64,000 bases of DNA, taken from the NCBI GenBank assembly GCA_002269645.1, contig NIVC01001502.1, forward strand, positions 177,571 through 241,570. Reading direction: 5' to 3'. This stretch comes from Macrostomum lignano. Its lineage: Eukaryota. Both the position numbers and the translations under genes were made by a program. The notes under the pieces are model-generated. The model did no database searches. It was not told the origin of the DNA and was given only the letters and a program-made list of their open reading frames with translations. This document shows, in pieces, positions 1-64,000 of this stretch; positions within the stretch are counted from its first letter, which is position 1; each line of letters starts with the position of its first letter.

Positions 1-1140
1 AGAGGGCTGATTACTACTCGCAAAGCAGGAATGGTGGATTACACCACAGCATCCTGCATTTGGACCATGAGTTCTAAATTGGCACTCTGTATTTTATTCA
101 CTGATTTTTTTAATTTGAAGTATCAATAATTTTAAAAGTATTAGGACTCTTGCAATTTTAATACTTCTATCAATTGTCAAACAAGCAAGCATTTAAACAT
201 ACAAACCTTAGAGATTTAGTACATTTAGATGATAGGGCAAATATTTGATTTAATTTACAAGTTTTGACTGCACCAGCAAGCAAGTTAGGTTTGAATTCAC
301 CATCCTGACTTTGGACCTAAGATGCCAAATGTCACAGTGATTCTCAATGCTTAAATGGTGATTTTTGTAAATATATTGATATTGATCATTTGTTATACAA
401 GTAATACCTTGTAATACATTAAAACCTTATAGAGGTCAAGTTATTCTATACAAAGAGAACTGAATATAGGATTATAGTTTAATAATTGGATAGTCAAAAT
501 ATTAAAAAATTATAGATAGAATTACTCATAGGAATATATACACTCATTTAGAGTCAATATAAGAGTCAATAAAAGAAAACTTAGACTAGTATCCAGACTA
601 CTTGGAATATAATAAATAGCAATGCTCAAGTTAAACTATGAATTCTAGTAAAATATTGAGTGAATTAATAGCATTAAATAACTGATTTAAACCTATGATA
701 ACACTGGTTGTAACATTAAAACAAAATTATAAATAGTTAGACATGTCTCCATTACAAATAGTTAATACATAAATAACCTGTTGGACAATATGATTTGATA
801 ACCAATAGAATCAAGACTGTTACTCTTTTAATTGTGAGATTTGCATTGTAATTTATTAACCCTAACCCTAACCATCTTTTTTCATTATCTGATTCTAGGA
901 TTTTAGGAATCCAAATCAAATGCAAATGCAGTCTTGCATTTAAGTTGGCAACCATCTAGGAAGAAATGTATTAAACCTGGCTAGTCCACTTAGCTTTAAA
1001 TATAAGATTATAGAAATATATGTTATATATATAAATTACAAGACCTCATTTGTATGCCAGAACTAAAAAATATGCCATTGACATAATGTTTCCACTGTGT
1101 TATATATGCTGAGATATATGTTGATGTATGCTGAAAAATG

Positions 1141-1709
1141 GCAAATACCTTTATTGCATATTGGGAAATCCTGGCATATATGTTGTCTTATACATGCCCA
1201 ACCTCAAAATTTCACCCATCTGGTGCAACTTAGTTTTGTCTAGATTTGCGACTTAGTTCTTCTTGATTGCAACTTAGTTCCCCTAATTGTGACCTAATTT
1301 TCATTTTGTATATGACTTTTCTTGCCTTTTCTCGTTTTTTTCTTTTTTTCTTCTTTTTTTCACACTTTTCTCCCTCCATTTTTTCCTTTTTCTCTTCCTT
1401 TCCTTTCTTTCTTTGGCATTTTTTGTTGTTTTTTGCATTTTCAATTTTGTGACTTACCTGGCCAGCAGCCATTCCACCCATCCAATTTGGATGGGTCAGT
1501 TGGACAGGTGTTAGGCATGTATGTATTGTCTTCCAAACTATGGCAAATGAAAGAAGTATCAATTTAATAATATAATGATATATAATATAATGTAATAATG
1601 CAATGCGATAATATAATATAATATACATAATTAGTACTTCTTTCATTTGCCATAGTTTGGAAGATGACATATATGCTAGGATTTCCCAGTATACAACAAA
1701 GGTATTTGC
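1141..1709. mobile_element. Degenerate MITE/foldback-like element with about 49-bp imperfect terminal inverted repeats and an internal hairpin
   Basis: 1141-1189 (gcaaatacctttattgcatattgggaaatcctggcatatatgttgtctt) is an imperfect reverse complement of 1661-1709. A second near-perfect inverted pair lies at about 1528-1558 / 1635-1664 around an AT-rich loop. No credible coding capacity. Confidence 0.55.
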
Positions 1710-4700
1710 TTTGGTCTAAAAATTATTTTTAGATAGGAAAAATATAAATATAGGTTGGTACCATTTGATATAAGGGCACTAATATAGTTTTGTCTGTGAA
1801 ATTATTTTTCTATTGAATTTAGCTAAACTAATAATTTTAATTTTTTAAGTGGTAATTTTAAATCTTATAAATGATAAAATATACTTTAAAATTTAATTTT
1901 ATAGGCCCTATTTCAATATATTTTTTGCTTCAGAAAAAGACTCTGTAAAAAATGCTTTTTGCTATTCTTTCTTTCCACTAAGCAATTATCAGACACTACA
2001 CCTTTGGGCCATAGATAGGTCTAAGTCACAAGGTAGACTTTTGTTAATCTTTATCACACAAATCATCAATTCAAAGCCTTGGCACTGGCACAAATTCAAA
2101 TGAAAAATAATTTTGTGAAATACTGTTGACTAGGCTAAGGTGACCATGATGTTAAAATGTCATCAACATTATCAATCATTGGAAGTGGCATGAATTCAAT
2201 AGAAAAATAATTTTGCAAATGAAATTGCACTAGTCAGCTAATGGCCAATGCCAATAGGCTTATCCTATGCATAGAAAAATGTTCAATTTTTTCATAGGAC
2301 ATAGGCCCCTAGGGTCTATTTGCTATTCTGTTAAGCAGTTAAGCTTAATCCTTAAAGCCTAACCCTAAAGGTCTGGCTTAGGCCTAGCCTTAGCTTAGGT
2401 AGCACTGATAGGCCTAGAAGTACAGCAATTCAATAAGACTTAGGCCGCTAGACCTTAGGCTTAGCCTAAGGCACAATGGCACTGGCACATTTTATTCCAT
2501 TAGCTAGACCTAGGCCGTCCTCTCCTTTATCCTATAATAAAGGCAAGGCCTTAGGCCTAGTAGGCCTAGGACAAATAGACTGTAGGCCCTAAAGTACAAT
2601 AGTTCCAATTGTTATAAAAACTGGGGGCATTGCCTGGTTTCTTATGCCTATTATATTTAGAGATTTTGGAGTACAAGCCTTAGAGGAGAGGAGAGTTACC
2701 CTAGAACTTATAGTCAAAGGCAAGTGCTTCTCGTGGTATAACTGGCATGTCTGACCTGATGTTACTCGACTCAGGCCTCAGGGCAGGTCCACTGCAGCCT
2801 GATCGGTTCAGTGCCGCCTCAAAACGACAAATATTTAGCACTTTATACACAATTCAGACAAAGTTTAATAGTAATTTTAAACAAAGAATTATATTTGTAC
2901 AGAACTAAGTTTATAATGCTTTCAAACATTGACCAAAAGTTTAAAACATGTACGTTGTTAAAATGAGTTAAAGGAATAAAGAGTTTTAAGCCGTCATATT
3001 AGAACCTTTATAAAAAGGGGGTCCATGAGAATTGACTAAAGACGAAATGCTTGTCAAGATTTGTCCACAGGATATTTTCCCGTGAAAGCTTTTGCCAAAT
3101 AAGGCAAAGTGGTTTAAAAAAATAACCTACGTAAAATTTTCGTAACTATTATCAATTAACTAACTAAGCTGTTAGATGGAAAGTTAAATTCAACTGACAA
3201 AAAATGAACTGTTTATCACTAGCGAAAAGGTGACTTATAGTTAGCTTTGTGTACAGTATTACAAGTGCAAATACGCTACATTCGACCGGATCATGGCTTT
3301 AGACAAGAGTTTTAATTCCTGCCTATATAATATGCGAGCCCCCTCATGCCTAGGTTTAGTCAAGGAGCTCGAATCAGTTCAGTACAGTTCGTTTCGTTTT
3401 GCTTTAGTTTTGTCTCGCCAGTAAATACAGTTTCTCAGTTCTGCATTGGCCCTTCTCCCATTGTCAAAAATCAGCCTTTCTGATAATGAAAGTGTCTATG
3501 GTCAAACCTGATCCACACTCAATATATTTCTTCACTTAATTGAAACCTCTGGATAATGGTGTTCATCTCGCGATAACAATGGGTTATTTTTAAAACAGAA
3601 AAATGGGTTAATTCTTTCTTGAAACAACGCGAACAAGAAAGAATAAACACAATAGTATACTCGTTCGTATTAAATGGTGAAAATTAGTCTCCATGTACAG
3701 CAGAATTGTCACAGGTACCATCCTCCTTTATTACAGTTGGCAATTGTTGAGAGTACAATTTTTATTGTGAAGATACTCCGGCCGTTCGTCTCCCGACCAT
3801 CAGCCACATTACATGTTTCACCTTTTCTTGCGCGATGGAGCTCTGGATGCGCTGATGTCGGTGCATTGTTACATGACCGCGTGGGTCTGTGCGTTTTCTC
3901 CCCATGCTCAGAGCAAGCGACACTGCATTTTTGCAAGGACTGTCCCGTTTCATCGCCAGGTAGCGCCGGACAGTGCCCTCGGACTTTTGATCCGTAATAG
4001 CCATGCTCATTGAATGCCCTTCCGATTCCAGATCGCACACTCTGCTAACTCTAGTCTAGAACGGAGCAGGAAACAAGACCAGGGAAATTCAAATTATTTT
4101 CAATCATGCAAACACATCGGGAAAGTCACATATACTTTCATCGACCCACTAACTCACCGCGGATGCTGATTTGTGTATTCCTTCGGCAGCGGCACTTCTT
4201 TACTCAGCGCCTTCTTGAAGGTCCTTAGAGTACGAGGTAGTTGATTCCTCGCTTCTTTCTGCTTTGAAAAAAATCACCTGGTGCCTCCGACAATTAATCC
4301 TCGTCAGTATCACTGTTCTCCAAGAAATTGAAAGATAGAAAAGTTAAAAAATCTTAGATCATTGTCCTTGATGTCCTTCTCGGATGAAGACTCACGAGAT
4401 CCAATTGAGTTCCTTAATTGAATAAACTTCCATTGTCCTGACTCAGTTCTCAACCTGGACCTGCTCTGAGGCTAACACAAGGACAACTTAAGTAGATTAC
4501 TTGAGTAACTTTAAGTACTTAAGTTGTCCTTGACCCGAAGGGACTGGTGGCAGCACTTACCTACGCAACCAAGAAAGCTTCCGCTTAAAGCAGCGGTGGG
4601 ATACCTACCAGGCATTTGCACCACAGCGCGCAAGACCCCGATTTCGTCAGATTTCATGACTCTGTTGCTTAGCAACTGACGCTCGGGTTTGCCTCAGAGA

Positions 4701-4789
4701 AGGCAAGGGTCTTGCATTGGCGCACGTGATTTTCCCCCATAAACACGAGCCAAGCGTCACGGACCCCCTGGCCGCCGCCCGGGAAACGC

Positions 4790-5135
4790 CGTTGTTCATA
4801 TCGCGGCCCCATCAGCAGCTCCACCGGCGCTCGGCCCGTTGTTGCGTTGGGCGCCGTCTGGTAAGCCAGCATCCACTCGTCAGAGCGATCGCGCTAGTCT
4901 TTGTTTTCGGCGATATGGCAGCGCGAATGGCCTTGTTGATCGATCTGTTCAGGCGCTCGGTCAAGCCTTTGGCAGCCGGGTATAGCGGAGTGATGGCAGG
5001 AAGTCCTTAAACTGTCCAGACGAGAACGGAGGTCCATTATCCGTAATGATCTCCTCCGGGATGCCAAACCTGCAGAACGACTCGCGCAGCCGTGGGACAA
5101 TGGCGTCTGCTGTTGTGGACCGCAAGACTATTGAA
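4790..5135 (-). pseudogene. Decayed Ty3/Gypsy integrase fragment
   Basis: Minus-strand frames read FCRFGIPEEIITDNGPPFSSGQFKDFL, then after a frameshift ITPLYPAAKGLTERLNRSINKAIR, then AYQTAPNATTGRAPVELLMG. These match the rve core D..E region and the downstream TTG.SP.ELL.G motif. Frameshifted, no LTRs seen. Confidence 0.8.
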
Positions 5136-6494
5136 CCTCCGGGTACCGGGAGTAGTGGTCTACGCAGACGAGCAGCATTTTTTTCTGAAGCGGGCCCAGC
5201 TGGTCGGCGCCGATCGACAGCCAGGCGCGTTTGGGTATTTTGGATGGTGCAAGGGCGTCGCGCTGACTGTTGGGTTGTGGGATGACTCGATGCAGCTCCG
5301 GCATCGGCGCTCATTTTTGGCCACCAGACCTTGCTGTTCCTGAGCATCCTGAGCATCAAAGTTGATTTGTTTATTCATTGTTTTAAAATTAATTTTTGAC
5401 TTTAAAACTTGCTTGCTAAAATGATTTGTTTGAATATTTAAATTTAGAATTTAACCTTCTGTTATTAAAATTACGTAACACGCATGTAGACATACATATA
5501 CGCCTGAACAAGCGCAATTCGATAAAAGTAAAGAAAATGAGAGCAAAAACTAGTCTGCTCTCTGGTGGATGATTGCGCTCTACGAGTATATCGCGATAGC
5601 GAAATTAAACAGTATGCACATGAAAAATCATGCACACATGGATCCAAGTTTATATGTACGTGTTTTTACATGTCAAGATACTAAATCATGAAAGAAAATA
5701 TCATATATAAGATGCCACACAGGAATCAGTTTACATGATGCAGTAATTAGTTTAAGTTGACAGACTCTATCTATTTTTCATGCTCTGCACCTATGCGTGG
5801 GATTTTAAGAATTTGAGGAAAATAATAGATAATTGGATAAAATTAAACAGCTAGTTTAATAATTAGATTAATAATCTATTACAAATGAACAGCAGGATTA
5901 AAAGTGCATTCACTAAACAGTAAATTATTGGGATACTAATGCATGAAAATGTACTTTCAAATTGTTTACAACTATAGGTGGGCTTTACGACAGGATGCAG
6001 GATCAAGAAGAGTCCGATGTGAGGGTATCATACCAGGAGAGTACAACGCAAGGAATTTAGGAGGGTGTAAGAAAATCAATGCATACCATATAGCGTATCG
6101 TAAACCTTTAAATATACTGTTGGTACGAGCTAATTGTGCAAAACTATGCTTTAACGAGAAGAGAAGAAGTCGGATGTCACCGATAGAAAAAAATTGTGAC
6201 ATTTTTTAGCTATACAGCAACAGTTCTGCACGAATGCATGTAAACGGAACAGTTAAAGTACGCCGTAATATAATAACCATATGGCGTGTAGTAGCAAGAA
6301 TCATGGTCAATGTAAGCAAAAGGGTTGCAAAAAAGCTACATGTAGCTAAATAAAGCCTGTATTTAGCCTCCATACATGCCACTCGATACATGTAGCGAGT
6401 TAATGTTGTCACTCTGTAGCCACATGCAGCTAAAGCAAACTACTAGCAAATTAATCGTACAACAAGTCTCAGTTTATCCCGTCCAAAAAACGGA

Positions 6495-8285
6495 TCAGTT
6501 GGAGTGCAAATGTATGGTCGGATTCGATCCGTACAGCGTCAAAATCTGGCTGGCACGACGACCAGTGAGCGCCTCGTTCGAAGCGCTGATCGACTGTCGC
6601 CTATCAGCGTCTCCAGATTCGTCGCTATCTTCCGATGCGGCCGGTTGGTCGTCGTCCTCGTCGCTGGTGTAGCCGATCTTGCCGCACAGGTAGGCCATGA
6701 TGAGCGCCGAAGCCTCCAGCAGTTCGAAGCCGGTCAGGACGGAGAAGCCCAGAAATAATCCCAGAGTGCCACCGATGTCCGACAAGTAGTTATCGATAGC
6801 GTAGGCCTGCTTCTCAATGATGTGCTCGGCCATCACACCGTCAACGTACACGACCAGATTGAGCAGGTTCCTTCGAGCAGCAAGCTTGGTCTGGTTTTTC
6901 AGATCGGCTACTTTCGGCTTGACGTCGACCAGGTCCCCAAACAGGCGCATCTCGTAACTGTCGGTTGGCCACTCGCTGAGGGACTGCTTGAACGTAAAGT
7001 GTGACTCCTCGCACGGCAACTGACAGTCGCACTTGAGGTCACCCTGGTCCGAAGCGTACACGGTGTTCATCAGGCAGGACAACTGCTCCTCAGTCTGACA
7101 CGGCTTAAGTCGCGCTTTCAGGTTGCTGTAGTAGACGGCGTTGGCCCTGTCGTAGCAGCCGCACAGCTTGTGCACGCGATCGTACAGGCAGAGCATGGTG
7201 CAAGCGTTATAGGTGTACTTGAAGCCGTGGTTTTGAAGAAAGCCTTCGCCATCGTGACAGCTGCCCTTCGGCCGGTTGATGCGGTTGATCATGCGCAGCG
7301 ACATGCCGATTGAAGTTTGAAAGCCGGGTGGCACCGAGAAGCCGGTAGTCTCTGGAAAGGCCAGCGAGCCGAACTCGTGAATGTGCACCTTGATACCCGA
7401 GCTCGGGATGAAATTCTGCAGGTATTCTTCCAGCTCAAGATAGAGCGTCAAGATGAGGCCGTGCTCTCGACCATTCTTGCCAATCACTGGCCTACCAGCC
7501 ATGGCAGACTGCCAACCGTTGAAGGTGAAGCAACTGCCGTAAGTCTTAGTCAAGGAAACGCTGAAGTGCTTGGTGTTGCACCGCTGGCCGGCAAAGCTGC
7601 ACTGCAGAATGAGGTCGGACATCTGGTAGCCCATGCGCAAGCGTTGCTCGGGCGTGTGGTTGCTAATGAGCCTGTGAAAGCGCATCCAATCGACCTGCTG
7701 AGTCATCAGTTGAGTTCCGTTATCCACCACCGAGTAGTTTTTTGTTTCTAGGCCGGCGATGAAGCGCTGCAGGTCCGGCTGGCCAAACAGGCTGACCATC
7801 GAGCGGCGGAGCGGGTTGTGGTTGCAGACCGTGACCGACGGGAACTCGAAGGGTTTGTAGGACAGCTGAATAATGGTGGACTTGGGATCGCTGAAATAAG
7901 TCCTGCTGAGGCTGTACAGCTGCCGGATTGTTAAAATCAGACAGACGGTGAATGCGATGGCCCAAAGAGTTTTGAACACCGGATGACTGCGCTTAACAAT
8001 GTTGCTGATGGCGAGTAGGCTGGTGTTGGACAGCAGCGCGTCCAGGAAATCTTTGATGTTGTTCTCGTAAAGCGTCTGCTCTTCGCGCGTCCGCCGCTTT
8101 GGTCGCAGTTTTTCGCGAATAAGCCGTCCGTTGAACTTGCCAGAATTTGAGTCTTCGTCGGTGGACTTGGTTGCGCCATAGTCTGGCAACCCGGATGTCC
8201 GGGATGAGTCTGCCTTCTCGTCGTCCGAAGACTTTTCCAAGGATGTGACTCGTTTCTTGGAGCTGTCAGATGACTCTTTAGACAT
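6495..8285 (-). CDS. DEG/ENaC (ASIC/pickpocket-like) sodium channel subunit, 596 aa, intronless
   Basis: Single ORF, ATG 8285 to TGA 6495. Contains TM1 (TLWAIAFTVCLILTIRQL), FPSVTVCNHN, YGSCFTFN, GLILTL, GIKVHIH, a Cys-rich thumb (YTYNACTMLC...CDCQLPC) and TM2 LSDIGGTLGLFLGFSVLTGFE with the GxS filter. Confidence 0.95.
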   Translation of the reverse strand: MSKESSDSSKKRVTSLEKSSDDEKADSSRTSGLPDYGATKSTDEDSNSGKFNGRLIREKLRPKRRTREEQTLYENNIKDFLDALLSNTSLLAISNIVKRSHPVFKTLWAIAFTVCLILTIRQLYSLSRTYFSDPKSTIIQLSYKPFEFPSVTVCNHNPLRRSMVSLFGQPDLQRFIAGLETKNYSVVDNGTQLMTQQVDWMRFHRLISNHTPEQRLRMGYQMSDLILQCSFAGQRCNTKHFSVSLTKTYGSCFTFNGWQSAMAGRPVIGKNGREHGLILTLYLELEEYLQNFIPSSGIKVHIHEFGSLAFPETTGFSVPPGFQTSIGMSLRMINRINRPKGSCHDGEGFLQNHGFKYTYNACTMLCLYDRVHKLCGCYDRANAVYYSNLKARLKPCQTEEQLSCLMNTVYASDQGDLKCDCQLPCEESHFTFKQSLSEWPTDSYEMRLFGDLVDVKPKVADLKNQTKLAARRNLLNLVVYVDGVMAEHIIEKQAYAIDNYLSDIGGTLGLFLGFSVLTGFELLEASALIMAYLCGKIGYTSDEDDDQPAASEDSDESGDADRRQSISASNEALTGRRASQILTLYGSNPTIHLHSN

Positions 8286-9111
8286 TCTATTGCCTAGAGG
8301 CTTGGTAGAGACTGCAGTGGCAACGAGCGAGTTTTTGGATCGTGCTGCTTAAAACTCCTATCAAACCCGTTGTCAAGCAAAGGAACTTGAAGCTCTCGCC
8401 AAACAATCCCGAGATTTGCGTGCCAAAGCACTGCACTGGCTTGAGTCCTACGTGTGCAGTAGCTAGCCTAATATCGATATTGGAATCCCCATTCCAATCC
8501 AACGCCCTTCCTTAAAGTGATCCCCAAATATTCTTCCTGCGCAACCCCTACTCAGCCACTGCCCATAGCGCTGTTGAGGAAAAAGCGAGACGAAAAAATT
8601 TCTGCCGATTTTAGTTAAAAATGCGCGGTAGACCTGCACTGTTGAGGCAAAACTTTGTTGGAAACCAAAAAGTGTAGGAGAAAGGGAGACTCAAGGTGCT
8701 GCGCCAGGTTACGCCTACTCAGTCTCAAGCGTAGCCTACAGCTAGCTACTCAAATTAAGGAGGGAAAGAGATTCAGGAGATTAGTATTATAGTCAATCGA
8801 GAAGCAGTTGATGGCAACAGCTGCGCAGTGTACTGCACGCTCCCTAGCGAACAGCAGGCCCGGAAGATCGAGGTTTGATCCCTGCAGCATGCCAACTGTG
8901 GACAAGGGGAGAACTTCTCTGCAAAATTTGTTGTTCCGACAAGAGTTGGCCCCCCTAAAAACTGAAGCAGCAGACTCTGCTTTCGGTGAGATACGCATTA
9001 AATGGAAACGTAACTTTTCGCCTTTTTAGTACTTGGTTAAGATCAATATTCCAAGCAGACGAGATTTCTGGGACACAATAAAGCGTGGTTGTACATCAAC
9101 TTTCATTTCCT

Positions 9112-9715
9112 TGTACGGCTACCGGACATTTCCCCTCTGGCATTTCCCCTCCGGTGTTCCCCTCCGGCATTTCCTAACCTAAGTTTGCTCACCAACCTGC
9201 GCGGTTTTGCCTATATGCCTATGACTGCGCCCGAATCATCTGTTGAACCAACTGAACAACTTCTCTTCCAGTTTGTTCGACAATGCTTTGTTACGTCATT
9301 TACGATTGTACGTTATTATGATTTTTACAATTTTTTACAATACACAGCAGCCACATTCACAACCATGCAGCCACTTCTATTTCAATTTTTATCGAAACGC
9401 CGGAGGGGAAATGCCGGAGGGGCAATCTACTGCCGTCCGGAGGGGGAAATGCAGGAGGGCCAATCTACTGCCGTCCGGAGGGGAAATGCCGGAGGGACAA
9501 TCTACTACCGTCCGGAGGGGGAAATGCAGGAGGGCCAATCTACTGCCGTCCGGAGGGGAAATGCCGTAGGGACAATCTACTGCCGTCCGGGGGGGGGGAT
9601 GCCGGAGGGACAATCTACTACCGTCCGGAGGGGAAACGCCGGAGGGGAAACGTCGGAGGGGAAACGCCGGAGGGGAAACGTCGGAGGGGAAACGTCGAAG
9701 GGGAAACAACGGATT
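9112..9715. repeat. GC-rich 30-31-bp tandem array (9395-9715) with an inverted partner at about 9112-9178; foldback/MITE-like relic
   Basis: Unit resembles ggaggggaaatgccggagggacaatctactgccgtcc. The upstream catttcccctccgg motifs are its reverse complement. Confidence 0.7.
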
Positions 9716-10298
9716 TAGGTGTAGAAACTGAATGACAAAAGTGACAACCGTTTAACATACGGCAACTCATGCGTATCGTTTGTCAGATAAATAAATAACA
9801 ACCATTTTTATATATACATGCTTAACTTTTTACTTGCAGTAGGCTAGTAGAATCGGGTCCACTAATTTTGATGAGTGAACGCATTTCTCATGGTATTTCA
9901 CAACGTACAGGGGAGCAAAGAATTATTTAAACTACAATATTATCATTTTATTGCCAAGCTGTAAAACAGGTGACAATTTATAGCCAGTCTGCTGTGCAAG
10001 TAAAACTTGGTTTAAGCTGCGAAACATTGGTAGCATGGTGAATCTCATCAATGAAGTTTGCATTGAGATTATCAATATGGCATGAATGGTAAATGGCGTG
10101 AATTATTAATGGCGCAAAAATGTGAATGGCGAGAGTTGTGAATAGTATACGCTTTGAATGTTGTGAATGGTTAATTGAATGAATCGTGAAGTGTGAATAG
10201 TGAATGGAGGTGAATGATGACGGAGGGTATTAACTGTGAATGGTGTTAAAGAGGAAGGGCGTGAACTGTGAATGGCGTGTATTTTGAATGGCATGAAT

Positions 10299-10564
10299 TG
10301 TGAATGGTATCAATTGTGAATGGTATCAGTTGTGAATGGTATCAGTTGTGAATGGTATCAATTGTGAATGGTATCAATTGTGAATGGTATCAAATGTGAA
10401 TGGTATCAGTTGTGAATGGTATTAGTTGTGAATGGTATCAATTGTGAATGGTATCAGTTGTGAATGGTATCAGTTGTGAATGGTATCAGTTGTGAATGGT
10501 ATCAGTTGTGAATGGTATCAATTGTGAATGGTATTAGTTGTGAATGGTATCAGTTGTGAATGGT
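10299..10564. repeat. 16-bp minisatellite (tgtgaatggtatcagt)n, about 16 copies
   Basis: Directly visible tandem units, preceded by a degenerate tgaatgg-rich zone from about 10080. Confidence 0.95.
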
Positions 10565-10964
10565 GTGTCATGTGCTAATGAGACGAATAGTAAATAAAGT
10601 AAAAATAATTACCAATATTTAATAAAGAACTCTAATTAAAAAAAAAGAAACATTTTTAAGATTAATTTTATTTTCTAAGGTTTTTGTAGACGCACTGTTT
10701 GTATCAGGGAATGAAGGCCACAGAATTTAGAATTTTGAGCACTTTTTACCACCATTACGTCGTGAGTAAGTAAACCAAAGGATTTTCAGCTCTCATTAAG
10801 AAAGAGTCAGGCGCTTTACGCTCGTATTTACAAAACTATAAACTGGCTGAAAAATAGATGAATAAAGCAAAAAACAGGATACAAATAACTAAATGGCTGC
10901 TAGTATTATTTGAGTACCTGATGTGAATTATTGTGTGATCTGATATGACAATATAACTGTCAGA

Positions 10965-11345
10965 TGATCAGAGTTCACATTCTATGGTCACATTCTATGG
11001 TCACATTCTATGGTCACAGTCTATGGTCACAGTCTATGGTCAGTCTATGGTCACAGTCAGTCTGGTCTCAGTCTGGTCTCAGTCTGCGATCACAGTCTGG
11101 TCCCAGTCTATGGTCACAGTCTATGGTCAGTCTATGGTCAGTCTATGGTCACAGTCAGTCTTTGGTCTCAGTCTAGTCTCAGTCTGTGGTCACAGTCTGC
11201 GATCACAGTCAATGGTCACAGTCTATGGTCAGTCTATGGGCACAGCCTGCGATCAGTCTATGGTCACAGTCCGGTCAGTCTTAGATCACAGTCCATAATC
11301 AGTCTATGGTCACAGTCTACAGCCACAGCAGCTTAGGGTCACAAT
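10965..11345. repeat. Degenerate about 9-13-bp minisatellite (ctatggtcacagt)n
   Basis: Directly visible; explains the repetitive ORFs at 10964-11336. Confidence 0.9.
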
Positions 11346-11490
11346 CACAGTAATCGAAAGTCAATATGTTTTTAGGCTTTTTTTCATTTAATGACGGACG
11401 AGTGTCCACGAAGTCCGTAATTAATAGTCACAGACTATTGTGATTGTACAAGTAGAGCCAATGCTAATGCCTGCACTGTCCAGCATTGAG

Positions 11491-14400
11491 TCACATGTCC
11501 GTCTCGCTGTCCTCGGAGTCCACCGCGTAAGATGGTCGCAGTCGGTTTAGCCGATTCGGGAAAATGATTGTCTCGCGCCTCTGCCTGAGGAATGGATCCT
11601 GCATTCCATTGGCGTGTTTTTTAATGTTAGATTTCAGATGGCACTGACTGGACAGCCAGAGAGAGACGGCAGACGGAACAGACTGACAGAGAGCTGATAG
11701 AAGCCAAGGCATTCACGCAAATAGACATCCTTACAGGCAGACACACGGACACTAAGACAACCTTACAGGCAGACATGCATACACTATAAGACATCCTTAC
11801 AGACGGACATTCAGACACTAAGACACTCTTACATGCAGACATGAGGACACTAAGATATCCATACAGACAGACATGTGGGAACTAAGACATCCTTACAGAC
11901 AGACATTCAGACACCAAGGCATCCTTACAGGCAGACATACAGACACTAAGACACCCTCACATGCAGACATGCGGACACTATAAGACATCCTTACAGACAG
12001 ACATGCGGACACTAAGACATCCTTACAGAGACATACAGACACTAAGACACCCTCACATGCAGACATTCAGACACTAAAGCATCCTTACAGGCAGACATGT
12101 GGACACTAAGGCATCCTTACAGGCAGACATGTGGACACTAAGACATCCAAAACAGAGACTCACATCGGATTTGACATCCTCCGGCACAGCCAGCCGTCGA
12201 AGCGGCTGTCCGTCCTTGCCGTCGCACACGTGTTGGTGATGATGGTGATGCCAGTCGCCGGACTCAGTCACGTTGTCCAAGTCGAACTGGTCAGTGCCGC
12301 CAGACTGCACGTTCAAATCGAAGCTGTTGTAGAGGAAGGGCAGGCGGTTGTGCAGACTCTTGGCCAGCGCTTTGATTCTCAATTTGCGCTTCTCGCTAGC
12401 CAGCAGGCGACGGCTGAGCTCCCGGCCGCTCACCAGACCAAGGAGGGTGGCGGTCACAACCTGTGGGTTCGGTTTCGAGTCCATTGGTCTTGCTGTAACT
12501 GTAACATTCGAGACCAACAAGGGTAAGGTAGGGGTGTGGAGAACCGGTCAGTGGTAAAGTTCCAGCAGTTCCTTAAGGGTTACATGCCTGATGATGGAAA
12601 GTAAGGCTCATTTTACACCCTGTCAACCCCCAAGGCACAGTGAAGGAACGGCTAGGGCCGCTGTACATCTTCACTCCTGTGAAGATGTGTGCCTGTGCGT
12701 ATGACTGCGTACGGATCCGCGCGGTTGTGTGCATGCTCAGGGGAGTCGGCGGAATGGGCAGTAATGCCTCTCGCCGGTTGCGACGTGCGCCTACGAGCGT
12801 ATGTATTCAAATTCATGCACTTTCCATGGGTCAGCAATACGTTGGTCATCTTGATTTGACAGCCCTCTGCAAAGTTACTAGCTGGCGAAGGTTGCAGTTT
12901 CGGCCCTAAATTCGAACCAGAAACTATTGAAGCAGTTTAGGGGTAGCAAAATGTACCCTCGTAAAAAACCTTGATTTCGCATTAACCATTGAACGAGCCG
13001 TGGATAAATCTCTTTGGCCGATCACGGTCAACACAGTTTGTGATTGGTTTCATGGAAGGAGTTTAAACCGGGTATCATATGTTGTCGCCAAGGACACTTA
13101 CGAGCCAACAGTGGTTAAAGCAGAGCGTGGATGGTTGAATGCTAAAATCTTACGGAAGCAACTGTACCGAAAGCCCTTCTCTGAACCTAAAAGATCCTTC
13201 ATAACATTGGGGACTGCCAATGCAAGTCAAGCTGCCTCCTCGTATTTAGCTCACGTGCTTTCCAATCGAGTCCAGTCGAACGCTGCGAATTTCCAGCTTC
13301 TCCTCGTCCTCGAAGTCGCCTTGCTCCATGGTGGATCCGGCGGCTGCCAGCTGCTGCAGCTGGCGACGCTTCTTCAGCTTTCGTTTGCACACGGTGCTCC
13401 ACCGCATCATTGAGTCTGAATTTGTTATCGAAGCCGAATAGAAAAATGCTGATATATAAAGGGTGACGCAAAAACGGATGAAAATTGAACGGTCTCTAAT
13501 CCATTAGCAGGCTGGCTAAAAAGTCTGACTCACACGTCATGTCAATGAAACCGACGCAGTTCGTCCAAGTCTTCACCTCCGCGTCCGCATTGATCTGCTG
13601 CACGTCGCCAACAATGAGACCGATGAACAGATTCATGAGCACTATCGGCATGGTCACCACGAAGAAGAAGTACACGAACCGAGTCAGAACATCGTCATAA
13701 ACCTGCAGACGGGTGTTGGGAGATCATTGGAATAATGGTAGGTCAGTTTGGGATGAATGGATATGATGCGAAGCTCTTAATTAATTGGTCGGTAACAATT
13801 GTACTTGCGCTCTGAAAGCATTGCAATTGGGAGCCGGGAGCCACTAGGCAGACACCTAACTATACGAGCGTACATTTAGAGCTCTCAGACCAGTCAGTTC
13901 TAATTAATTTCAGGTAAGAGAGCTCCGCAGCTCAAGTGGTCTAATGCGACGGCAGGCAATGTGCTATGCAATTATGGCCAAAGTTAATCGCGTAATGACA
14001 TTATGGCGTTGAAATTACAGTCACAAAACTTTTAGAATACCTTAGCAGAAAAAGCCAGAGCTATTTAATTACAAAATAGTGGTCTAAAGAGACTATACTC
14101 ACCAGCTTCTGATCCTTCAAATCGAGCTTTCCATCGTCCCTGTTGTAGATTGCACTGAAAATGTCATTGTAATCCAATCCACCCGTCATCATGTCGAAAA
14201 CTTTGAAAAACGACACCCAGTAATTTCTGAAGTTGTAATGATTGTAGAGCAGCATGTGGAAGACTTGAACGAAGGCCATGATGAAGCTAAGAAAAGAGAT
14301 GAGCACGCCCATGCCAGTCTTCACGGACGTGTAGAACATCATGACGTAAGTGCTGAACACTTGGAAGCGGGAAAGGTAGAAGAACATCATGCTCCAGGCT

Positions 14401-17400
14401 AGAAAGGCGGCAACAACTGACACATTCCATTGCCAGTTCTCTCTGAAGCCACTGGACCAGGGGCATTCGGACACGTTGATGCACGAGAGCAAGATCAGGG
14501 TGTACATGGTAAGCTCAATTAGATTCTGGAACCAGCCCTTGAAGTACTGTCGGGTACTAGTGACAGCTTGGTAGATCTCTTTGAGTATGCAAGCCGCTGT
14601 GATGGCCAGCAGCACGTACTGGGCGGGCGTGATCCAGAACCAGCCGCGGTCCCAGTCGTACACGGGGCAGCGATTGAACCGTGGCTCGCTGCCGTTCAGG
14701 CAATGGGCAGAGTCCAACAGGCGGCCGTTGCACACTTCGCAGCTGGAGTTGAAAGACCTGCAGTCGGCGGAGTGGTGAACGAAGAAGCCGATTTCGGGGC
14801 ACTTGGCGTAGGGACAGTTGAAGTAGCCCGTGACCCGGTAGGACTCCGGGGTGCGCATCAGATGAAAGCCGGAATAGTAGCTCGCCTCCGACCTGGGGTT
14901 GTTGGTGACCCAGGTCAGGTGGCCGACCAGCAGAGCCAGGTAGGCCAGGTGGAACAAGTTCATAAACACGGCGACAAAGAAGGAGCCGACGTAGAAGCGC
15001 TCGAGGTACTGAGTAACCATCGGGTGACTTTTCAGCGTAGCGTTTCCGGCCATGACGCGCATAAGGCGGGAGTTCATCCTATCCGGTTCACCGTCGGGCT
15101 GGCGGAAAATGCCCTGCTCCATGCGCACGGCTTCAACTATCAGCTTTGGTTTCTTCTTTTTTTCAGCGGCCTTGCTTTTCTTCTTCGAAGCGACTCCTTC
15201 AGTCGGCTGGTCTTCGGCCGTCTCGACGTCCACCGCCTGCGTGATGATGTCGCAGGTCAGGAAGTAGTCGTACACCAGCACTAGAATCGAAAGTGCATCG
15301 TCGTCGTCGATTGCTAATTTGAGCAGGCCGATGTGATGCCGTTGGACATACTCATGCCAGTACCGCTGGATCACTGAATCCCTGGGATCGTGTCTGTTCT
15401 CATGTGCCTTGTTCTCAAATGCCAGGTTGTCGCGGGTACCATGACTGTGACCGCCTCCGTGCCCGTTTGGGGGCGCTAAATGTTCCGCATTGTCCAGGCT
15501 GTCGTGGTGATGGCCGTGGCTTTCGCATGGCGTCTTTGAATTGAGCATCTCCAAGAGCTCTGGGAACTTTTGAATGCTCTCCAAGATGGTTGATGAACTG
15601 ACATTCATCAGAACTGCAGGAAACCGTCGCATCAGGTCCAGCACCAGAATTGATACGCCAAAAGACAGAGCCAGTGACAGCGCACTGATGCTCACATCTC
15701 GGTCATCGACGTCCTTGAGCGTGAAGCTGTGACCAGGATCGATGCCCTCGCTGAGCAGAAAGTTGAAGACTTCCATGAACTGGCGGACTCGTTCCTCTTC
15801 CAGGGTGCCGTCCGCCTCCATCTCCTTGAGACCCGCGCCGCAGATCTCCACGAAAGCCATTAGCAAGGTGTAGCGACCCATCACCTGGCATTTCATGTTG
15901 AAACCCTTGCCTTTCAGCGTCTTCAGCGCCACCAGCAGCATCTTGTAGCGCTGATTAAAAGTCCGCATCAGCACTACGGCCAAGTTGCAGCACTTCTTGT
16001 CGCGAATGTTCAACCGAAAACTGTCCGGCATCTTGCGCAGCAGGCTGAGCGACAGCCAGCCGGGACAGCTGGGCTCGAAGGCTGCGAATATTGACACCTT
16101 GCCGTCCACCACGGCGTTCAAATCGAACTGGGCCGCCTCAATTACATCCAGATACTCCGGCAGCAGGCGCGACAGCTTCTCTTTGGGCAGCAGAGACTCG
16201 TTAAAGTCGGTCTCCCTGAACAGGAAGTGGATCATCCAGTGGAACAGGCTGTCCTTGTAGCGCTGCCGACGAATCGAATCGGAGCTGGTCGAGGCGGCGA
16301 AGCTGCTGAGCGACTCCAAAACGAGGCCCAGGCTGGTGGGACTCAGGGAGGCCCTCTGGTTGGCGTCGTCAACTACGGGCGACAGTTTCAGCTCCCAGCG
16401 CACGCCCTGGATCAGCGCCATGGACAGCTGAGAGGGAAAAGTGATGGGAAAGTATGAGTCATCAACCAGAAATTGCCGAGTCTTAGTAGTAGCAGGGATT
16501 TAATGCTATGCTGCTGATTCTCCGTTATACAACCCATAGGCTCAGGTAGCAGCACTACAAGCCAGGTATTAATAATTCATCCAACAGACGCAGTACACAA
16601 GCTTATTGTTCTAATGGTTAATTATTAAGTTAGAGGGCAGCGCATCTACACGGGGTCCATGCACAGAAAGTTGGTCGCATGTGAAACCCTTTTTTACTAT
16701 GGTCATGCAGGCCGAAATTGATCGTATTATCATAGAAAGGAGCTGATAAACACTAATTTAAACAAAACAGAATGTGCTTTGTTGTCGTTTGAAGACGTCT
16801 CGGATTAACTAAAAAGTTTTCTACCTTTTTTGATTATAATAAAAATGCTACTAACTTGAGCAAGGAAGGATTCATGCTCGCTCTTTGTACTGTGTATACA
16901 GTTGATCTCAACCTCAAACAGCTACTCGTTCCCGACCATATAATCGTTACCTAGAGACGTTAGTCTGTCATAAAGAAAGAAAAGTCCTTTTCGACCGCAG
17001 TACAATAATGACGTGCCCACTGTGGAAGAGCTCGAGTGCTACAGTTGGCAATTCCGCATTGGCCCCAGTGCGGATCAAGGACTTCACTTGAAAGAATTTG
17101 TCACTCAAACCCAACCCCACCCTGATCCCAAACTGCTCTGCACTGTACAGTAAAGCTGCTTAACTGACACAACGAAAATTATAATTGTCAACCTCCAATT
17201 TCTTTTTGAAATGAAAAGTACGCTTTTTACACTTCAATCATCAGGCAGTCAATACTTTCAATCAATTACTCTACTTTTTATGCATCAGTTATACCCCGCA
17301 CCTGTCATTCCCCACCTGCAATATGCTTTCTCACCTGTTGCACGCTGGGAAAGATGCTGGAGATGCTCACGTGCCTGGAAAAGTGCTTGAGTAGAGTTCT

Positions 17401-18726
17401 CACAGTCGCTGGGGGGATTTGCGGATTGCGCAGCATCTGAACCACAACGTTCATCTCCATGTCAAGCGACTCTTCGCCCAGTTCCTTCATCTCGCTCTGG
17501 TGCGGGTCGCTGAGCACCGAGGCACCGGAGGCCGTGAGCAGCTCGCAGGCAATCTCCAAGATTTCCTGTTCGGTCCGGAACGTGCAACTTAGGCAGTTGA
17601 TCATGACGCTAAGATCAACCTTGGCGTCGGCTCTAATTAACGACTGAACCAGGTGGCAGAGTTCGTGCCCGCTGAAGTGCTCGCTGCCGATGAGCACTTC
17701 CAGGCAGCTGCGCTTGTCAAAGTACGCGGTGTCCGGGGTGGCCCCGCGACTAAGCAGGAAGGCCACCAGCTCAGAGGCCACCGCTGGGTCTTTGACGTGC
17801 GAGATGATGGCGCAGATGAGGTTCTCCGACTTGCCTGACGCGTCCAGCTCGCCGGTGAGAAACGGCTTTGGTAGGCTTTGCAGCAGCACGAACAGCATCG
17901 CGGTGGTGTCCACGCTGCAGGCCTTCATCAGCGGCGTCAGCCTCTGCGCCGTGCGCTCCTGCTGACGCAACAACGACTGCAGCGTCGCGTGGCCGAGGCA
18001 ATCCTTCGTCAGCAGGTTGGTCAGCAGAAACGGACTCTCCAACTCAATGCTGGCGTGCAGGAGGTTTCGCCCTTCCTCGTCGGTGTCGGTGAGCTTTCTT
18101 AGAAAGCCGTGCCTGACCAGCCAGTCGAATGAGTCGAAGGAGTCGCGCAAAGTGACCATGAAGTAGCTGGGCACGGAGCGCCAGTTGAATCTGCGCTGTT
18201 CAAGCGCGAACACGGAGTCCTCGGGCAGGTCCGATTGCGGTGCAAAATCGATGCACAGATTGACTTTCTTGGCGAACAGGCTGACAGAGAGGATGTCGTG
18301 CGTCTGCAGGAGCTGCAGCACCCGGGGACTGGCGCACAGGCAGAATATGTGGCCAAGGAACATGTTGCGGCAGGCGATCTTCACGCCGGATCGCGTGTGG
18401 AGCTCGATTTTGAAGCCGGACAGCCTGGTGCTGAGGTCGCGCAGCTGCGTCAGGAACTCGTGCATGCGGTTGTAGTTGTCCTCGATGATGGCCGTCATTA
18501 GCTGGCTGAGCTGCGGCTCGGTTTTCAGCGACCAACCGCTGCGGGTCTTCAACTCCTCCGGGAGGGCGTCGCCGCGGTTCATGAGGCTGAACAGCGGCTG
18601 GCTGGTGTCCAGGTGCTCCCGATCCACCAGGTTCGACACCGAGGCAAACCGGCTGGCTGCGCCGAGCCGTCCGCCCTGGGAGGTGGCCTCCGAGCGGGTG
18701 GTCGACCAGCGCGGAGAGTTTGCCAT
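11491..18726 (-). CDS. Ankyrin-repeat TRP channel, TRPA-like. Predicted exons: 18726-17335, 16427-14103, 13702-13534, 13448-13255, about 12498-12164, 11643-11491 (last three tentative)
   Basis: Exon 1 has ankyrin-like motifs (GRNLLHASIELE, LTPLMKAC). The phase-0 junction CAG|gtgaga...ttccctctcag|CTG joins exon 2, which carries S1-S5 and the pore helix (VFDMMTGGLDYNDIF). Exon 3 reads VYDDVLTRFVYFFFVVTMPIVLMNLFIGLIVGDVQQI, the TRPA-type S6 signature (MPI.LMNL.IGL.VGD). Canonical GT-AG sites; phases agree except at exon 4/5. Confidence 0.85.
11725..12150. repeat. About 32-bp minisatellite (gacactaagacatccttacaggcagacatgcg-like) in the last TRP intron
   Basis: Directly visible tandem units inside predicted intron 12163-11644. 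Confidence 0.9.
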
Positions 18727-20179
18727 TTTCCTTTGTCTTCCAAGATGATCAACTGTGCGACTTCCGAGGTGAGCTGTCCAACGCGGCCGCTCTACTCGGT
18801 AAGCATTTGCTCGTATTTTTCTCTAAATATAAAGCCGTGGCCAGCCACCGCGCCAGGTAGCGCTTCAATTGGCCCGGCCTATGAGCTAAAATACGGGGCG
18901 GGACAGAGTCGGTTGAGACCCTTTTTTGAGCAGTGCTGGACAGTGGACAAGGGGGTGGATGGTGGCGCGACCGCTTCAAGTCCGTCCCATTGTCCAATAA
19001 TAGCATTGCCTGTGCACCTTAACTAATGCTGCTGCACCTTCAGCGCTGCGCATTAAACAAAATGCAGTTTAAGAGGTCTAGTTAAACTAGAGAGACAGAG
19101 AAAAGACAGGAGAGCGGCAGGGGTTAGGAGGGCTGCTGAGGGGACGAGGTCCGTGCATCTGCATAGCTAAGGCCCCACTAGTTTGGCATAACAGCTAGCC
19201 GCGCTGCAGTAAAAGAATTAATTCCTATACACTAAAACTGTTTCACTGCTCACAAATTGCTGTCATGCGGGCGGGGGTGCACAGGCATCAACGCCTCGCA
19301 GTTTACTGTTTTTCTACTAGAAAAATGAGTCACTTTATCTTTTACAAGCAGTACGCAATTTTTTGATATTTATTGTTTTCATTTTAATTCAATTTTCTGA
19401 TAAAATATTGGTTTTGCTTTTAAAATGATTAATTTCCCTTTAATATTAGGAGTTCCAGTTATATTCGGCTGCAATTGCAAGCATTGGACAGGCAAACACT
19501 TCTGGAAGAGCAGCGAAGCCATGCAGTCAATAAAATAGAATAAAGAAAGTAGACCAACTAGAAGGAGTTCCATCAACCCAGCGATAGACACAGAATGCTA
19601 AGGTCAGTTAAAGAAACAATGCAGGAGCAGAACGGTCAGGCAACCCCTTAGGGCATTAGCAGGGCAAATAGAACTCGCATCATCCACTTCTCCAGACACC
19701 CCTGGGGTTCTCTATCGCTCTCATCTTACCTTCAAGATGAAGCAACCCCCCGCCCCGAGTTTGTTTGCGCACACACAAAGCTGCACCAGTGCTGAACCGC
19801 ATCTGCCCTCCCAAGGCCGGACTTAAACAACACGCTTTTCTATACCCTACCATCAAGCACCCCATCTGCCGAAAGCACTCAAACTTAGGGACTAAATTGA
19901 GTAAAGTTCAGAATTGTGGCCTTTAGTTTACGGATCGAATGATTATACCTTCTAGCAATATACAATAACACTGCTTTTGTCAGGTCAAGCTGATAAAAAC
20001 AAATTAATAAAGCAGCTCGCAGTTTCCTTCCTCGAAAGCAACTACAAATTTTGTGCTGAAAAATTGAAAACCTCCATTGTTCGTAGATTTCAGGTAAAAC
20101 CTGCCTCCGAATCATTTTCAAGAAACGAAACGTATTTTCCCGTACTTCTACTTGAGAAAGCATTGACTGCGAGCTGTCC

Positions 20180-22321
20180 GCTGGCTTTTTATCAGCCTGA
20201 CTGGCTTTTTATCAGCTTGACTGGCTTTTCATCAGCTTGACTGGCTTTTCATCAGCTTGACTGGCTTTTCATCAACTTGACTGGCTTTTCATCAGCTTGT
20301 CTGGCTTTTCATCAACTTGACTGGCTTTTTATCAGCTTGACTGGCTTTTCATCAGCTTGACTGGCTTTTCATCAGCTTGACTGGCTTTTCATCAACTTGA
20401 CTGGCTGTTTATCAGCTTGACTGGCTTTTTATCAGCTTGACTGGCTTTTTATCAACTTGACTGGCTGTTTATCAGCTTGACTGGCTTTTCATCAACTTGA
20501 CTGGCTTTTTATCAGCTTGACTGGCTTTTTATTAGCTTGACTGGCTTTTTATCAGCTTGACTGGCTGTTTATCAGCTTGACTGGCTTTTTATCAGCTTGA
20601 CTGGCTTTTTATTAGCTTGACTGGCTGTTTATCAGCTTGTCTGGCTTTTTATCAGCTTGACTGGCTGTTTATCAGCTTGACTGGCTTTTTTATCAGCTTG
20701 ACTGTCTTTTTATTAGATTGACTGGCTTTTTATTAGCTTGACTGGCTTTTTATCAACTTGACTGGCTGTTTATCAGCTTGACTGGCTTTTTTATCAGCTT
20801 GACTGTCTTTTTATTAGATTGACTGGCTTTTTATTAGCTTGACTGGCTTTTTATCAACTTGACTGGCTGTTTATCAGCTTGACTGTCTTTTTATTAGATT
20901 GACTGGCTGTTTATTAGCTTGACTGGCTGTTTATCAGCTTGACTGGCTGTTTATCAGCTTGAATGCCTTTTTATCAGCTTGACTGGCTGTTTATCAGCTT
21001 GACTGGCTTTTCATCAGCTTGACTGGCTGTTTATCAACTTGACTGGCTTTTTATTAGCTTGACTGGCTTTTTATCAGCTCGTCTGGCTTTTTATCAGCTT
21101 GACTGGCTTTTTATCAGCTTGACTGGCTGTTTATCAGTTTGACTGGCTTTTTATCAGCTTGACTGGCTGTTTATCAGCTTGACTGGCTTTTTATCAGCTT
21201 GTCTGGCTTTTTATTAGCTTGACTGGCTTTTTATCAGCTTGACTGGCTGTTTATCAGCTTGACTGGCTTTTTATCAACTTGACTGGCTTTTTATCAGCTT
21301 GACTGGCTTTTTATCAGTTTGACTGGCTTTTTATCAGCTTGTCTGGCTTTTTATTAGCTTGACTGGCTTGTCATCAACTTGACTGGCTGTTTATCAGCTT
21401 GACTGGCTTTTTATCAGCTTGACTGGCTTTTTATTAGCTTGACTGGCTGTTTATCAGCTTGACTGGCTTTTTATCAGCTTGACTGGCTGTTTATCAGTTT
21501 GACTGGCTTTTTATCAGCTTGACTGGCTGTTTATCAGCTTGACTGGCTTTTTATCAGCTTGTCTGGCTTTTTATTAGCTTGACTGGCTTTTTATCAGCTT
21601 GACTGGCTGTTTATCAGCTTGACTGGCTTTTTATCAACTTGACTGGCTTTTTATCAGCTTGACTGTCTTTTTATTAGCTTGACTGGCTTTTTATTAGCTT
21701 GACTGGCTGTTTATCAGCTTGACTGGCTTTTTATCAGCTTGACTGGCTTTTTATTAGCTTGACTGGCTGTTTATCAGCTTGACTGGCTTTTTATCAGCTT
21801 GACTGGCTGTTTATCAGTTTGACTGGCTTTTTATCAGCTTGACTGTCTTTTTATTAGATTGACTGGCTGTTTATTAGCTTGACTGGCTTTTTATCAACTT
21901 GACTGGCTGTTTATCAGCTTGACTGTCTTTTTATTAGATTGACTGGCTTTTTATTAGCTTGACTGGCTTTTTATCAACTTGACTGGCTTTTTATCAGCTT
22001 GACTGTCTTTTTATTAGATTGACTGGCTGTTTATCAACTTGACTGGCTGTTTATCAGCTTGACTGTCTTTTTATTAGATTGACTGGCTTTTTATTAGCTT
22101 GACTGGCTTTTTATCAACTTGACTGGCTGTTTATCAGCTTGACTGTCTTTTTATTAGATTGACTGGCTGTTTATCAGCTCGTCTGGCTTTTTATCAGCTT
22201 GACTGGCTTTTGATCAGCTTTATTGGCTTTTTATTAGCTTGACTGGCTTTTTATTAGCTTGACTGGCTGTTTATTAGCTTGACTGGCTGTTTATCAGCTT
22301 TATTGGCTTTTTATCAGCTTG
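20180..22321. repeat. 20-bp satellite (gactggctttttatcagctt)n, about 105 copies
   Basis: Directly visible long homogeneous array with point variants. Confidence 0.98.
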
Positions 22322-22949
22322 GTATTGAATCGCAGATAAAACAGTTTTTTAATAACAAAACAGCTTATAAAACAGATAGTTTCTAATATACTGCATCTAT
22401 GAATATTCATTACTCAGTATATATATTTATATATGCATTAATCTATGCAATAATCAGAACAATTATATTGTAAAAAAGCGAAACAAGGGAAAAAGCCAAG
22501 CTAGAAAAGCACGAATCAGTTGTTCTATTAATTCCGAGATTGCCAGGCCAGCAGGTCGCAGTGCAAAAACACAACGGGAAATAACACAAACAACAAAACG
22601 ATAGCAATGAGATGCAGACAGATACGAGACTCGAGATAGCAATTTTTGTGTAAGATAAAAAGGCCAGAAAACGAGAATAAATGAAAAGTTTACATTAAAT
22701 TTATAAAGTTTCGAACACCCGCAACTTTTTAGAACAGAAAACAATTTCAGATATACAAGTCTATACACGCTACTGAACAGATAAGTTAGTAGAGTATTGC
22801 AAAAAATACGTTTTAAAAATTACATTCGACCAAGAGACTGAAATAATATTTCTTTCAGAACCGACTCGAAGCAGATGCAAGCGCGCGCTCTGCCTGTACG
22901 ATATGTATAGAAAAACCATATTCTTGTGTGAAGCAAGTTGACTAACAGC

Positions 22950-23126
22950 TAGGATGGCAATTGTCCAGCATCATTTGGGAAGGACTGCAATTGTCCAGCA
23001 TCATTGGGAAGAATTACAATTGTCCAGCATCATTGGGAAGGATGGCAATTGTCCAGAACCATTGGGAAGGATGGCAATTGTCCAGCATCATTAGGAAGGA
23101 TGGCAATTGTCCAGCATCATTGGGAA
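22950..23126. repeat. About 29-bp tandem repeat (ggatggcaattgtccagcatcattgggaa), about 6 copies
   Basis: Directly visible. Confidence 0.9.
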
Positions 23127-23639
23127 TATACAATTAACCCAGACTGACCACACGTGCCACTGACCACCCAGACTCACGACAGACAGAACAGGCATGCAAA
23201 GACAAGACAGACAGAACACAAGGCGTGCAGATAAACAATGGATTAAAAGTGCATGAAAACTTGCATTATATCCATAATAATAAATGATTTTCATAGCGAC
23301 TAGAGATCAGCTGACTGCGAGTATTATTGCCAATAGCAAGGGATTGCGAATAGAAGAATAAAAAAGTGATAAGTTTTAAAAAAACAAGTACACAATGTAC
23401 TTTTGTAGCTGTGTTGTATATAAAATCTCGAAAAAGCAAAATATATAAATTTTGGATTGCACAACTAAATGAACTGCAGTAATATAGTCACGTCAGAGGG
23501 CTGATGTAATGGATTTGCATAATCATAAACTAGTTTCAATTGATTCAGGTAGAATTGTACACAGTGAAGCAATAAAATTGCTTACAATTTGTACTTTAAT
23601 TGATATACTCCAGTCTAAATATTTCGTAGATCACATCAC

Positions 23640-24362
23640 TGTACATACTGGGTACAGTACTTCAATGTACATATTGTGTACAGAACTTCAATGTACATAT
23701 TGGGTACAGTACATCAATGTACATATTGGGTACAGTACTTCAATGTACATATTGGGTACAGTACTTCAATGTACATATTGGGTACAGTACTTCAATGTAC
23801 ATATTATGTACAGTACTTCAATGTACATATTGTGTACAGTACTTCAATGTACATATTGTGTACAGTACTTCAATGTACATATTTTGTACAATACTTCAAT
23901 GTACATATTGGGTACAGTACTTCAATGTACATATTGTGTACAGTACTTCAATGTACATATTGTGTGCAGCATTTCAATGTACATATTGTGTACAATACTT
24001 CAATGTACATATTGTGTACAGTACTTCAATGTACATATTGGGTACAGTACTTCAATGTACATATTGGGTACAGTACTTCAATGTACATATTTTGTACAAT
24101 ACTTCAATGTACATATTTTGTACAATACTTCAATGTACATATTGTGTACAGTACTTCAATGTACATATTGTGTACAATACTTCAATGTACATATTGGGTA
24201 CAGTACTTCAATGTACATATTGGGTACAGTACTTCAATGTACATATTGTGTACAGTACTTCAATGTACATATTGTGTGCAGCATTTCAATGTACATATTG
24301 GGTACAGTACTTCAATGTACATATTGTGTACAGTACTTCAATGTACATATTGTGTACAGCAC
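23640..24362. repeat. 28-bp minisatellite (gtacagtacttcaatgtacatattgg/gt)n, about 26 copies
   Basis: Directly visible; explains the repetitive ORFs at 23509-24438. Confidence 0.95.
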
Positions 24363-24856
24363 GCCAATATACACATTTTGCAAAGTACTTCTTGTCCTAA
24401 ATAGGAAAAATTATTGTCCTATTAGAATTTTCCTATAAAAATTAGAGAAGGGAAAATTGAGAAGTCAAAAAACAGTCATTCATAATATTGACTGGACTGA
24501 TGAGAGGCAGCAACAACACGGCACAGTAGTTGAGAGTATTAACGAGGCTTGATAAACCTCATGACTGGACGAGTAATTAACAAATTCAATAAAAGCATAG
24601 TTAAAAAAATTAACAAAATTCTAAAATATTTTATAGTTAAGGGAGACGAAAAAGCAATTATTACATTTATTAAAAATATCTAATAATTATAATTAGAACT
24701 TCTATATATGCATAGATAAATTGCGTTATAATGAAAATAATATTGCTATTTAAAAAAGTGTCGGACATCAAGACAATCAAAAAGAATTATAGAGAATTAG
24801 GACACAGCGCAAGCATAGTAGAGCAAGAGTTGCCAGTCACACTGCAGACAGCTGGC

Positions 24857-27800
24857 TCAGAGCAGTTCGTACTGGCGCAGGTGCATCCGCTGGATGATGT
24901 CGCGGCAGTCTTTGAACACCCGACGAATGTTTTCCGTGTCCACAGCGCAGGTGAAGTGCGGATAGCAATAGTGCTGCGATGCCGCATCGTTTGCGCTCAC
25001 TTTCTGCGTGTTGCAAATCAAAATTGGCGGTCGTGTGTGAAACACCTCATCGGTTTGTACTTTTGCTTACTGTATTATGGATTTGTACACTTTTGACTTT
25101 GTACACTGTTGGATTTGTACACTGTTGGATTTGTACACTGTTGGATTTGTACACTGTTGGATTTGTACACTGCTCGATTTGTACACTGTTGGATTTGTAC
25201 ACTGTTGGATTTGTACACTTTTGGATTTGTACACTGTTGGATTTGTACACTTGTATTTGTACAGTTGAATTAGTACACACTACTCTGTACACAGCTAGAT
25301 TAGTAAATTATTCTACTTAGAAAAAGTGTGCTCATTGATCCGTAAATATGGATCTGTGAAATTTCAGTTTTTTTACTTACCAAGAACTGATCTCTGATAA
25401 AGTACTTTGCTCGAAGCACTTCGGCGTCTTCTGAATCTGGATTGCTCACTAAAAACGATTTTCAATGAAAAAAAATAAATCTTGCTTGAACCGCCTCTAG
25501 AATACTCCCTAATCCTCTTCTAGAGTACTGATTAATCCGCCTCTAGAATCACCGATATGGTTCTCAGAGATACTTATCTGCCTCTAGAATACTCATTAAA
25601 CCGCCTCTAGGATACTCATTAATCCGCCTCTAGAATACTCCCTAATCCTCTTCTAGAATACTCATTAATCCGCCTCTAGAATACTCCCTAATCCTCTTCT
25701 AGAATACTCATTAATCCGCCTCTAGAATACTGCCTAATCCTCTTCTAGAATACTCATTAATCCGCCTCTAGGATACTCCCTAATCCACCCTGGAATCCTC
25801 CCCAATCCTATATACTAAATCTTTAATCTAACTATACTAAATCTCTAATATCAAATATACTAAAAATCCTCTCTAAATCTGAAGTTTATCCGACATTCCG
25901 ACTCACCACCCTCGGTGGGCAGGCAGTAGTCCTTGTAGTCAAGAAAGTAATCTTCCAGTCGTGACTTTCCAGCCATAATCTTCTCGGCCAGCAAGTCTTG
26001 CTTGTTGAGGAAGAGAATCACCGATATGGTTCTCAGGTATCTGTTGAGTTAAAAAAACAGTTGTTACGTTCATTATCGGTGTTTATATAACATAGATAGG
26101 GCTGCTTCATGGGCGATTCTAGGGCTGCTTCAGATGCCATTCTAGGGCTGCTTCAAGGAGGTTCTAGGGCTGCTTCAGGGAGGTTCTAGAGCTGCTTCAG
26201 GGAGATTCTAGGGCTGATTCAAGGAGGTTCTAGAGCTGCTTCAGGGAGATTCTAGGGCTGCTTCAAGGAGGTTCTAGAGCTGCTTCAGGGAGATTCTAGG
26301 GCTGATTCAAGGAGGTTCTAGAGCTGCTTCAAGGAGGTTCTAGAGCTGCTTCAGGGAGATTCTAGGGCTGCTTCAAGGAGGTTCTAGAGCTGATTCAAGG
26401 TTCTAGGGCTGCTTCAAGGAGGTTCTAGAGCTGCTTCAAGGAGGTTCTAGGGCTGCTTCAAGGAGGTTCTAGGGCTGCTTCAAGGAGGTTCTAGAGCTGC
26501 ATCAGGGAGGTTCTAGGGCTGCTTCAAGGAGGTTCTAGGGCTGCTTCAAGGAGGTTCTAGAGCTGCATCAGGGAGGTTCTAGGGCTGCTTCAAGGAGGTT
26601 CTAGAGCTGCATCAGGGAGGTTCTAGGGCTGCTTCAAGGAGGTTCTAGAGCTGCTTCAAGGAGGTTCTAGAGCTGCTTCAGGGAGATTCTAGGGCTGCTT
26701 CAATGAGGTTCTAGAGCTGCTTCAAGGAGGTTCTAGGGCTGCTTCAAGGAGGTTCTAGAGCTGCTTCAAGGAGGTTCTAGAGCTGCTTCAGGGAGATTCT
26801 AGAGCTGCTTCAAGGAGGTTCTAGAGCTGCTTCAGGGAGATTCTAGGGCTGCTTCAAGGAGGTTCTAGAGCTGCTTCAGGGTGATTCTAGGGCTGCTTCA
26901 AGGAGGTTCTAGAGCTGCTTCCGGGCGATTCTACGGCTGCTTCCGGGAGATTCTAGGGCTGCTTCAGATGCGATTCTAGGGCTGCTTCAAGGAGCTGTTA
27001 GGGCTGCTTCAAAGGCGATTCTAGGGTCGCTTCGGGGAGATTCTAGGGCTGCTTCAGGGATATTCTAGAGCTGCTTCAGGGGCGATTCTAGGGCTGCTTC
27101 AGGCAGATTCTAGAGTTGCTTTAGGGAGATTCTAGATCTGTTTTAGGTTTGCAGGGCTGTTTTAAGGGGCTAGTTGAAACTAGTTGAAAATCCAACCAAC
27201 CTATTGGTCCAAATGGACTGGAACAGCTCCAGACTCTCTTTCAATCGGTTCTGCGTTGGATCCTCGCGCAACACCATGTTGTAAGACGAGGAGGCCGTGA
27301 CAAATATGATAGCCGTGACGTCGTTGAAGCACTGGATCCACTTGCGCCTCTCCTCTCTCTGGCCGCCGACGTCAAACATGTGAAACTGCACTTTGTCAAC
27401 GCTGAACTTTGTCTCAAAGATGCCAGACGTGAGCACTCGACATCGAAGGATGTCCTGCTCGGAGGGCTCGTAGTCCGGACGGCCGACCTCTTCCGCTTTG
27501 TCTAGGAAGCTGGGACGAGAGGGAATTAAACAGGGATTACAGCCAACTGTAATATCGTTTTGTGGTTATGTGGAAGGCCTTCCACTTATTTCTACCGTTC
27601 TTTTGTGAAAGTCAAATCCGCGCGCGATTCTATGATAAACAATTTGTTTTAATTTTCATAATAATTTTCTAACCGCGCCTTTCCACTACCCCCCGGCCCC
27701 GCCCCGCTCCAATTTTGATTGCCTTTCTCGGAATTCCAGCCTAAAGCTGCCATGTACATTTCAGTGGACTGGCCAATGTACATTATTGCTAAACCATTTA

Positions 27801-30800
27801 GCAAGTTGTTTACGCCTGCAAGCTTGGGCTTCTAAACTTATCAAAGTCAGTTCAGCCGCCTTTATTTTTATAAAATAGCTTATGTATTCTTCTTTTTGCT
27901 ACTGAACTGAAAGTAGAAAGCTGTTTTGCTAAGTATATGCCTGAGTGGCTCATCTAGTTATTTTAGTATCTGTGGCCTGCCCTAAATCCTCGGAATTCAG
28001 AAATGTTTGAATACCAATATATAGATAAAAATGAAAAACTTTCTCATACTAGACTACTTAAAGTAAAAAATATAAGAAAAAAGAACTTTAGCAAGCATAC
28101 AAAAATCATCTGCTATCAAGCAGAGAAAGAGGGACAAAGTCTCAAGTAAATGATGCCTGTCAAACATGTCCTGTCTCGCTTTCTAGGCCTCTAGTTAAGC
28201 TCAACTCGAGGGCTTGCTATCTCTATCTCTACCTAGCTCTCCCGAGTTGGGAAAATAAAGGGCCCGCATCGACAGGCATCAGCTAGATTAGCAATGCAAA
28301 GATATGCTCGCCTAGTGAGATGTCTGCTTTCAAATTTGAGTACCGCCTTGAAGCAGTCAAGCACGCAAAAAAGTTCAAGCATAACTCACTTCTTCCGGCT
28401 GAGATGCCATGGCTCAATGGGGGAGTTGCTGAAGATGCCATGGCTCAATGGGGGAGTTGCTGAGATGCCATGGCTCAATGGGGGAGTTGCTGAAGATGCC
28501 ATGGCTCAATGGGGGAGTTGCTGAAGATGCCATGGCTCAATGGGGGAGTTGCTGAGATGCCATGGCTCAATGGGGGAGTTTCTGAGATGCCATGGCTCAA
28601 TGGGGGAGTTTCTGAGATGCCATGGCTCAATGGGGGAGTTGCTGAGATGCCATGGCTCAATGGGGGAGTTTCTGAGATGCCATGGCTCAATGGGGGAGTT
28701 TCTGAGATGCCATGGCTCAATGGAAGAATTGCTGAGATGCCATGGCTCAATGGGGGAGTTTCTGAGATGCCATGGCTCAATGGGGGAGTTGCTGAGATGC
28801 CATGGCTCAATGGGGGAGTTGCTGAGATGCCATGGCTCAATGGGGGAGTTGCTGAGATGCCATGGCTCAATGGGGGAGTTGCTGAGATGCCATGGCTCAA
28901 TAGAAGAATTGCTGAGATGCCAAGACTCAACGTGCAATAAAACTCAAAGAAAACATACAATAGCTTAAAGAACGTTCATTTAGGACTTTCGGCACCTCTG
29001 CTGAGGGGACACATTGGATACTCTCACAGTTCTTTTTTTTTCGCGCGCAGGCTCTAAGGTCATAAATTAAAACAGAGAGGAATTTTAGCGTCAACCTTGG
29101 ACAACCGTCGCTAAAGAAAGGAAGCAAATAAAAGTACACCGTACACAAGCTGTACAGCTGCTTTGCACTAAAAAAGGTTTTTTATTGATAGCTAAGAATT
29201 GCGCTAAACTTCAGCCCATTGCACCGCATACAGGCCCGCACCGCATACAGCAGATCCCGAAGCTAAAGGTGACGCTGTGAAAGAGCGAGTTGAAGCCCGA
29301 GCTAAAAAAAATGTTGAAATTCGATGCAATATTCAAGAGATCGCAGTTGAGACTTGTGCTCCCTTTTAGGAAACTAACACCCCGAGCTGCCCTTGACTGC
29401 TCTATATCGAGGAACAGGCTCTATGTTTAGACAGTGAAGATAAGAGATTATAATAAAAAAATGCGCCACAAAATAAAGCTGGGAATCTCGACTATAGAGT
29501 GGAATAAAAATAGAAACCCACATCTATCCTGACTGAGAATGACTGACAAACTGAATCAATCACTTAAGAAGGAAGCAGGCAGATATGATATGGGAGGTAG
29601 ACAGGCAAATAGGCAAACGGACAGGTACACACAGACTGACAGACAGACAGACAGACTGACAGACAGACATGCAGACAGACAGATAGACAAACAGTCAGAC
29701 AGACAGACAGACAGACAGACAGATAGTCAAACAGACAGGCGGACAGGCTGACAGACAAACAGAGAGATAGGCAGACAAACAGACAGACAGCCTCAACTCG
29801 CCACCAAAGCAGAGCTCCAGACTCACTACTTGGCGCAGTCGATCAGCTGGTACTCATTGGACCGGTCAAAGGAGGCCCTGACGCCCGAGTCCTGCCAAAG
29901 CAGCGCCGTGTAGCGAAAGAACTGCTCTGGGTAGTCGAAGTCGGGCTTGGGCGCCTCAGTCTGCAGGTATTCGATGTAAGGCTCGTAATCGGCGTGCTCT
30001 AGCGAAATCTGCGGCGTCAGATTGCTCATGGCGCCCGTGATGGACAGGATGGCGTCGCGAATGTTCTTTTTAATGTCCAAAATCTTCTGCTTTTTCTCTC
30101 TGTTAAAGGTAAAAATTGGTTTTGAAAGTTCAGAAACAATCTTGATAAAGATTTAGATGGAAGGACAGATTAACTGGGACTGTCACGCTAAAGTACTGAG
30201 TTCGATTCTTACATTAATTCAGTGCTTTTGCGCTCGTTAAGGTGTATTCAACATGCCAGTGAAGTATGAGACAAAACAGGCCTATGGGCTACGGTCTGCG
30301 ATGCTTCACGCCTGCACCCATCTTCAGCAGGTTAAGGCTGGTGGGAGGTCTGCAACCTCTATTTGCCGCTGGCAGCCGCAGACCCCCCCCCCCACGCTGT
30401 CTCGCAAGTCGACCCAGGGTACCCGTCCCCGCGAGTGTTCAAGGTGGACCCTAGGGCTGCCGGACAGACTGGGCTCCGGCGCTGGCTACCCATCCAGTGG
30501 CTTTTGCCAAACTTGGGTATGCTGCTCTGGCTCGCCAGTCCGCAGGCTGTGGTACTGCTCAACGTACCCTCTAATGCCTAAGGTGTTCGACCGTGCCGAT
30601 GGGCTGGAAGTCCAGGGAGTTGTCTGGTCGCTAGCGGTTCCCCTCCTGGTGTCGGGCCAGCCTTGAGGGTTCTTTTGGCCTACTGCCCGGTCAGGTGGAG
30701 CGGCTGGGTGGGTACCACGCCCCTTTGAGGGTAGCTCACCAACCTTTATCATGGTCTTCGAGCCAACTATGGATAATAAAACCTTATCTAGGGACAGGGA

Positions 30801-33424
30801 CCCTGCTGGCGACACCAGGGGACCTCCCTGGGCGTTGCCAACCCTTCCTCCATAGCGACCCGTCGGCTGTTCAGGGATTAGCGGAATGGGTGTTCGCGCC
30901 TTCTGGCTGTGTCCCATCCAGGACAGCCCTGCAGCTAAGTCAAGTAGGTCAAGTCAGTGCTTTTGCACCTGTGAGCCTGGGCGTCAGACAGTGAAGCCTG
31001 ACACACCGCCTGACAATATAGAAAGTCTAGCCCTGACAATATAGAAAGTCAAGGCTGCTGTACACCCCGAAGCACCCCGAAGGAGCATATGCCTGCAAAA
31101 TAGGTACTTACTACACGCATTCTCAAACTAAAACAACTATTTCAAAAGGCAATTCCACTATCCAGCAAAAGCTCAATGTTTTTCATTCTTTCATCTTCCA
31201 TTTATTCACAGTATAAAGGGCAATTTTTTTAGAAATTGAAAATTGGTCAATATAAACAAACTTACTCTGGAGTGAAGCCGTCAATGTGCAGGATTCGCAT
31301 CTGCTTCACAATTGTACTTTTTCCTGACTCTCCAGCGCCTAAAATGTTTACAATAAAAATGAGAGTTATAGAATAAATTAGACTTATCATTTAAACTCTA
31401 GTATGAATATTTCAGTAAAGTTGATAAAAATTATAGGGTCCAAATTTTTTTAATCAACTGGGAGTATAAATGCCTTATAACTAGAAAGTTAGGCCAATTT
31501 ACACCTGGATATAGTTATTACATGCTTGTAGATGCTCAGGAGCAAATTGAGCAGAATTGTTGAAGCAATAATGATGAGATAATATGACCAAAGATACTGC
31601 ACAAAGGTGTCTAAAAATCTTGCAATTAATAGTGCTATTAAAACCATATTGCTTTTATCATATCAAATAAATAAATAAATCCCATTTTCTACCTAGAGTT
31701 AGGATTTATAATTTATCAAATATAGAAAATTTACAAACTATTTAATTGAGAATTTGAATTTTCTTTTTGCATTTACAATTTAAAAAATAATAACTTTATT
31801 GCAATTAATTTTTGTATCTTTTTTTCTTTTAAAATGATGACTAAAATTAGAAAATATATTTATTAGGTGAAAATATAATATTTAGTATAACCTAAAGCTT
31901 ATCTAGCATTAGCTTATCTAGTACTACAAGAGTAACAGCTTATTATTTCCAATAAAATAATTTTAGAAACTCTTGTATCATACTCAAGAAGGTAGCACAT
32001 TATACATTAGAATACACTTTTGGAATGATCTATATGCTCTTTATACACTATGAATTCTGGTTGTTTCGCCCCCAAACTGTTTTGGTCATGGACATTTTGC
32101 CCCCAGACCAATTTGCCCATAGTCTGTTTTGCCCATAAACCAGTTTGGCTATATGCATTTTGGCCAAAATGGTGAATATGTAATTTAGAGATACAGGTAT
32201 ACAGGTATCTTTCTTTTCTTTTTTTCAATGCTAATTTTTAGTTTTAATGTGAAAAAACTATGATCTGGATTGTTGCTACAATAATTGTGTTATTGCAACT
32301 TTGTTTATTACAATTGTGAATTATTATAAGTTTTTTAAAAGTCATTTCTTTTGAAAGTGTGACAATTAAAGCCAATTTGAACAGCTGAAGAAAAGGTTTC
32401 AGTTTTATAGCAAGGTAAAGACAGAAATACTAAAAGAATAAGATTTGTCACCAAAATTGAAAATTTAAGAACAGAGTTTAAAACTGTAAAGTTTAGAAAT
32501 GGTCCATGGCCAAAATAATATATGGATAAAACGGTCTGTGGGCGAAATGGTCTGTAGGCGAAATGTCCATGGCCAAAATGGTTTATGGGTGAAACGACTG
32601 GTTATCTATACTGTTTATATAATATTTCTAATGCTATGGCTAGCCATAGCATAGAGTAAAAATATATCATAATTAAATATTGAAGAATACAAGTTAGATT
32701 AGGAAGTGTAGAAACCTTAGCTAGAATTTTCTATAGCAAAGGTAAAGGCAACTTTTTTGACTATAAGTATAGCCTATACAAACCAAGCTAGGTACTTTTA
32801 ATCTATCTAGACTATAGCCTTGATATATTAATGAGTTGCAATAAAAATTGGTATATTTCTATTAGTTATTATATATTAGGAATATTAACTTTAGCAAATA
32901 ATATTTATTTCAATGCCTTTTTTGACTATTTTCAAAATCATAATTTACAAAGGAGTTCTCTTCTATTTATCTAACTAAAATCATCTACCTTTTAATCACA
33001 TTTTGCTTAAAATTGTTACTTTTGAGTTTGAAAAATTTACAAGAACTCATTCTCTTAAAAATAAAAAATCAATTAATATATTTATACAATGACTGAGAAT
33101 TATGATTGATGAAAAATATATTTAGGAACACTTATTTAAGGCCCATATGATACATTAATACTAAGCACAATGGACAACCTTACTGCAATTTTTTTTACTT
33201 TCAGGCAGCAAATATTTTTTAAATAACTAAGACAAATGCACATCGAAAATGTCATTCTCATCCTTATAAAATAAAAAACAAATATGAACTGTTATCATAC
33301 CCAGAAGTAAAAGTCGATGAGTTGACTTGTAATCCTTTCTCTCCTTCTCAAGCTTTCTTTCAATGTTTTTCGAAAGTTCACTTTTTTCCGTTGCTAAATT
33401 CTTTTTTCCACCAAAACAACCCAT
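24857..33424 (-). CDS. GNAS: Heterotrimeric G protein alpha-s subunit, 375 aa. Exons: 33424-33301, 31338-31266, 30099-29827, 27509-27201, 26040-25907, 25448-25381, 25003-24857
   Basis: Exon lengths 124+73+273+309+134+68+147 = 1128 nt, in frame with GT-AG junctions. MGCFG N-terminus, G1 [21 protein letters not shown] (switch I Arg), DVGGQR, FLNKQD, TCAVDT, and the C-terminus [10 protein letters not shown] diagnostic of Gs-alpha. Confidence 0.97.
25078..25262. repeat. 16-bp minisatellite (gatttgtacactgttg)n in Gs-alpha intron 6
   Basis: Directly visible. Confidence 0.9.
25490..25805. repeat. About 23-bp alternating minisatellite (ctagaatactcattaatccgcct / ctagaatactccctaatcctctt) in Gs-alpha intron 5
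   Basis: Directly visible. Confidence 0.9.
26095..27140. repeat. 22-23-bp minisatellite (ctagggctgcttcaaggaggtt)n in Gs-alpha intron 4
   Basis: Directly visible, about 45 copies. Confidence 0.95.
28400..28925. repeat. 30-bp minisatellite (gctgagatgccatggctcaatgggggagtt)n in Gs-alpha intron 3
   Basis: Directly visible, about 17 copies; explains the repetitive ORFs at 28475-28968. Confidence 0.95.
29600..29790. repeat. (GACA)n microsatellite
   Basis: Imperfect gaca runs in Gs-alpha intron 3. Confidence 0.9.
32057..32601. mobile_element. MITE-like element with about 75-bp degenerate TIRs in Gs-alpha intron 1
   Basis: 32057-32130 (ctggttgtttcgcccccaaactgttttggtcatggacattttgcc...) is an imperfect reverse complement of about 32528-32601 (...ggcgaaatgtccatggccaaaatggtttatgggtgaaacgactgg). 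AT-rich non-coding interior. Confidence 0.65.
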
Positions 33425-36263
33425 TTTGCTTTATTAAATCTGAAAATGTCAGCTACTTGACAAAAATCGGAGATTCAATTAGACATAACAATCTACAGTA
33501 AACTTTTATAAAAACTATTTAATAAATGCAATACTAACTAAAGGCTAGGCTACCACTACCACAACTATGCTTAATGAGTAGAATTGGCGTTTTCTGTTTT
33601 TCTAATAAGTTTAGTACCTTTCTTTCTACCAAACTTGTTACGTTAAAAAATCTGGCGCGATCATTAAAATATATTTTATTCAAAGTTCGTGCTTCGTTAT
33701 TAACGCTTATGCAGTTAAATCATCTAAATGTAAAAATGAATACTATGCGAATTCCATACTACAATCTAATAACTCAATTTAGAAGACAATTTCTACGTAA
33801 AATTTAATTAAAAAACTTTAATTGCCCCTCAGTTAATTTTTAAATCAGGTCTAGGAGCACTGTGAGTTTTCAAATTAAAAACTACAGTCAACTTTCACCG
33901 CTACCCTCTCTTCACCTTCCAATAGTATATCGGACTAAAATAAAAAAGGGGTTTCTAAAATATTACCGTTTTGGTTCGGTTCCATAGTGAGAGAAATCGC
34001 GTGGTTTCCTACATTGGCAGTATACCGATTGTATTGGAAGAATACGTTGTTTTCATATCGCGAATCGAAATTCTGCCCGTTATTTTTCTAATGATTAGAT
34101 TTACTTACGCTACCTCTATGTCATGAAAATTGCATGCATGTTTTAACATAAACTGCAACAACCTGAATCTTTCTACGACTACGATCTTGCTCGTACACCA
34201 CGTCTCATAAAAGCAGAGCGCAGATTTCGCAATCCTGACTAACACGATCGTTTTTGATTTCTTACTAAGTGCGGTTTTTCACTATCCAGAAGACTCTACC
34301 ATTACTTGCTGTACCCCCCCCCAAGCAGTTGGTGTCGCTTTAATGATCATCGACCATTCTACTGGTCTCTAAAGTACGCGCTGTAGACCCGTCCCTAATG
34401 ATATAGAACCCATCTACAAATAATTATGATATTGCATGTGTGCCCACAAAGAAAAACATCAGCCCCAAATAACTTAGTATCAAAGTTCTTTGATTAAACT
34501 GCTTCCTTTCAAGTGAAATGGCGTCACTGTATGGAATGTAAATTGACTAAATAGACTGCGCGCAGCTAGCTTGTAGATCTTTCATAGCTCATTTGTACAT
34601 GTAAACAATTAATATAGCAATTTATAGCAATTTATAGCAATCTGATCAAAACTACAAGAGCCTGCGCATGCAAATGGTCACACTGAGATATACTATATAC
34701 AATTCCACATACTAAACTGTACATGCATGCATAGGTCAAAGAATCTACTATTTATAGTAGTCCTTGGCAGACAGCTGGTAGGTGCGTGAAATCGGCTCCG
34801 ATGCAATTACATGTACTGTGTATGAACATGCACATGCAAGCATTCAATTTCACAGTTTTATTCTGTACATGTAAATCCAACGCCTATTGCCCAATATGCC
34901 GTTCCGTTCAAATAATCTATACGCATGCTCAACTTTTCGCAATCGCTAATTAGAGCTAGAGATTTAAATCAACTAAATAGGGCATATGAATTAAAATATA
35001 ACAGGTAATTATTCATCCCGAGTTATATCAAATACATGTGCGTAAATACATGTAGACATTGTACATTGAAATATATTCAGATGCATGTACATGTACATGT
35101 AGCTTATACTAAGATTTCTATAAAAAAGGAGGGCACTACACTACTGTAGCTTAAATTTCGTACAGGATATCACAGTATCAGTAGATGCGAAGTGTTTGTG
35201 TACGTATTTCCTATCAGAGTTCATTTATAAAGTTTTTCGACTATACTGCACAGCGGAGCATGTTCATGTCTCGTGCAAGGACAAGTTAAGAACGTAACAG
35301 CTTTAATGAGTCCTAGTCACGTGGAACATTCCGACGTACATGTACGAGGACGAGGAGTAACCGACATCGTACATGTAGGAAGTCACGTGCAAAAAGTAAT
35401 TTTTAAATTGCTCTGGAGAATGTCGACGCCATCAATCAGCTGAGCGTCGGGTGATGTGAAAGTTTCCACCGACATCGCTGTTCATATCTGACATGTAAAG
35501 GGTTTATTCAGCTCGATCTTCCAAGTGTATTACTGGACGTACAAGTAGTAGAAGCATCAGCTAAATTACTAAATTTATGATTTTTCTAAAGCTAGAGAAC
35601 TTGAGTGGGTCGCGTTAAAATATTGCACGCGGTAGTGTTATTTGAATTATGTGCATTCACGTATACATTTTAGCCGCTATATATACATGTATATAGAGAA
35701 CCTTAAAGTGAGTATTAGTCTTCTAGAGCTCTGTATATGAACTCTAAAAATCGATGTTACAATATGTTATAAACAGTATAACTGTACATTGGCTGTCCAT
35801 ACAGTTTGCATCCTTTGATGTTTAAAATCCAAAATTCTAAATTATCAAATATTTTAACAATATGCCTACGCTAAGGGATTATATATTGTCAGGCGGACAA
35901 GTCTCACTGTCAACAATTGCTGCTGTGTGTGCTATAGAACTTGCCAATGTGAGTGTGGATCCAGCTGAATTCCGCTTCTATATGCTCCCACTGAGAGCGT
36001 ATTAGGCTTCGCTGGAACTGCATATCTGGCTGCATGCAACTATGTAGAAACTGCTGGTAGAAGATTCTTTGCCTTCCTGACATCGCTAGAAGAGCTTCCT
36101 CTAGAAGGCTTTTCGTTGCTTCTCCTTGCTTTCCCACTCATCGATCGATGCGAATTTCTAAAAGGCGAATCTGCTGTTGTCTCCGCTCTGTCCAGTAATG
36201 CCCTCCCAGCAGGGCCAGTCACCAACCCCAGCTGAGCCTTGGCGCCCTCTCTGAGGGGAGAAA

Positions 36264-39200
36264 GGGGATGTCAACTTAAGCACCAGAATGGAGCCCGAAG
36301 TTCAGCTCCGGACCAAACCGACTGCAATCGATAACTTGTCCGCCCAGACGACTAGAATCGCCGAGACATCCCATCCGGCTCCCTTCCTTGGGGTCCCAGG
36401 GGATAAAGGGGATAAAATGGGGATCTCATGTCAACTTAAGGCTCTGGAATGGAGCCCGAAGTTCAGCTCCGGACCAAACCGACTGCAATCGATAACTTGT
36501 CCGCCCAGACGACTAGAATCGCCGAGACATCCCATCCGGCTCCCTTCCTTGGGGTCCCAGGGATAAAGGGGATAAAATGGGGATCTCATGTCAACTTAAG
36601 GCTCTGGAATGGAGCCCGAAGTTCAGCTCCGGACCAAACCGATTGCAATCGATAACTTGTCGGCCCAGACGACTAGAATCGCCGAGACATCCCATCCGGC
36701 TCCCTTCCTTGGGGTCCCAGGGGATAAAGGGGATAAAATGGGGATCTCATGTCAACTTAAGGCTCTGGAATGGAGCCCGAAGTTCAGCTCCGGACCAAAC
36801 CGACTGCAATCGATAACTTGTCGGCCCAGACGACTAGAATCGCCGAGACATCCCATCCGGCTCCCTTCCTTGGGGTCCCAGGGGATAAAGGGGATAAAAT
36901 GGGGATCTCATGTCAACTTAAGGCTCTGGAATGGAGCCCGAAGTTCAGCTCCGGACCAAACCGACTGCAATCGATAAGTTGTCGGCCCAGACGACTAGAA
37001 TCGCCGAGACATCCCATCCGGCTCCCTTCCTTGGGGTCCCAGGGGATAAAGGGGATAAAATGGGGATCTCATGTCAACTTAAGGCTCTGGAATGGAGCCC
37101 GAAGTTCAGCTCCGGACCAAACCGACTGCAATCGATAACTTGTCGGCCCAGACGACTAGAATCGCCGAGACATCCCATCCGGCTCCCTTCCTTGGGGTCC
37201 CAGGGGATAAAGGGGATAAAATGGGGATCTCATGTCAACTTAAGGCTCTGGAATGGAGCCCGAAGTTCAGCTCCGGACCAAACCGACTGCAATCGATAAC
37301 TTGTCGCCCAGACGACTAGAATCGCCGAGACATCCCATCCGGCTCCCTTCCTTGGGGTCCCAGGGGATAAAGGGGATAAAATGGGGATCTCATGTCAACT
37401 TAAGGCTCTGGAATGGAGCCCGAAGTTCAGCTCCGGACCAAACCGATTGCAATCGATAACTTGTCGGCCCAGACGACTAGAATCGCCGAGACATCCCATC
37501 CGGCTCCCTTCCTTGGGGTCCCAGGGGATAAAGGGGATAAAATGGGGATCTCATGTCAACTTAAGGCTCTGGAATGGAGCCCGAAGTTCAGCTCCGGACC
37601 AAACCGACTGCAATCGATAACTTGTCGGCCCAGACGACTAGAATCGCCGAGACATCCCATCCGGCTCCCTTCCTTGGGGTCCCAGGGGATAAAGGGGATA
37701 AAATGGGGATCTCATGTCAACTTAAGGCTCTGGAATGGAGCCCGAAGTTCAGCTCCGGACCAAACCGACTGCAATCGATAAGTTGTCGGCCCAGACGACT
37801 AGAATCGCCGAGACATCCCATCCGGCTCCCTTCCTTGGGGTCCCAGGGGATAAAGGGGATAAAATGGGGATCTCATGTCAACTTAAGGCTCTGGAATGGA
37901 GCCCGAAGTTCAGCTCCGGACCAAACCGACTGCAATCGATAACTTGTCGGCCCAGACGACTAGAATCGCCGAGACATCCCATCCGGCTCCCTTCCTTGGG
38001 GTCCCAGGGGATAAAGGGGATAAAATGGGGATCTCATGTCAACTTAAGGCTCTGGAATGGAGCCCGAAGTTCAGCTCCGGACCAAACCGATTGCAATCGA
38101 TAACTTGTCGGCCCAGACGACTAGAATCGCCGAGACATCCCATCCGGCTCCCTTCCTTGGGGTCCCAGGGGATAAAGGGGATAAAATGGGGATCTCATGT
38201 CAACTTAAGGCTCTGGAATGGAGCCCGAAGTTCAGCTCCGGACCAAACCGACTGCAATCGATAACTTGTCGCCCAGACGACTAGAATCGCCGAGACATCC
38301 CATCCGGCTCCCTTCCTTGGGGTCCCAGGGGATAAAGGGGATAAAATGGGGATCTCATGTCAACTTAAGGCTCTGGAATGGAGCCCGAAGTTCAGCTCCG
38401 GACCAAACCGATTGCAATCGATAACTTGTCGGCCCAGACGACTAGAATCGCCGAGACATCCCATCCGGCTCCCTTCCTTGGGGTCCCAGGGGATAAAGGG
38501 GATAAAATGGGATCTCATGTCAACTTAAGGCTCTGGAATGGAGCCCGAAGTTCAGCTCCGGACCAAACCGATTGCAATCGATAACTTGTCGGCCCAGACG
38601 ACTAGAATCGCCGAGACATCCCATCCGGCTCCCTTCCTTGGGGTCCCAGGGGATAAAGGGGATAAAATGGGGATCTCATGTCAACTTAAGGCTCTGGAAT
38701 GGAGCCCGAAGTTCAGCTCCGGACCAAACCGATTGCAATCGATAACTTGTCGGCCCAGACGACTAGAATCGCCGAGACATCCCATCCGGCTCCCTTCCTT
38801 GGGGTCCCAGGGGATAAAGGGGATAAAATGGGGATCTCATGTCAACTTAAGGCTCTGGAATGGAGCCCGAAGTTCAGCTCCGGACCAAACCGATTGCAAT
38901 CGATAAGTTGTCGGCCCAGACGACTAGAATCGCCGAGACATCCCATCCGGCTCCCTTCCTTGGGGTCCCAGGGGATAAAGGGGATAAAATGGGGATCTCA
39001 TGTCAACTTAAGGCTCTGGAATGGAGCCCGAAGTTCAGCTCCGGACCAAACCGATTGCAATCGATAACTTGTCGGCCCAGACGACTAGAATCGCCGAGAC
39101 ATCCCATCCGGCTCCCTTCCTTGGGGTCCCAGGGGATAAAGGGGATAAAATGGGGATCTCATGTCAACTTAAGGCTCTGGAATGGAGCCCGAAGTTCAGC

Positions 39201-40311
39201 TCCGGCCCAAACCGACTGCAATCGATAACTTGTCGGCCCAGACGACTAGAATCGCCGAGACATCCCATCCGGCTCCCTTCCTTGGGGTCCCAGGGGATAA
39301 AGGGGATAAAATGGGGATCTCATGTCAACTTAAGGCCTGGAATGGAGCCCGAAGTTCAGCTCCGGACCAAACCGACTGCAATCGATAACTTGTCGGCCCA
39401 GACGACTAGAATCGCCGAGACATCCCATCCGGCTCCCTTCCTTGGGGTCCCAGGGGATAAAGGGGATAAAATGGGGATCTCATGTCAACTTAAGGCTCTG
39501 GAATGGAGCCCGAAGTTCAGCTCCGGACCAAACCGATTGCAATCGATAACTTGTCGGCCCAGACGACTAGAATCGCCGAGACATCCCATCCGGCTCCCTT
39601 CCTTGGGGTCCCAGGGGATAAAGGGGATAAAATGGGGATCTCATGTCAACTTAAGGCTCTGGAATGGAGCCCGAAGTTCAGCTCCGGACCAAACCGATTG
39701 CAATCGATAACTTGTCGGCCCAGACGACTAGAATCGCCGAGACATCCCATCCGGCTCCCTTCCTTGGGGTCCCAGGGGATAAAGGGGATAAAATGGGGAT
39801 CTCATGTCAACTTAAGGCTCTGGAATGGAGCCCGAAGTTCAGCTCCGGACCAAACCGATTGCAATCGATAAGTTGTCGGCCCAGACGACTAGAATCGCCG
39901 AGACATCCCATCCGGCTCCCTTCCTTGGGGTCCCAGGGGATAAAGGGGATAAAATGGGGATCTCATGTCAACTTAAGGCTCTGGAATGGAGCCCGAAGTT
40001 CAGCTCCGGACCAAACCGACTGCAATCGATAACTTGTCGGCCCAGACGACTAGAATCGCCGAGACATCCCATCCGGCTCCCTTCCTTGGGGTCCCAGGGG
40101 ATAAAGGGGATAAAATGGGGATCTCATGTCAACTTAAGGCCCTGGAATGGAGCCCGAAGTTCAGCTCCGGACCAAACCGATTGCAATCGATAACTTGTCG
40201 GCCCAGACGACTAGAATCGCCGAGACATCCCATCCGGTTTCAAGTGACGAAGCTCTATTCAATTCGAATATCGCATTAGCGGGTGTATTTTATTTTAGCT
40301 ATTATATATTG
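36264..40311 (+). repeat. Left TIR: about 24.6 copies of a 161-bp unit plus about 75 bp of unique inner segment
   Basis: 161-bp periodicity (ORF starts 36609, 36770, 36931 ...). The inner segment tttcaagtgacgaagctctattcaattcgaatatcgcattagcgggtgtattttatt mirrors 44099-44172. Confidence 0.95.
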
Positions 40312-40551
40312 TTTGCATTGTAATATTTCCGTCGTTTAATTTTTCTGGATTTTTGAGAATGTTTTCGCGGTTTTGATTTGACCACTTTAGGCGAGAGATT
40401 TTTGATACTGTGCGTCAAGTATTTGTAGCATTAGTTTAAGTGATATATTTTAAGTGATATATTAATGAAGTTAAGGTTTTGGTCAGTTTTTCTTACTTAG
40501 TTTTATGACAGGTGCAGATTTGTTGCAGATTGCGTTTTATACTTGCTAGTA

Positions 40552-43488
40552 ATGTCCGATTTTACTTGCTCTCAATGTGGTCATCAATTCAGCAAAGCAG
40601 CCAATTTGAACCGACATCTCGAAACGACTAGATGTGGTCGCTGCTCATCTGAATCGTCTGGAGCCTTCGCGCCTCCGAGAAACGCACGAGAGGCGCTTCA
40701 GTTTCTTGCGGTCGGTGGTAAGTATGTGAAAGTTTTTTTGAACCCAAACCTTTTTCCACGAACCGCAAATGAGAAGGAGTTCAAACGTATTTGCGGTCTT
40801 AGCTATAGTGATTTCGATAGCTTCTCAGAAATGTTACCAGAAGTATCTCGCCTTCGTATTTTGACAAAGCCATCTCGAATATTTTTGTACCTGAAGAAGC
40901 TTCGCCAAGGTTGCAGCTTTCAATCATTAGCTTTCGATTTCAACATTTCTGCCCAAAGAGCATGCGACATTTTTTGGGAGATTGCCAAGGAGCAGTACCT
41001 ACGGGATCCATATCAACCGAGGTCGATAGCGTCGACTCCGATTCAGACTCTGCTTGAGGAAAATGTAGTACGCGATCAATTTATTCTCGGTGTATTTCAC
41101 ACACTACTCAAAGGCAAGAAGCTTGTTCTTCTAGTGGGTGATCATACTTACTTTTATCTCCCTAAGAGCAGCTCACACCACACGCAAATTCGAACTTACT
41201 TTTCCGGCAAGAAAATGAATGTGAACAAAAAAATGGCGGTTGTCAACAGTAGAGGAAAAATTATCTACACCGCTCCCCTTACCGCCGCTATCTCGCCAAC
41301 AATGGGCGATGGGAATTTGACTGCAATGCAAGTTGACATGGAGGCTGAAGGACTAATAGAGCCCATTTTGTTGCGCATTCTGTGCTCTGTACAGAAAGAT
41401 TATCACGTTATTGGCATTTTCGACAAAGGTTACAGCCACCAACTTTGTTCACCAACTTCGGTTAACTTCCGCGACTTTATAGAGACTAATAGTAAAGGCT
41501 GCACGACGCTTCTATTTCCGACCAGTCCAGGTGACCGAGTTCTAAACGAGCAGTTTGAATTTGTAAATAATGAGGCTCCTGTTGGTGACCGATCAATACC
41601 AGGAAAGCTTACATCAATCGAAGCAAATACAAGTCGCTGCGCTACGCTTTTCCGTTATCTCGTAGAATGTAGCTTTGCTGCAATCAAGCAGGACAAATGC
41701 ATAAATGAGCGACAGGAGCCGTACCAATGGCTACATGCCCCAGAGTTTACCGAACGCAGCCGGCTCGATGTTGTTATTGAAAACTCCATGGCAAAATTCA
41801 ACCGTTCGCATCCAGGATTTCAAGCTACAAGGAGTCTGCCGCCGTCATGGTCAGATTGCTCCATGTTCGAATACGGACGGAACTTTGCTAAACGTCTTTT
41901 CATTGCGAATGAGCTAGACGAAATTGAGCAACTTGAGTACAATTGCGATTTGACTCGAATACCAACGAGTTCTACCCGAAAATGGACAGCAGTGGATCCC
42001 CTGGACCCTGAAAGTTCAGGGTTCCCCAGCGTTGACGAAAGAAATCTGGAAGAGCTTAGCATCGGCCCATACCACGTTCTTCAGTCAAAACGCTACATCG
42101 AAAACGTCAGAGTTCATGAGGTGCTCAGTAGCTACGCTGGAGACTCGTGGCGCGATTTCGAATTGTTGATTTCTGAACTGCCAAGCCATTTAAAATGCTG
42201 GAAGTTTCATCAGCGAGCGCCACCAAAGGGGTGGAGCAGTAAGTTTGGAGAATGGAGGCCATCTTGGATATATTTAGCCGTTCTTCATTCCCGTCATCGG
42301 TCAAAAACTTACCGAGTTGTCCTTCGTATTTGCGAAACTGCAAGTGGTAACCGATTCGGATTTCGTGACTCGGGGCTGCTGCGTCTGCATGGCTACTTTT
42401 CATCCTCAAAGGCCGGAAGCAGGACAGCAGGGTGTGACAGTCATGTTATGGCTGTGGTTAGAATGCTAGGCTGTTATGCATATCACCCCGAAAGCTACAA
42501 CATGTGCGGCAGCAGCTTCCGATTTATTGACAGTGCTTTGCCAAAAGCACTGATTGCCAATCTTTACAATGATCAATCTGGTGGTCATCCAGCTCCAAAT
42601 GCACCTCGCAGAGACAGTGCTGAATCGCAGCAAGATGAACAGAGGCACAGTTCAAATGCTACTGGTTCATTGAATTCGCCGAAGAAGTTATTTGGGTTGC
42701 CAAATAATGGCCTGCAGTGCTACGCAAATGCAGCAGTGCAATTGTTTCTCTGCCTGCATTCTAATGGATGCATTTTAAAAGAGACTAGCAACGACCAAGT
42801 CCATCGAGAGCTGCTTCGTCTTCTGACGGAGATGCAACAGCGGTCTGCAACAGTCACTCCACTGTTAACGGCAGTTCGGTTGCAACATCCAGATTCATTT
42901 CAAACAAATCAGCACCATTGCGTCAACGAATTTGTTCAAACGCTTCTAATACATCTGGAATTTCTGTCATCAGATGCTTTCACAGAATTTTCACTCATTC
43001 AAACTTGTCGGGATTGCCAGCGCACAAGTGCTGAAGTTCCTGTTGGCACAATCGATAACAGAGTGATTTGCATTCCTCTCTGTCAATTTGAGCGCTCAAT
43101 TGTCAGTTTAGACAAAATCTTCTGCGCTTTTGTCGCTCCTCAGGTAGTGAAATGTTCGGACGCCAATTGCCTGGGCGATTGTAATCAAGAGATCGTAGTA
43201 ACACCTGGAAAGTTTACCCTGATATATCTTGATCGTGCTAGTATGGATGGCCACCTTAAGCTTCAAACTCCTGTAAGCTTTTCTTCAAGGTCAGGGGGTG
43301 TTTCTACACTTGGTAAGCCAGTGGCCACAATATCACACCATGGAAACCGACTGAAATCGGGACATTTCACAGCAAGCGTACTGAGCTGTGTGTGGACGAG
43401 AATTGACGACATGAAAGTTACGTCAGACTATAACCCGTTCGTACGTGAGCCTGAGTGCATCGTGCTCGTTGCACTTTTAAACTCGTAA
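40552..43488 (+). CDS. Transposase-deubiquitinase fusion, 978 aa from ATG 40552: C2H2 finger + HTH + DDE_Tnp_4-like transposase + degenerate SWIM + USP (peptidase C19) domain
   Basis: Uninterrupted ORF. FTCSQCGHQFSKAANLNRHL (C2H2); IFLYLKKLRQGCSFQSLAFDFNISAQRACDIF (HTH_Tnp_4-like); VGDHT...TYFSGKK.N..K...GIFDKGY...RYLVECSF (D-D-E); GLPNNGLQCYANAAVQ (USP Cys box); ATISHHG...SGHFTA...WTRIDD (USP His box). Confidence 0.88.
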   Translation: MSDFTCSQCGHQFSKAANLNRHLETTRCGRCSSESSGAFAPPRNAREALQFLAVGGKYVKVFLNPNLFPRTANEKEFKRICGLSYSDFDSFSEMLPEVSRLRILTKPSRIFLYLKKLRQGCSFQSLAFDFNISAQRACDIFWEIAKEQYLRDPYQPRSIASTPIQTLLEENVVRDQFILGVFHTLLKGKKLVLLVGDHTYFYLPKSSSHHTQIRTYFSGKKMNVNKKMAVVNSRGKIIYTAPLTAAISPTMGDGNLTAMQVDMEAEGLIEPILLRILCSVQKDYHVIGIFDKGYSHQLCSPTSVNFRDFIETNSKGCTTLLFPTSPGDRVLNEQFEFVNNEAPVGDRSIPGKLTSIEANTSRCATLFRYLVECSFAAIKQDKCINERQEPYQWLHAPEFTERSRLDVVIENSMAKFNRSHPGFQATRSLPPSWSDCSMFEYGRNFAKRLFIANELDEIEQLEYNCDLTRIPTSSTRKWTAVDPLDPESSGFPSVDERNLEELSIGPYHVLQSKRYIENVRVHEVLSSYAGDSWRDFELLISELPSHLKCWKFHQRAPPKGWSSKFGEWRPSWIYLAVLHSRHRSKTYRVVLRICETASGNRFGFRDSGLLRLHGYFSSSKAGSRTAGCDSHVMAVVRMLGCYAYHPESYNMCGSSFRFIDSALPKALIANLYNDQSGGHPAPNAPRRDSAESQQDEQRHSSNATGSLNSPKKLFGLPNNGLQCYANAAVQLFLCLHSNGCILKETSNDQVHRELLRLLTEMQQRSATVTPLLTAVRLQHPDSFQTNQHHCVNEFVQTLLIHLEFLSSDAFTEFSLIQTCRDCQRTSAEVPVGTIDNRVICIPLCQFERSIVSLDKIFCAFVAPQVVKCSDANCLGDCNQEIVVTPGKFTLIYLDRASMDGHLKLQTPVSFSSRSGGVSTLGKPVATISHHGNRLKSGHFTASVLSCVWTRIDDMKVTSDYNPFVREPECIVLVALLNS

Positions 43489-44098
43489 AAGCATTTTTAG
43501 CGAAAATACAATTGTTTTAAGCGAGTGTACTGTACGTTTTGTATTGCAGATTTTAAAGGACATGCAGATTAAGAAACAATGTCATCTCACGCATTCTTTA
43601 CGTACCATAGGTTACATGTGAAGATAATTCAGACTGACATCAAATAACAAAAGCTTTGAATTAGTTGTTTCAATTTCTTTTAGACTCACAATTAACTAAA
43701 AATTGGAAGTATTTTTTACTGAAGCAAAGAACTTAAACCCAAAAACCGTTTCTTAGGACTGAGAAACTTTTGCAATTATGATTTTACTAAGCTTTGCGTG
43801 AGAGGCGTTACTTTATTTGCTTAAAAACGTGTGCTGCTTTGCATGACATGCTTTGTTTTTATTACTTTGATAACTTGTACAGCTTTGCATGATATGCTTT
43901 GTATCCATTACGTCATAACTTGTACAGCCTTGCGTGATATTCTTTATTTTACCAATATACATGGTTTCGGTTTATCGTCAAAAGTTCTGCTTACTAATAA
44001 CCAAACGAATTTACAAGTTAATTTTTTCAAACTGAGTTTCCAGATCAGCATTTTTAACAGGTTTCGATACGAGCAAATCATTTTTATTACTTAACAAT

Positions 44099-47000
44099 CA
44101 ATGTATAATAGCTGAAATAAAATACACCCGCTAATGCGATATTCGAATTGAATAGAGCTTCGTCACTTGAAACCGGATGGGATGTCTCGGCGATTCTAGT
44201 CGTCTGGGCCGACAACTTATCGATTGCAGTCGGTTTGGTCCGGAGCTGAACTTCGGGCTCCATTCCAGAGCCTTAAGTTGACACGAGATCCCCATTTTAT
44301 CCCCTTTATCCCCTGGGACCCCAAGGAAGGGAGCCGGATGGGATGTCTCGGCGATTCTAGTCGTCTGGGCCGACAAGTTATCGATTGCAGTCGGTTTGGT
44401 CCGGAGCTGAACTTCGGGCTCCATTCCAGAGCCTTAAGTTGACATGAGATCCCCATTTTATCCCCTTTATCCCCTGGGACCCCAAGGAAGGGAGCCGGAT
44501 GGGATGTCTCGGCGATTCTAGTCGTCTGGGCCGACAACTTATCGATTGCAGTCGGTTTGGTCCGGAGCTGAACTTCGGGCTCCATTCCAGAGCCTTAAGT
44601 TGACATGAGATCCCCATTTTATCCCCTTTATCCCCTGGGACCCCAAGGAAGGGAGCCGGATGGGATGTCTCGGCGATTCTAGTCGTCTGGGCCGACAAGT
44701 TATCGATTGCAGTCGGTTTGGTCCGGAGCTGAACTTCGGGCTCCATTCCAGAGCCTTAAGTTGACATGAGATCCCCATTTTATCCCCTTTATCCCCTGGG
44801 ACCCCAAGGAAGGGAGCCGGATGGGATGTCTCGGCGATTCTAGTCGTCTGGGCCGACAAGTTATCGATTGCAGTCGGTTTGGTCCGGAGCTGAACTTCGG
44901 GCTCCATTCCAGAGCCTTAAGTTGACATGAGATCCCCATTTTATCCCCTTTATCCCCTGGGACCCCAAGGAAGGGAGCCGGATGGGATGTCTCGGCGATT
45001 CTAGTCGTCTGGGCCGACAAGTTATCGATTGCAGTCGGTTTGGTCCGGAGCTGAACTTCGGGCTCCATTCCAGAGCCTTAAGTTGACATGAGATCCCCAT
45101 TTTATCCCCTTTATCCCCTGGGACCCCAAGGAAGGGAGCCGGATGGGATGTCTCGGCGATTCTAGTCGTCTGGGCCGACAAGTTATCGATTGCAGTCGGT
45201 TTGGTCCGGAGCTGAACTTCGGGCTCCATTCCAGAGCCTTAAGTTGACATGAGATCCCCATTTTATCCCCTTTATCCCCTGGGACCCCAAGGAAGGGAGC
45301 CGGATGGGATGTCTCGGCGATTCTAGTCGTCTGGGCCGACAAGTTATCGATTGCAGTCGGTTTGGTCCGGAGCTGAACTTCGGGCTCCATTCCAGGCCTT
45401 AAGTTGACATGAGATCCCCATTTTATCCCCTTTATCCCCTGGGACCCCAAGGAAGGGAGCCGGATGGGATGTCTCGGCGATTCTAGTCGTCTGGGCCGAC
45501 AAGTTATCGATTGCAGTCGGTTTGGTCCGGAGCTGAACTTCGGGCTCCATTCCAGGCCTTAAGTTGACATGAGATCCCCATTTTATCCCCTTTATCCCCT
45601 GGGACCCCAAGGAAGGGAGCCGGATGGGATGTCTCGGCGATTCTAGTCGTCTGGGCCGACAAGTTATCGATTGCAGTCGGTTTGGTCCGGAGCTGAACTT
45701 CGGGCTCCATTCCAGAGCCTTAAGTTGACATGAGATCCCCATTTTATCCCCTTTATCCCCTGGGACCCCAAGGAAGGGAGCCGGATGGGATGTCTCGGCG
45801 ATTCTAGTCGTCTGGGCCGACAAGTTATCGATTGCAGTCGGTTTGGTCCGGAGCTGAACTTCGGGCTCCATTCCAGAGCCTTAAGTTGACATGAGATCCC
45901 CATTTTATCCCCTTTATCCCCTGGGACCCCAAGGAAGGGAGCCGGATGGGATGTCTCGGCGATTCTAGTCGTCTGGGCCGACAAGTTATCGATTGCAGTC
46001 GGTTTGGTCCGGAGCTGAACTTCGGGCTCCATTCCAGAGCCTTAAGTTGACATGAGATCCCCATTTTATCCCCTTTATCCCCTGGGACCCCAAGGAAGGG
46101 AGCCGGATGGGATGTCTCGGCGATTCTAGTCGTCTGGGCCGACAAGTTATCGATTGCAGTCGGTTTGGTCCGGAGCTGAACTTCGGGCTCCATTCCAGAG
46201 CCTTAAGTTGACATGAGATCCCCATTTTATCCCCTTTATCCCCTGGGACCCCAAGGAAGGGAGCCGGATGGGATGTCTCGGCGATTCTAGTCGTCTGGGC
46301 CGACAAGTTATCGATTGCAGTCGGTTTGGTCCGGAGCTGAACTTCGGGCTCCATTCCAGAGCCTTAAGTTGACATGAGATCCCCATTTTATCCCCTTTAT
46401 CCCCTGGGACCCCAAGGAAGGGAGCCGGATGGGATGTCTCGGCGATTCTAGTCGTCTGGGCGACAAGTTATCGATTGCAGTCGGTTTGGTCCGGAGCTGA
46501 ACTTCGGGCTCCATTCCAGAGCCTTAAGTTGACATGAGATCCCCATTTTATCCCCTTTATCCCCTGGGACCCCAAGGAAGGGAGCCGGATGGGATGTCTC
46601 GGCGATTCTAGTCGTCTGGGCCGACAAGTTATCGATTGCAGTCGGTTTGGTCCGGAGCTGAACTTCGGGCTCCATTCCAGAGCCTTAAGTTGACATGAGA
46701 TCCCCATTTTATCCCCTTTATCCCCTGGGACCCCAAGGAAGGGAGCCGGATGGGATGTCTCGGCGATTCTAGTCGTCTGGGCCGACAAGTTATCGATTGC
46801 AGTCGGTTTGGTCCGGAGCTGAACTTCGGGCTCCATTCCAGGCCTTAAGTTGACATGAGATCCCCATTTTATCCCCTTTATCCCCTGGGACCCCAAGGAA
46901 GGGAGCCGGATGGGATGTCTCGGCGATTCTAGTCGTCTGGGCCGACAAGTTATCGATTGCAGTCGGTTTGGTCCGGAGCTGAACTTCGGGCTCCATTCCA

Positions 47001-50000
47001 GGCCTTAAGTTGACATGAGATCCCCATTTTATCCCCTTTATCCCCTGGGACCCCAAGGAAGGGAGCCGGATGGGATGTCTCGGCGATTCTAGTCGTCTGG
47101 GCCGACAAGTTATCGATTGCAGTCGGTTTGGGCCGGAGCTGAACTTCGGGCTCCATTCCAGAGCCTTAAGTTGACATGAGATCCCCATTTTATCCCCTTT
47201 ATCCCCTGGGACCCCAAGGAAGGGAGCCGGATGGGATGTCTCGGCGATTCTAGTCGTCTGGGCCGACAAGTTATCGATTGCAGTCGGTTTGGTCCGGAGC
47301 TGAACTTCGGGCTCCATTCCAGGCCTTAAGTTGACATGAGATCCCCATTTTATCCCCTTTATCCCCTGGGACCCCAAGGAAGGGAGCCGGATGGGATGTC
47401 TCGGCGATTCTAGTCGTCTGGGCCGACAAGTTATCGATTGCAGTCGGTTTGGGCCGGAGCTGAACTTCGGGCTCCATTCCAGAGCCTTAAGTTGACATGA
47501 GATCCCCATTTTATCCCCTTTATCCCCTGGGACCCCAAGGAAGGGAGCCGGATGGGATGTCTCGGCGATTCTAGTCGTCTGGGCCGACAAGTTATCGATT
47601 GCAGTCGGTTTGGTCCGGAGCTGAACTTCGGGCTCCATTCCAGAGCCTTAAGTTGACATGAGATCCCCATTTTATCCCCTTTATCCCCTGGGACCCCAAG
47701 GAAGGGAGCCGGATGGGATGTCTCGGCGATTCTAGTCGTCTGGGCCGACAAGTTATCGATTGCAGTCGGTTTGGTCCGGAGCTGAACTTCGGGCTCCATT
47801 CCAGAGCCTTAAGTTGACATGAGATCCCCATTTTATCCCCTTTATCCCCTGGGACCCCAAGGAAGGGAGCCGGATGGGATGTCTCGGCGATTCTAGTCGT
47901 CTGGGCCGACAAGTTATCGATTGCAGTCGGTTTGGTCCGGAGCTGAACTTCGGGCTCCATTCCAGAGCCTTAAGTTGACATGAGATCCCCATTTTATCCC
48001 CTTTATCCCCTGGGACCCCAAGGAAGGGAGCCGGATGGGATGTCTCGGCGATTCTAGTCGTCTGGGCCGACAAGTTATCGATTGCAGTCGGTTTGGTCCG
48101 GAGCTGAACTTCGGGCTCCATTCCAGAGCCTTAAGTTGACATGAGATCCCCATTTTATCCCCTTTATCCCCTGGGACCCCAAGGAAGGGAGCCGGATGGG
48201 ATGTCTCGGCGATTCTAGTCGTCTGGGCCGACAAGTTATCGATTGCAGTCGGTTTGGTCCGGAGCTGAACTTCGGGCTCCATTCCAGGCCTTAAGTTGAC
48301 ATGAGATCCCCATTTTATCCCCTTTATCCCCTGGGACCCCAAGGAAGGGAGCCGGATGGGATGTCTCGGCGATTCTAGTCGTCTGGGCCGACAAGTTATC
48401 GATTGCAGTCGGTTTGGTCCGGAGCTGAACTTCGGGCTCCATTCCAGGCCTTAAGTTGACATGAGATCCCCATTTTATCCCCTTTATCCCCTGGGACCCC
48501 AAGGAAGGGAGCCGGATGGGATGTCTCGGCGATTCTAGTCGTCTGGGCCGACAACTTATCGATTGCAGTCGGTTTGGGCCGGAGCTGAACTTCGGGCTCC
48601 ATTCCAGAGCCTTAAGTTGACATGAGATCCCCATTTTATCCCCTTTATCCCCTGGGACCCCAAGGAAGGGAGCCGGATGGGATGTCTCGGCGATTCTAGT
48701 CGTCTGGGCCGACAAGTTATCGATTGCAGTCGGTTTGGTCCGGAGCTGAACTTCGGGCTCCATTCCAGAGCCTTAAGTTGACATGAGATCCCCATTTTAT
48801 CCCCTTTATCCCCTGGGACCCCAAGGAAGGGAGCCGGATGGGATGTCTCGGCGATTCTAGTCGTCTGGGCCGACAAGTTATCGATTGCAGTCGGTTTGGT
48901 CCGGAGCTGAACTTCGGGCTCCATTCTGGTGCTTAAGTTGACATGAGATCCCCATTTTATCCCCTTTATCCCCTGGGACCCCAAGGAAGGGAGCCGGATG
49001 GGATGTCTCGGCGATTCTAGTCGTCTGGGCCGACAAGTTATCGATTGCAGTCGGTTTGGTCCGGAGCTGAACTTCGGGCTCCATTCCAGAGCCTTAAGTT
49101 GACATGAGATCCCCATTTTATCCCCTTTATCCCCTGGGACCCCAAGGAAGGGAGCCGGATGGGATGTCTCGGCGATTCTAGTCGTCTGGGCCGACAAGTT
49201 ATCGATTGCAGTCGGTTTGGTCCGGAGCTGAACTTCGGGCTCCATTCCAGAGCCTTAAGTTGACATGAGATCCCCATTTTATCCCCTTTATCCCCTGGGA
49301 CCCCAAGGAAGGGAGCCGGATGGGATGTCTCGGCGATTCTAGTCGTCTGGGCCGACAAGTTATCGATTGCAGTCGGTTTGGTCCGGAGCTGAACTTCGGG
49401 CTCCATTCCAGGCCTTAAGTTGACATGAGATCCCCATTTTATCCCCTTTATCCCCTGGGACCCCAAGGAAGGGAGCCGGATGGGATGTCTCGGCGATTCT
49501 AGTCGTCTGGGCCGACAAGTTATCGATTGCAGTCGGTTTGGTCCGGAGCTGAACTTCGGGCTCCATTCCAGGCCTTAAGTTGACATGAGATCCCCATTTT
49601 ATCCCCTTTATCCCCTGGGACCCCAAGGAAGGGAGCCGGATGGGATGTCTCGGCGATTCTAGTCGTCTGGGCCGACAACTTATCGATTGCAGTCGGTTTG
49701 GGCCGGAGCTGAACTTCGGGCTCCATTCCAGAGCCTTAAGTTGACATGAGATCCCCATTTTATCCCCTTTATCCCCTGGGACCCCAAGGAAGGGAGCCGG
49801 ATGGGATGTCTCGGCGATTCTAGTCGTCTGGGCCGACAAGTTATCGATTGCAGTCGGTTTGGTCCGGAGCTGAACTTCGGGCTCCATTCCAGAGCCTTAA
49901 GTTGACATGAGATCCCCATTTTATCCCCTTTATCCCCTGGGACCCCAAGGAAGGGAGCCGGATGGGATGTCTCGGCGATTCTAGTCGTCTGGGCCGACAA

Positions 50001-50876
50001 GTTATCGATTGCAGTCGGTTTGGTCCGGAGCTGAACTTCGGGCTCCATTCCAGGGCCTTAAGTTGACATGAGATCCCCATTTTATCCCCTTTATCCCCTG
50101 GGACCCCAAGGAAGGGAGCCGGATGGGATGTCTCGGCGATTCTAGTCGTCTGGGCCGACAACTTATCGATTGCAGTCGGTTTGGGCCGGAGCTGAACTTC
50201 GGGCTCCATTCCAGAGCCTTAAGTTGACATGAGATCCCCATTTTATCCCCTTTATCCCCTGGGACCCCAAGGAAGGGAGCCGGATGGGATGTCTCGGCGA
50301 TTCTAGTCGTCTGGGCCGACAAGTTATCGATTGCAGTCGGTTTGGTCCGGAGCTGAACTTCGGGCTCCATTCCAGAGCCTTAAGTTGACATGAGATCCCC
50401 ATTTTATCCCCTTTATCCCCTGGGACCCCAAGGAAGGGAGCCGGATGGGATGTCTCGGCGATTCTAGTCGTCTGGGCCGACAAGTTATCGATTGCAGTCG
50501 GTTTGGTCCGGAGCTGAACTTCGGGCTCCATTCTGGTGCTTAAGTTGACATGAGATCCCCATTTTATCCCCTTTATCCCCTGGGACCCCAAGGAAGGGAG
50601 CCGGATGGGATGTCTCGGCGATTCTAGTCGTCTGGGCCGACAAGTTATCGATTGCAGTCGGTTTGGTCCGGAGCTGAACTTCGGGCTCCATTCCAGAGCC
50701 TTAAGTTGACATGAGATCCCCATTTTATCCCCTTTATCCCCTGGGACCCCAAGGAAGGGAGCCGGATGGGATGTCTCGGCGATTCTAGTCGTCTGGGCCG
50801 ACAAGTTATCGATTGCAGTCGGTTTGGTCCGGAGCTGAACTTCGGGCTCCATTCTGGTGCTTAAGTTGACATCCCC
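44099..50876 (-). repeat. Right TIR: about 41.6 copies of the same 161-bp unit in inverted orientation
   Basis: Reverse-complement units with 161-bp periodicity (ORF ends 44424, 44585, 44746 ...). Confidence 0.95.
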
Positions 50877-51068
50877 TTTCATTTCTTTGTATTTCTTTGT
50901 ACGCTGCTGTGCTCGGCTAAAGTTGACTGAGACCAGCGAGAGACTAAACTTAGTACTCTGCTGGGGGAGAGGACTATTTCAGTAGCTGGCTATTCGAGCA
51001 AAAACAAGCCGCAGTCTCCCTTGACGTGTCGCTGACGCATCGTTGTTCGTCCAATTTCAAAAGCCGTG

Positions 51069-54000
51069 ATGAGGCGGCAGCGGCTATTGCCGCCAATTTT
51101 ACTTTTGCTGGCACTGATTTTGCTGCTGCTGGACTGCGGACAGTGCAAAAAGTCAGGCTCCGAGCATGGTAGGTACTGTAGGCTGGTAGGATACACAGGT
51201 GTAGCATCTGCACTGCACGAACTTTCTCATTGTCAGACAGTGCCAATTGCGTAAACATTCCATGCCAATATAGAGATTTGAGAATTTTCTCTTTTGTGAG
51301 CATGGAAACTGTGATTGATGCTGTAGCATTCTGTATCTGATTCACTGATTCTTCTGATGTTGATTCACTACGGATTGCTTTCACAATATCGAAATTTCAC
51401 ATCGTGGAAGACAGTAAACCTTACAAGCTCTCGATCAAAGCGACAGATATATGTTGTACAGTAGTGTTTACTATTTATAGACTTTAACCATGGCGTAAGA
51501 ATTTAATCAAACGACTTGGCCTAGCAGGTTGCCCTCCAAGATCGGAGACTAAGTCGGCTTGTCGAACTGACGGACTTCAAAGCGTGGTGATCACGCTCTA
51601 CAAATGGAATCCCTATTTGAATCGGTGCCAGAGGAACATACAATTAAAAGAGGTCTCTTGCGACAAAGCCGGCGCTAAAAAAGGTGGGAGTAAATGATTT
51701 TTATTGTCTAGAAATTCTCAACTCTGTTTTCAGATATTCTTTACGCCCGATTACCAAACAAAGAAACAAAGACAAAGCTCTGACAAAGATCTCAATTAAA
51801 ATTAAAGTGAAAACAGCGTCACAAGGCTTTGAAGCAAACGTAGGCCTGATCTGTCTGGGGCGGCGTCGCCATCAGCTAGCAGGCAGTCGACTAAAAGCTG
51901 AGTGCACGCATGCCTGCCTGCGTTTCCATATTTTTATGTGCCCAGAAATCAGTGGAATAGACAGAACTGGCTCAGCACTGCTTGCTGAAAGATGTCGCCG
52001 AAGTTGTTGCGAAAGGGTGCCCAGAACCCTCCTGCGAAAGCATGTACGTATGTTTAAATTTGAACAGTACAACCCGACACAGATAATGTGGCCTGCCATC
52101 TGGAGTTTCCAGCAGTGCAACAGGTCTACGGGTCTACGAGTACTTGCTCCACTTGAACTTTCGACGCCATCTACATCAAATCAACTAACAGCCCTTAACT
52201 ACGAAGTAATAACCACACTAATAACCTTAACTAATAACGACAACATTCCAAAGAAAGTCTCTCTAATTGTAGTCCTCCATAAAATGACTATGCTTTCCCA
52301 AAAACAGCCCTTCAACTGACAGCACGCACCTATCAAAGAGCCTCGGATGATAATGAACACTCAAGCATAAACCCCGAAAATGGCAAGTTCTTTAAGAAAT
52401 CTACTGTGCCTCACGCTCACGGTCTTAATCAATGCCCAGGACGTAGGGGCTAACCCACAAGGCAAAATGAAGTGTACGCATGCCTGACGATAAATAAAAT
52501 TAGGCTCACTGTAAACTCCTGCGTGTGTGTGCCTGTGCGAATGAAAAATCCGCGCACTTGTGTGCCTGCTCAGGCGTCGTCGACAAAATGGGCAGTAATG
52601 CCTCTCGCCGGTTATGCGACAATGTCGCTTGAAGAGCGTCAGGGTGCACACAGCTTCTGCCTCTAATAAAAAAATAAATTCTTATTCTCGATACCCCCAC
52701 TCAGGCGTATGCCCGGAGCCGAGAACGGTGGAGCCAGGGTCCTGCAACAGGCGCAACAATCGGCAGAAGACGCTGGTGATGCACTACGAGCCGGACGGCA
52801 AAGGCGGCTGCGTCCTGCACAAAGACTTCGCCTACCCGAACTGTCCGAAAAAGAAGCCGGGTGGTAAGGATGACTCCGACGGGTGTCCGGAGCCGCGATA
52901 CTACCAGAAGCCTTGCACCGGTCGGCACAGACAGGTGTTCAAGTTTTATTACATTCGCGGCAAAGCTAAACCTGGTAGCAGTTCTGCACACGAATGCATT
53001 GAAAAGACGTCTATAAATGTGGAGGCTTGCGGCGCTTTTGGTAAGTTTCCAGCAATCACAGCACAATTTACGCTTCTTGCTTCACCCAAAAGTTCGCAAT
53101 TCCCAAGCTTCAGAGCTTTAATTCCCAAAATTCAGATCCAGCGAAACGTTGTCCATCGCCGAAAGTTGTCGAGAGAGGCCGCTGCAAAGACGGCTTCAGG
53201 ACGTTGATTCGCACCGAATACTCACGAGATCCAGCTGGCAAGTGCGTCGAAAGCTCGCACAGCGTAACAGAGAGTTGCGGCGATGGCGAAACGGAAGAGC
53301 AGCCTTGTCCGCCAAACGTACTGAAGCAGGGACCATGCGTTGACGGCCTGCGGCACATCACCCGACAGTACTACGAGCGCATCAAGAAGGAAGGCAACCG
53401 ATGCGTTCGCAAATTCAGCATCGAGAATCGGCCCTGCGGCAAGCACAAACCGGGCGTGTGCCCAAAGCCGCGCGTACTGGAGCCGGGTCCATGCACGGAC
53501 GGCCGGACACGAGTGCTTGTGGCGCACTACGAACCCGATCCGAAAACTGGCCGATGCAAGGAGCAGCGCACCTTTACTGTCAAGACTTGCGGAAAACACA
53601 AGCCAAAGAAGACCAAAGACAAAACAACCAAAGCCGAGGAATGTCCTGACAAGGCCTACTCCCAGGGTCCGTGCAAGATGGGCTATCGAAACTTGTTCAC
53701 CTTCAGCTATACCTACTCAGCCGATTTGAAACGCTGCATCAAACACGTAGCACTAAAACGGGAGCAGTGCGCCGCGTTGGGTAACACTAAATTTCCGCAT
53801 CCGCTCAAAGATTTACTTATATGATAAAAATTTCTAACTAATAGCTACTTTCCATTTTTTATAAAGTTGCCACAGAAGCTTGTCCATCTGACGACACCGT
53901 GGAGACAGGGCCTTGTAAGAGCGGTTTCCGCACCAGCATTCTTTATCACTACTCGCGCAACACCGAGGGACACTGCCAAAAGAATGTGAAGAAGGTTACT

Positions 54001-57000
54001 AGTCCCTGCAGATCGAAGAAAGCAACTGGTGAGTTTCTGGTTTAGATTGGCTGCTGACAGTAGCAAACGAGTGTGATTTTGCTGCTCAAAACTCATTGCA
54101 GAATGCCCTCCAAAGCGAGTGAAGAAGGTTGGAGGCTGCGAGGACCGGATCCAAAGGTGGCTCACAGTCTACTTTGAGTGGAACAAGCTCAAGGGTCGGT
54201 GCGTGAAGAAGTTCAGAGCGAGAGAAAAACCGTGTAGAGAGGCTGCCTCAGGATCTACAGGAGCTGCAAAGAGTGAGTAGACCAACTAATTATCTCGAGC
54301 ACGTACTGTACTTAGCCACAATTCCGGTACAACAGTCGAGCTACAATACTTCTCAATCTTCAATCGTTACCAGGTAAAAAGTGTCCGAAGCGACGAGTGA
54401 TGGAGCCCGGACCGTGCATTGACGGATCCAGAAAGGTGCTCGTCGAGCATTATGAGTACAGTGAGAAGCGAGGTCGCTGTATCGCTCACAGAGACTTCAT
54501 GCATCAGAAGTGCGGCGAGAAGGCCAAGAAGAAAAAGAAGAAGTCTACTCCCGGAGTCGACTTGAAGCACGAGTGTCCGGAGAAGACGGTCAATCAGGGA
54601 GCGTGTCGGAAGGGGGGCTACAGGACAGTGAACACAGTGTACTTTGTGTTTGTGAAGGCTCTGGGTCGATGTGTGAGGAAGGTCAAACAGGAGGACGAGA
54701 AGTGCGCCTTGCTGGGTAAGACATTAGCAATATTTTAATCAAAAAAATAATTTTTCGATATGATTTTTTGATCCCCACTGTACCATGCAGTACGAGTAAT
54801 TCTATATTGTCTTGTATGTTGTTTTACCTTGCACTTAACGGTATTAGCTACTGCATTTAGCGCTTGTACTCTGCCTTTATGGCGAGACTGATATTTTCAG
54901 TCAGTCAGAAAGGCAGAAACTGCTGCAAAGACGTACTATAAATATTTTGATTGTCTCCGGATCTGTTCTTCTGTCTGAGTGTGGCACCACACCAAGGCAG
55001 GATTTTTAAACACCTCAGGGACCAATTTCATGAAGCACTGCTAACTGTTACACTGTATTTCACAGCTGCTAGTGAACTTTTGGTTTTATGAGTCTAGCTG
55101 TTGTAAACAGATTTTTACCAGCCTGCTAACTTTTGTCTTCACGAGCTAAAGTTTAGCATCCTTGATAGGCGACTAAGAATGGAGATTCCACTTTTCGACG
55201 CGCTTCAAGCAGCTGATCTCCCGGTCGATAGTCGTCTGCCGAGAGAGTTTAAAGATCGCATGAATTTCGCCGCCGCTGATGACTTTTAGCAGCGCTTCCG
55301 AATGAACCCAGAATTACGTTCAATTTCTGGCGGGGGTCTTTTGGCCCGAAGTTGGAATACGATGCGCCAAGAAGTAGAAGCTTGAGCGCACGTGAGCAAA
55401 CGCTGACCACTTTGCGATGCTACGCACCCATTAGTTTCTATCAGACGTACTCTGGGATGCAAATGGGCCTTCTGAATCGACAGTGACAAATTTGAATTCG
55501 AAGTCACGAAATGCCGCTTCACTGGCCCAACGTCAGCGAGCTCCGAATATTTGAGCCTTCTCGCTTTAAAAGAGCCATATTCGCCCCCACATACATGTAG
55601 ATGTTTGCCTATGGCACAACCTTGCTGTTAACTGGCTGGCTCTGCTAGTTAGCAGCTCAGACATGAAACCAAAGTTTCTCTCAACAGTCGGTTAGCAGCG
55701 TGAAGTGGGCCCAAAAGTGTATTTTTTGAAACAAATAGGTACGCTCGTAATGATTGCATTTTTTGCGCCCACCGTTACTACACTTATAGCGCTTCACTTA
55801 CTTCATGTAATCTTAGTATGCGCAGCAGGGTTGAGGTCAGCATCCAATGAATTATTATCCGTTGCTCTGTTTAAAAGCTTAAAAGTTCGTGCACCTGCAA
55901 TTTGTCGTTGGTCTTAACAGCTCTCGCCATGGCTTGAATAGCTTGTATGCATCAGGATCTAATGTACACGTACTTTGATCTTGATGTAGTGAAAGTTTTT
56001 GTGTACGCTCGTATAAACATAACGCAAAAATTTTAATACCCGAACGCATGGCGACAAATTGAGGGATAGCTACGATTTTCTACTAAACGCATTCAAGCCT
56101 TTTTTTCTTAGAACAATGATTCGTCCACAAAAGGATATTTCATCTACATATTTAGGCCTGTAATTTTTTCATACATCGTCATTGATTACGAGTATGTATC
56201 GAATTATGAAGTTAAGCAGGGCTTTAACAAGTGCAAGTAGTTTACAATACTCACAGTAATGAAGTAAAAACTGAAATACGGATTTTTCGCCATAGTCTGC
56301 TTCTTTTGAGTGCAGGCGTTTACTTCTGAAGCTAAAAAGCAAAGTTATATGATATAATATACACTTTATATTGAAAATTCAGTGAAAAACAAGAGCTGCC
56401 CAGCGGACGTCACTCAAGAAGTCGGACCCTGCGTGAACGGGTACCGCACTAACATCGTCTACACATTCAAGAGAGATCTGGAAGGTCGATGCGAGAAAAA
56501 GTCCAAGAAGATCACAATCACTTGCAGTGATGAGAAAGCCAAAGGTAAATACGACAGTACGTGTTTGAATTTTTCCAGGTAGTTCTGGATTAACACTGAA
56601 TTGCCCATTTCGATAATTTCAGTCTGCCCTCCAAAGCGAGTGAAGAAGGTCGGAGGCTGCGAGGACCGGATCCAAAGGTGGCTCACAGTCTATTTCGAGT
56701 GGAACAAGCTCAAGGGTCGGTGCGTGAAGAAGTTCAGAGCGAGAGAAAAACCGTGTAGAGAGGCTGCCTCAGGATCTACAGGAGCTGCAAAGAGTGAGTA
56801 GACCAACTAATTATCTCGAGCACGTACTGTACTTAGCCACAATTCCGGTACAACAGTCGAGCTACAATACTTCTCAATCTTCAATCGTTACCAGGTAAAA
56901 AGTGTCCGAAGCGACGAGTGATGGAGCCCGGACCGTGCATTGACGGATCCAGAAAGGTGCTCGTCGAGCACTATGAGTACAGTGAGAAGCGAGGTCGCTG

Positions 57001-60000
57001 TATCGCTCACAGAGACTTCATGCATCAGAAGTGCGGCGAGAAGGCCAAGAAGAAAAAGAAGAAGTCTACTCCCGGAGTCGACTTGAAGCACGAGTGTCCG
57101 GAGAAGACGGTCAATCAGGGCGCGTGTCGGAAGGGGGGCTACAGGACAGTGAGCACAGTGTACTTTGTGTTTGTGAAGGCTCTGGGTCGATGTGTGAGGA
57201 AGGTCAAACAGGAGGACGAGAAGTGCGCTCTCTTGGGTGAGTTGTTGCTTCTTTAGAGCATGCTTCATATTTGGGTGTGAGCGCTGGATTTAAGCTGTAG
57301 TCTGGCTTGTTGGTGCGCGTGCACTTAGATGTGCACGTCTGGCTGGTTTGGGGGTTGGGGTTTAGCGCTGCGGCGTGTGCGTGCTTAGGGTGGTTACACC
57401 CACCCCAACTTTGGCAATAAATATATTGGCGTGAGCCAGTGAGGTCTCCTCACGTTTTGTTATTCTCTGCAATTCAACCCACGGTCTTACACTGGTGGCA
57501 GCGGTCTCAGTATGGCCAAATCAGAGCAAGCCAGTTTATTGCCTCCAAAGTTCAGCGGCGACTCCAACGTGAGAATGTGGCTAAGCACGTTTGAGGACTT
57601 CGCCGACGACTGCGAATGGGACGACAAGAAGAAGGCAAAGAAGCTGAGACTGCTGGTGACAGGAGAAGCGCAAATCTTCGTCTGGGAGCAGCCGGCAGAC
57701 GTGTCAGCCAGCTATGAAAGGCTGAAGGAGAAGCTGATCGAGTGCTTCGGCAACAGTCTGAGCTGCTACAGAGCAATGGAGGAGTTTGAAGAGCGAAAGC
57801 GACAGCCCAACGAGTCGCTGAGGGAGCTCGCCTACAGCCTGAAGCTTCTCCACCTTCGGGCCCGCCCGGACGACTCCGTGGCGGCTCGGGAAAAGGACGT
57901 GAAGTTTCGTCTGATGCGCCTCCTGCCATCTGCCGTGAGAGATGCGCTGTTGAAGGACCAGGACGCGGACTCGTGTTCGCTGGCCGCCATCGTCGACAGA
58001 GCTGCGCAGCTTGAGCTGGTGAGCCACGCAACTACAGCCTCATCAGCCGCGGTGTCGGTAGAAGACAGACGGCTGAGCCAGCTGGAGCAGCAGATGCAGC
58101 AGCTGACAGCCAGCGTGCGAACGGGACCACCCGGAAGAGACAGGCGTCAGAAGGGACCCATTAGGTGCTTCAGCTGCGGCGAGCCGGGTCACATTGCTAG
58201 GCGGTGCCCAAAGGCGATCGGCAGCCGCTGCAGCCGGTGCTCAGGCAAGGGTCACTCCGCCGCGGTGTGCCCGACACCAACTGGTCAGCCGCAGGGAAAC
58301 TTCTGAGGGTCGGCAGCCTGGGGCCAGCACCGACCCGCTCAAAAGGGGCCCTCAGATCAGCGCCTTCAGTCTTCGTGAAGGTGCACTTTGGCAGCGTGTC
58401 AGCGCCTGCTCTGCTCGACACCGGCGCGCAAGTTTCGTTGATGGACAAGTCGCTGTTCGACAGACTGCAGTGCAAGATCGACTCCACCGACATCGGTGCG
58501 CTGCCGACGGCTGTCGACGGATCCCGGCTGCGCTGCCTTGGCCTGTCAGCAGCGGATGTTTCGATCGGCCAGACCATCCGCGTGCGCCATCGCTTCACAG
58601 TCGTGGACGGCATCCAGCCCAGCCTGATCATCGGCATGGACTTCATTGGCGAGGTGTCGCAGGCGATGACCATTGACATTAAAGAAGGCGTCGTCAGGTT
58701 CGACGGCACAGCTGTGCCTTTCAGCAGCGAGCCGGCTCGAGCAGATTGTCGCCTGGTGCCGAGTGTCCTGGTGGCGCGTGTGGCGGCAACTACGGAGCTG
58801 CCCGCCCGCAGCGAGAAGCTGGTGTGGCTCAAGGTGGATTCCAGCGGCGAGCAGGGAGTCTTTGAGCCGTCTGAGGACTTCGTGAAGTCCACTGCCGTCC
58901 TGCCGGGCCGCGTGCTGGCGGTCTCGGACGACTGCCGCATCCCGGTGAAAATGTGCAACCTTGCAGAGGAGCCCGTGCTGCTGTACGCCAACAAGGCGGT
59001 CGGCACGTTCGAAGGCGCGATGACAGACGGGGACGGTCGCCAGGAGGCGGCCCAGGAGAACCCCGTCGGTTGGAACATCAACGCGGAGCTGCCCGAACCG
59101 GATGCTGCGAGGCTGCGACAGCTGTTGGAGAGCAACGAGGACCTGTTCGCCAGGCACGAGTACGACCTGGGCACGACGGCGTTGCTGCAGCACCAAATCG
59201 AGCTGGAGCCGGGAGCGCGGCCACACCGGCAGGTCCAGCGCCGGCTGCCGCTGTCTGTGCGAGACCAGGTGGACAAGAAGATCGGTCAGATGCTGGAAAG
59301 CGGCATCATCGAACCGTCGACATCGCCATGGGCCAGCAACCTGCTGGTGGTCCGCAAGAAGAACGGCGACATCAGACTGTGCACGGACTGGCGGCAGCTC
59401 AACGCCTGCACGGTCAAGGATGCATACCCGCTGCCGCACCTGCAGCAGGCCATGGATGCGCTTGTCGGATGCTCCTGGTTCTCCACCATCGACTGCCGGC
59501 AGGGCTACCACCAGGTGGAGGTGGCGGAGGAGGACCGGTACAAGACGGCTTTCTATTCGACGCGCGGCCTGATGCAATTCTGCAAGATGGGCTTCGGGAT
59601 GTGCAATGCCCCGGCGACGTTCCAGCGGCTCATGGAGCTGGTGATGTCCGGCCTGTCCTGGGAGTCCGTGCTGACTTATATCGACGACATCATTGTCTTC
59701 AGCAGGACGTTCGACGAGCACTTAGAGAGGCTGGCGGAAGTTTTTAAGCGGCTGCGAGACGCGGGACTCAAGCTGCACAAGGCCAAGAGCGCGTTCGGCC
59801 ATCGCCGGGTGCTGTACCTGGGACACCTGATCAGCGAGCAGGGCATCGCACCGGATCCCGGCAAGGTCGAGGCCATTCGCAGCATGCCCAGCCCAACGAC
59901 GAACGAGGAGGTGAAGCGGTTTCTTGGAATGCTGGGTTTCTACCGCCGGTTCATCCGAGGCTTCAGCCAGACGGCGAGGGTCCTGCACGACGTCAGCGTG

Positions 60001-63000
60001 AAATCGAGGGACTTCGCGTGGAGCAGCGACTGCGAGCGAGCGTTCCGCGAGTTGAAGGACCGGCTGACGACAGCTCCGGTGCTGAGACTGCCAGATTTCA
60101 CCAAGCAGTTTGTGCTCAGCTGCGACAGCAGTCAGTTCGCCGTCGGCGCGGTGCTCAGCCAGCTGCACGGTGACGCCGAGCTGCCTGTGGCGTTCGCCTC
60201 TCGCACCCTCAACAAGGCCGAGCGCAACTACTCGGCGACCGACCGCGAGCTGCTGGCGCTTGTCTGGAGTTTGAAGCACTTCAGGACGTACCTGCTGAGT
60301 GTTCCGAGCTTCAGAGTCTACTCGGACCACCGGCCACTGCAAGGTCTGCTGGCAACGAAGGACCCCGAAGGTCGGCTGGCGCGATGGCTTTCTACGCTGC
60401 AGCAGTTTTCGTTCGAGCTGCTGTACCGGCCTGGCATGGACAACGTCGTGCCGGATGCGCTGAGCCGGGTGGCCGGCACGCGCCTGCAGCCTCGGTGGGA
60501 CGACAGCCGCCTGCACGAGGAGCAACTGCAAGATCCGCTGCTGAGCAAGGCGTTCCAGGCGCTGACCGAAGGGATTGACAGCCTGTCCGATTCATGGGCG
60601 GCGCAGGTTCGCGAGCTGCTGGACGAGGCCTCGGTGAGCTCGGCGGGAGTCCTGCTGGTCGGTGGCCGGCCAGTCATTCCCGGTCACCTGCGGCCACATT
60701 TCCTGCAGCAGGCGCACTCGTGTGACCAGAGCGGACACCTCGGCGTCGACAAGACCGGAGCGAGATTGTCTGAGCGCTGCTGGTGGCCTGGTCTGCGACG
60801 GGACGTCGAGAACTGGGTGGCCAGCTGTGCGGTCTGCCTGGCCAAGAAGAGTCCAACCAAGCCGCAGAAGGCGCCGCTACAGTCGACGTGCCAGCCGACG
60901 GCTCCGTGGCGGCTGGTGCAGATCGACATCAAAGGGCCGCTTCCGCGTACGACTGATGGCAAAGCGTACATCCTGAGCATGTGCGACGCCTTCTCCAAGT
61001 GGATGGAGACGGCAGCCCTGGCGGCAATCGACGCGGTTACGGTGGCGGATGCGCTGCTCAAGTCGGTGGTTCTGCGTCACGGCGCTCCTCAGGTGCTGCA
61101 CAGTGACCAGGGACGGCAATTCGAGAGCGAGGTGTTCGGCCGGCTCTGCGAGAAGCTGGGCGTCGAAAAGACGCGCACGTCGCCGTTTCATCCGAGCGGC
61201 AACGGAATCGTCGAGCGAGGCAACCGGACGCTCGGCGATATGCTGGCGACGACGGTGGCCGAGAACCAGCAGGATTGGGACAGCAAGCTGCCATATGTGA
61301 CCTGGGCCTACAACACCTCCGTGCACAGCACCATCGGCCTCAGTCCGTACCAGGTCCTCCACGGCTGGCCACCGAGGCTGGATCTCGACAGCTGGCTGAT
61401 AAGCGGCGACCGGCCGGCAGCCGACGGTGGACATCACGGCTTCCTGCGGCGGACTCAGGAGAACCTGCAGAGCGCCTTCGACACGGTGCACGGCCGACTG
61501 CGGAGCGCCCAGGCCGAGCGCAACCGGCTGGCCAACCAGGACTCTCGGTTTGTGCCGTTCGAAGAGGGCCAGCTCGTGATGCTGCGCAACTCCGTCGTCA
61601 AGCGCGGCCAGACGCGGTGTTTGAGCGCCAAGTGGAAGGGGCCGTACCGAGTCCTGAGGCGCCTGGGCGAGGTCAATTACCGCATCCAGGACGAGACCGG
61701 CCGCAGGCGCCGGCTGGTGGTGCACCACGACCGCCTCAAGTGCTTCGTGCAGCGGCGGGCGTCACTGGAGCTTCCGGCCGCAGCAGACCACCAGCCGCCG
61801 GCCGCCGACTTCGACAACGACGACACCGTCGCTGAGCCGCCCGGGCAGGCGACCGATCCTGGCGGCGACGCGGTGACCTTCTGGCCCGAGCTGCAGGCAG
61901 ACGAGGCACCCGAGGAGCAGCCGGCGGCACCGGCCGAGCCGGTCACGGTTCCGCGGCGGTCGGCGAGAGAGCGGCGGCCACCTGACTTGTACATGGCGGG
62001 CTTTGCTTGACTCTGGAACTGTCTTTTGCTTCTAGGGGGAAAGTAGTGTAGTCTGGCTTGTTGGTGCGCGTGCACTTAGATGTGCACGTCTGGCTGGTTT
62101 GGGGGTTGGGGTTTAGCGCTGCGGCGTGTGCGTGCTTAGGGTGGTTACACCCACCCCAACTTTGGCAATAAATATATTGGCGTGAGCCAGTGAGGTCTCC
62201 TCACGTTTTGTTATTCTCTGCAATTCAACCCACGGTCTTACAAAGCCAATAATTCGAGCATTCTTGCTTTCTAGTAAAGCTGGCCTCCTGTCCAAAGGAT
62301 GACGTAGTGGAGACCGGTCCGTGTCACCGCGGCTTCCGCACGAATATAATCTATCAATACACACGCGACCTGGAGGGCCGTTGCGCTCGCGCCGAAAAGT
62401 CTGTTACCGAAGAGTGCAAAGGCAGCACTGCTGGTAACTACGAACACTATGTTTTCGTACTTTACGCTCGTATACTCGTACAGTTGAGAGATGATCATAG
62501 GACTGCTGTCAGGCCAAGTGAGAATGTGGGCATCCACAAATGGCACTGCATGCGTAGTTAGCCCGTGTCCCTGTATAGTTAGCGGAACTCTAGCTGGTTT
62601 CAACGCGGGATAGAGGTATGTTCAAATTTTAAATTGCACCTACGGTGACGGTGTCAAATATAGATTTGTAGACAGGAATACAGACATGAGTTGGATCCCT
62701 GTCAGTGGAATCCCAGTCAATGGAATTCCAGATGGAAATTCTCCTCCGTGGATTAGACGGTTAAATATGACGGCCAAAGTATGATCCGAATCGCGTCATG
62801 AATAATTATTGTATGCTTGCCCTAACAACCATTCACCTAGACTGTTTGCCTCCATCTCGTAAGCTGGCCAAACCGTGCTCAGCCTCTGGATTCGAGCGCT
62901 GGCTAACCACATACTATGTTTATAACAAGCTCAAGAAGCGCTGCGTGAGGAAGCTTCGAGTTAAAGAAGTTTCCTGTCATCGAGTGAAAAGTAAGCAGCT

Positions 63001-63682
63001 AGCGTACTGTGTCAAATGTACATGAGATAATACAAACTGACGCTTAAATAATAATTAAAACCAAAGTCAGTCTCTAAATTCAGACAAAACAGAACGCTTC
63101 CTCGCCCCAACAAACCGCAGAGTGCCCAACGCCGCGGGTGATCGAGCCCAGCCCCTGTAGCAAAGGCAAGCAGCGCCTGCTGATTGAGCACTACGAGCTG
63201 GACGCTAAGCTGGGCCGCTGTCGAATGAAGCAAGATTACGTAAATAGAAAATGCGGCAAGCCAACGAAGCGACAGGCCGCAGCGGCCAAGCACCACTGTC
63301 CGGACTCACTTATCATCAGAAGCCCTGCCGGAAGGACGGCTACCGGAGCGTTCTGAAGATCTATTATCGATACAACTCGGCCAAAGGTCGATGCGTTAGA
63401 AACGTTCGAGTCGACGACGAGAAATGCAGCCGATTGGGTAAGGATTCTGCTACAATGCATTTGTATATTACGCATATTGATAGCTATATAACTACAATTC
63501 CTTCTCACAAAGTCGCCACGCGAGCCACCTGCAAAGCCGACGAGATGGTCGAAGAGGGCCCCTGCAAGAAGGGATTCCGGGAGAACATCATCTACAGGTA
63601 CGAAAGGAACAAAGACGGCAGCTGCGTGAGGAAGGAGCGTCGAGTCAGCCTGGCTTGCGTTGAAAAGAAGGTTGTACCTTAG
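51069..63682 (+). CDS. Secreted Lys/Arg-rich protein of about 20 four-Cys modules. Predicted exons: 51069-51168, 51528-51683, 52705-53040, 53136-53780, 53867-54028, 54102-54272, 54374-54715, 56383-56544, 56623-56793, 56895-57236, 62275-62433, 62841-62990, 63121-63437 (1-bp frameshift at about 63306), 63513-63682
   Basis: Exon 1 encodes a signal-peptide-like stretch (MRRQRLLPPILLLLALILLLLDCGQC). Every later exon is bounded by AG/GT in phase 1 and encodes one to four modules of C-x8-10-C-x~20-25-C-x10-C, e.g. CPKPRVLEPGPCTDGRTRVLVAHYEPDPKTGRCKEQRTFTVKTC. Family not recognised. Confidence 0.8.
57296..57491 (+). repeat. 5' LTR (196 bp)
   Basis: tgtagtctgg...ggtcttaca, identical to 62047-62242; AATAAA at 57416-57421. 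Confidence 0.97.
57493..57505 (+). promoter_or_regulatory. Primer-binding site complementary to the tRNA-Leu 3' end
   Basis: TGGTGGCAGCGGT one base after the LTR is the complement of ACCGCUGCCACCA, the 3' end of eukaryotic tRNA-Leu(AAG/TAG) as recalled. Confidence 0.8.
57512..58306 (+). CDS. gag: Gag, 264 aa
   Basis: PPKFSG..WL..FE capsid-like start and two CCHC zinc knuckles (CFSCGEPGHIARRC, CSRCSGKGHSAAVC). Confidence 0.92.
   Translation: MAKSEQASLLPPKFSGDSNVRMWLSTFEDFADDCEWDDKKKAKKLRLLVTGEAQIFVWEQPADVSASYERLKEKLIECFGNSLSCYRAMEEFEERKRQPNESLRELAYSLKLLHLRARPDDSVAAREKDVKFRLMRLLPSAVRDALLKDQDADSCSLAAIVDRAAQLELVSHATTASSAAVSVEDRRLSQLEQQMQQLTASVRTGPPGRDRRQKGPIRCFSCGEPGHIARRCPKAIGSRCSRCSGKGHSAAVCPTPTGQPQGNF
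58294..62010 (+). CDS. pol: Pol polyprotein PR-RT-RNaseH-IN in the -1 frame (open frame starts 58204), probably expressed by ribosomal frameshift
   Basis: LLDTGA protease, YIDD reverse transcriptase, RNase H (CDSSQFAVGAVL, ELLAL, YSDHRPL), HHCC finger, DDE integrase (IDIKG, SDQG, VERGN) and GPY/F motif. Domain order is Gypsy. Confidence 0.95.
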   Translation, partial: GKLLRVGSLGPAPTRSKGALRSAPSVFVKVHFGSVSAPALLDTGAQVSLMDKSLFDRLQCKIDSTDIGALPTAVDGSRLRCLGLSAADVSIGQTIRVRHRFTVVDGIQPSLIIGMDFIGEVSQAMTIDIKEGVVRFDGTAVPFSSEPARADCRLVPSVLVARVAATTELPARSEKLVWLKVDSSGEQGVFEPSEDFVKSTAVLPGRVLAVSDDCRIPVKMCNLAEEPVLLYANKAVGTFEGAMTDGDGRQEAAQENPVGWNINAELPEPDAARLRQLLESNEDLFARHEYDLGTTALLQHQIELEPGARPHRQVQRRLPLSVRDQVDKKIGQMLESGIIEPSTSPWASNLLVVRKKNGDIRLCTDWRQLNACTVKDAYPLPHLQQAMDALVGCSWFSTIDCRQGYHQVEVAEEDRYKTAFYSTRGLMQFCKMGFGMCNAPATFQRLMELVMSGLSWESVLTYIDDIIVFSRTFDEHLERLAEVFKRLRDAGLKLHKAKSAFGHRRVLYLGHLISEQGIAPDPGKVEAIRSMPSPTTNEEVKRFLGMLGFYRRFIRGFSQTARVLHDVSVKSRDFAWSSDCERAFRELKDRLTTAPVLRLPDFTKQFVLSCDSSQFAVGAVLSQLHGDAELPVAFASRTLNKAERNYSATDRELLALVWSLKHFRTYLLSVPSFRVYSDHRPLQGLLATKDPEGRLARWLSTLQQFSFELLYRPGMDNVVPDALSRVAGTRLQPRWDDSRLHEEQLQDPLLSKAFQALTEGIDSLSDSWAAQVRELLDEASVSSAGVLLVGGRPVIPGHLRPHFLQQAHSCDQSGHLGVDKTGARLSERCWWPGLRRDVENWVASCAVCLAKKSPTKPQKAPLQSTCQPTAPWRLVQIDIKGPLPRTTDGKAYILSMCDAFSKWMETAALAAIDAVTVADALLKSVVLRHGAPQVLHSDQGRQFESEVFGRLCEKLGVEKTRTSPFHPSGNGIVERGNRTLGDMLATTVAENQQDWDSKLPYVTWAYNTSVHSTIGLSPYQVLHGWPPRLDLDSWLISGDRPAADGGHHGFLRRTQENLQSAFDTVHGRLRSAQAERNRLANQDSRFVPFEEGQLVMLRNSVVKRGQTRCLSAKWKGPYRVLRRLGEVNYRIQDETGRRRRLVVHHDRLKCFVQRRASLELPAAADHQPPAADFDNDDTVAEPPGQATDPGGDAVTFWPELQADEAPEEQPAAPAEPVTVPRRSARERRPPDLYMAGFA
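62034..62046 (+). promoter_or_regulatory. Polypurine tract
   Basis: agggggaaagtag immediately before the 3' LTR. Confidence 0.85.
62047..62242 (+). repeat. 3' LTR (196 bp)
   Basis: Identical to the 5' LTR and followed by TSD AAGC. Confidence 0.97.
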
Positions 63683-64000
63683 GCCTATGCAGTACGCAAA
63701 AGAACAGGCTATATGCTCAATCATTTTACAGTTCACGATGGAAACAGTTATACCGAGTATATATTTTTGCTGACAGTGAAATTCAAACCTTATTTAATCG
63801 GTTTTTTCCTTTTAATGTTAGTGGTTGTAGTTGGTTAAGTTCTAAATAAACAATTACACATAACAATAATAAGTGCGCACTTTCAATTTGAGAAATCGAT
63901 CTGAAAGTCCGCCATCGGTGATTGGTTGGCTCCAAAATTCTCGTCCATTATGTTTAATTCAGCACTTGAAATCGTAAAATCCGAATAAAAATCTGTGTAT

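What the first reader, a model, noticed from the sequence alone, without database searches (positions are those of the whole stretch)
36261..50879. 14.6-kb Spy-like transposon whose TIRs are 4.0-kb and 6.8-kb satellite arrays
Seen: perfect inverted ends; insertion between AAA and TTT with no duplication (empty site GAAATTTC); both arms are head-to-tail copies of a 161-bp unit closed by a shared unique inner segment of about 75 bp; arrays make up about 74% of the element. Each unit contains a near copy of the terminus (ggggatctcatgtcaacttaag versus terminal ggggatgtcaacttaag). Established: AAA|TTT insertion without a TSD is the hallmark of Spy elements (PHIS group), and foldback elements such as Galileo have repeat-containing TIRs. 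Inference: an autonomous element that carries and disperses a nucleosome-sized satellite, with multimerised transposase-binding sites.
Basis: partly seen in the sequence, partly recalled or inferred. Interest (0 to 1): 0.85.

Follow-up and report, generated by a model that had tools for sequence, protein, structure and literature searches.

The report
Spy-like transposon with satellite arms
A 14.6-kb, apparently intact cut-and-paste DNA transposon in the flatworm Macrostomum lignano has inverted ends that have grown into 4.0-kb and 6.8-kb arrays of a 161-bp repeat. It encodes a divergent Spy-type transposase fused to a deubiquitinase domain, so it is a new variant of the known "foldback" transposon design rather than a new kind of element.

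Summary
Two inverted arrays of a 161-bp unit (about 25 and 42 copies, ~99% identical) run to identical termini, GGGGATGTCAACTTAAG. They flank a 3.9-kb core with one intact 978-aa ORF, sit between AAA and TTT, and have no target-site duplication.

The ORF reads C2H2 finger, HTH_Tnp_4, DDE core (D197/D291/E372), degenerate SWIM-like motif, then a C-terminal USP/UCH domain with its Cys-His-Asp triad. A profile comparison links it (probability 100%, E 4e-49) to ~680-aa proteins that carry the published Spy signature. The element itself misses several Spy criteria: spacing is D(93)D(80)E, about 7 of 15 Spy-specific residues are kept, and the end does not fit GGANNNNG.

A 51%-identical relative has the same end, AAA|GAGGATGTCAACTTA, but no array. 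No empty site or second copy could be reached, so AAA|TTT insertion, mobility and satellite dispersal remain inferences.

Repeat-built TIRs are already known (Foldback, Galileo, Tetris). What is new is the Spy-like lineage, the flatworm host, the array size and the USP fusion, which recurs in metagenomic relatives.

Verdict: real feature, new variant of a known kind, moderate to high interest.

The parts
36261..36263 (.). AAA flank: presumed left half of an AAA|TTT target, or the outermost TIR bases
   Evidence: Sequence. The IR extends through GAAA/TTTC. The relative L001 also has AAA before its terminus.
36264..36280 (+). Left terminus GGGGATGTCAACTTAAG
   Evidence: One of only 2 matches in the window; 0 expected by chance.
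36264..40237 (+). Left arm: 24 full units plus one partial unit of the 161-bp repeat. The first unit is the 'terminal-type' variant (AAGCACCAGAATGG).
   Evidence: TRF; unit decomposition and variant map.
40238..40325 (+). Left inner unique part of the TIR
   Evidence: Inverted repeat I8; BLAST 96% over 78 bp.
40326..40551 (+). AT-rich 5' leader upstream of the ORF; includes a 14-bp x2 repeat at 40435-40463
   Evidence: Sequence; TRF.
40552..43488 (+). Single intact ORF of 978 aa: transposase-USP fusion
   Evidence: ORF list, Pfam, homologues. AlphaFold2 gives pLDDT above 90 for most of aa 70-670.
40561..40626 (+). C2H2 zinc finger (aa 4-25)
   Evidence: Pfam zf-C2H2 E 0.0025, below the curated cut-off. 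Conserved in P0001 and in P0003-P0005 and P0007.
40861..40977 (+). HTH_Tnp_4 helix-turn-helix (aa 104-142)
   Evidence: Pfam E 7.6e-5, 22.7 bits against a cut-off of 27. Helices in the model. Aligns with the HTH of the Spy-like group.
41119..41685 (+). RNase-H-like DDE catalytic core (aa 190-378): D197 at 41140-41142, D291 at 41422-41424, E372 at 41665-41667
   Evidence: D197, D291 and E372 are invariant in 13 diverse homologues. They align with the D/D/E of the Spy-like group. Secondary-structure order is b1-b2-b3-a1-b4-...-a4. The relative P0006 hits DDE_Tnp_4.
42379..42486 (+). Degenerate SWIM-like motif (GYFSSSKAGSRTAGCDSHVMAV; the first two Cys are lost)
   Evidence: Aligns with WYCxCKxGARTVGCCxHV of the Spy-like proteins. 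P0078 hits Pfam SWIM.
42694..43425 (+). USP/UCH deubiquitinase domain (aa 715-958): C723 at 42718-42720, H938 at 43363-43365, D952 at 43405-43407
   Evidence: Pfam UCH E 2.6e-9, 37.5 bits against a cut-off of 23.9. Cys and His boxes align with USP12. The same fusion occurs in P0008, P0032 and P0036.
43489..44084 (+). AT-rich 3' non-coding part of the core, with a 45-bp x2.5 repeat at 43836-43950
   Evidence: TRF; sequence.
44085..44172 (-). Right inner unique part of the TIR
44173..50876 (-). Right arm: 41 full units plus one partial unit of the 161-bp repeat. Terminal-type units sit at positions 1, 3 and 13 from the end.
   Evidence: TRF; variant map.
50860..50876 (-). Right terminus (reverse complement of GGGGATGTCAACTTAAG)
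50877..50879 (.). TTT flank: presumed right half of the target
   Evidence: Sequence.

Best explanation
This is a structurally intact cut-and-paste DNA transposon of the PHIS superfamily, from a divergent Spy-like lineage, in the genome of Macrostomum lignano.

Shown:
- One ORF encodes a C2H2 finger, an HTH, an RNase-H-like DDE domain, a SWIM-like remnant and a USP deubiquitinase.
- The two ends are identical and lie between AAA and TTT without a TSD.
- Each TIR is a tandem array of a 161-bp unit. Each unit begins with the terminal sequence and is closed by a unique inner TIR segment.

Inferred:
- The ancestral TIR was about 200 bp: about 110 bp now found in each unit plus the 88-bp inner segment.
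- Its outer part was duplicated in tandem, then expanded by unequal exchange or replication slippage, separately in each arm.
- The transposase binds the ATGTCAACTTA core present at the termini and once per unit. The arms are therefore stacks of 25 and 42 secondary binding sites, as in Galileo.
- Cleavage happens only at the outermost copies, where the 5-bp CTCAT insert is missing.
- As in Spy elements, integration is between AAA and TTT without duplication.
- The USP domain removes ubiquitin from the transposase itself or from chromatin or host factors.
For: Anatomy.

Protein domains: Pfam UCH lies above its curated cut-off; HTH_Tnp_4 and zf-C2H2 lie below theirs.

Family: the profile search finds 298 relatives. 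D197, D291 and E372 are invariant. hhalign to ~680-aa proteins with D(79-82)D(48)E gives probability 100% and E 4e-49 over aa 67-660. Those proteins fit the Spy paper's spacing and its ordered list of Spy-specific residues (PMC4122938).

Fold: AlphaFold2 models the transposase part with most of aa 70-670 above pLDDT 90 and the RNase-H order of strands and helices. The best PDB fold match is Tn5 transposase, and it is weak (E 0.011).

Ends: L001, whose protein is 51% identical, carries AAA|GAGGATGTCAACTTAGG about 800 bp upstream of its ORF. Active Spy ends begin AAA|GGG, AAA|GAG or AAA|GGA (PMC11304231 supplement). No TSD is present.

Separate evolution of the arms: a variant private to the left arm occurs in 11 of 24 units and in 0 of 41 on the right. 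The right arm holds a duplicated block that includes terminal-type units. Within-arm identity exceeds between-arm identity (only 5 of 300 permutations reach the observed difference).

USP: the triad aligns with USP12. The fusion recurs in P0008, P0032 and P0036, with the Cys and His boxes conserved.

Precedent for terminal-derived tandem repeats acting as extra binding sites: Tetris and Galileo (PMC4079207).
Against: - Only one copy was seen. There is no empty site, no second insertion and no read-level support for the array lengths.
- Published Spy criteria are only partly met: D(93)D(80)E against D(79-80)D(44-62)E, an end of GGGGATGT against GGANNNNG, and about 7 of 15 Spy-specific residues.
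- The ~680-aa reference proteins are anonymous. I identify them as Spy from published signatures, not from named sequences.
- The SWIM-like motif has lost two of its four zinc ligands.
- HTH_Tnp_4 and C2H2 score below the Pfam cut-offs.
- The USP part of the model has low confidence.
- Arms of 4-7 kb may be too long for transposition, so this copy may be immobile.
- The unit's linker contains AAAGGGGAT, which is AAA plus the first six terminal bases. That leaves open whether AAA belongs to the element.
Confidence: 0.7

Rival explanations
1. The element is real but dead. A Spy-like element with ordinary, roughly 200-bp TIRs inserted here, and the arms then expanded in place by unequal exchange. 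The arrays are a local by-product, this copy can no longer move, and no satellite is being dispersed.
For: The relative L001 has no array between its terminus and its ORF. Other relatives carry only 2-6 copies of short subterminal repeats. The arms have different lengths, private variants and internal block duplications, which points to in-place turnover. For Tetris, large arrays were proposed to disrupt transposition.
Against: The ORF is intact. The termini are perfect for 77 bp, and the outermost units of the two arms differ at a single base. That points to youth or continuing constraint. Short-read metagenome contigs could not have assembled long arrays even if the relatives had them.
Confidence: 0.35
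2. AAA and TTT, or GAAA and TTTC, are the outermost bases of the TIR and not host DNA. In that case the element does not share the Spy insertion mode.
For: Inverted complementarity runs through GAAA/TTTC. The unit linker contains AAAGGGGAT. The Spy authors met the same ambiguity and needed empty sites to resolve it.
Against: All three visible ends (two here, one in L001) have AAA directly before G[GA]GGATGTCAAC, while the base further out differs (G here, T in L001). In related Spy elements, empty sites and transposition assays showed that AAA/TTT is host DNA. No TSD appears at any alternative boundary.
Confidence: 0.15
3. Assembly artefact. The inverted arms, or their lengths, come from collapsed, expanded or chimeric long reads across a satellite.
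For: M. lignano assemblies are described as redundant and repeat-rich (PMC12801592). The window is not identical to the public Mlig_3_7 contig that carries the same gene (97-98% identity). No reads are available here.
Against: The arms are not mirror images: they differ in unit number, variant order and private substitutions. The core is unique, asymmetric and coding. Both arms stop at exactly the same base, with the same terminal-type unit and the same 5-bp difference from the internal junctions. A foldback chimera would be symmetric.
Confidence: 0.08
4. A pre-existing free 161-bp satellite underwent an inversion or palindrome formation around a transposase gene. The satellite would then be primary and the transposon-like look secondary.
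For: The unit cannot be traced outside this element with the data at hand.
Against: The start of the unit is the transposon terminus, and that terminus is conserved in a relative with 51% protein identity that has no satellite. Both arrays end at the same position and are closed by the same 88-bp unique inner segment. The 161-mer is absent from the other 49 kb of the window.
Confidence: 0.04

Closest known systems
Spy transposons (PHIS superfamily; Han et al. 2014, PMC4122938; active cgSpy and cvSpy, PMC11304231)
   Same: Single ORF. N-terminal HTH plus a DDE_Tnp_4-type core plus a C-terminal CxC...CCxH region. Full-length profile homology to proteins with the Spy signature. AAA and TTT flanks without a TSD. 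Ends beginning G(G/A)G directly after AAA. TIR length is highly variable within the group.
   Different: DDE spacing is D(93)D(80)E. About half of the Spy-specific residues are changed. The end does not fit GGANNNNG. It has an added C2H2 finger and a USP domain, giving 978 aa against about 700. Its TIRs of 4.0 and 6.8 kb are built of subrepeats, whereas published Spy TIRs reach at most 1,474 bp and were reported to lack subrepeat structure. The host phylum is Platyhelminthes, whereas Spy was reported from arthropods, molluscs, cnidarians and a rotifer.
Galileo (P superfamily, Drosophila), Foldback/FB, and Tm1 (Mutator/Foldback, root-knot nematodes, PMC3169594)
   Same: Autonomous or semi-autonomous DNA transposons whose long TIRs contain internal tandem repeats. 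In Galileo the repeats carry extra transposase-binding sites. The arms differ in length and are structurally dynamic.
   Different: The transposase superfamilies are unrelated (P/THAP, MULE). [quoted passage not shown] Here the repeat unit starts at the very terminus, and the arrays hold 25 and 42 units.
Tetris / DAIBAM (Drosophila virilis; PMC4079207)
   Same: The TIR has a terminal domain, then tandem repeats that share a stretch with the terminal domain, then an inner domain. The repeats expand by unequal crossing-over and seed satellite arrays.
   Different: Tetris is non-autonomous and its transposase is unknown. Its unit is 220 bp and AT-rich, and complete elements carry only a few units. 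The element here carries an intact transposase and a GC-rich (55%) 161-bp unit.
Protease-carrying DNA transposons (for example Ginger elements, PMC2836005, and transposon-embedded VTD deubiquitinases, PMC9741609)
   Same: A ubiquitin or ubiquitin-like protease encoded by a DNA transposon.
   Different: Here the protease is a USP/UCH (Pfam PF00443) domain fused in frame to a PHIS transposase. I found no report of this in the searched literature. That is absence in an open-access library only.

Membership tests
Spy group (PHIS superfamily) | Insertion exactly between AAA and TTT with no target-site duplication | tested here: inconclusive
   Both ends are flanked by AAA and TTT, and no TSD appears at offsets 0-7. 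The relative L001 has AAA before its end. No empty site was seen, and AAA/TTT could be part of the TIR.
Spy group (PHIS superfamily) | A single long ORF encoding the transposase, with no second Myb/SANT or YqaJ ORF | tested here: met
   One 978-aa ORF. The only other ORF of 60 aa or more lying wholly in the core outside the transposase gene is an 87-aa GTG-start ORF in the 45-bp repeat region.
Spy group (PHIS superfamily) | Catalytic spacing D(79-80)D(44-62)E | tested here: not met
   D197, D291 and E372 give D(93)D(80)E. The ~680-aa relatives have D(79-82)D(48)E.
Spy group (PHIS superfamily) | The 15 Spy-specific conserved residues in the DDE domain | tested here: not met
   By eye on the hhalign alignment, about 7 of 15 are kept (Y, S, G, P, N and T are kept; SSN, KP, NDA, DRGFRD, Q, V and W are changed). 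The count is approximate because the published figure is not available as text.
Spy group (PHIS superfamily) | Terminal consensus 5'-GGANNNNG-3' | tested here: not met
   The end is GGGGATGT, and GAGGATGT in L001. It does begin GGG or GAG, like active cgSpy and cvSpy.
Spy group (PHIS superfamily) | N-terminal HTH DNA-binding motif | tested here: met
   HTH_Tnp_4 at aa 104-142, E 7.6e-5, below the Pfam cut-off. It aligns with the HTH region of the Spy-like group. Helices appear in the model.
Spy group (PHIS superfamily) | Transposase groups with Spy rather than ISL2EU, PIF/Harbinger or IS5 in a phylogeny | not testable with these tools
   No named reference sequences of the four groups were available. 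The only evidence is profile homology to anonymous proteins with the Spy signature.
PHIS superfamily (IS5 / PIF-Harbinger-type DDE_Tnp_4 transposases) | DDE_Tnp_4-type RNase-H core with the conserved D..K..D..D..P..R(3)E pattern | tested here: met
   D197(22)K220(32)D253(37)D291...R368(3)E372. The D-to-P and P-to-R gaps are longer than published. Relatives P0006, P0057 and P0078 hit Pfam DDE_Tnp_4.
PIF/Harbinger | 3-bp TWA target-site duplication and a second ORF encoding a Myb/SANT protein | tested here: not met
   No TSD and no second ORF.
ISL2EU | TSD, N-terminal THAP domain and a second ORF with a YqaJ exonuclease | tested here: not met
   No TSD. The N-terminus is a C2H2 finger, with no THAP hit. 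No second ORF.
Foldback-like elements (an architectural class, not a clade) | Long terminal inverted repeats composed largely of tandem subrepeats | tested here: met
   Arms of 4,062 and 6,792 bp, about 98% of which is 161-bp units.
USP/UCH deubiquitinases (peptidase C19, Pfam PF00443) | Cys box and His box with the catalytic Cys, His and Asp/Asn | tested here: met
   Pfam 37.5 bits against a cut-off of 23.9. C723, H938 and D952 align with the USP12 catalytic residues and are conserved in three relatives. Enzyme activity was not tested.

The most novel reading that the evidence does not exclude
An active Spy-like transposon lineage whose transposase is fused to a working USP deubiquitinase. 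The lineage is found in a flatworm and is widespread in marine eukaryotic plankton. In M. lignano it moves together with kilobase arrays of its own terminal binding site, and so seeds a 161-bp satellite around the genome. That would make it an autonomous, experimentally tractable example of a transposon giving rise to a satellite, in an animal where transgenesis is possible.
Probability: 0.25. Interest if true: 0.78.

Novelty: new variant of a known kind. Interest (0 to 1): 0.6.

Why it matters
- It would extend Spy-type, TSD-less transposons to Platyhelminthes. It would also define a divergent clade with a transposase-deubiquitinase fusion, which hints at a counter-measure against ubiquitin-dependent control of the transposase or of chromatin.
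- It is an unusually clean case for satellite birth from a transposon. The transposase gene is intact, the termini are exact, and 25 and 42 copies of a unit that starts with the terminus sit in one element. Questions raised for Galileo and Tetris become testable with a defined protein and site: do extra binding sites help or block transposition, and when does an array escape as a satellite?
- Inverted arms of 4-7 kb can form hairpins. They are likely hotspots for breaks and inversions, and for assembly errors, in a genome used as a regeneration model.
- Active Spy elements are being developed as gene-transfer tools, so a relative with different ends and domains is of practical interest.

Tried and rejected
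- Metagenome scan for relatives with the protein alignment: 341 pattern hits, none confirmed.
- Metagenome scan for the terminus (GGATGTCAACTTA N2-10 TGGAAT): 23 hits. This is about what I estimated for chance. None is preceded by AAAG[GA] and none is linked to a transposase.
- Exact-protein look-ups of the transposase and of a satellite-encoded ORF, hoping to find other copies: nothing on record.
- Last homologue search, on the flanking ORF 53204-53821, aimed at reaching allelic or homeologous loci for an empty site: no hit.
- The public contig NIVC01001502.1 is 97-98% identical to the left part of the window. The 10-kb flank limit stops about 20 kb short of the insertion site.
- Boundaries of the distant USP-bearing TARA family (L027-L036): the contigs share their sequence up to a (GGGATT)n tract and show one left-side break without AAA. 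The ends were not resolved.
- Contigs of two Spy-like ~680-aa proteins (L037, L038): no recognisable TIRs, so I could not show directly that this reference group has AAA|TTT ends.
- Similarity of the left flank (AGGGGAGAAAGGGGAT) to the unit linker: not significant once GGGGAT is excluded (182 of 500 shuffles do as well). I rejected it as evidence that the element extends further left.
- PDB sequence search with the whole protein: only weak zinc-finger hits.
- PDB fold search: best match Tn5 transposase at E 0.011. This fits an RNase-H transposase but is weak.
- Rfam and tRNA scans of the window: nothing.
- Literature searches for a USP-fused PHIS transposase and for this element in M. lignano: nothing found.

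Full report
**Observation**

The structure is real and lies at the stated coordinates.
- Tandem Repeats Finder reports a 161-bp array at 36268-40237 (24.7 copies, 99% matches) and its reverse complement at 44173-50872 (41.7 copies, 99%).
- Splitting at GTCAACTTAAG gives 25 and 42 units of 160-161 bp.
- The 17-mer GGGGATGTCAACTTAAG occurs only at 36264-36280 (+) and 50860-50876 (-), with none expected by chance.
- The two ends are perfectly complementary for 77 bp, or 81 bp if GAAA/TTTC is counted.
- The arrays are closed on the inside by a shared unique segment, 40238-40325 and 44085-44172.
- The arrays make up 73% of the 14,613-bp element.
- The flanks read AAA and TTT, and no direct repeat of 2-10 bp is present at any boundary offset from 0 to 7.
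- Every unit carries GGGGATCTCATGTCAACTTAAG, which is the terminus with a 5-bp CTCAT insert.
- The 161-mer and the flanks are unique within the window.

The one part of the observation that is not an observation is the "empty site GAAATTTC". It is deduced. Because AAA/TTT and GAAA/TTTC are inverted complements, this copy alone cannot say whether they are host or element DNA.

**Host**

The intronless ASIC/ENaC ORF at 6498-8285 (-) is 100% identical to Macrostomum lignano protein BOX15_Mlig031795g1. The public contig that carries this gene is GCA_002269645.1, NIVC01001502.1. It is 97-98% identical to the window over the parts I could fetch. The window is therefore another haplotype, homeologue or assembly of the same flatworm.

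**The core and its protein**

The 3.9-kb core holds one intact ORF, 40552-43488 (+), 978 aa. Pfam results:
- UCH/USP domain at aa 715-958: E 2.6e-9, above the curated cut-off.
- HTH_Tnp_4 at aa 104-142: E 7.6e-5, below the cut-off.
- C2H2 finger at aa 4-25: below the cut-off.

The word-indexed search found a single relative, P0001 (51% identity over aa 6-560), on a 3-kb JGI metagenome contig. The exhaustive profile search found 298 relatives. The nearest group (P0003-P0008, P0010, P0012, P0023, P0032, P0036) is 22-30% identical, 490-1,120 aa long, and comes from ENA, TARA and Logan assemblies. Three of them (P0008, P0032, P0036) also end in a UCH domain with conserved Cys and His boxes. The fusion is therefore a recurrent trait of the lineage and not an accident of this locus.

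D197, D291 and E372 are invariant across these 13 sequences. AlphaFold2 with a 54-sequence alignment models most of aa 70-670 at pLDDT above 90. It gives the RNase-H order: D197 on strand 1, D291 just after strand 4, E372 on the following long helix. The USP part is poorly modelled. The best PDB fold match is Tn5 transposase, and it is weak (E 0.011). Aligned with USP12, the catalytic residues are C723, H938 and D952.

**Relation to Spy**

More distant hits of the profile search are proteins of about 680-700 aa with DDE_Tnp_4, HTH_Tnp_4 and a C-terminal CxC...CCxH motif. Their spacing is D(79-82)D(48)E. That matches the published Spy signature, D(79-80)D(44-62)E, and their conserved residues follow the order of the 15 Spy-specific residues listed by Han et al. 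(PMC4122938). A profile-profile comparison of our clade with these proteins gives probability 100% and E 4e-49 over aa 67-660, with the three catalytic residues aligned.

The transposase is therefore homologous over its whole length to Spy-type transposases. It is not a canonical Spy:
- Its spacing is D(93)D(80)E.
- About 7 of the 15 Spy-specific residues are kept.
- The SWIM-like motif has lost its first two cysteines.
- It carries an extra C2H2 finger and a USP domain.

I could not build a rooted phylogeny because no named reference sequences were available. Calling the ~680-aa group Spy rests on published signatures.

**The ends**

The contig of P0001 carries ttAAA|GAGGATGTCAACTTAGG about 800 bp upstream of its ORF. 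So GGATGTCAACTTA and the preceding AAA are conserved between elements whose proteins are only 51% identical, while the base before AAA differs. Experimentally active Spy elements begin AAA|GGGCC, AAA|GAGCC and AAA|GGAC (PMC11304231 supplement), and in Spy the AAA/TTT was shown to be host DNA by empty sites. By homology the same is likely here, but it is not shown. The end does not fit the published GGANNNNG consensus.

**The arms**

- Units are about 99% identical.
- The outermost unit of each arm is a distinct "terminal-type" variant (AAGCACCAGAATGG instead of AAGGCTCTGGAATGG). It also sits at positions 3 and 13 of the right arm, inside a duplicated block.
- A C-to-T variant is private to the left arm: 11 of 24 units, against 0 of 41 on the right.
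- Within-arm identity slightly exceeds between-arm identity; only 5 of 300 permutations reach the observed difference.

The arms therefore turn over separately, as expected from unequal exchange. The innermost unit breaks off after about 110 bp into the unique inner segment. This suggests an ancestral TIR of about 200 bp whose outer part became tandemly duplicated.

L001 has no array at its visible end. Other relatives have only short subterminal repeats of 2-6 copies, although short-read contigs could not have assembled long arrays. Published long Spy TIRs (up to 1,474 bp) were reported to lack subrepeats.

**Mechanism**

Shown: the anatomy and the protein domains.

Inferred:
- The N-terminal C2H2/HTH region binds the ATGTCAACTTA core at the termini and once per unit, which gives 67 sites in all.
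- The DDE domain cuts only at the outermost copies, which lack CTCAT, and integrates between AAA and TTT without a staggered cut.
- The internal sites act as accessory or decoy binding sites, as described for Galileo and proposed for Tetris (PMC4079207).
- The USP domain removes ubiquitin from the transposase or from chromatin.
- Whether arms of 4-7 kb still allow transposition is open.

**Rivals**

- In-place expansion of a now immobile copy (0.35; compatible with the main reading).
- AAA/TTT as part of the TIR (0.15).
- Assembly artefact (0.08). This is unlikely because the arms are not mirror images yet end at exactly the same base.
- A satellite that captured a gene (0.04). This is contradicted by conservation of the terminus in a relative that has no satellite.

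**Comparison and novelty**

Transposons whose TIRs are built of tandem repeats, and which seed satellites, are known: Foldback, Galileo, Tetris and Tm1. New here are:
- the PHIS/Spy-like lineage;
- the host phylum (Spy was reported from arthropods, molluscs, cnidarians and a rotifer);
- the scale, with 25 and 42 units reaching the very terminus;
- the combination with an intact ORF;
- the USP fusion, for which I found no report.

I rate it a new variant of a known kind, with interest 0.6.

**Decisive tests I could not run**

An empty-site comparison, for example NIVC01001502.1 near 16-17 kb, and a genome-wide census of termini and 161-mers.

Noticed in passing
window 57512-62010 (+): A Gypsy-type LTR retrotransposon: a 264-aa gag with a zinc knuckle and a 1,268-aa pol ORF. 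It sits in a block of 64-66% GC, far above the 29-55% of the rest of the window.
   Followed up: no
window 20181-29790: A dense cluster of minisatellites: 20 bp x107 at 20181-22321 (AT skew -0.44), 26 bp x29 at 23636-24391, 22 bp x47 at 26097-27135, 30 bp x18 at 28398-28930, and others. Several of them produce long spurious ORFs.
   Followed up: no
window 4670-16500, compared with L039 (GCA_002269645.1 NIVC01001502.1, 36425-58215): The window is only 97-98% identical to the public Mlig_3_7 contig that encodes the identical ASIC protein, and the minisatellites differ in length. The window is therefore a second haplotype, homeologue or assembly. That contig should contain the site homologous to the insertion, about 20 kb beyond what I could fetch.
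   Followed up: partly
window 50917-50932: About 45 bp outside the right end lies ctaaagttgactgaga. This is the reverse complement of TCTCA-GTCAACTTTAG and matches 15 of 17 positions of the unit junction. In a shuffle test 15 of 200 shuffles did as well, so this may be chance or a relic of an older end.
   Followed up: partly
window 36399-36428, and every unit: The 51-bp part of the unit that is absent from the innermost partial unit contains GGGGATAAAGGGGATAAAATGGGGAT. That is three copies of the first six terminal bases, two of them preceded by AAA. The terminus equals the internal junction minus 16 bp (AAAATGGGGATCTCAT). The origin is unexplained: possibly end-to-end or self-insertion events, or a short binding-site repeat.
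   Followed up: partly
window 52614-53824 (+): Two adjacent ORFs in different frames (197 and 206 aa) encode a Cys-rich repeated motif (CP.PR...GPC...). No homologue was found among 5.8 billion clustered proteins, and the ORFs lie 1.7 kb from the right end of the element.
   Followed up: partly
L027-L036 (TARA Oceans and other marine metagenome contigs): A distant USP-bearing relative (P0032, 1,119 aa) is present at 99.4-99.9% identity in at least 19 contigs from different samples. It always has an upstream 454-aa ORF, and where the right side is assembled the sequence runs into a (GGGATT)n tract. This looks like an abundant element of an unidentified marine eukaryote.
   Followed up: partly
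L002 5832-6346: Another USP-bearing relative (P0173, 1,048 aa) has about 5 copies of a 101-102-bp tandem repeat just downstream of its ORF. This is a small-scale version of the repeat-rich ends seen in the window.
   Followed up: partly
P0020 (UniRef100_A0A1I8IYQ6, M. lignano) and P0011 (UPI0007A1D47C): P0020, an M. lignano gene model, contains a fragment 50% identical to aa 341-470 of this transposase, so the genome holds at least one further diverged family of the same lineage. P0011 (2,393 aa, 43% identical over aa 348-571) is a UniParc entry of unknown organism.
   Followed up: no
window 6498-8285 (-) and 11557-18726 (-): An intronless ASIC/ENaC channel gene lies next to a large ion-channel gene with ORFs of 786 and 473 aa. 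The homologous region of the public contig is annotated with a 496-aa Ion_trans product.
   Followed up: no

What the first reader, a model, noticed from the sequence alone, without database searches (positions are those of the whole stretch)
40552..43488. DDE transposase fused to an apparently active ubiquitin-specific protease (USP/C19) domain
Seen: one stop-free 978-aa ORF. The N-terminal half has C2H2, HTH and a D(41140)-D(41422)-E(41665) core of Harbinger/ISL2EU type. The last about 265 aa have a USP Cys box (GLPNNGLQCYANAAVQ; Cys codon 42718, oxyanion Asn at -5), finger-subdomain Cys pairs (CRDC, CSDANC) and a His box (HHG...SGHFTA...WTRIDD; His 43363, Asp 43405). The QQD box is altered to HHC. 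Established: some DNA transposons carry Ulp1/SUMO or OTU cysteine proteases (e.g. Zisupton, some Mutator/CACTA, Ginger, Helitron). I do not recall a USP-family domain fused to a PHIS transposase. Inference: a transposon-encoded deubiquitinase that could protect the transposase from degradation, strip H2A/H2B ubiquitin at ends or targets, counter silencing, or self-process the polyprotein.
Basis: partly seen in the sequence, partly recalled or inferred. Interest (0 to 1): 0.92.

Follow-up and report, generated by a model that had tools for sequence, protein, structure and literature searches.

The report
Flatworm transposase fused to a deubiquitinase
A 14.6-kb jumping gene in the flatworm Macrostomum lignano encodes one protein that joins a cut-and-paste transposase to an apparently active ubiquitin-removing protease, and the same fusion is kept in at least seven other distant lineages, so the protease is probably a working part of the transposon.

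Summary
Bases 40552-43488 (+) are one stop-free 978-aa ORF. Its C-terminal 265 aa pass Pfam's UCH/USP threshold. They fold (AlphaFold pLDDT 89) into a USP structure that matches USP18, USP46, USP35 and USP2. The Cys box, oxyanion Asn, His box, Asp pair and zinc-ribbon cysteines are all present, and the QQD box reads HHC.

The N-terminal 690 aa are a DDE transposase of the PIF/Harbinger-ISL2EU-Spy (PHIS) superfamily. D197, D291 and E372 align with the triad of canonical DDE_Tnp_4 proteins.

The fusion is not a one-off. Seven further lineages, mostly from marine metagenomes, carry it at 20-45% identity. The divergence of the two domains is correlated across lineages.

This makes a 14.6-kb foldback-like element. 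Its ends abut AAA and TTT, as Spy elements do.

The host is Macrostomum lignano, shown by a neighbouring gene with a 100% match.

The architecture has a one-sentence precedent: a Trichomonas protein noted in 2010. I rate it a new variant of a known kind, and its function is untested.

The parts
36260..50880 (+). Whole foldback-like DNA transposon, 14.6 kb. The inverted repeat runs from 36260 to 50880. If the AAA and TTT are host target, the element proper is 36264-50876, starting GGGGATGTCAAC.
   Evidence: The outer ends of the two arms are identical up to GAAAGGGGATGTCAACTTAAGCACCAG, and the flanks beyond them are unrelated.
36260..40325 (+). Left terminal inverted repeat: a distinct outermost unit, an array of the 161-bp repeat (36268-40237, 24.7 copies), and 88 nt of non-array inverted repeat (40238-40325).
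   Evidence: TRF reports period 161 with 99% matches. Inverted-repeat pair I8 extends to 40325 and 44085. Sequence read.
44085..50880 (-). Right terminal inverted repeat: 88 nt of inner inverted repeat (44085-44172), then the same 161-bp array in the opposite orientation (44173-50872, 41.7 copies), then the outermost unit.
   Evidence: The 40-mer of the unit occurs 53 times in the window, only in these two arrays, against 0 expected by chance.
36261..36263 (+). AAA next to the left end. Either half of a Spy-type AAA|TTT target site or the tip of the inverted repeat.
   Evidence: Sequence. Target rule from PMC4122938.
50877..50879 (+). TTT next to the right end, the counterpart of the AAA at 36261-36263.
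40552..43488 (+). Single intronless ORF of 978 aa: the transposase-USP fusion protein.
40567..40635 (+). N-terminal zinc finger, aa 6-28, with the spacing C-x2-C-x12-H-x5-C.
   Evidence: Weak Pfam zf-C2H2 match. All four ligands are conserved in P0001.
40861..40977 (+). Helix-turn-helix of the HTH_Tnp_4 type, aa 104-142.
   Evidence: Pfam gives 22.7 bits, below its cutoff. Relatives give the same match. The model is helical here.
41119..41691 (+). DDE catalytic core, aa 190-380: D197 (41140), D291 (41422), E372 (41665).
   Evidence: The three residues align with DxTY, DRGF and R..vE of canonical DDE_Tnp_4 proteins. D291, R368 and E372 are nearly invariant across 39 sequences.
42400..42447 (+). 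Degenerate SWIM-like zinc motif, aa 617-632. The family consensus is CxCxxGxRxxGCCxHV. The window has SxSxxGxRxxGCDxHV.
   Evidence: The L001 lineage shows the same loss.
42529..42687 (+). Disordered linker rich in Ser, Gln, Pro and Arg, about aa 660-712.
   Evidence: pLDDT is below 50 at aa 682-709 in both models. Linker length and sequence vary between lineages.
42688..43485 (+). USP (MEROPS C19, Pfam UCH) cysteine protease domain, aa 713-978. Named residues: N718, C723 (42718), C819/C822, C868/C873, H938 (43363), D952 (43405), D953. HHC stands where the QQD box should be.
   Evidence: Pfam, alignment, AlphaFold model at pLDDT 89.3, Foldseek against USP18, USP46, USP35 and USP2 with E about 1e-17 and TM 0.70-0.74.

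Best explanation
This is an intact-looking, autonomous cut-and-paste DNA transposon of the PHIS superfamily (the PIF/Harbinger, ISL2EU and Spy branch) in the genome of the flatworm Macrostomum lignano.

Its single intronless gene makes a 978-aa protein with these parts, in order:
- a C2HC finger and an HTH, which presumably bind the ends;
- an RNase-H-like DDE core (D197, D291, E372), which cuts and joins DNA;
- an alpha/beta C-terminal region with a decayed SWIM-like zinc motif;
- a disordered linker;
- a compact USP-type cysteine protease with a complete catalytic centre.

The gene lies between two inverted arrays of a 161-bp repeat, 4 kb and 6.8 kb long. Each unit repeats a near-copy of the terminal sequence. 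The arrays probably act as giant terminal inverted repeats with many transposase-binding sites, as in foldback elements.

The protease has been inherited together with the transposase in at least eight lineages, so it is a working module of the transposase. The most likely mechanism, which is inferred, is a deubiquitinase tethered to the transpososome. It would remove ubiquitin, or a related modifier, from the transposase itself or from chromatin and repair proteins at the excision and insertion sites. That would stabilise the transposase or steer break repair.

Shown: the domain identities, the intact catalytic residues, the recurrence and co-divergence of the fusion, and the element's anatomy.
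Inferred: enzymatic activity, substrate, role in transposition, and current mobility.
For: - One stop-free ORF.
- USP domain: Pfam UCH above its cutoff, AlphaFold pLDDT 89.3 and pTM 0.88, top Foldseek PDB matches all USPs with E about 1e-17.
- The Cys, Asn, His and Asp residues and both zinc-ribbon cysteine pairs are conserved in every fused lineage.
- Transposase: 131 homologues in 1.8 billion representative proteins. These include P0006 with DDE_Tnp_4 above its cutoff, and canonical DDE_Tnp_4 plus HTH_Tnp_4 proteins at E from 1e-10 to 1e-4.
- The DDE triad aligns.
- The fusion is present as one ORF in P0010, P0022, P0033, P0046, P0169 and P0177/P0179/P0181. It is also present in the closest relative family, through contigs L001 and L009 that overlap at 94-95% identity.
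- Pairwise identities of the two domains correlate across lineages: r = 0.78, Mantel p about 0.002.
- Inverted 161-bp arrays at 99% identity with matched outermost units.
- Host: a neighbouring ORF is 100% identical to M. lignano BOX15_Mlig031795g1.
- Precedent for active transposon-encoded deubiquitinases: VTD domains (PMC9741609).
Against: - No biochemical or expression data exist.
- The QQD box, which contacts the ubiquitin tail, is HHC here and varies among the transposon lineages. The substrate may therefore not be ubiquitin.
- Pfam DDE_Tnp_4 does not hit the window protein itself.
- Foldseek of the transposase model gives only weak transposase matches: Mos1, P element and Tn5, with E from 3e-3 to 0.1.
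- Only one copy is visible. There is no target-site duplication, and the ends cannot be fixed without a second copy or an empty site.
- Three cysteines of the family's zinc motif are lost in this lineage.
- Within-family dN/dS for the USP part had too few changes to be informative: 5 non-synonymous against 1 synonymous.
- No homologue was found among annotated M. lignano proteins.
Confidence: 0.8

Rival explanations
1. The copy is an immobile relic or a domesticated host gene. The ORF survives but no longer transposes, and the USP domain serves a host function or none.
For: - There is a single copy in 64 kb and no other trace in the window.
- No paralogue is found among annotated M. lignano proteins.
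- There is no target-site duplication.
- The SWIM-like zinc motif has lost three cysteines.
- The two arms differ in copy number, 24.7 against 41.7.
Against: - The ORF is intact and all three DDE residues and all USP catalytic residues are kept.
- The arms are 99-100% identical over stretches longer than 1 kb, and their outermost units match. This points to a young or homogenised element.
- The zinc-motif loss is shared with a relative at 51% identity, so it is a lineage trait and not decay of this copy.
- Lack of a target-site duplication is the rule for Spy elements.
Confidence: 0.15
2. The USP domain acts on a ubiquitin-like modifier other than ubiquitin (SUMO, NEDD8, an ISG15-like protein or another), or it binds without cleaving.
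For: - The QQD box is HHC in the window and varies among fused lineages: QHC, QNC, CEC, FHD, FED, QED.
- The best structural match is the ISG15-specific USP18.
Against: - The catalytic Cys, His, Asp and oxyanion Asn are conserved in all lineages. This argues for catalysis.
- USP18 is also one of the smallest USPs, so the match may reflect size and not specificity.
- Matches to ubiquitin-specific USP46, USP2 and USP35 are equally good.
Confidence: 0.2
3. The protease processes the fusion protein itself and releases the transposase from the USP part.
For: - Viral USP-like and papain-like proteases often do both jobs (general statement in PMC9741609).
- The window linker contains QSGG at aa 675-678.
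Against: - No GG or LRGG motif is conserved in the linkers of the other lineages. The linkers range from 26 to 234 aa and are unrelated in sequence.
- No ubiquitin-like domain is detected.
Confidence: 0.07
4. The inverted arrays are an assembly artefact, such as a palindromic long read, or ordinary satellite DNA into which a small element inserted. In either case they are not part of the transposon.
For: - Long-read assemblies can create false palindromes (general knowledge).
- This window is full of other minisatellite arrays.
Against: - The arms surround a 3.76-kb unique, non-palindromic core.
- They differ in length, and both end outward in the same special unit followed by unrelated flanks.
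- They share an 88-nt non-array segment on the inner side.
- The unit occurs nowhere else in the window.
Confidence: 0.06

Closest known systems
Spy transposons (PHIS superfamily; Han et al. 2014, PMC4122938)
   Same: - A single long ORF with an N-terminal HTH and a DDE core related to IS5, ISL2EU and PIF/Harbinger.
- No target-site duplication, with ends abutting AAA and TTT.
- Terminal inverted repeats of very variable length.
- Found in invertebrates.
   Different: - DDE spacing is D(93)D(80)E, against D(79-80)D(44-62)E.
- The terminus is GGGGATGT, against GGANNNNG.
- The repeats are 4-7 kb of 161-bp tandem units. Spy repeats reach at most 1,474 bp and have no subrepeats.
- Spy has no USP domain.
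- The AAA|TTT reading rests on one copy.
ISL2EU transposons (PHIS; Han et al. 2015, PMC4482050)
   Same: - DDE plus HTH transposase, with terminal inverted repeats that begin GG.
- Relatives of the window protein carry THAP (P0011, P0240).
   Different: - No AT target-site duplication in an A|AT|T target.
- No THAP in the window protein.
- No second ORF with a YqaJ domain.
- A C-terminal USP domain is present.
Trichomonas vaginalis XP_001314237.1 (transposase_11 pfam01609 plus Peptidase C19), mentioned by Bao, Kapitonov and Jurka 2010 (PMC2836005)
   Same: An IS4/IS5-type DDE transposase domain joined to a C19/USP domain in one protein. Canonical relatives of the window protein also match PF01609.
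   Different: It is a single sentence about a protist protein, with no family, element structure or function described. I could not retrieve the sequence, so homology with this clade is untested.
Transposases fused to other ubiquitin or ubiquitin-like proteases: OTU or Ulp1 in Ginger1, Ulp1 in Mutator-like elements, OTU and VTD in Helitrons and Helentrons
   Same: A cysteine protease of the ubiquitin or SUMO system is carried by, and often fused to the C-terminus of, a transposon protein. For VTD, deubiquitinase activity has been shown.
   Different: The protease class differs (USP/C19) and so does the transposase superfamily (PHIS).
Foldback-type elements (Drosophila FB and similar; from my own knowledge, not checked here)
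   Same: Very long terminal inverted repeats built of tandem subrepeats around a short unique core.
   Different: Those elements belong to other transposase superfamilies. Here the core encodes a PHIS transposase with a USP domain.

Membership tests
USP / UCH (Pfam PF00443, MEROPS C19) | Profile match at or above Pfam's gathering score | tested here: met
   37.5 bits against a cutoff of 23.9, E = 2.6e-9, aa 715-958 covering profile positions 2-237 of 254.
USP / UCH (Pfam PF00443, MEROPS C19) | Cys box with the catalytic Cys and the oxyanion Asn at -5 | tested here: met
   GLPNNGLQCYANAAVQ, with C723 and N718. The Cys is conserved in all aligned fused and cellular USPs.
USP / UCH (Pfam PF00443, MEROPS C19) | His box with the catalytic His, followed by Asp or Asn | tested here: met
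   SHHG...SGHFTA (H938 is invariant) and WTRIDD (D952 at W+4, D953 at W+5, the latter nearly invariant).
USP / UCH (Pfam PF00443, MEROPS C19) | USP fold of fingers, palm and thumb, with a zinc ribbon | tested here: met
   AlphaFold pLDDT 89.3 and pTM 0.88. Foldseek against the PDB gives USP18, USP46, USP35 and USP2 at E about 1e-17 and TM 0.70-0.74. C819, C868 and C873 are invariant.
USP / UCH (Pfam PF00443, MEROPS C19) | QQD box that binds the ubiquitin tail | tested here: not met
   HHC stands in the place of QQD. The box is degenerate in several fused lineages.
USP / UCH (Pfam PF00443, MEROPS C19) | Deubiquitinating activity | not testable with these tools
   This needs Ub-AMC or activity-probe assays with a C723A control.
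PHIS superfamily (PIF/Harbinger, ISL2EU, Spy; Pfam DDE_Tnp_4) | Significant sequence relationship to DDE_Tnp_4 transposases | tested here: met
   Pfam gives no direct DDE_Tnp_4 hit on the window protein. However, phmmer links it at E from 1e-10 to 1e-4, in a library of 1.8 billion proteins, to proteins that score 49-79 bits on DDE_Tnp_4. A close relative, P0006, scores 32.4 bits against a cutoff of 24.8.
PHIS superfamily (PIF/Harbinger, ISL2EU, Spy; Pfam DDE_Tnp_4) | A DDE triad that aligns, with the R(3)E signature | tested here: met
   D197 aligns with DGTY, D291 with DRGF, and R368 and E372 with R..vE. D291, R368 and E372 are nearly invariant in 39 sequences.
PHIS superfamily (PIF/Harbinger, ISL2EU, Spy; Pfam DDE_Tnp_4) | Full published spacing D(19-29)K(29)D(18-40)D(11-19)P(18-28)R(3)E | tested here: inconclusive
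   D197-K220/K227, D253-D291 (37 residues between) and R368-E372 fit. The K-D253 and D291-P distances are off by a few residues, and the region between the second D and the E is longer (read).
PHIS superfamily (PIF/Harbinger, ISL2EU, Spy; Pfam DDE_Tnp_4) | N-terminal HTH (HTH_Tnp_4) | tested here: inconclusive
   22.7 bits, below the cutoff of 27. Relatives give the same sub-threshold match. The model is helical in this region.
PHIS superfamily (PIF/Harbinger, ISL2EU, Spy; Pfam DDE_Tnp_4) | Solved-structure match to an RNase-H-like transposase | tested here: inconclusive
   The model is confident (pLDDT 88.8). The best PDB matches are the Mos1, P element and Tn5 transposases, but only at E from 3e-3 to 0.1.
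Spy group | Insertion between AAA and TTT without a target-site duplication | tested here: inconclusive
   The flanks read ...GAG AAA | GGGGATGTCAAC ... GTTGACATCCCC | TTT CAT.... AAA and TTT are also complementary, so they could be the tips of the repeat. There is only one copy and no empty site.
Spy group | A single transposase ORF and no second gene | tested here: met
   Only the 978-aa ORF lies between the repeats.
Spy group | D(79-80)D(44-62)E spacing | tested here: not met
   The window has 93 and 80 residues between the triad members. Criterion.
Spy group | Terminal 5'-GGANNNNG-3' | tested here: not met
   The terminus is GGGGATGT.
ISL2EU group | AT target-site duplication within A|AT|T | tested here: not met
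   No AT adjoins either end. Criterion.
ISL2EU group | THAP domain in the transposase and a second ORF with a YqaJ domain | tested here: not met
   No THAP hit and no second ORF. THAP does occur in the distant relatives P0011 and P0240.
PIF/Harbinger proper | TWA target-site duplication and a second ORF with a Myb/SANT domain | tested here: not met
   Neither is present. Criterion.

The most novel reading that the evidence does not exclude
An old, largely undescribed clade of PHIS cut-and-paste transposases, found in flatworms and in several unidentified marine eukaryotes, carries a catalytically active USP deubiquitinase as an obligatory, co-evolving domain. Its ubiquitin-tail pocket is altered, which may mean an unusual modifier or linkage specificity. 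Transposition would depend on that activity. The Macrostomum copy would be a currently mobile element whose 4-7 kb repeats of 161-bp units are arrays of transposase-binding sites.
Probability: 0.35. Interest if true: 0.8.

Novelty: new variant of a known kind. Interest (0 to 1): 0.62.

Why it matters
Transposons repeatedly pick up proteases of the ubiquitin and SUMO systems (Ulp1, OTU, VTD). Why they do so is still unknown.

Here the largest deubiquitinase class, USP, is fused directly to a simple one-protein cut-and-paste transposase, and the fusion has been kept through deep divergence. That gives a compact system in which the role of deubiquitination in transposition can be tested by a single point mutation (C723A).

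Macrostomum lignano is a laboratory model with transgenesis, so an active endogenous element would also be of practical interest.

The giant tandem-repeat inverted repeats add a case of satellite-like arrays that are physically part of a transposon.

Tried and rejected
1. Direct Pfam and PDB sequence searches with the whole protein found only the USP domain and a weak zinc finger. They found no DDE domain. The DDE assignment had to come from the exhaustive representative search.
2. The word-indexed protein search found one homologue with the single protein and three with the 39-sequence profile. It gave no named or taxon-labelled relatives.
3. Two scans of metagenome contigs for related loci found nothing.
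4. Cluster look-ups gave no organism names for any relative. All are from ENA, Logan or JGI metagenome assemblies, several of them Tara Oceans.
5. A search for terminal inverted repeats in the relatives' contigs found none that flank the ORFs. The contigs are too short and seem to break in repeats.
6. Within-family dN/dS (L006 against L010, 98.4% identical) gave 0.21 overall, but the USP part had only 6 changes. It is uninformative.
7. The neighbour-joining tree separates the subfamily from canonical DDE_Tnp_4 proteins (81% bootstrap). It does not resolve whether the USP domain was gained once. An earlier run timed out.
8. Foldseek with the transposase model gave no significant PDB match.
9. 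Rfam found nothing in the window.
10. Literature searches for ISL2EU, Harbinger or DDE_Tnp_4 together with ubiquitin, USP or UCH found no description of this fusion. The only precedent is the sentence in PMC2836005.
11. I considered a palindromic assembly artefact and rejected it on the anatomy of the arms.
12. I considered self-processing at a GG site and rejected it as not conserved.


Full report
**1. The observation**

Bases 40552-43488 on the + strand are one ORF of 978 codons with no internal stop, from ATG to TAA.
- D197 (41140) in GDHTY.
- D291 (41422) in FDKGY.
- E372 (41665) in RYLVEC.
- C723 (42718) in GLPNNGLQCYANAAVQ, with an Asn five residues before it.
- H938 (43363) in SGHFTA.
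- D952 (43405) in WTRIDD.

Pfam finds UCH/USP (PF00443) at aa 715-958 with 37.5 bits, against a curated cutoff of 23.9 (E = 2.6e-9). It gives sub-threshold matches to HTH_Tnp_4 (aa 104-142) and to a zinc finger (aa 4-25). It gives no DDE_Tnp_4 match. The finger has the spacing C-x2-C-x12-H-x5-C, so it is C2HC and not classical C2H2. All four ligands are kept in the closest relative.

**2. The USP half**

A phmmer search of the domain alone against PDB sequences is only marginal: USP12 at E = 0.08. The domain is therefore very divergent.

I aligned it with the corresponding part of eight fused relatives and seven stand-alone USP-like proteins. The following columns are invariant or nearly so:
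- the catalytic Cys;
- the His of the His box and the Gly before it;
- the Asp at W+5;
- three of the four zinc-ribbon cysteines.

The canonical third triad position (W+4) is Asp in the window. The QQD box aligns with HHC in the window. It is degenerate in the other transposon lineages too: QHC, QNC, CEC, FHD, FED, QED.

AlphaFold2 on this alignment gives a confident model with mean pLDDT 89.3 and pTM 0.88. Foldseek against the PDB returns only USPs at the top, namely USP18, USP46, USP35, USP2, USP8 and USP12, with E about 1e-17 and TM 0.70-0.74. The refutation condition 'no USP fold is detected' is therefore not met.

**3. The transposase half**

An exhaustive HMMER search of 1.84 billion representative proteins gave 131 hits at E <= 1e-3. 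They fall into three groups:
- Close relatives at 28-51% identity over aa about 40-670. One of them, P0006, passes Pfam DDE_Tnp_4.
- More distant hits at E from 1e-10 to 1e-4. These are textbook DDE_Tnp_4 plus DDE_Tnp_1 plus HTH_Tnp_4 proteins.
- USP-only hits.

In pairwise and multiple alignments D197 falls on the DxTY aspartate, D291 on DRGF, and R368 and E372 on R..vE of those canonical proteins. D291, R368 and E372 are nearly invariant over 39 sequences.

The family also shares a C-terminal motif, CxCxxGxRxxGCCxHV, with the canonical proteins. In the window this reads SxSxxGxRxxGCDxHV. The same loss is seen in the relative at 51% identity, so it is a trait of the lineage and not decay of this copy.

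AlphaFold2 of aa 1-700 is confident, with pLDDT 88.8. The PDB holds no close structure. The best matches are the Mos1, P element and Tn5 transposases, at non-significant E-values.

The protein therefore belongs to the IS5 / PIF-Harbinger / ISL2EU / Spy assemblage, called PHIS. Its place within that assemblage is open.

**4. The fusion is a family trait**

Transposase plus USP in one protein is found in the following:
- P0010 and its cluster (1048-1050 aa);
- P0022 (955 aa, aligned to the query from aa 75 to 970 in one stretch);
- P0033 and its cluster (1119 aa, seen on 19 contigs);
- P0046 (1639 aa);
- P0069/P0169 (1010 aa);
- P0083/P0177/P0179/P0181 (1057-1380 aa).

The DNA of six of these loci shows an uninterrupted ORF.

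The closest relative family is split over two short contigs from the same JGI metagenome. L001 carries the transposase, with two frameshifts. L009 carries the linker and the USP domain. The two overlap at 94-95% DNA identity.

Linkers vary from 26 to 234 aa and share no GG or LRGG site.

Across seven full-length lineages the pairwise identities of the two domains are correlated: r = 0.78, Mantel p about 0.002. That is what long co-inheritance predicts.

A neighbour-joining tree separates this subfamily, fused and non-fused members together, from canonical DDE_Tnp_4 proteins with 81% bootstrap. It does not resolve the order inside, so one gain with losses and several gains both remain possible.

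A dN/dS comparison of two copies that are 98.4% identical gave 0.21 overall, but the USP part had too few changes to interpret. The argument for selection on the protease rests on the conserved catalytic residues at 17-41% domain identity.

**5. The element around the ORF**

The ORF lies between two arrays of a 161-bp tandem repeat in opposite orientation. One runs from 36268 to 40237 (24.7 copies) and the other from 44173 to 50872 (41.7 copies). They are 99% alike, with stretches longer than 1.2 kb that are 100% complementary between the arms.

The inverted repeat continues 88 nt inward beyond the arrays, at 40238-40325 and 44085-44172. At the outer ends both arms finish with the same special unit...GGGGATGTCAACTTAAGCACCAG, where internal units read AAGGCTCTGG. 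The flanks beyond are unrelated.

The unit occurs nowhere else in the window. No second copy of the core or of the protein is present.

Each unit contains a near-copy of the terminal sequence, GGGGAT(CTC)ATGTCAACTTAAGG. The arrays are therefore plausibly many repeats of a transposase-binding site. This is inference.

There is no target-site duplication. Read from GGGG, the element (36264-50876) abuts AAA on the left and TTT on the right. That is the target rule described for Spy elements: insertion between AAA and TTT with no duplication (PMC4122938). Because AAA and TTT are complementary they could equally be the tips of the repeat. One copy cannot decide, and the Spy authors needed empty sites to settle the same ambiguity.

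Other Spy criteria are not met: D(79-80)D(44-62)E spacing, a GGANNNNG terminus and no subrepeats in long repeats. The ISL2EU criteria are not met either: an AT duplication, THAP and a second ORF with YqaJ. Nor are those of PIF/Harbinger: a TWA duplication and a Myb/SANT ORF.

Relatives differ in coding capacity. The P0033 family has an upstream 454-aa ORF. The P0010 family has an upstream 580-592-aa ORF with C2H2 fingers. P0003, P0004 and P0005 have a 370-aa N-terminal extension with C2H2 fingers and no USP domain.

**6. Host**

The intronless ORF at 6495-8285 (- strand) is a DEG/ENaC channel (Pfam ASC, E = 5.9e-81). It is 100% identical over its full length to NCBI 'hypothetical protein BOX15_Mlig031795g1 [Macrostomum lignano]'. 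The window is therefore from that free-living flatworm.

The fusion protein itself is not in the 15-billion-protein collection, and no M. lignano paralogue was found.

All relatives come from metagenome or read-archive assemblies, several of them Tara Oceans samples. No organism names are attached.

**7. Mechanism**

Shown:
- a complete DDE centre;
- a complete USP centre in a confident USP fold;
- a flexible tether between the two;
- long co-inheritance of the two domains.

Inferred: the protease works as a deubiquitinase held at the transpososome. It would either keep the transposase from ubiquitin-dependent degradation or edit ubiquitin marks on chromatin or repair factors at the breaks. 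The same proposals have been made for OTU and Ulp1 domains (PMC2836005) and for VTD domains (PMC9741609).

The altered QQD box leaves the modifier open. Self-processing is unlikely, since no cleavage site is conserved.

**8. Comparison and novelty**

Ubiquitin and SUMO proteases on transposons are known. Ulp1 occurs in Mutator-like and Ginger1 elements, OTU in Ginger1 and Helitrons, and VTD in Helentrons, the last with measured deubiquitinase activity.

For the USP class I found one sentence. Bao, Kapitonov and Jurka 2010 note that T. vaginalis XP_001314237.1 combines transposase_11 (pfam01609) with Peptidase C19. I could not retrieve that protein to test homology.

I found no description of a family, of its element structure, of its spread in animals and marine eukaryotes, or of any function. 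Repbase and subscription journals could not be searched.

I therefore rate it a new variant of a known kind.

Noticed in passing
window 6495-8285 (-): An intronless 596-aa DEG/ENaC (ASC) channel gene. It is 100% identical to Macrostomum lignano BOX15_Mlig031795g1, which identifies the host genome.
   Followed up: yes
window 58204-62010 (+): A 1268-aa Ty3/gypsy pol ORF with protease, RT, RNase H and integrase domains, in a stretch of 64-66% G+C that is much higher than the rest of the window. LTRs were not looked for.
   Followed up: partly
window 9400-12148, 20181-22321, 22951-29790: A dense run of unrelated minisatellite arrays. Examples are 20 bp x 107 copies (20181-22321, strongly T-rich strand), 26 bp x 29, 22 bp x 47 and 30 bp x 18. 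The ORF at 23509-24438, with its weak zinc-finger Pfam hit, lies inside the 26-bp array and is probably an artefact.
   Followed up: partly
window 36268-40237 and 44173-50872: The 122-aa ORFs beginning MEPEVQLRTKP... that tile both arrays are by-products of the 161-bp period and not genes. The arrays also show a three-unit (482-bp) higher-order period and scattered variant units.
   Followed up: partly
window 14061-16421 (-) and 17305-18726 (-): Two long ORFs of 786 and 473 aa with no Pfam match. They were not examined further.
   Followed up: no
window 42400-42447 (aa 617-632); L001 about 2745-2800: The family's conserved CxCxxGxRxxGCCxHV zinc motif, which canonical DDE_Tnp_4 relatives also have, has lost three cysteines in the window lineage and in its relative at 51% identity. 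It is unclear whether the region still binds zinc.
   Followed up: partly
L002 1568-2932; L006 202-1944; L010 115-1893: Relatives with the fusion carry an extra upstream ORF on the same strand. It is 454 aa with no Pfam match in the P0033 family, and 580-592 aa with C2H2 fingers and internal 12-bp repeats in the P0010 family. The window element has none.
   Followed up: partly
L006 5832-6346; L003 6359-6520: Tandem repeats lie just downstream of the fusion ORF in relatives: units of about 100 bp in L006 and G-rich GGGGATT-like repeats in L003. The contigs end soon after. This suggests that subterminal repeat arrays are common in the family and break the assemblies.
   Followed up: partly
P0002, P0009, P0018, P0058 (Logan read-archive assemblies): Short protein fragments 57-66% identical to the window transposase. 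They are closer than the best full-length relative and may come from other Macrostomum species or related flatworms. Their samples were not traced.
   Followed up: no
P0081 (542 aa, Logan): A stand-alone protein with one and a half USP domains in tandem. Its Cys box, GLPNNDGVSCYANAALQ, is very like the window's GLPNNGLQCYANAAVQ. It may be a lead to the source of the transposon's USP domain.
   Followed up: no
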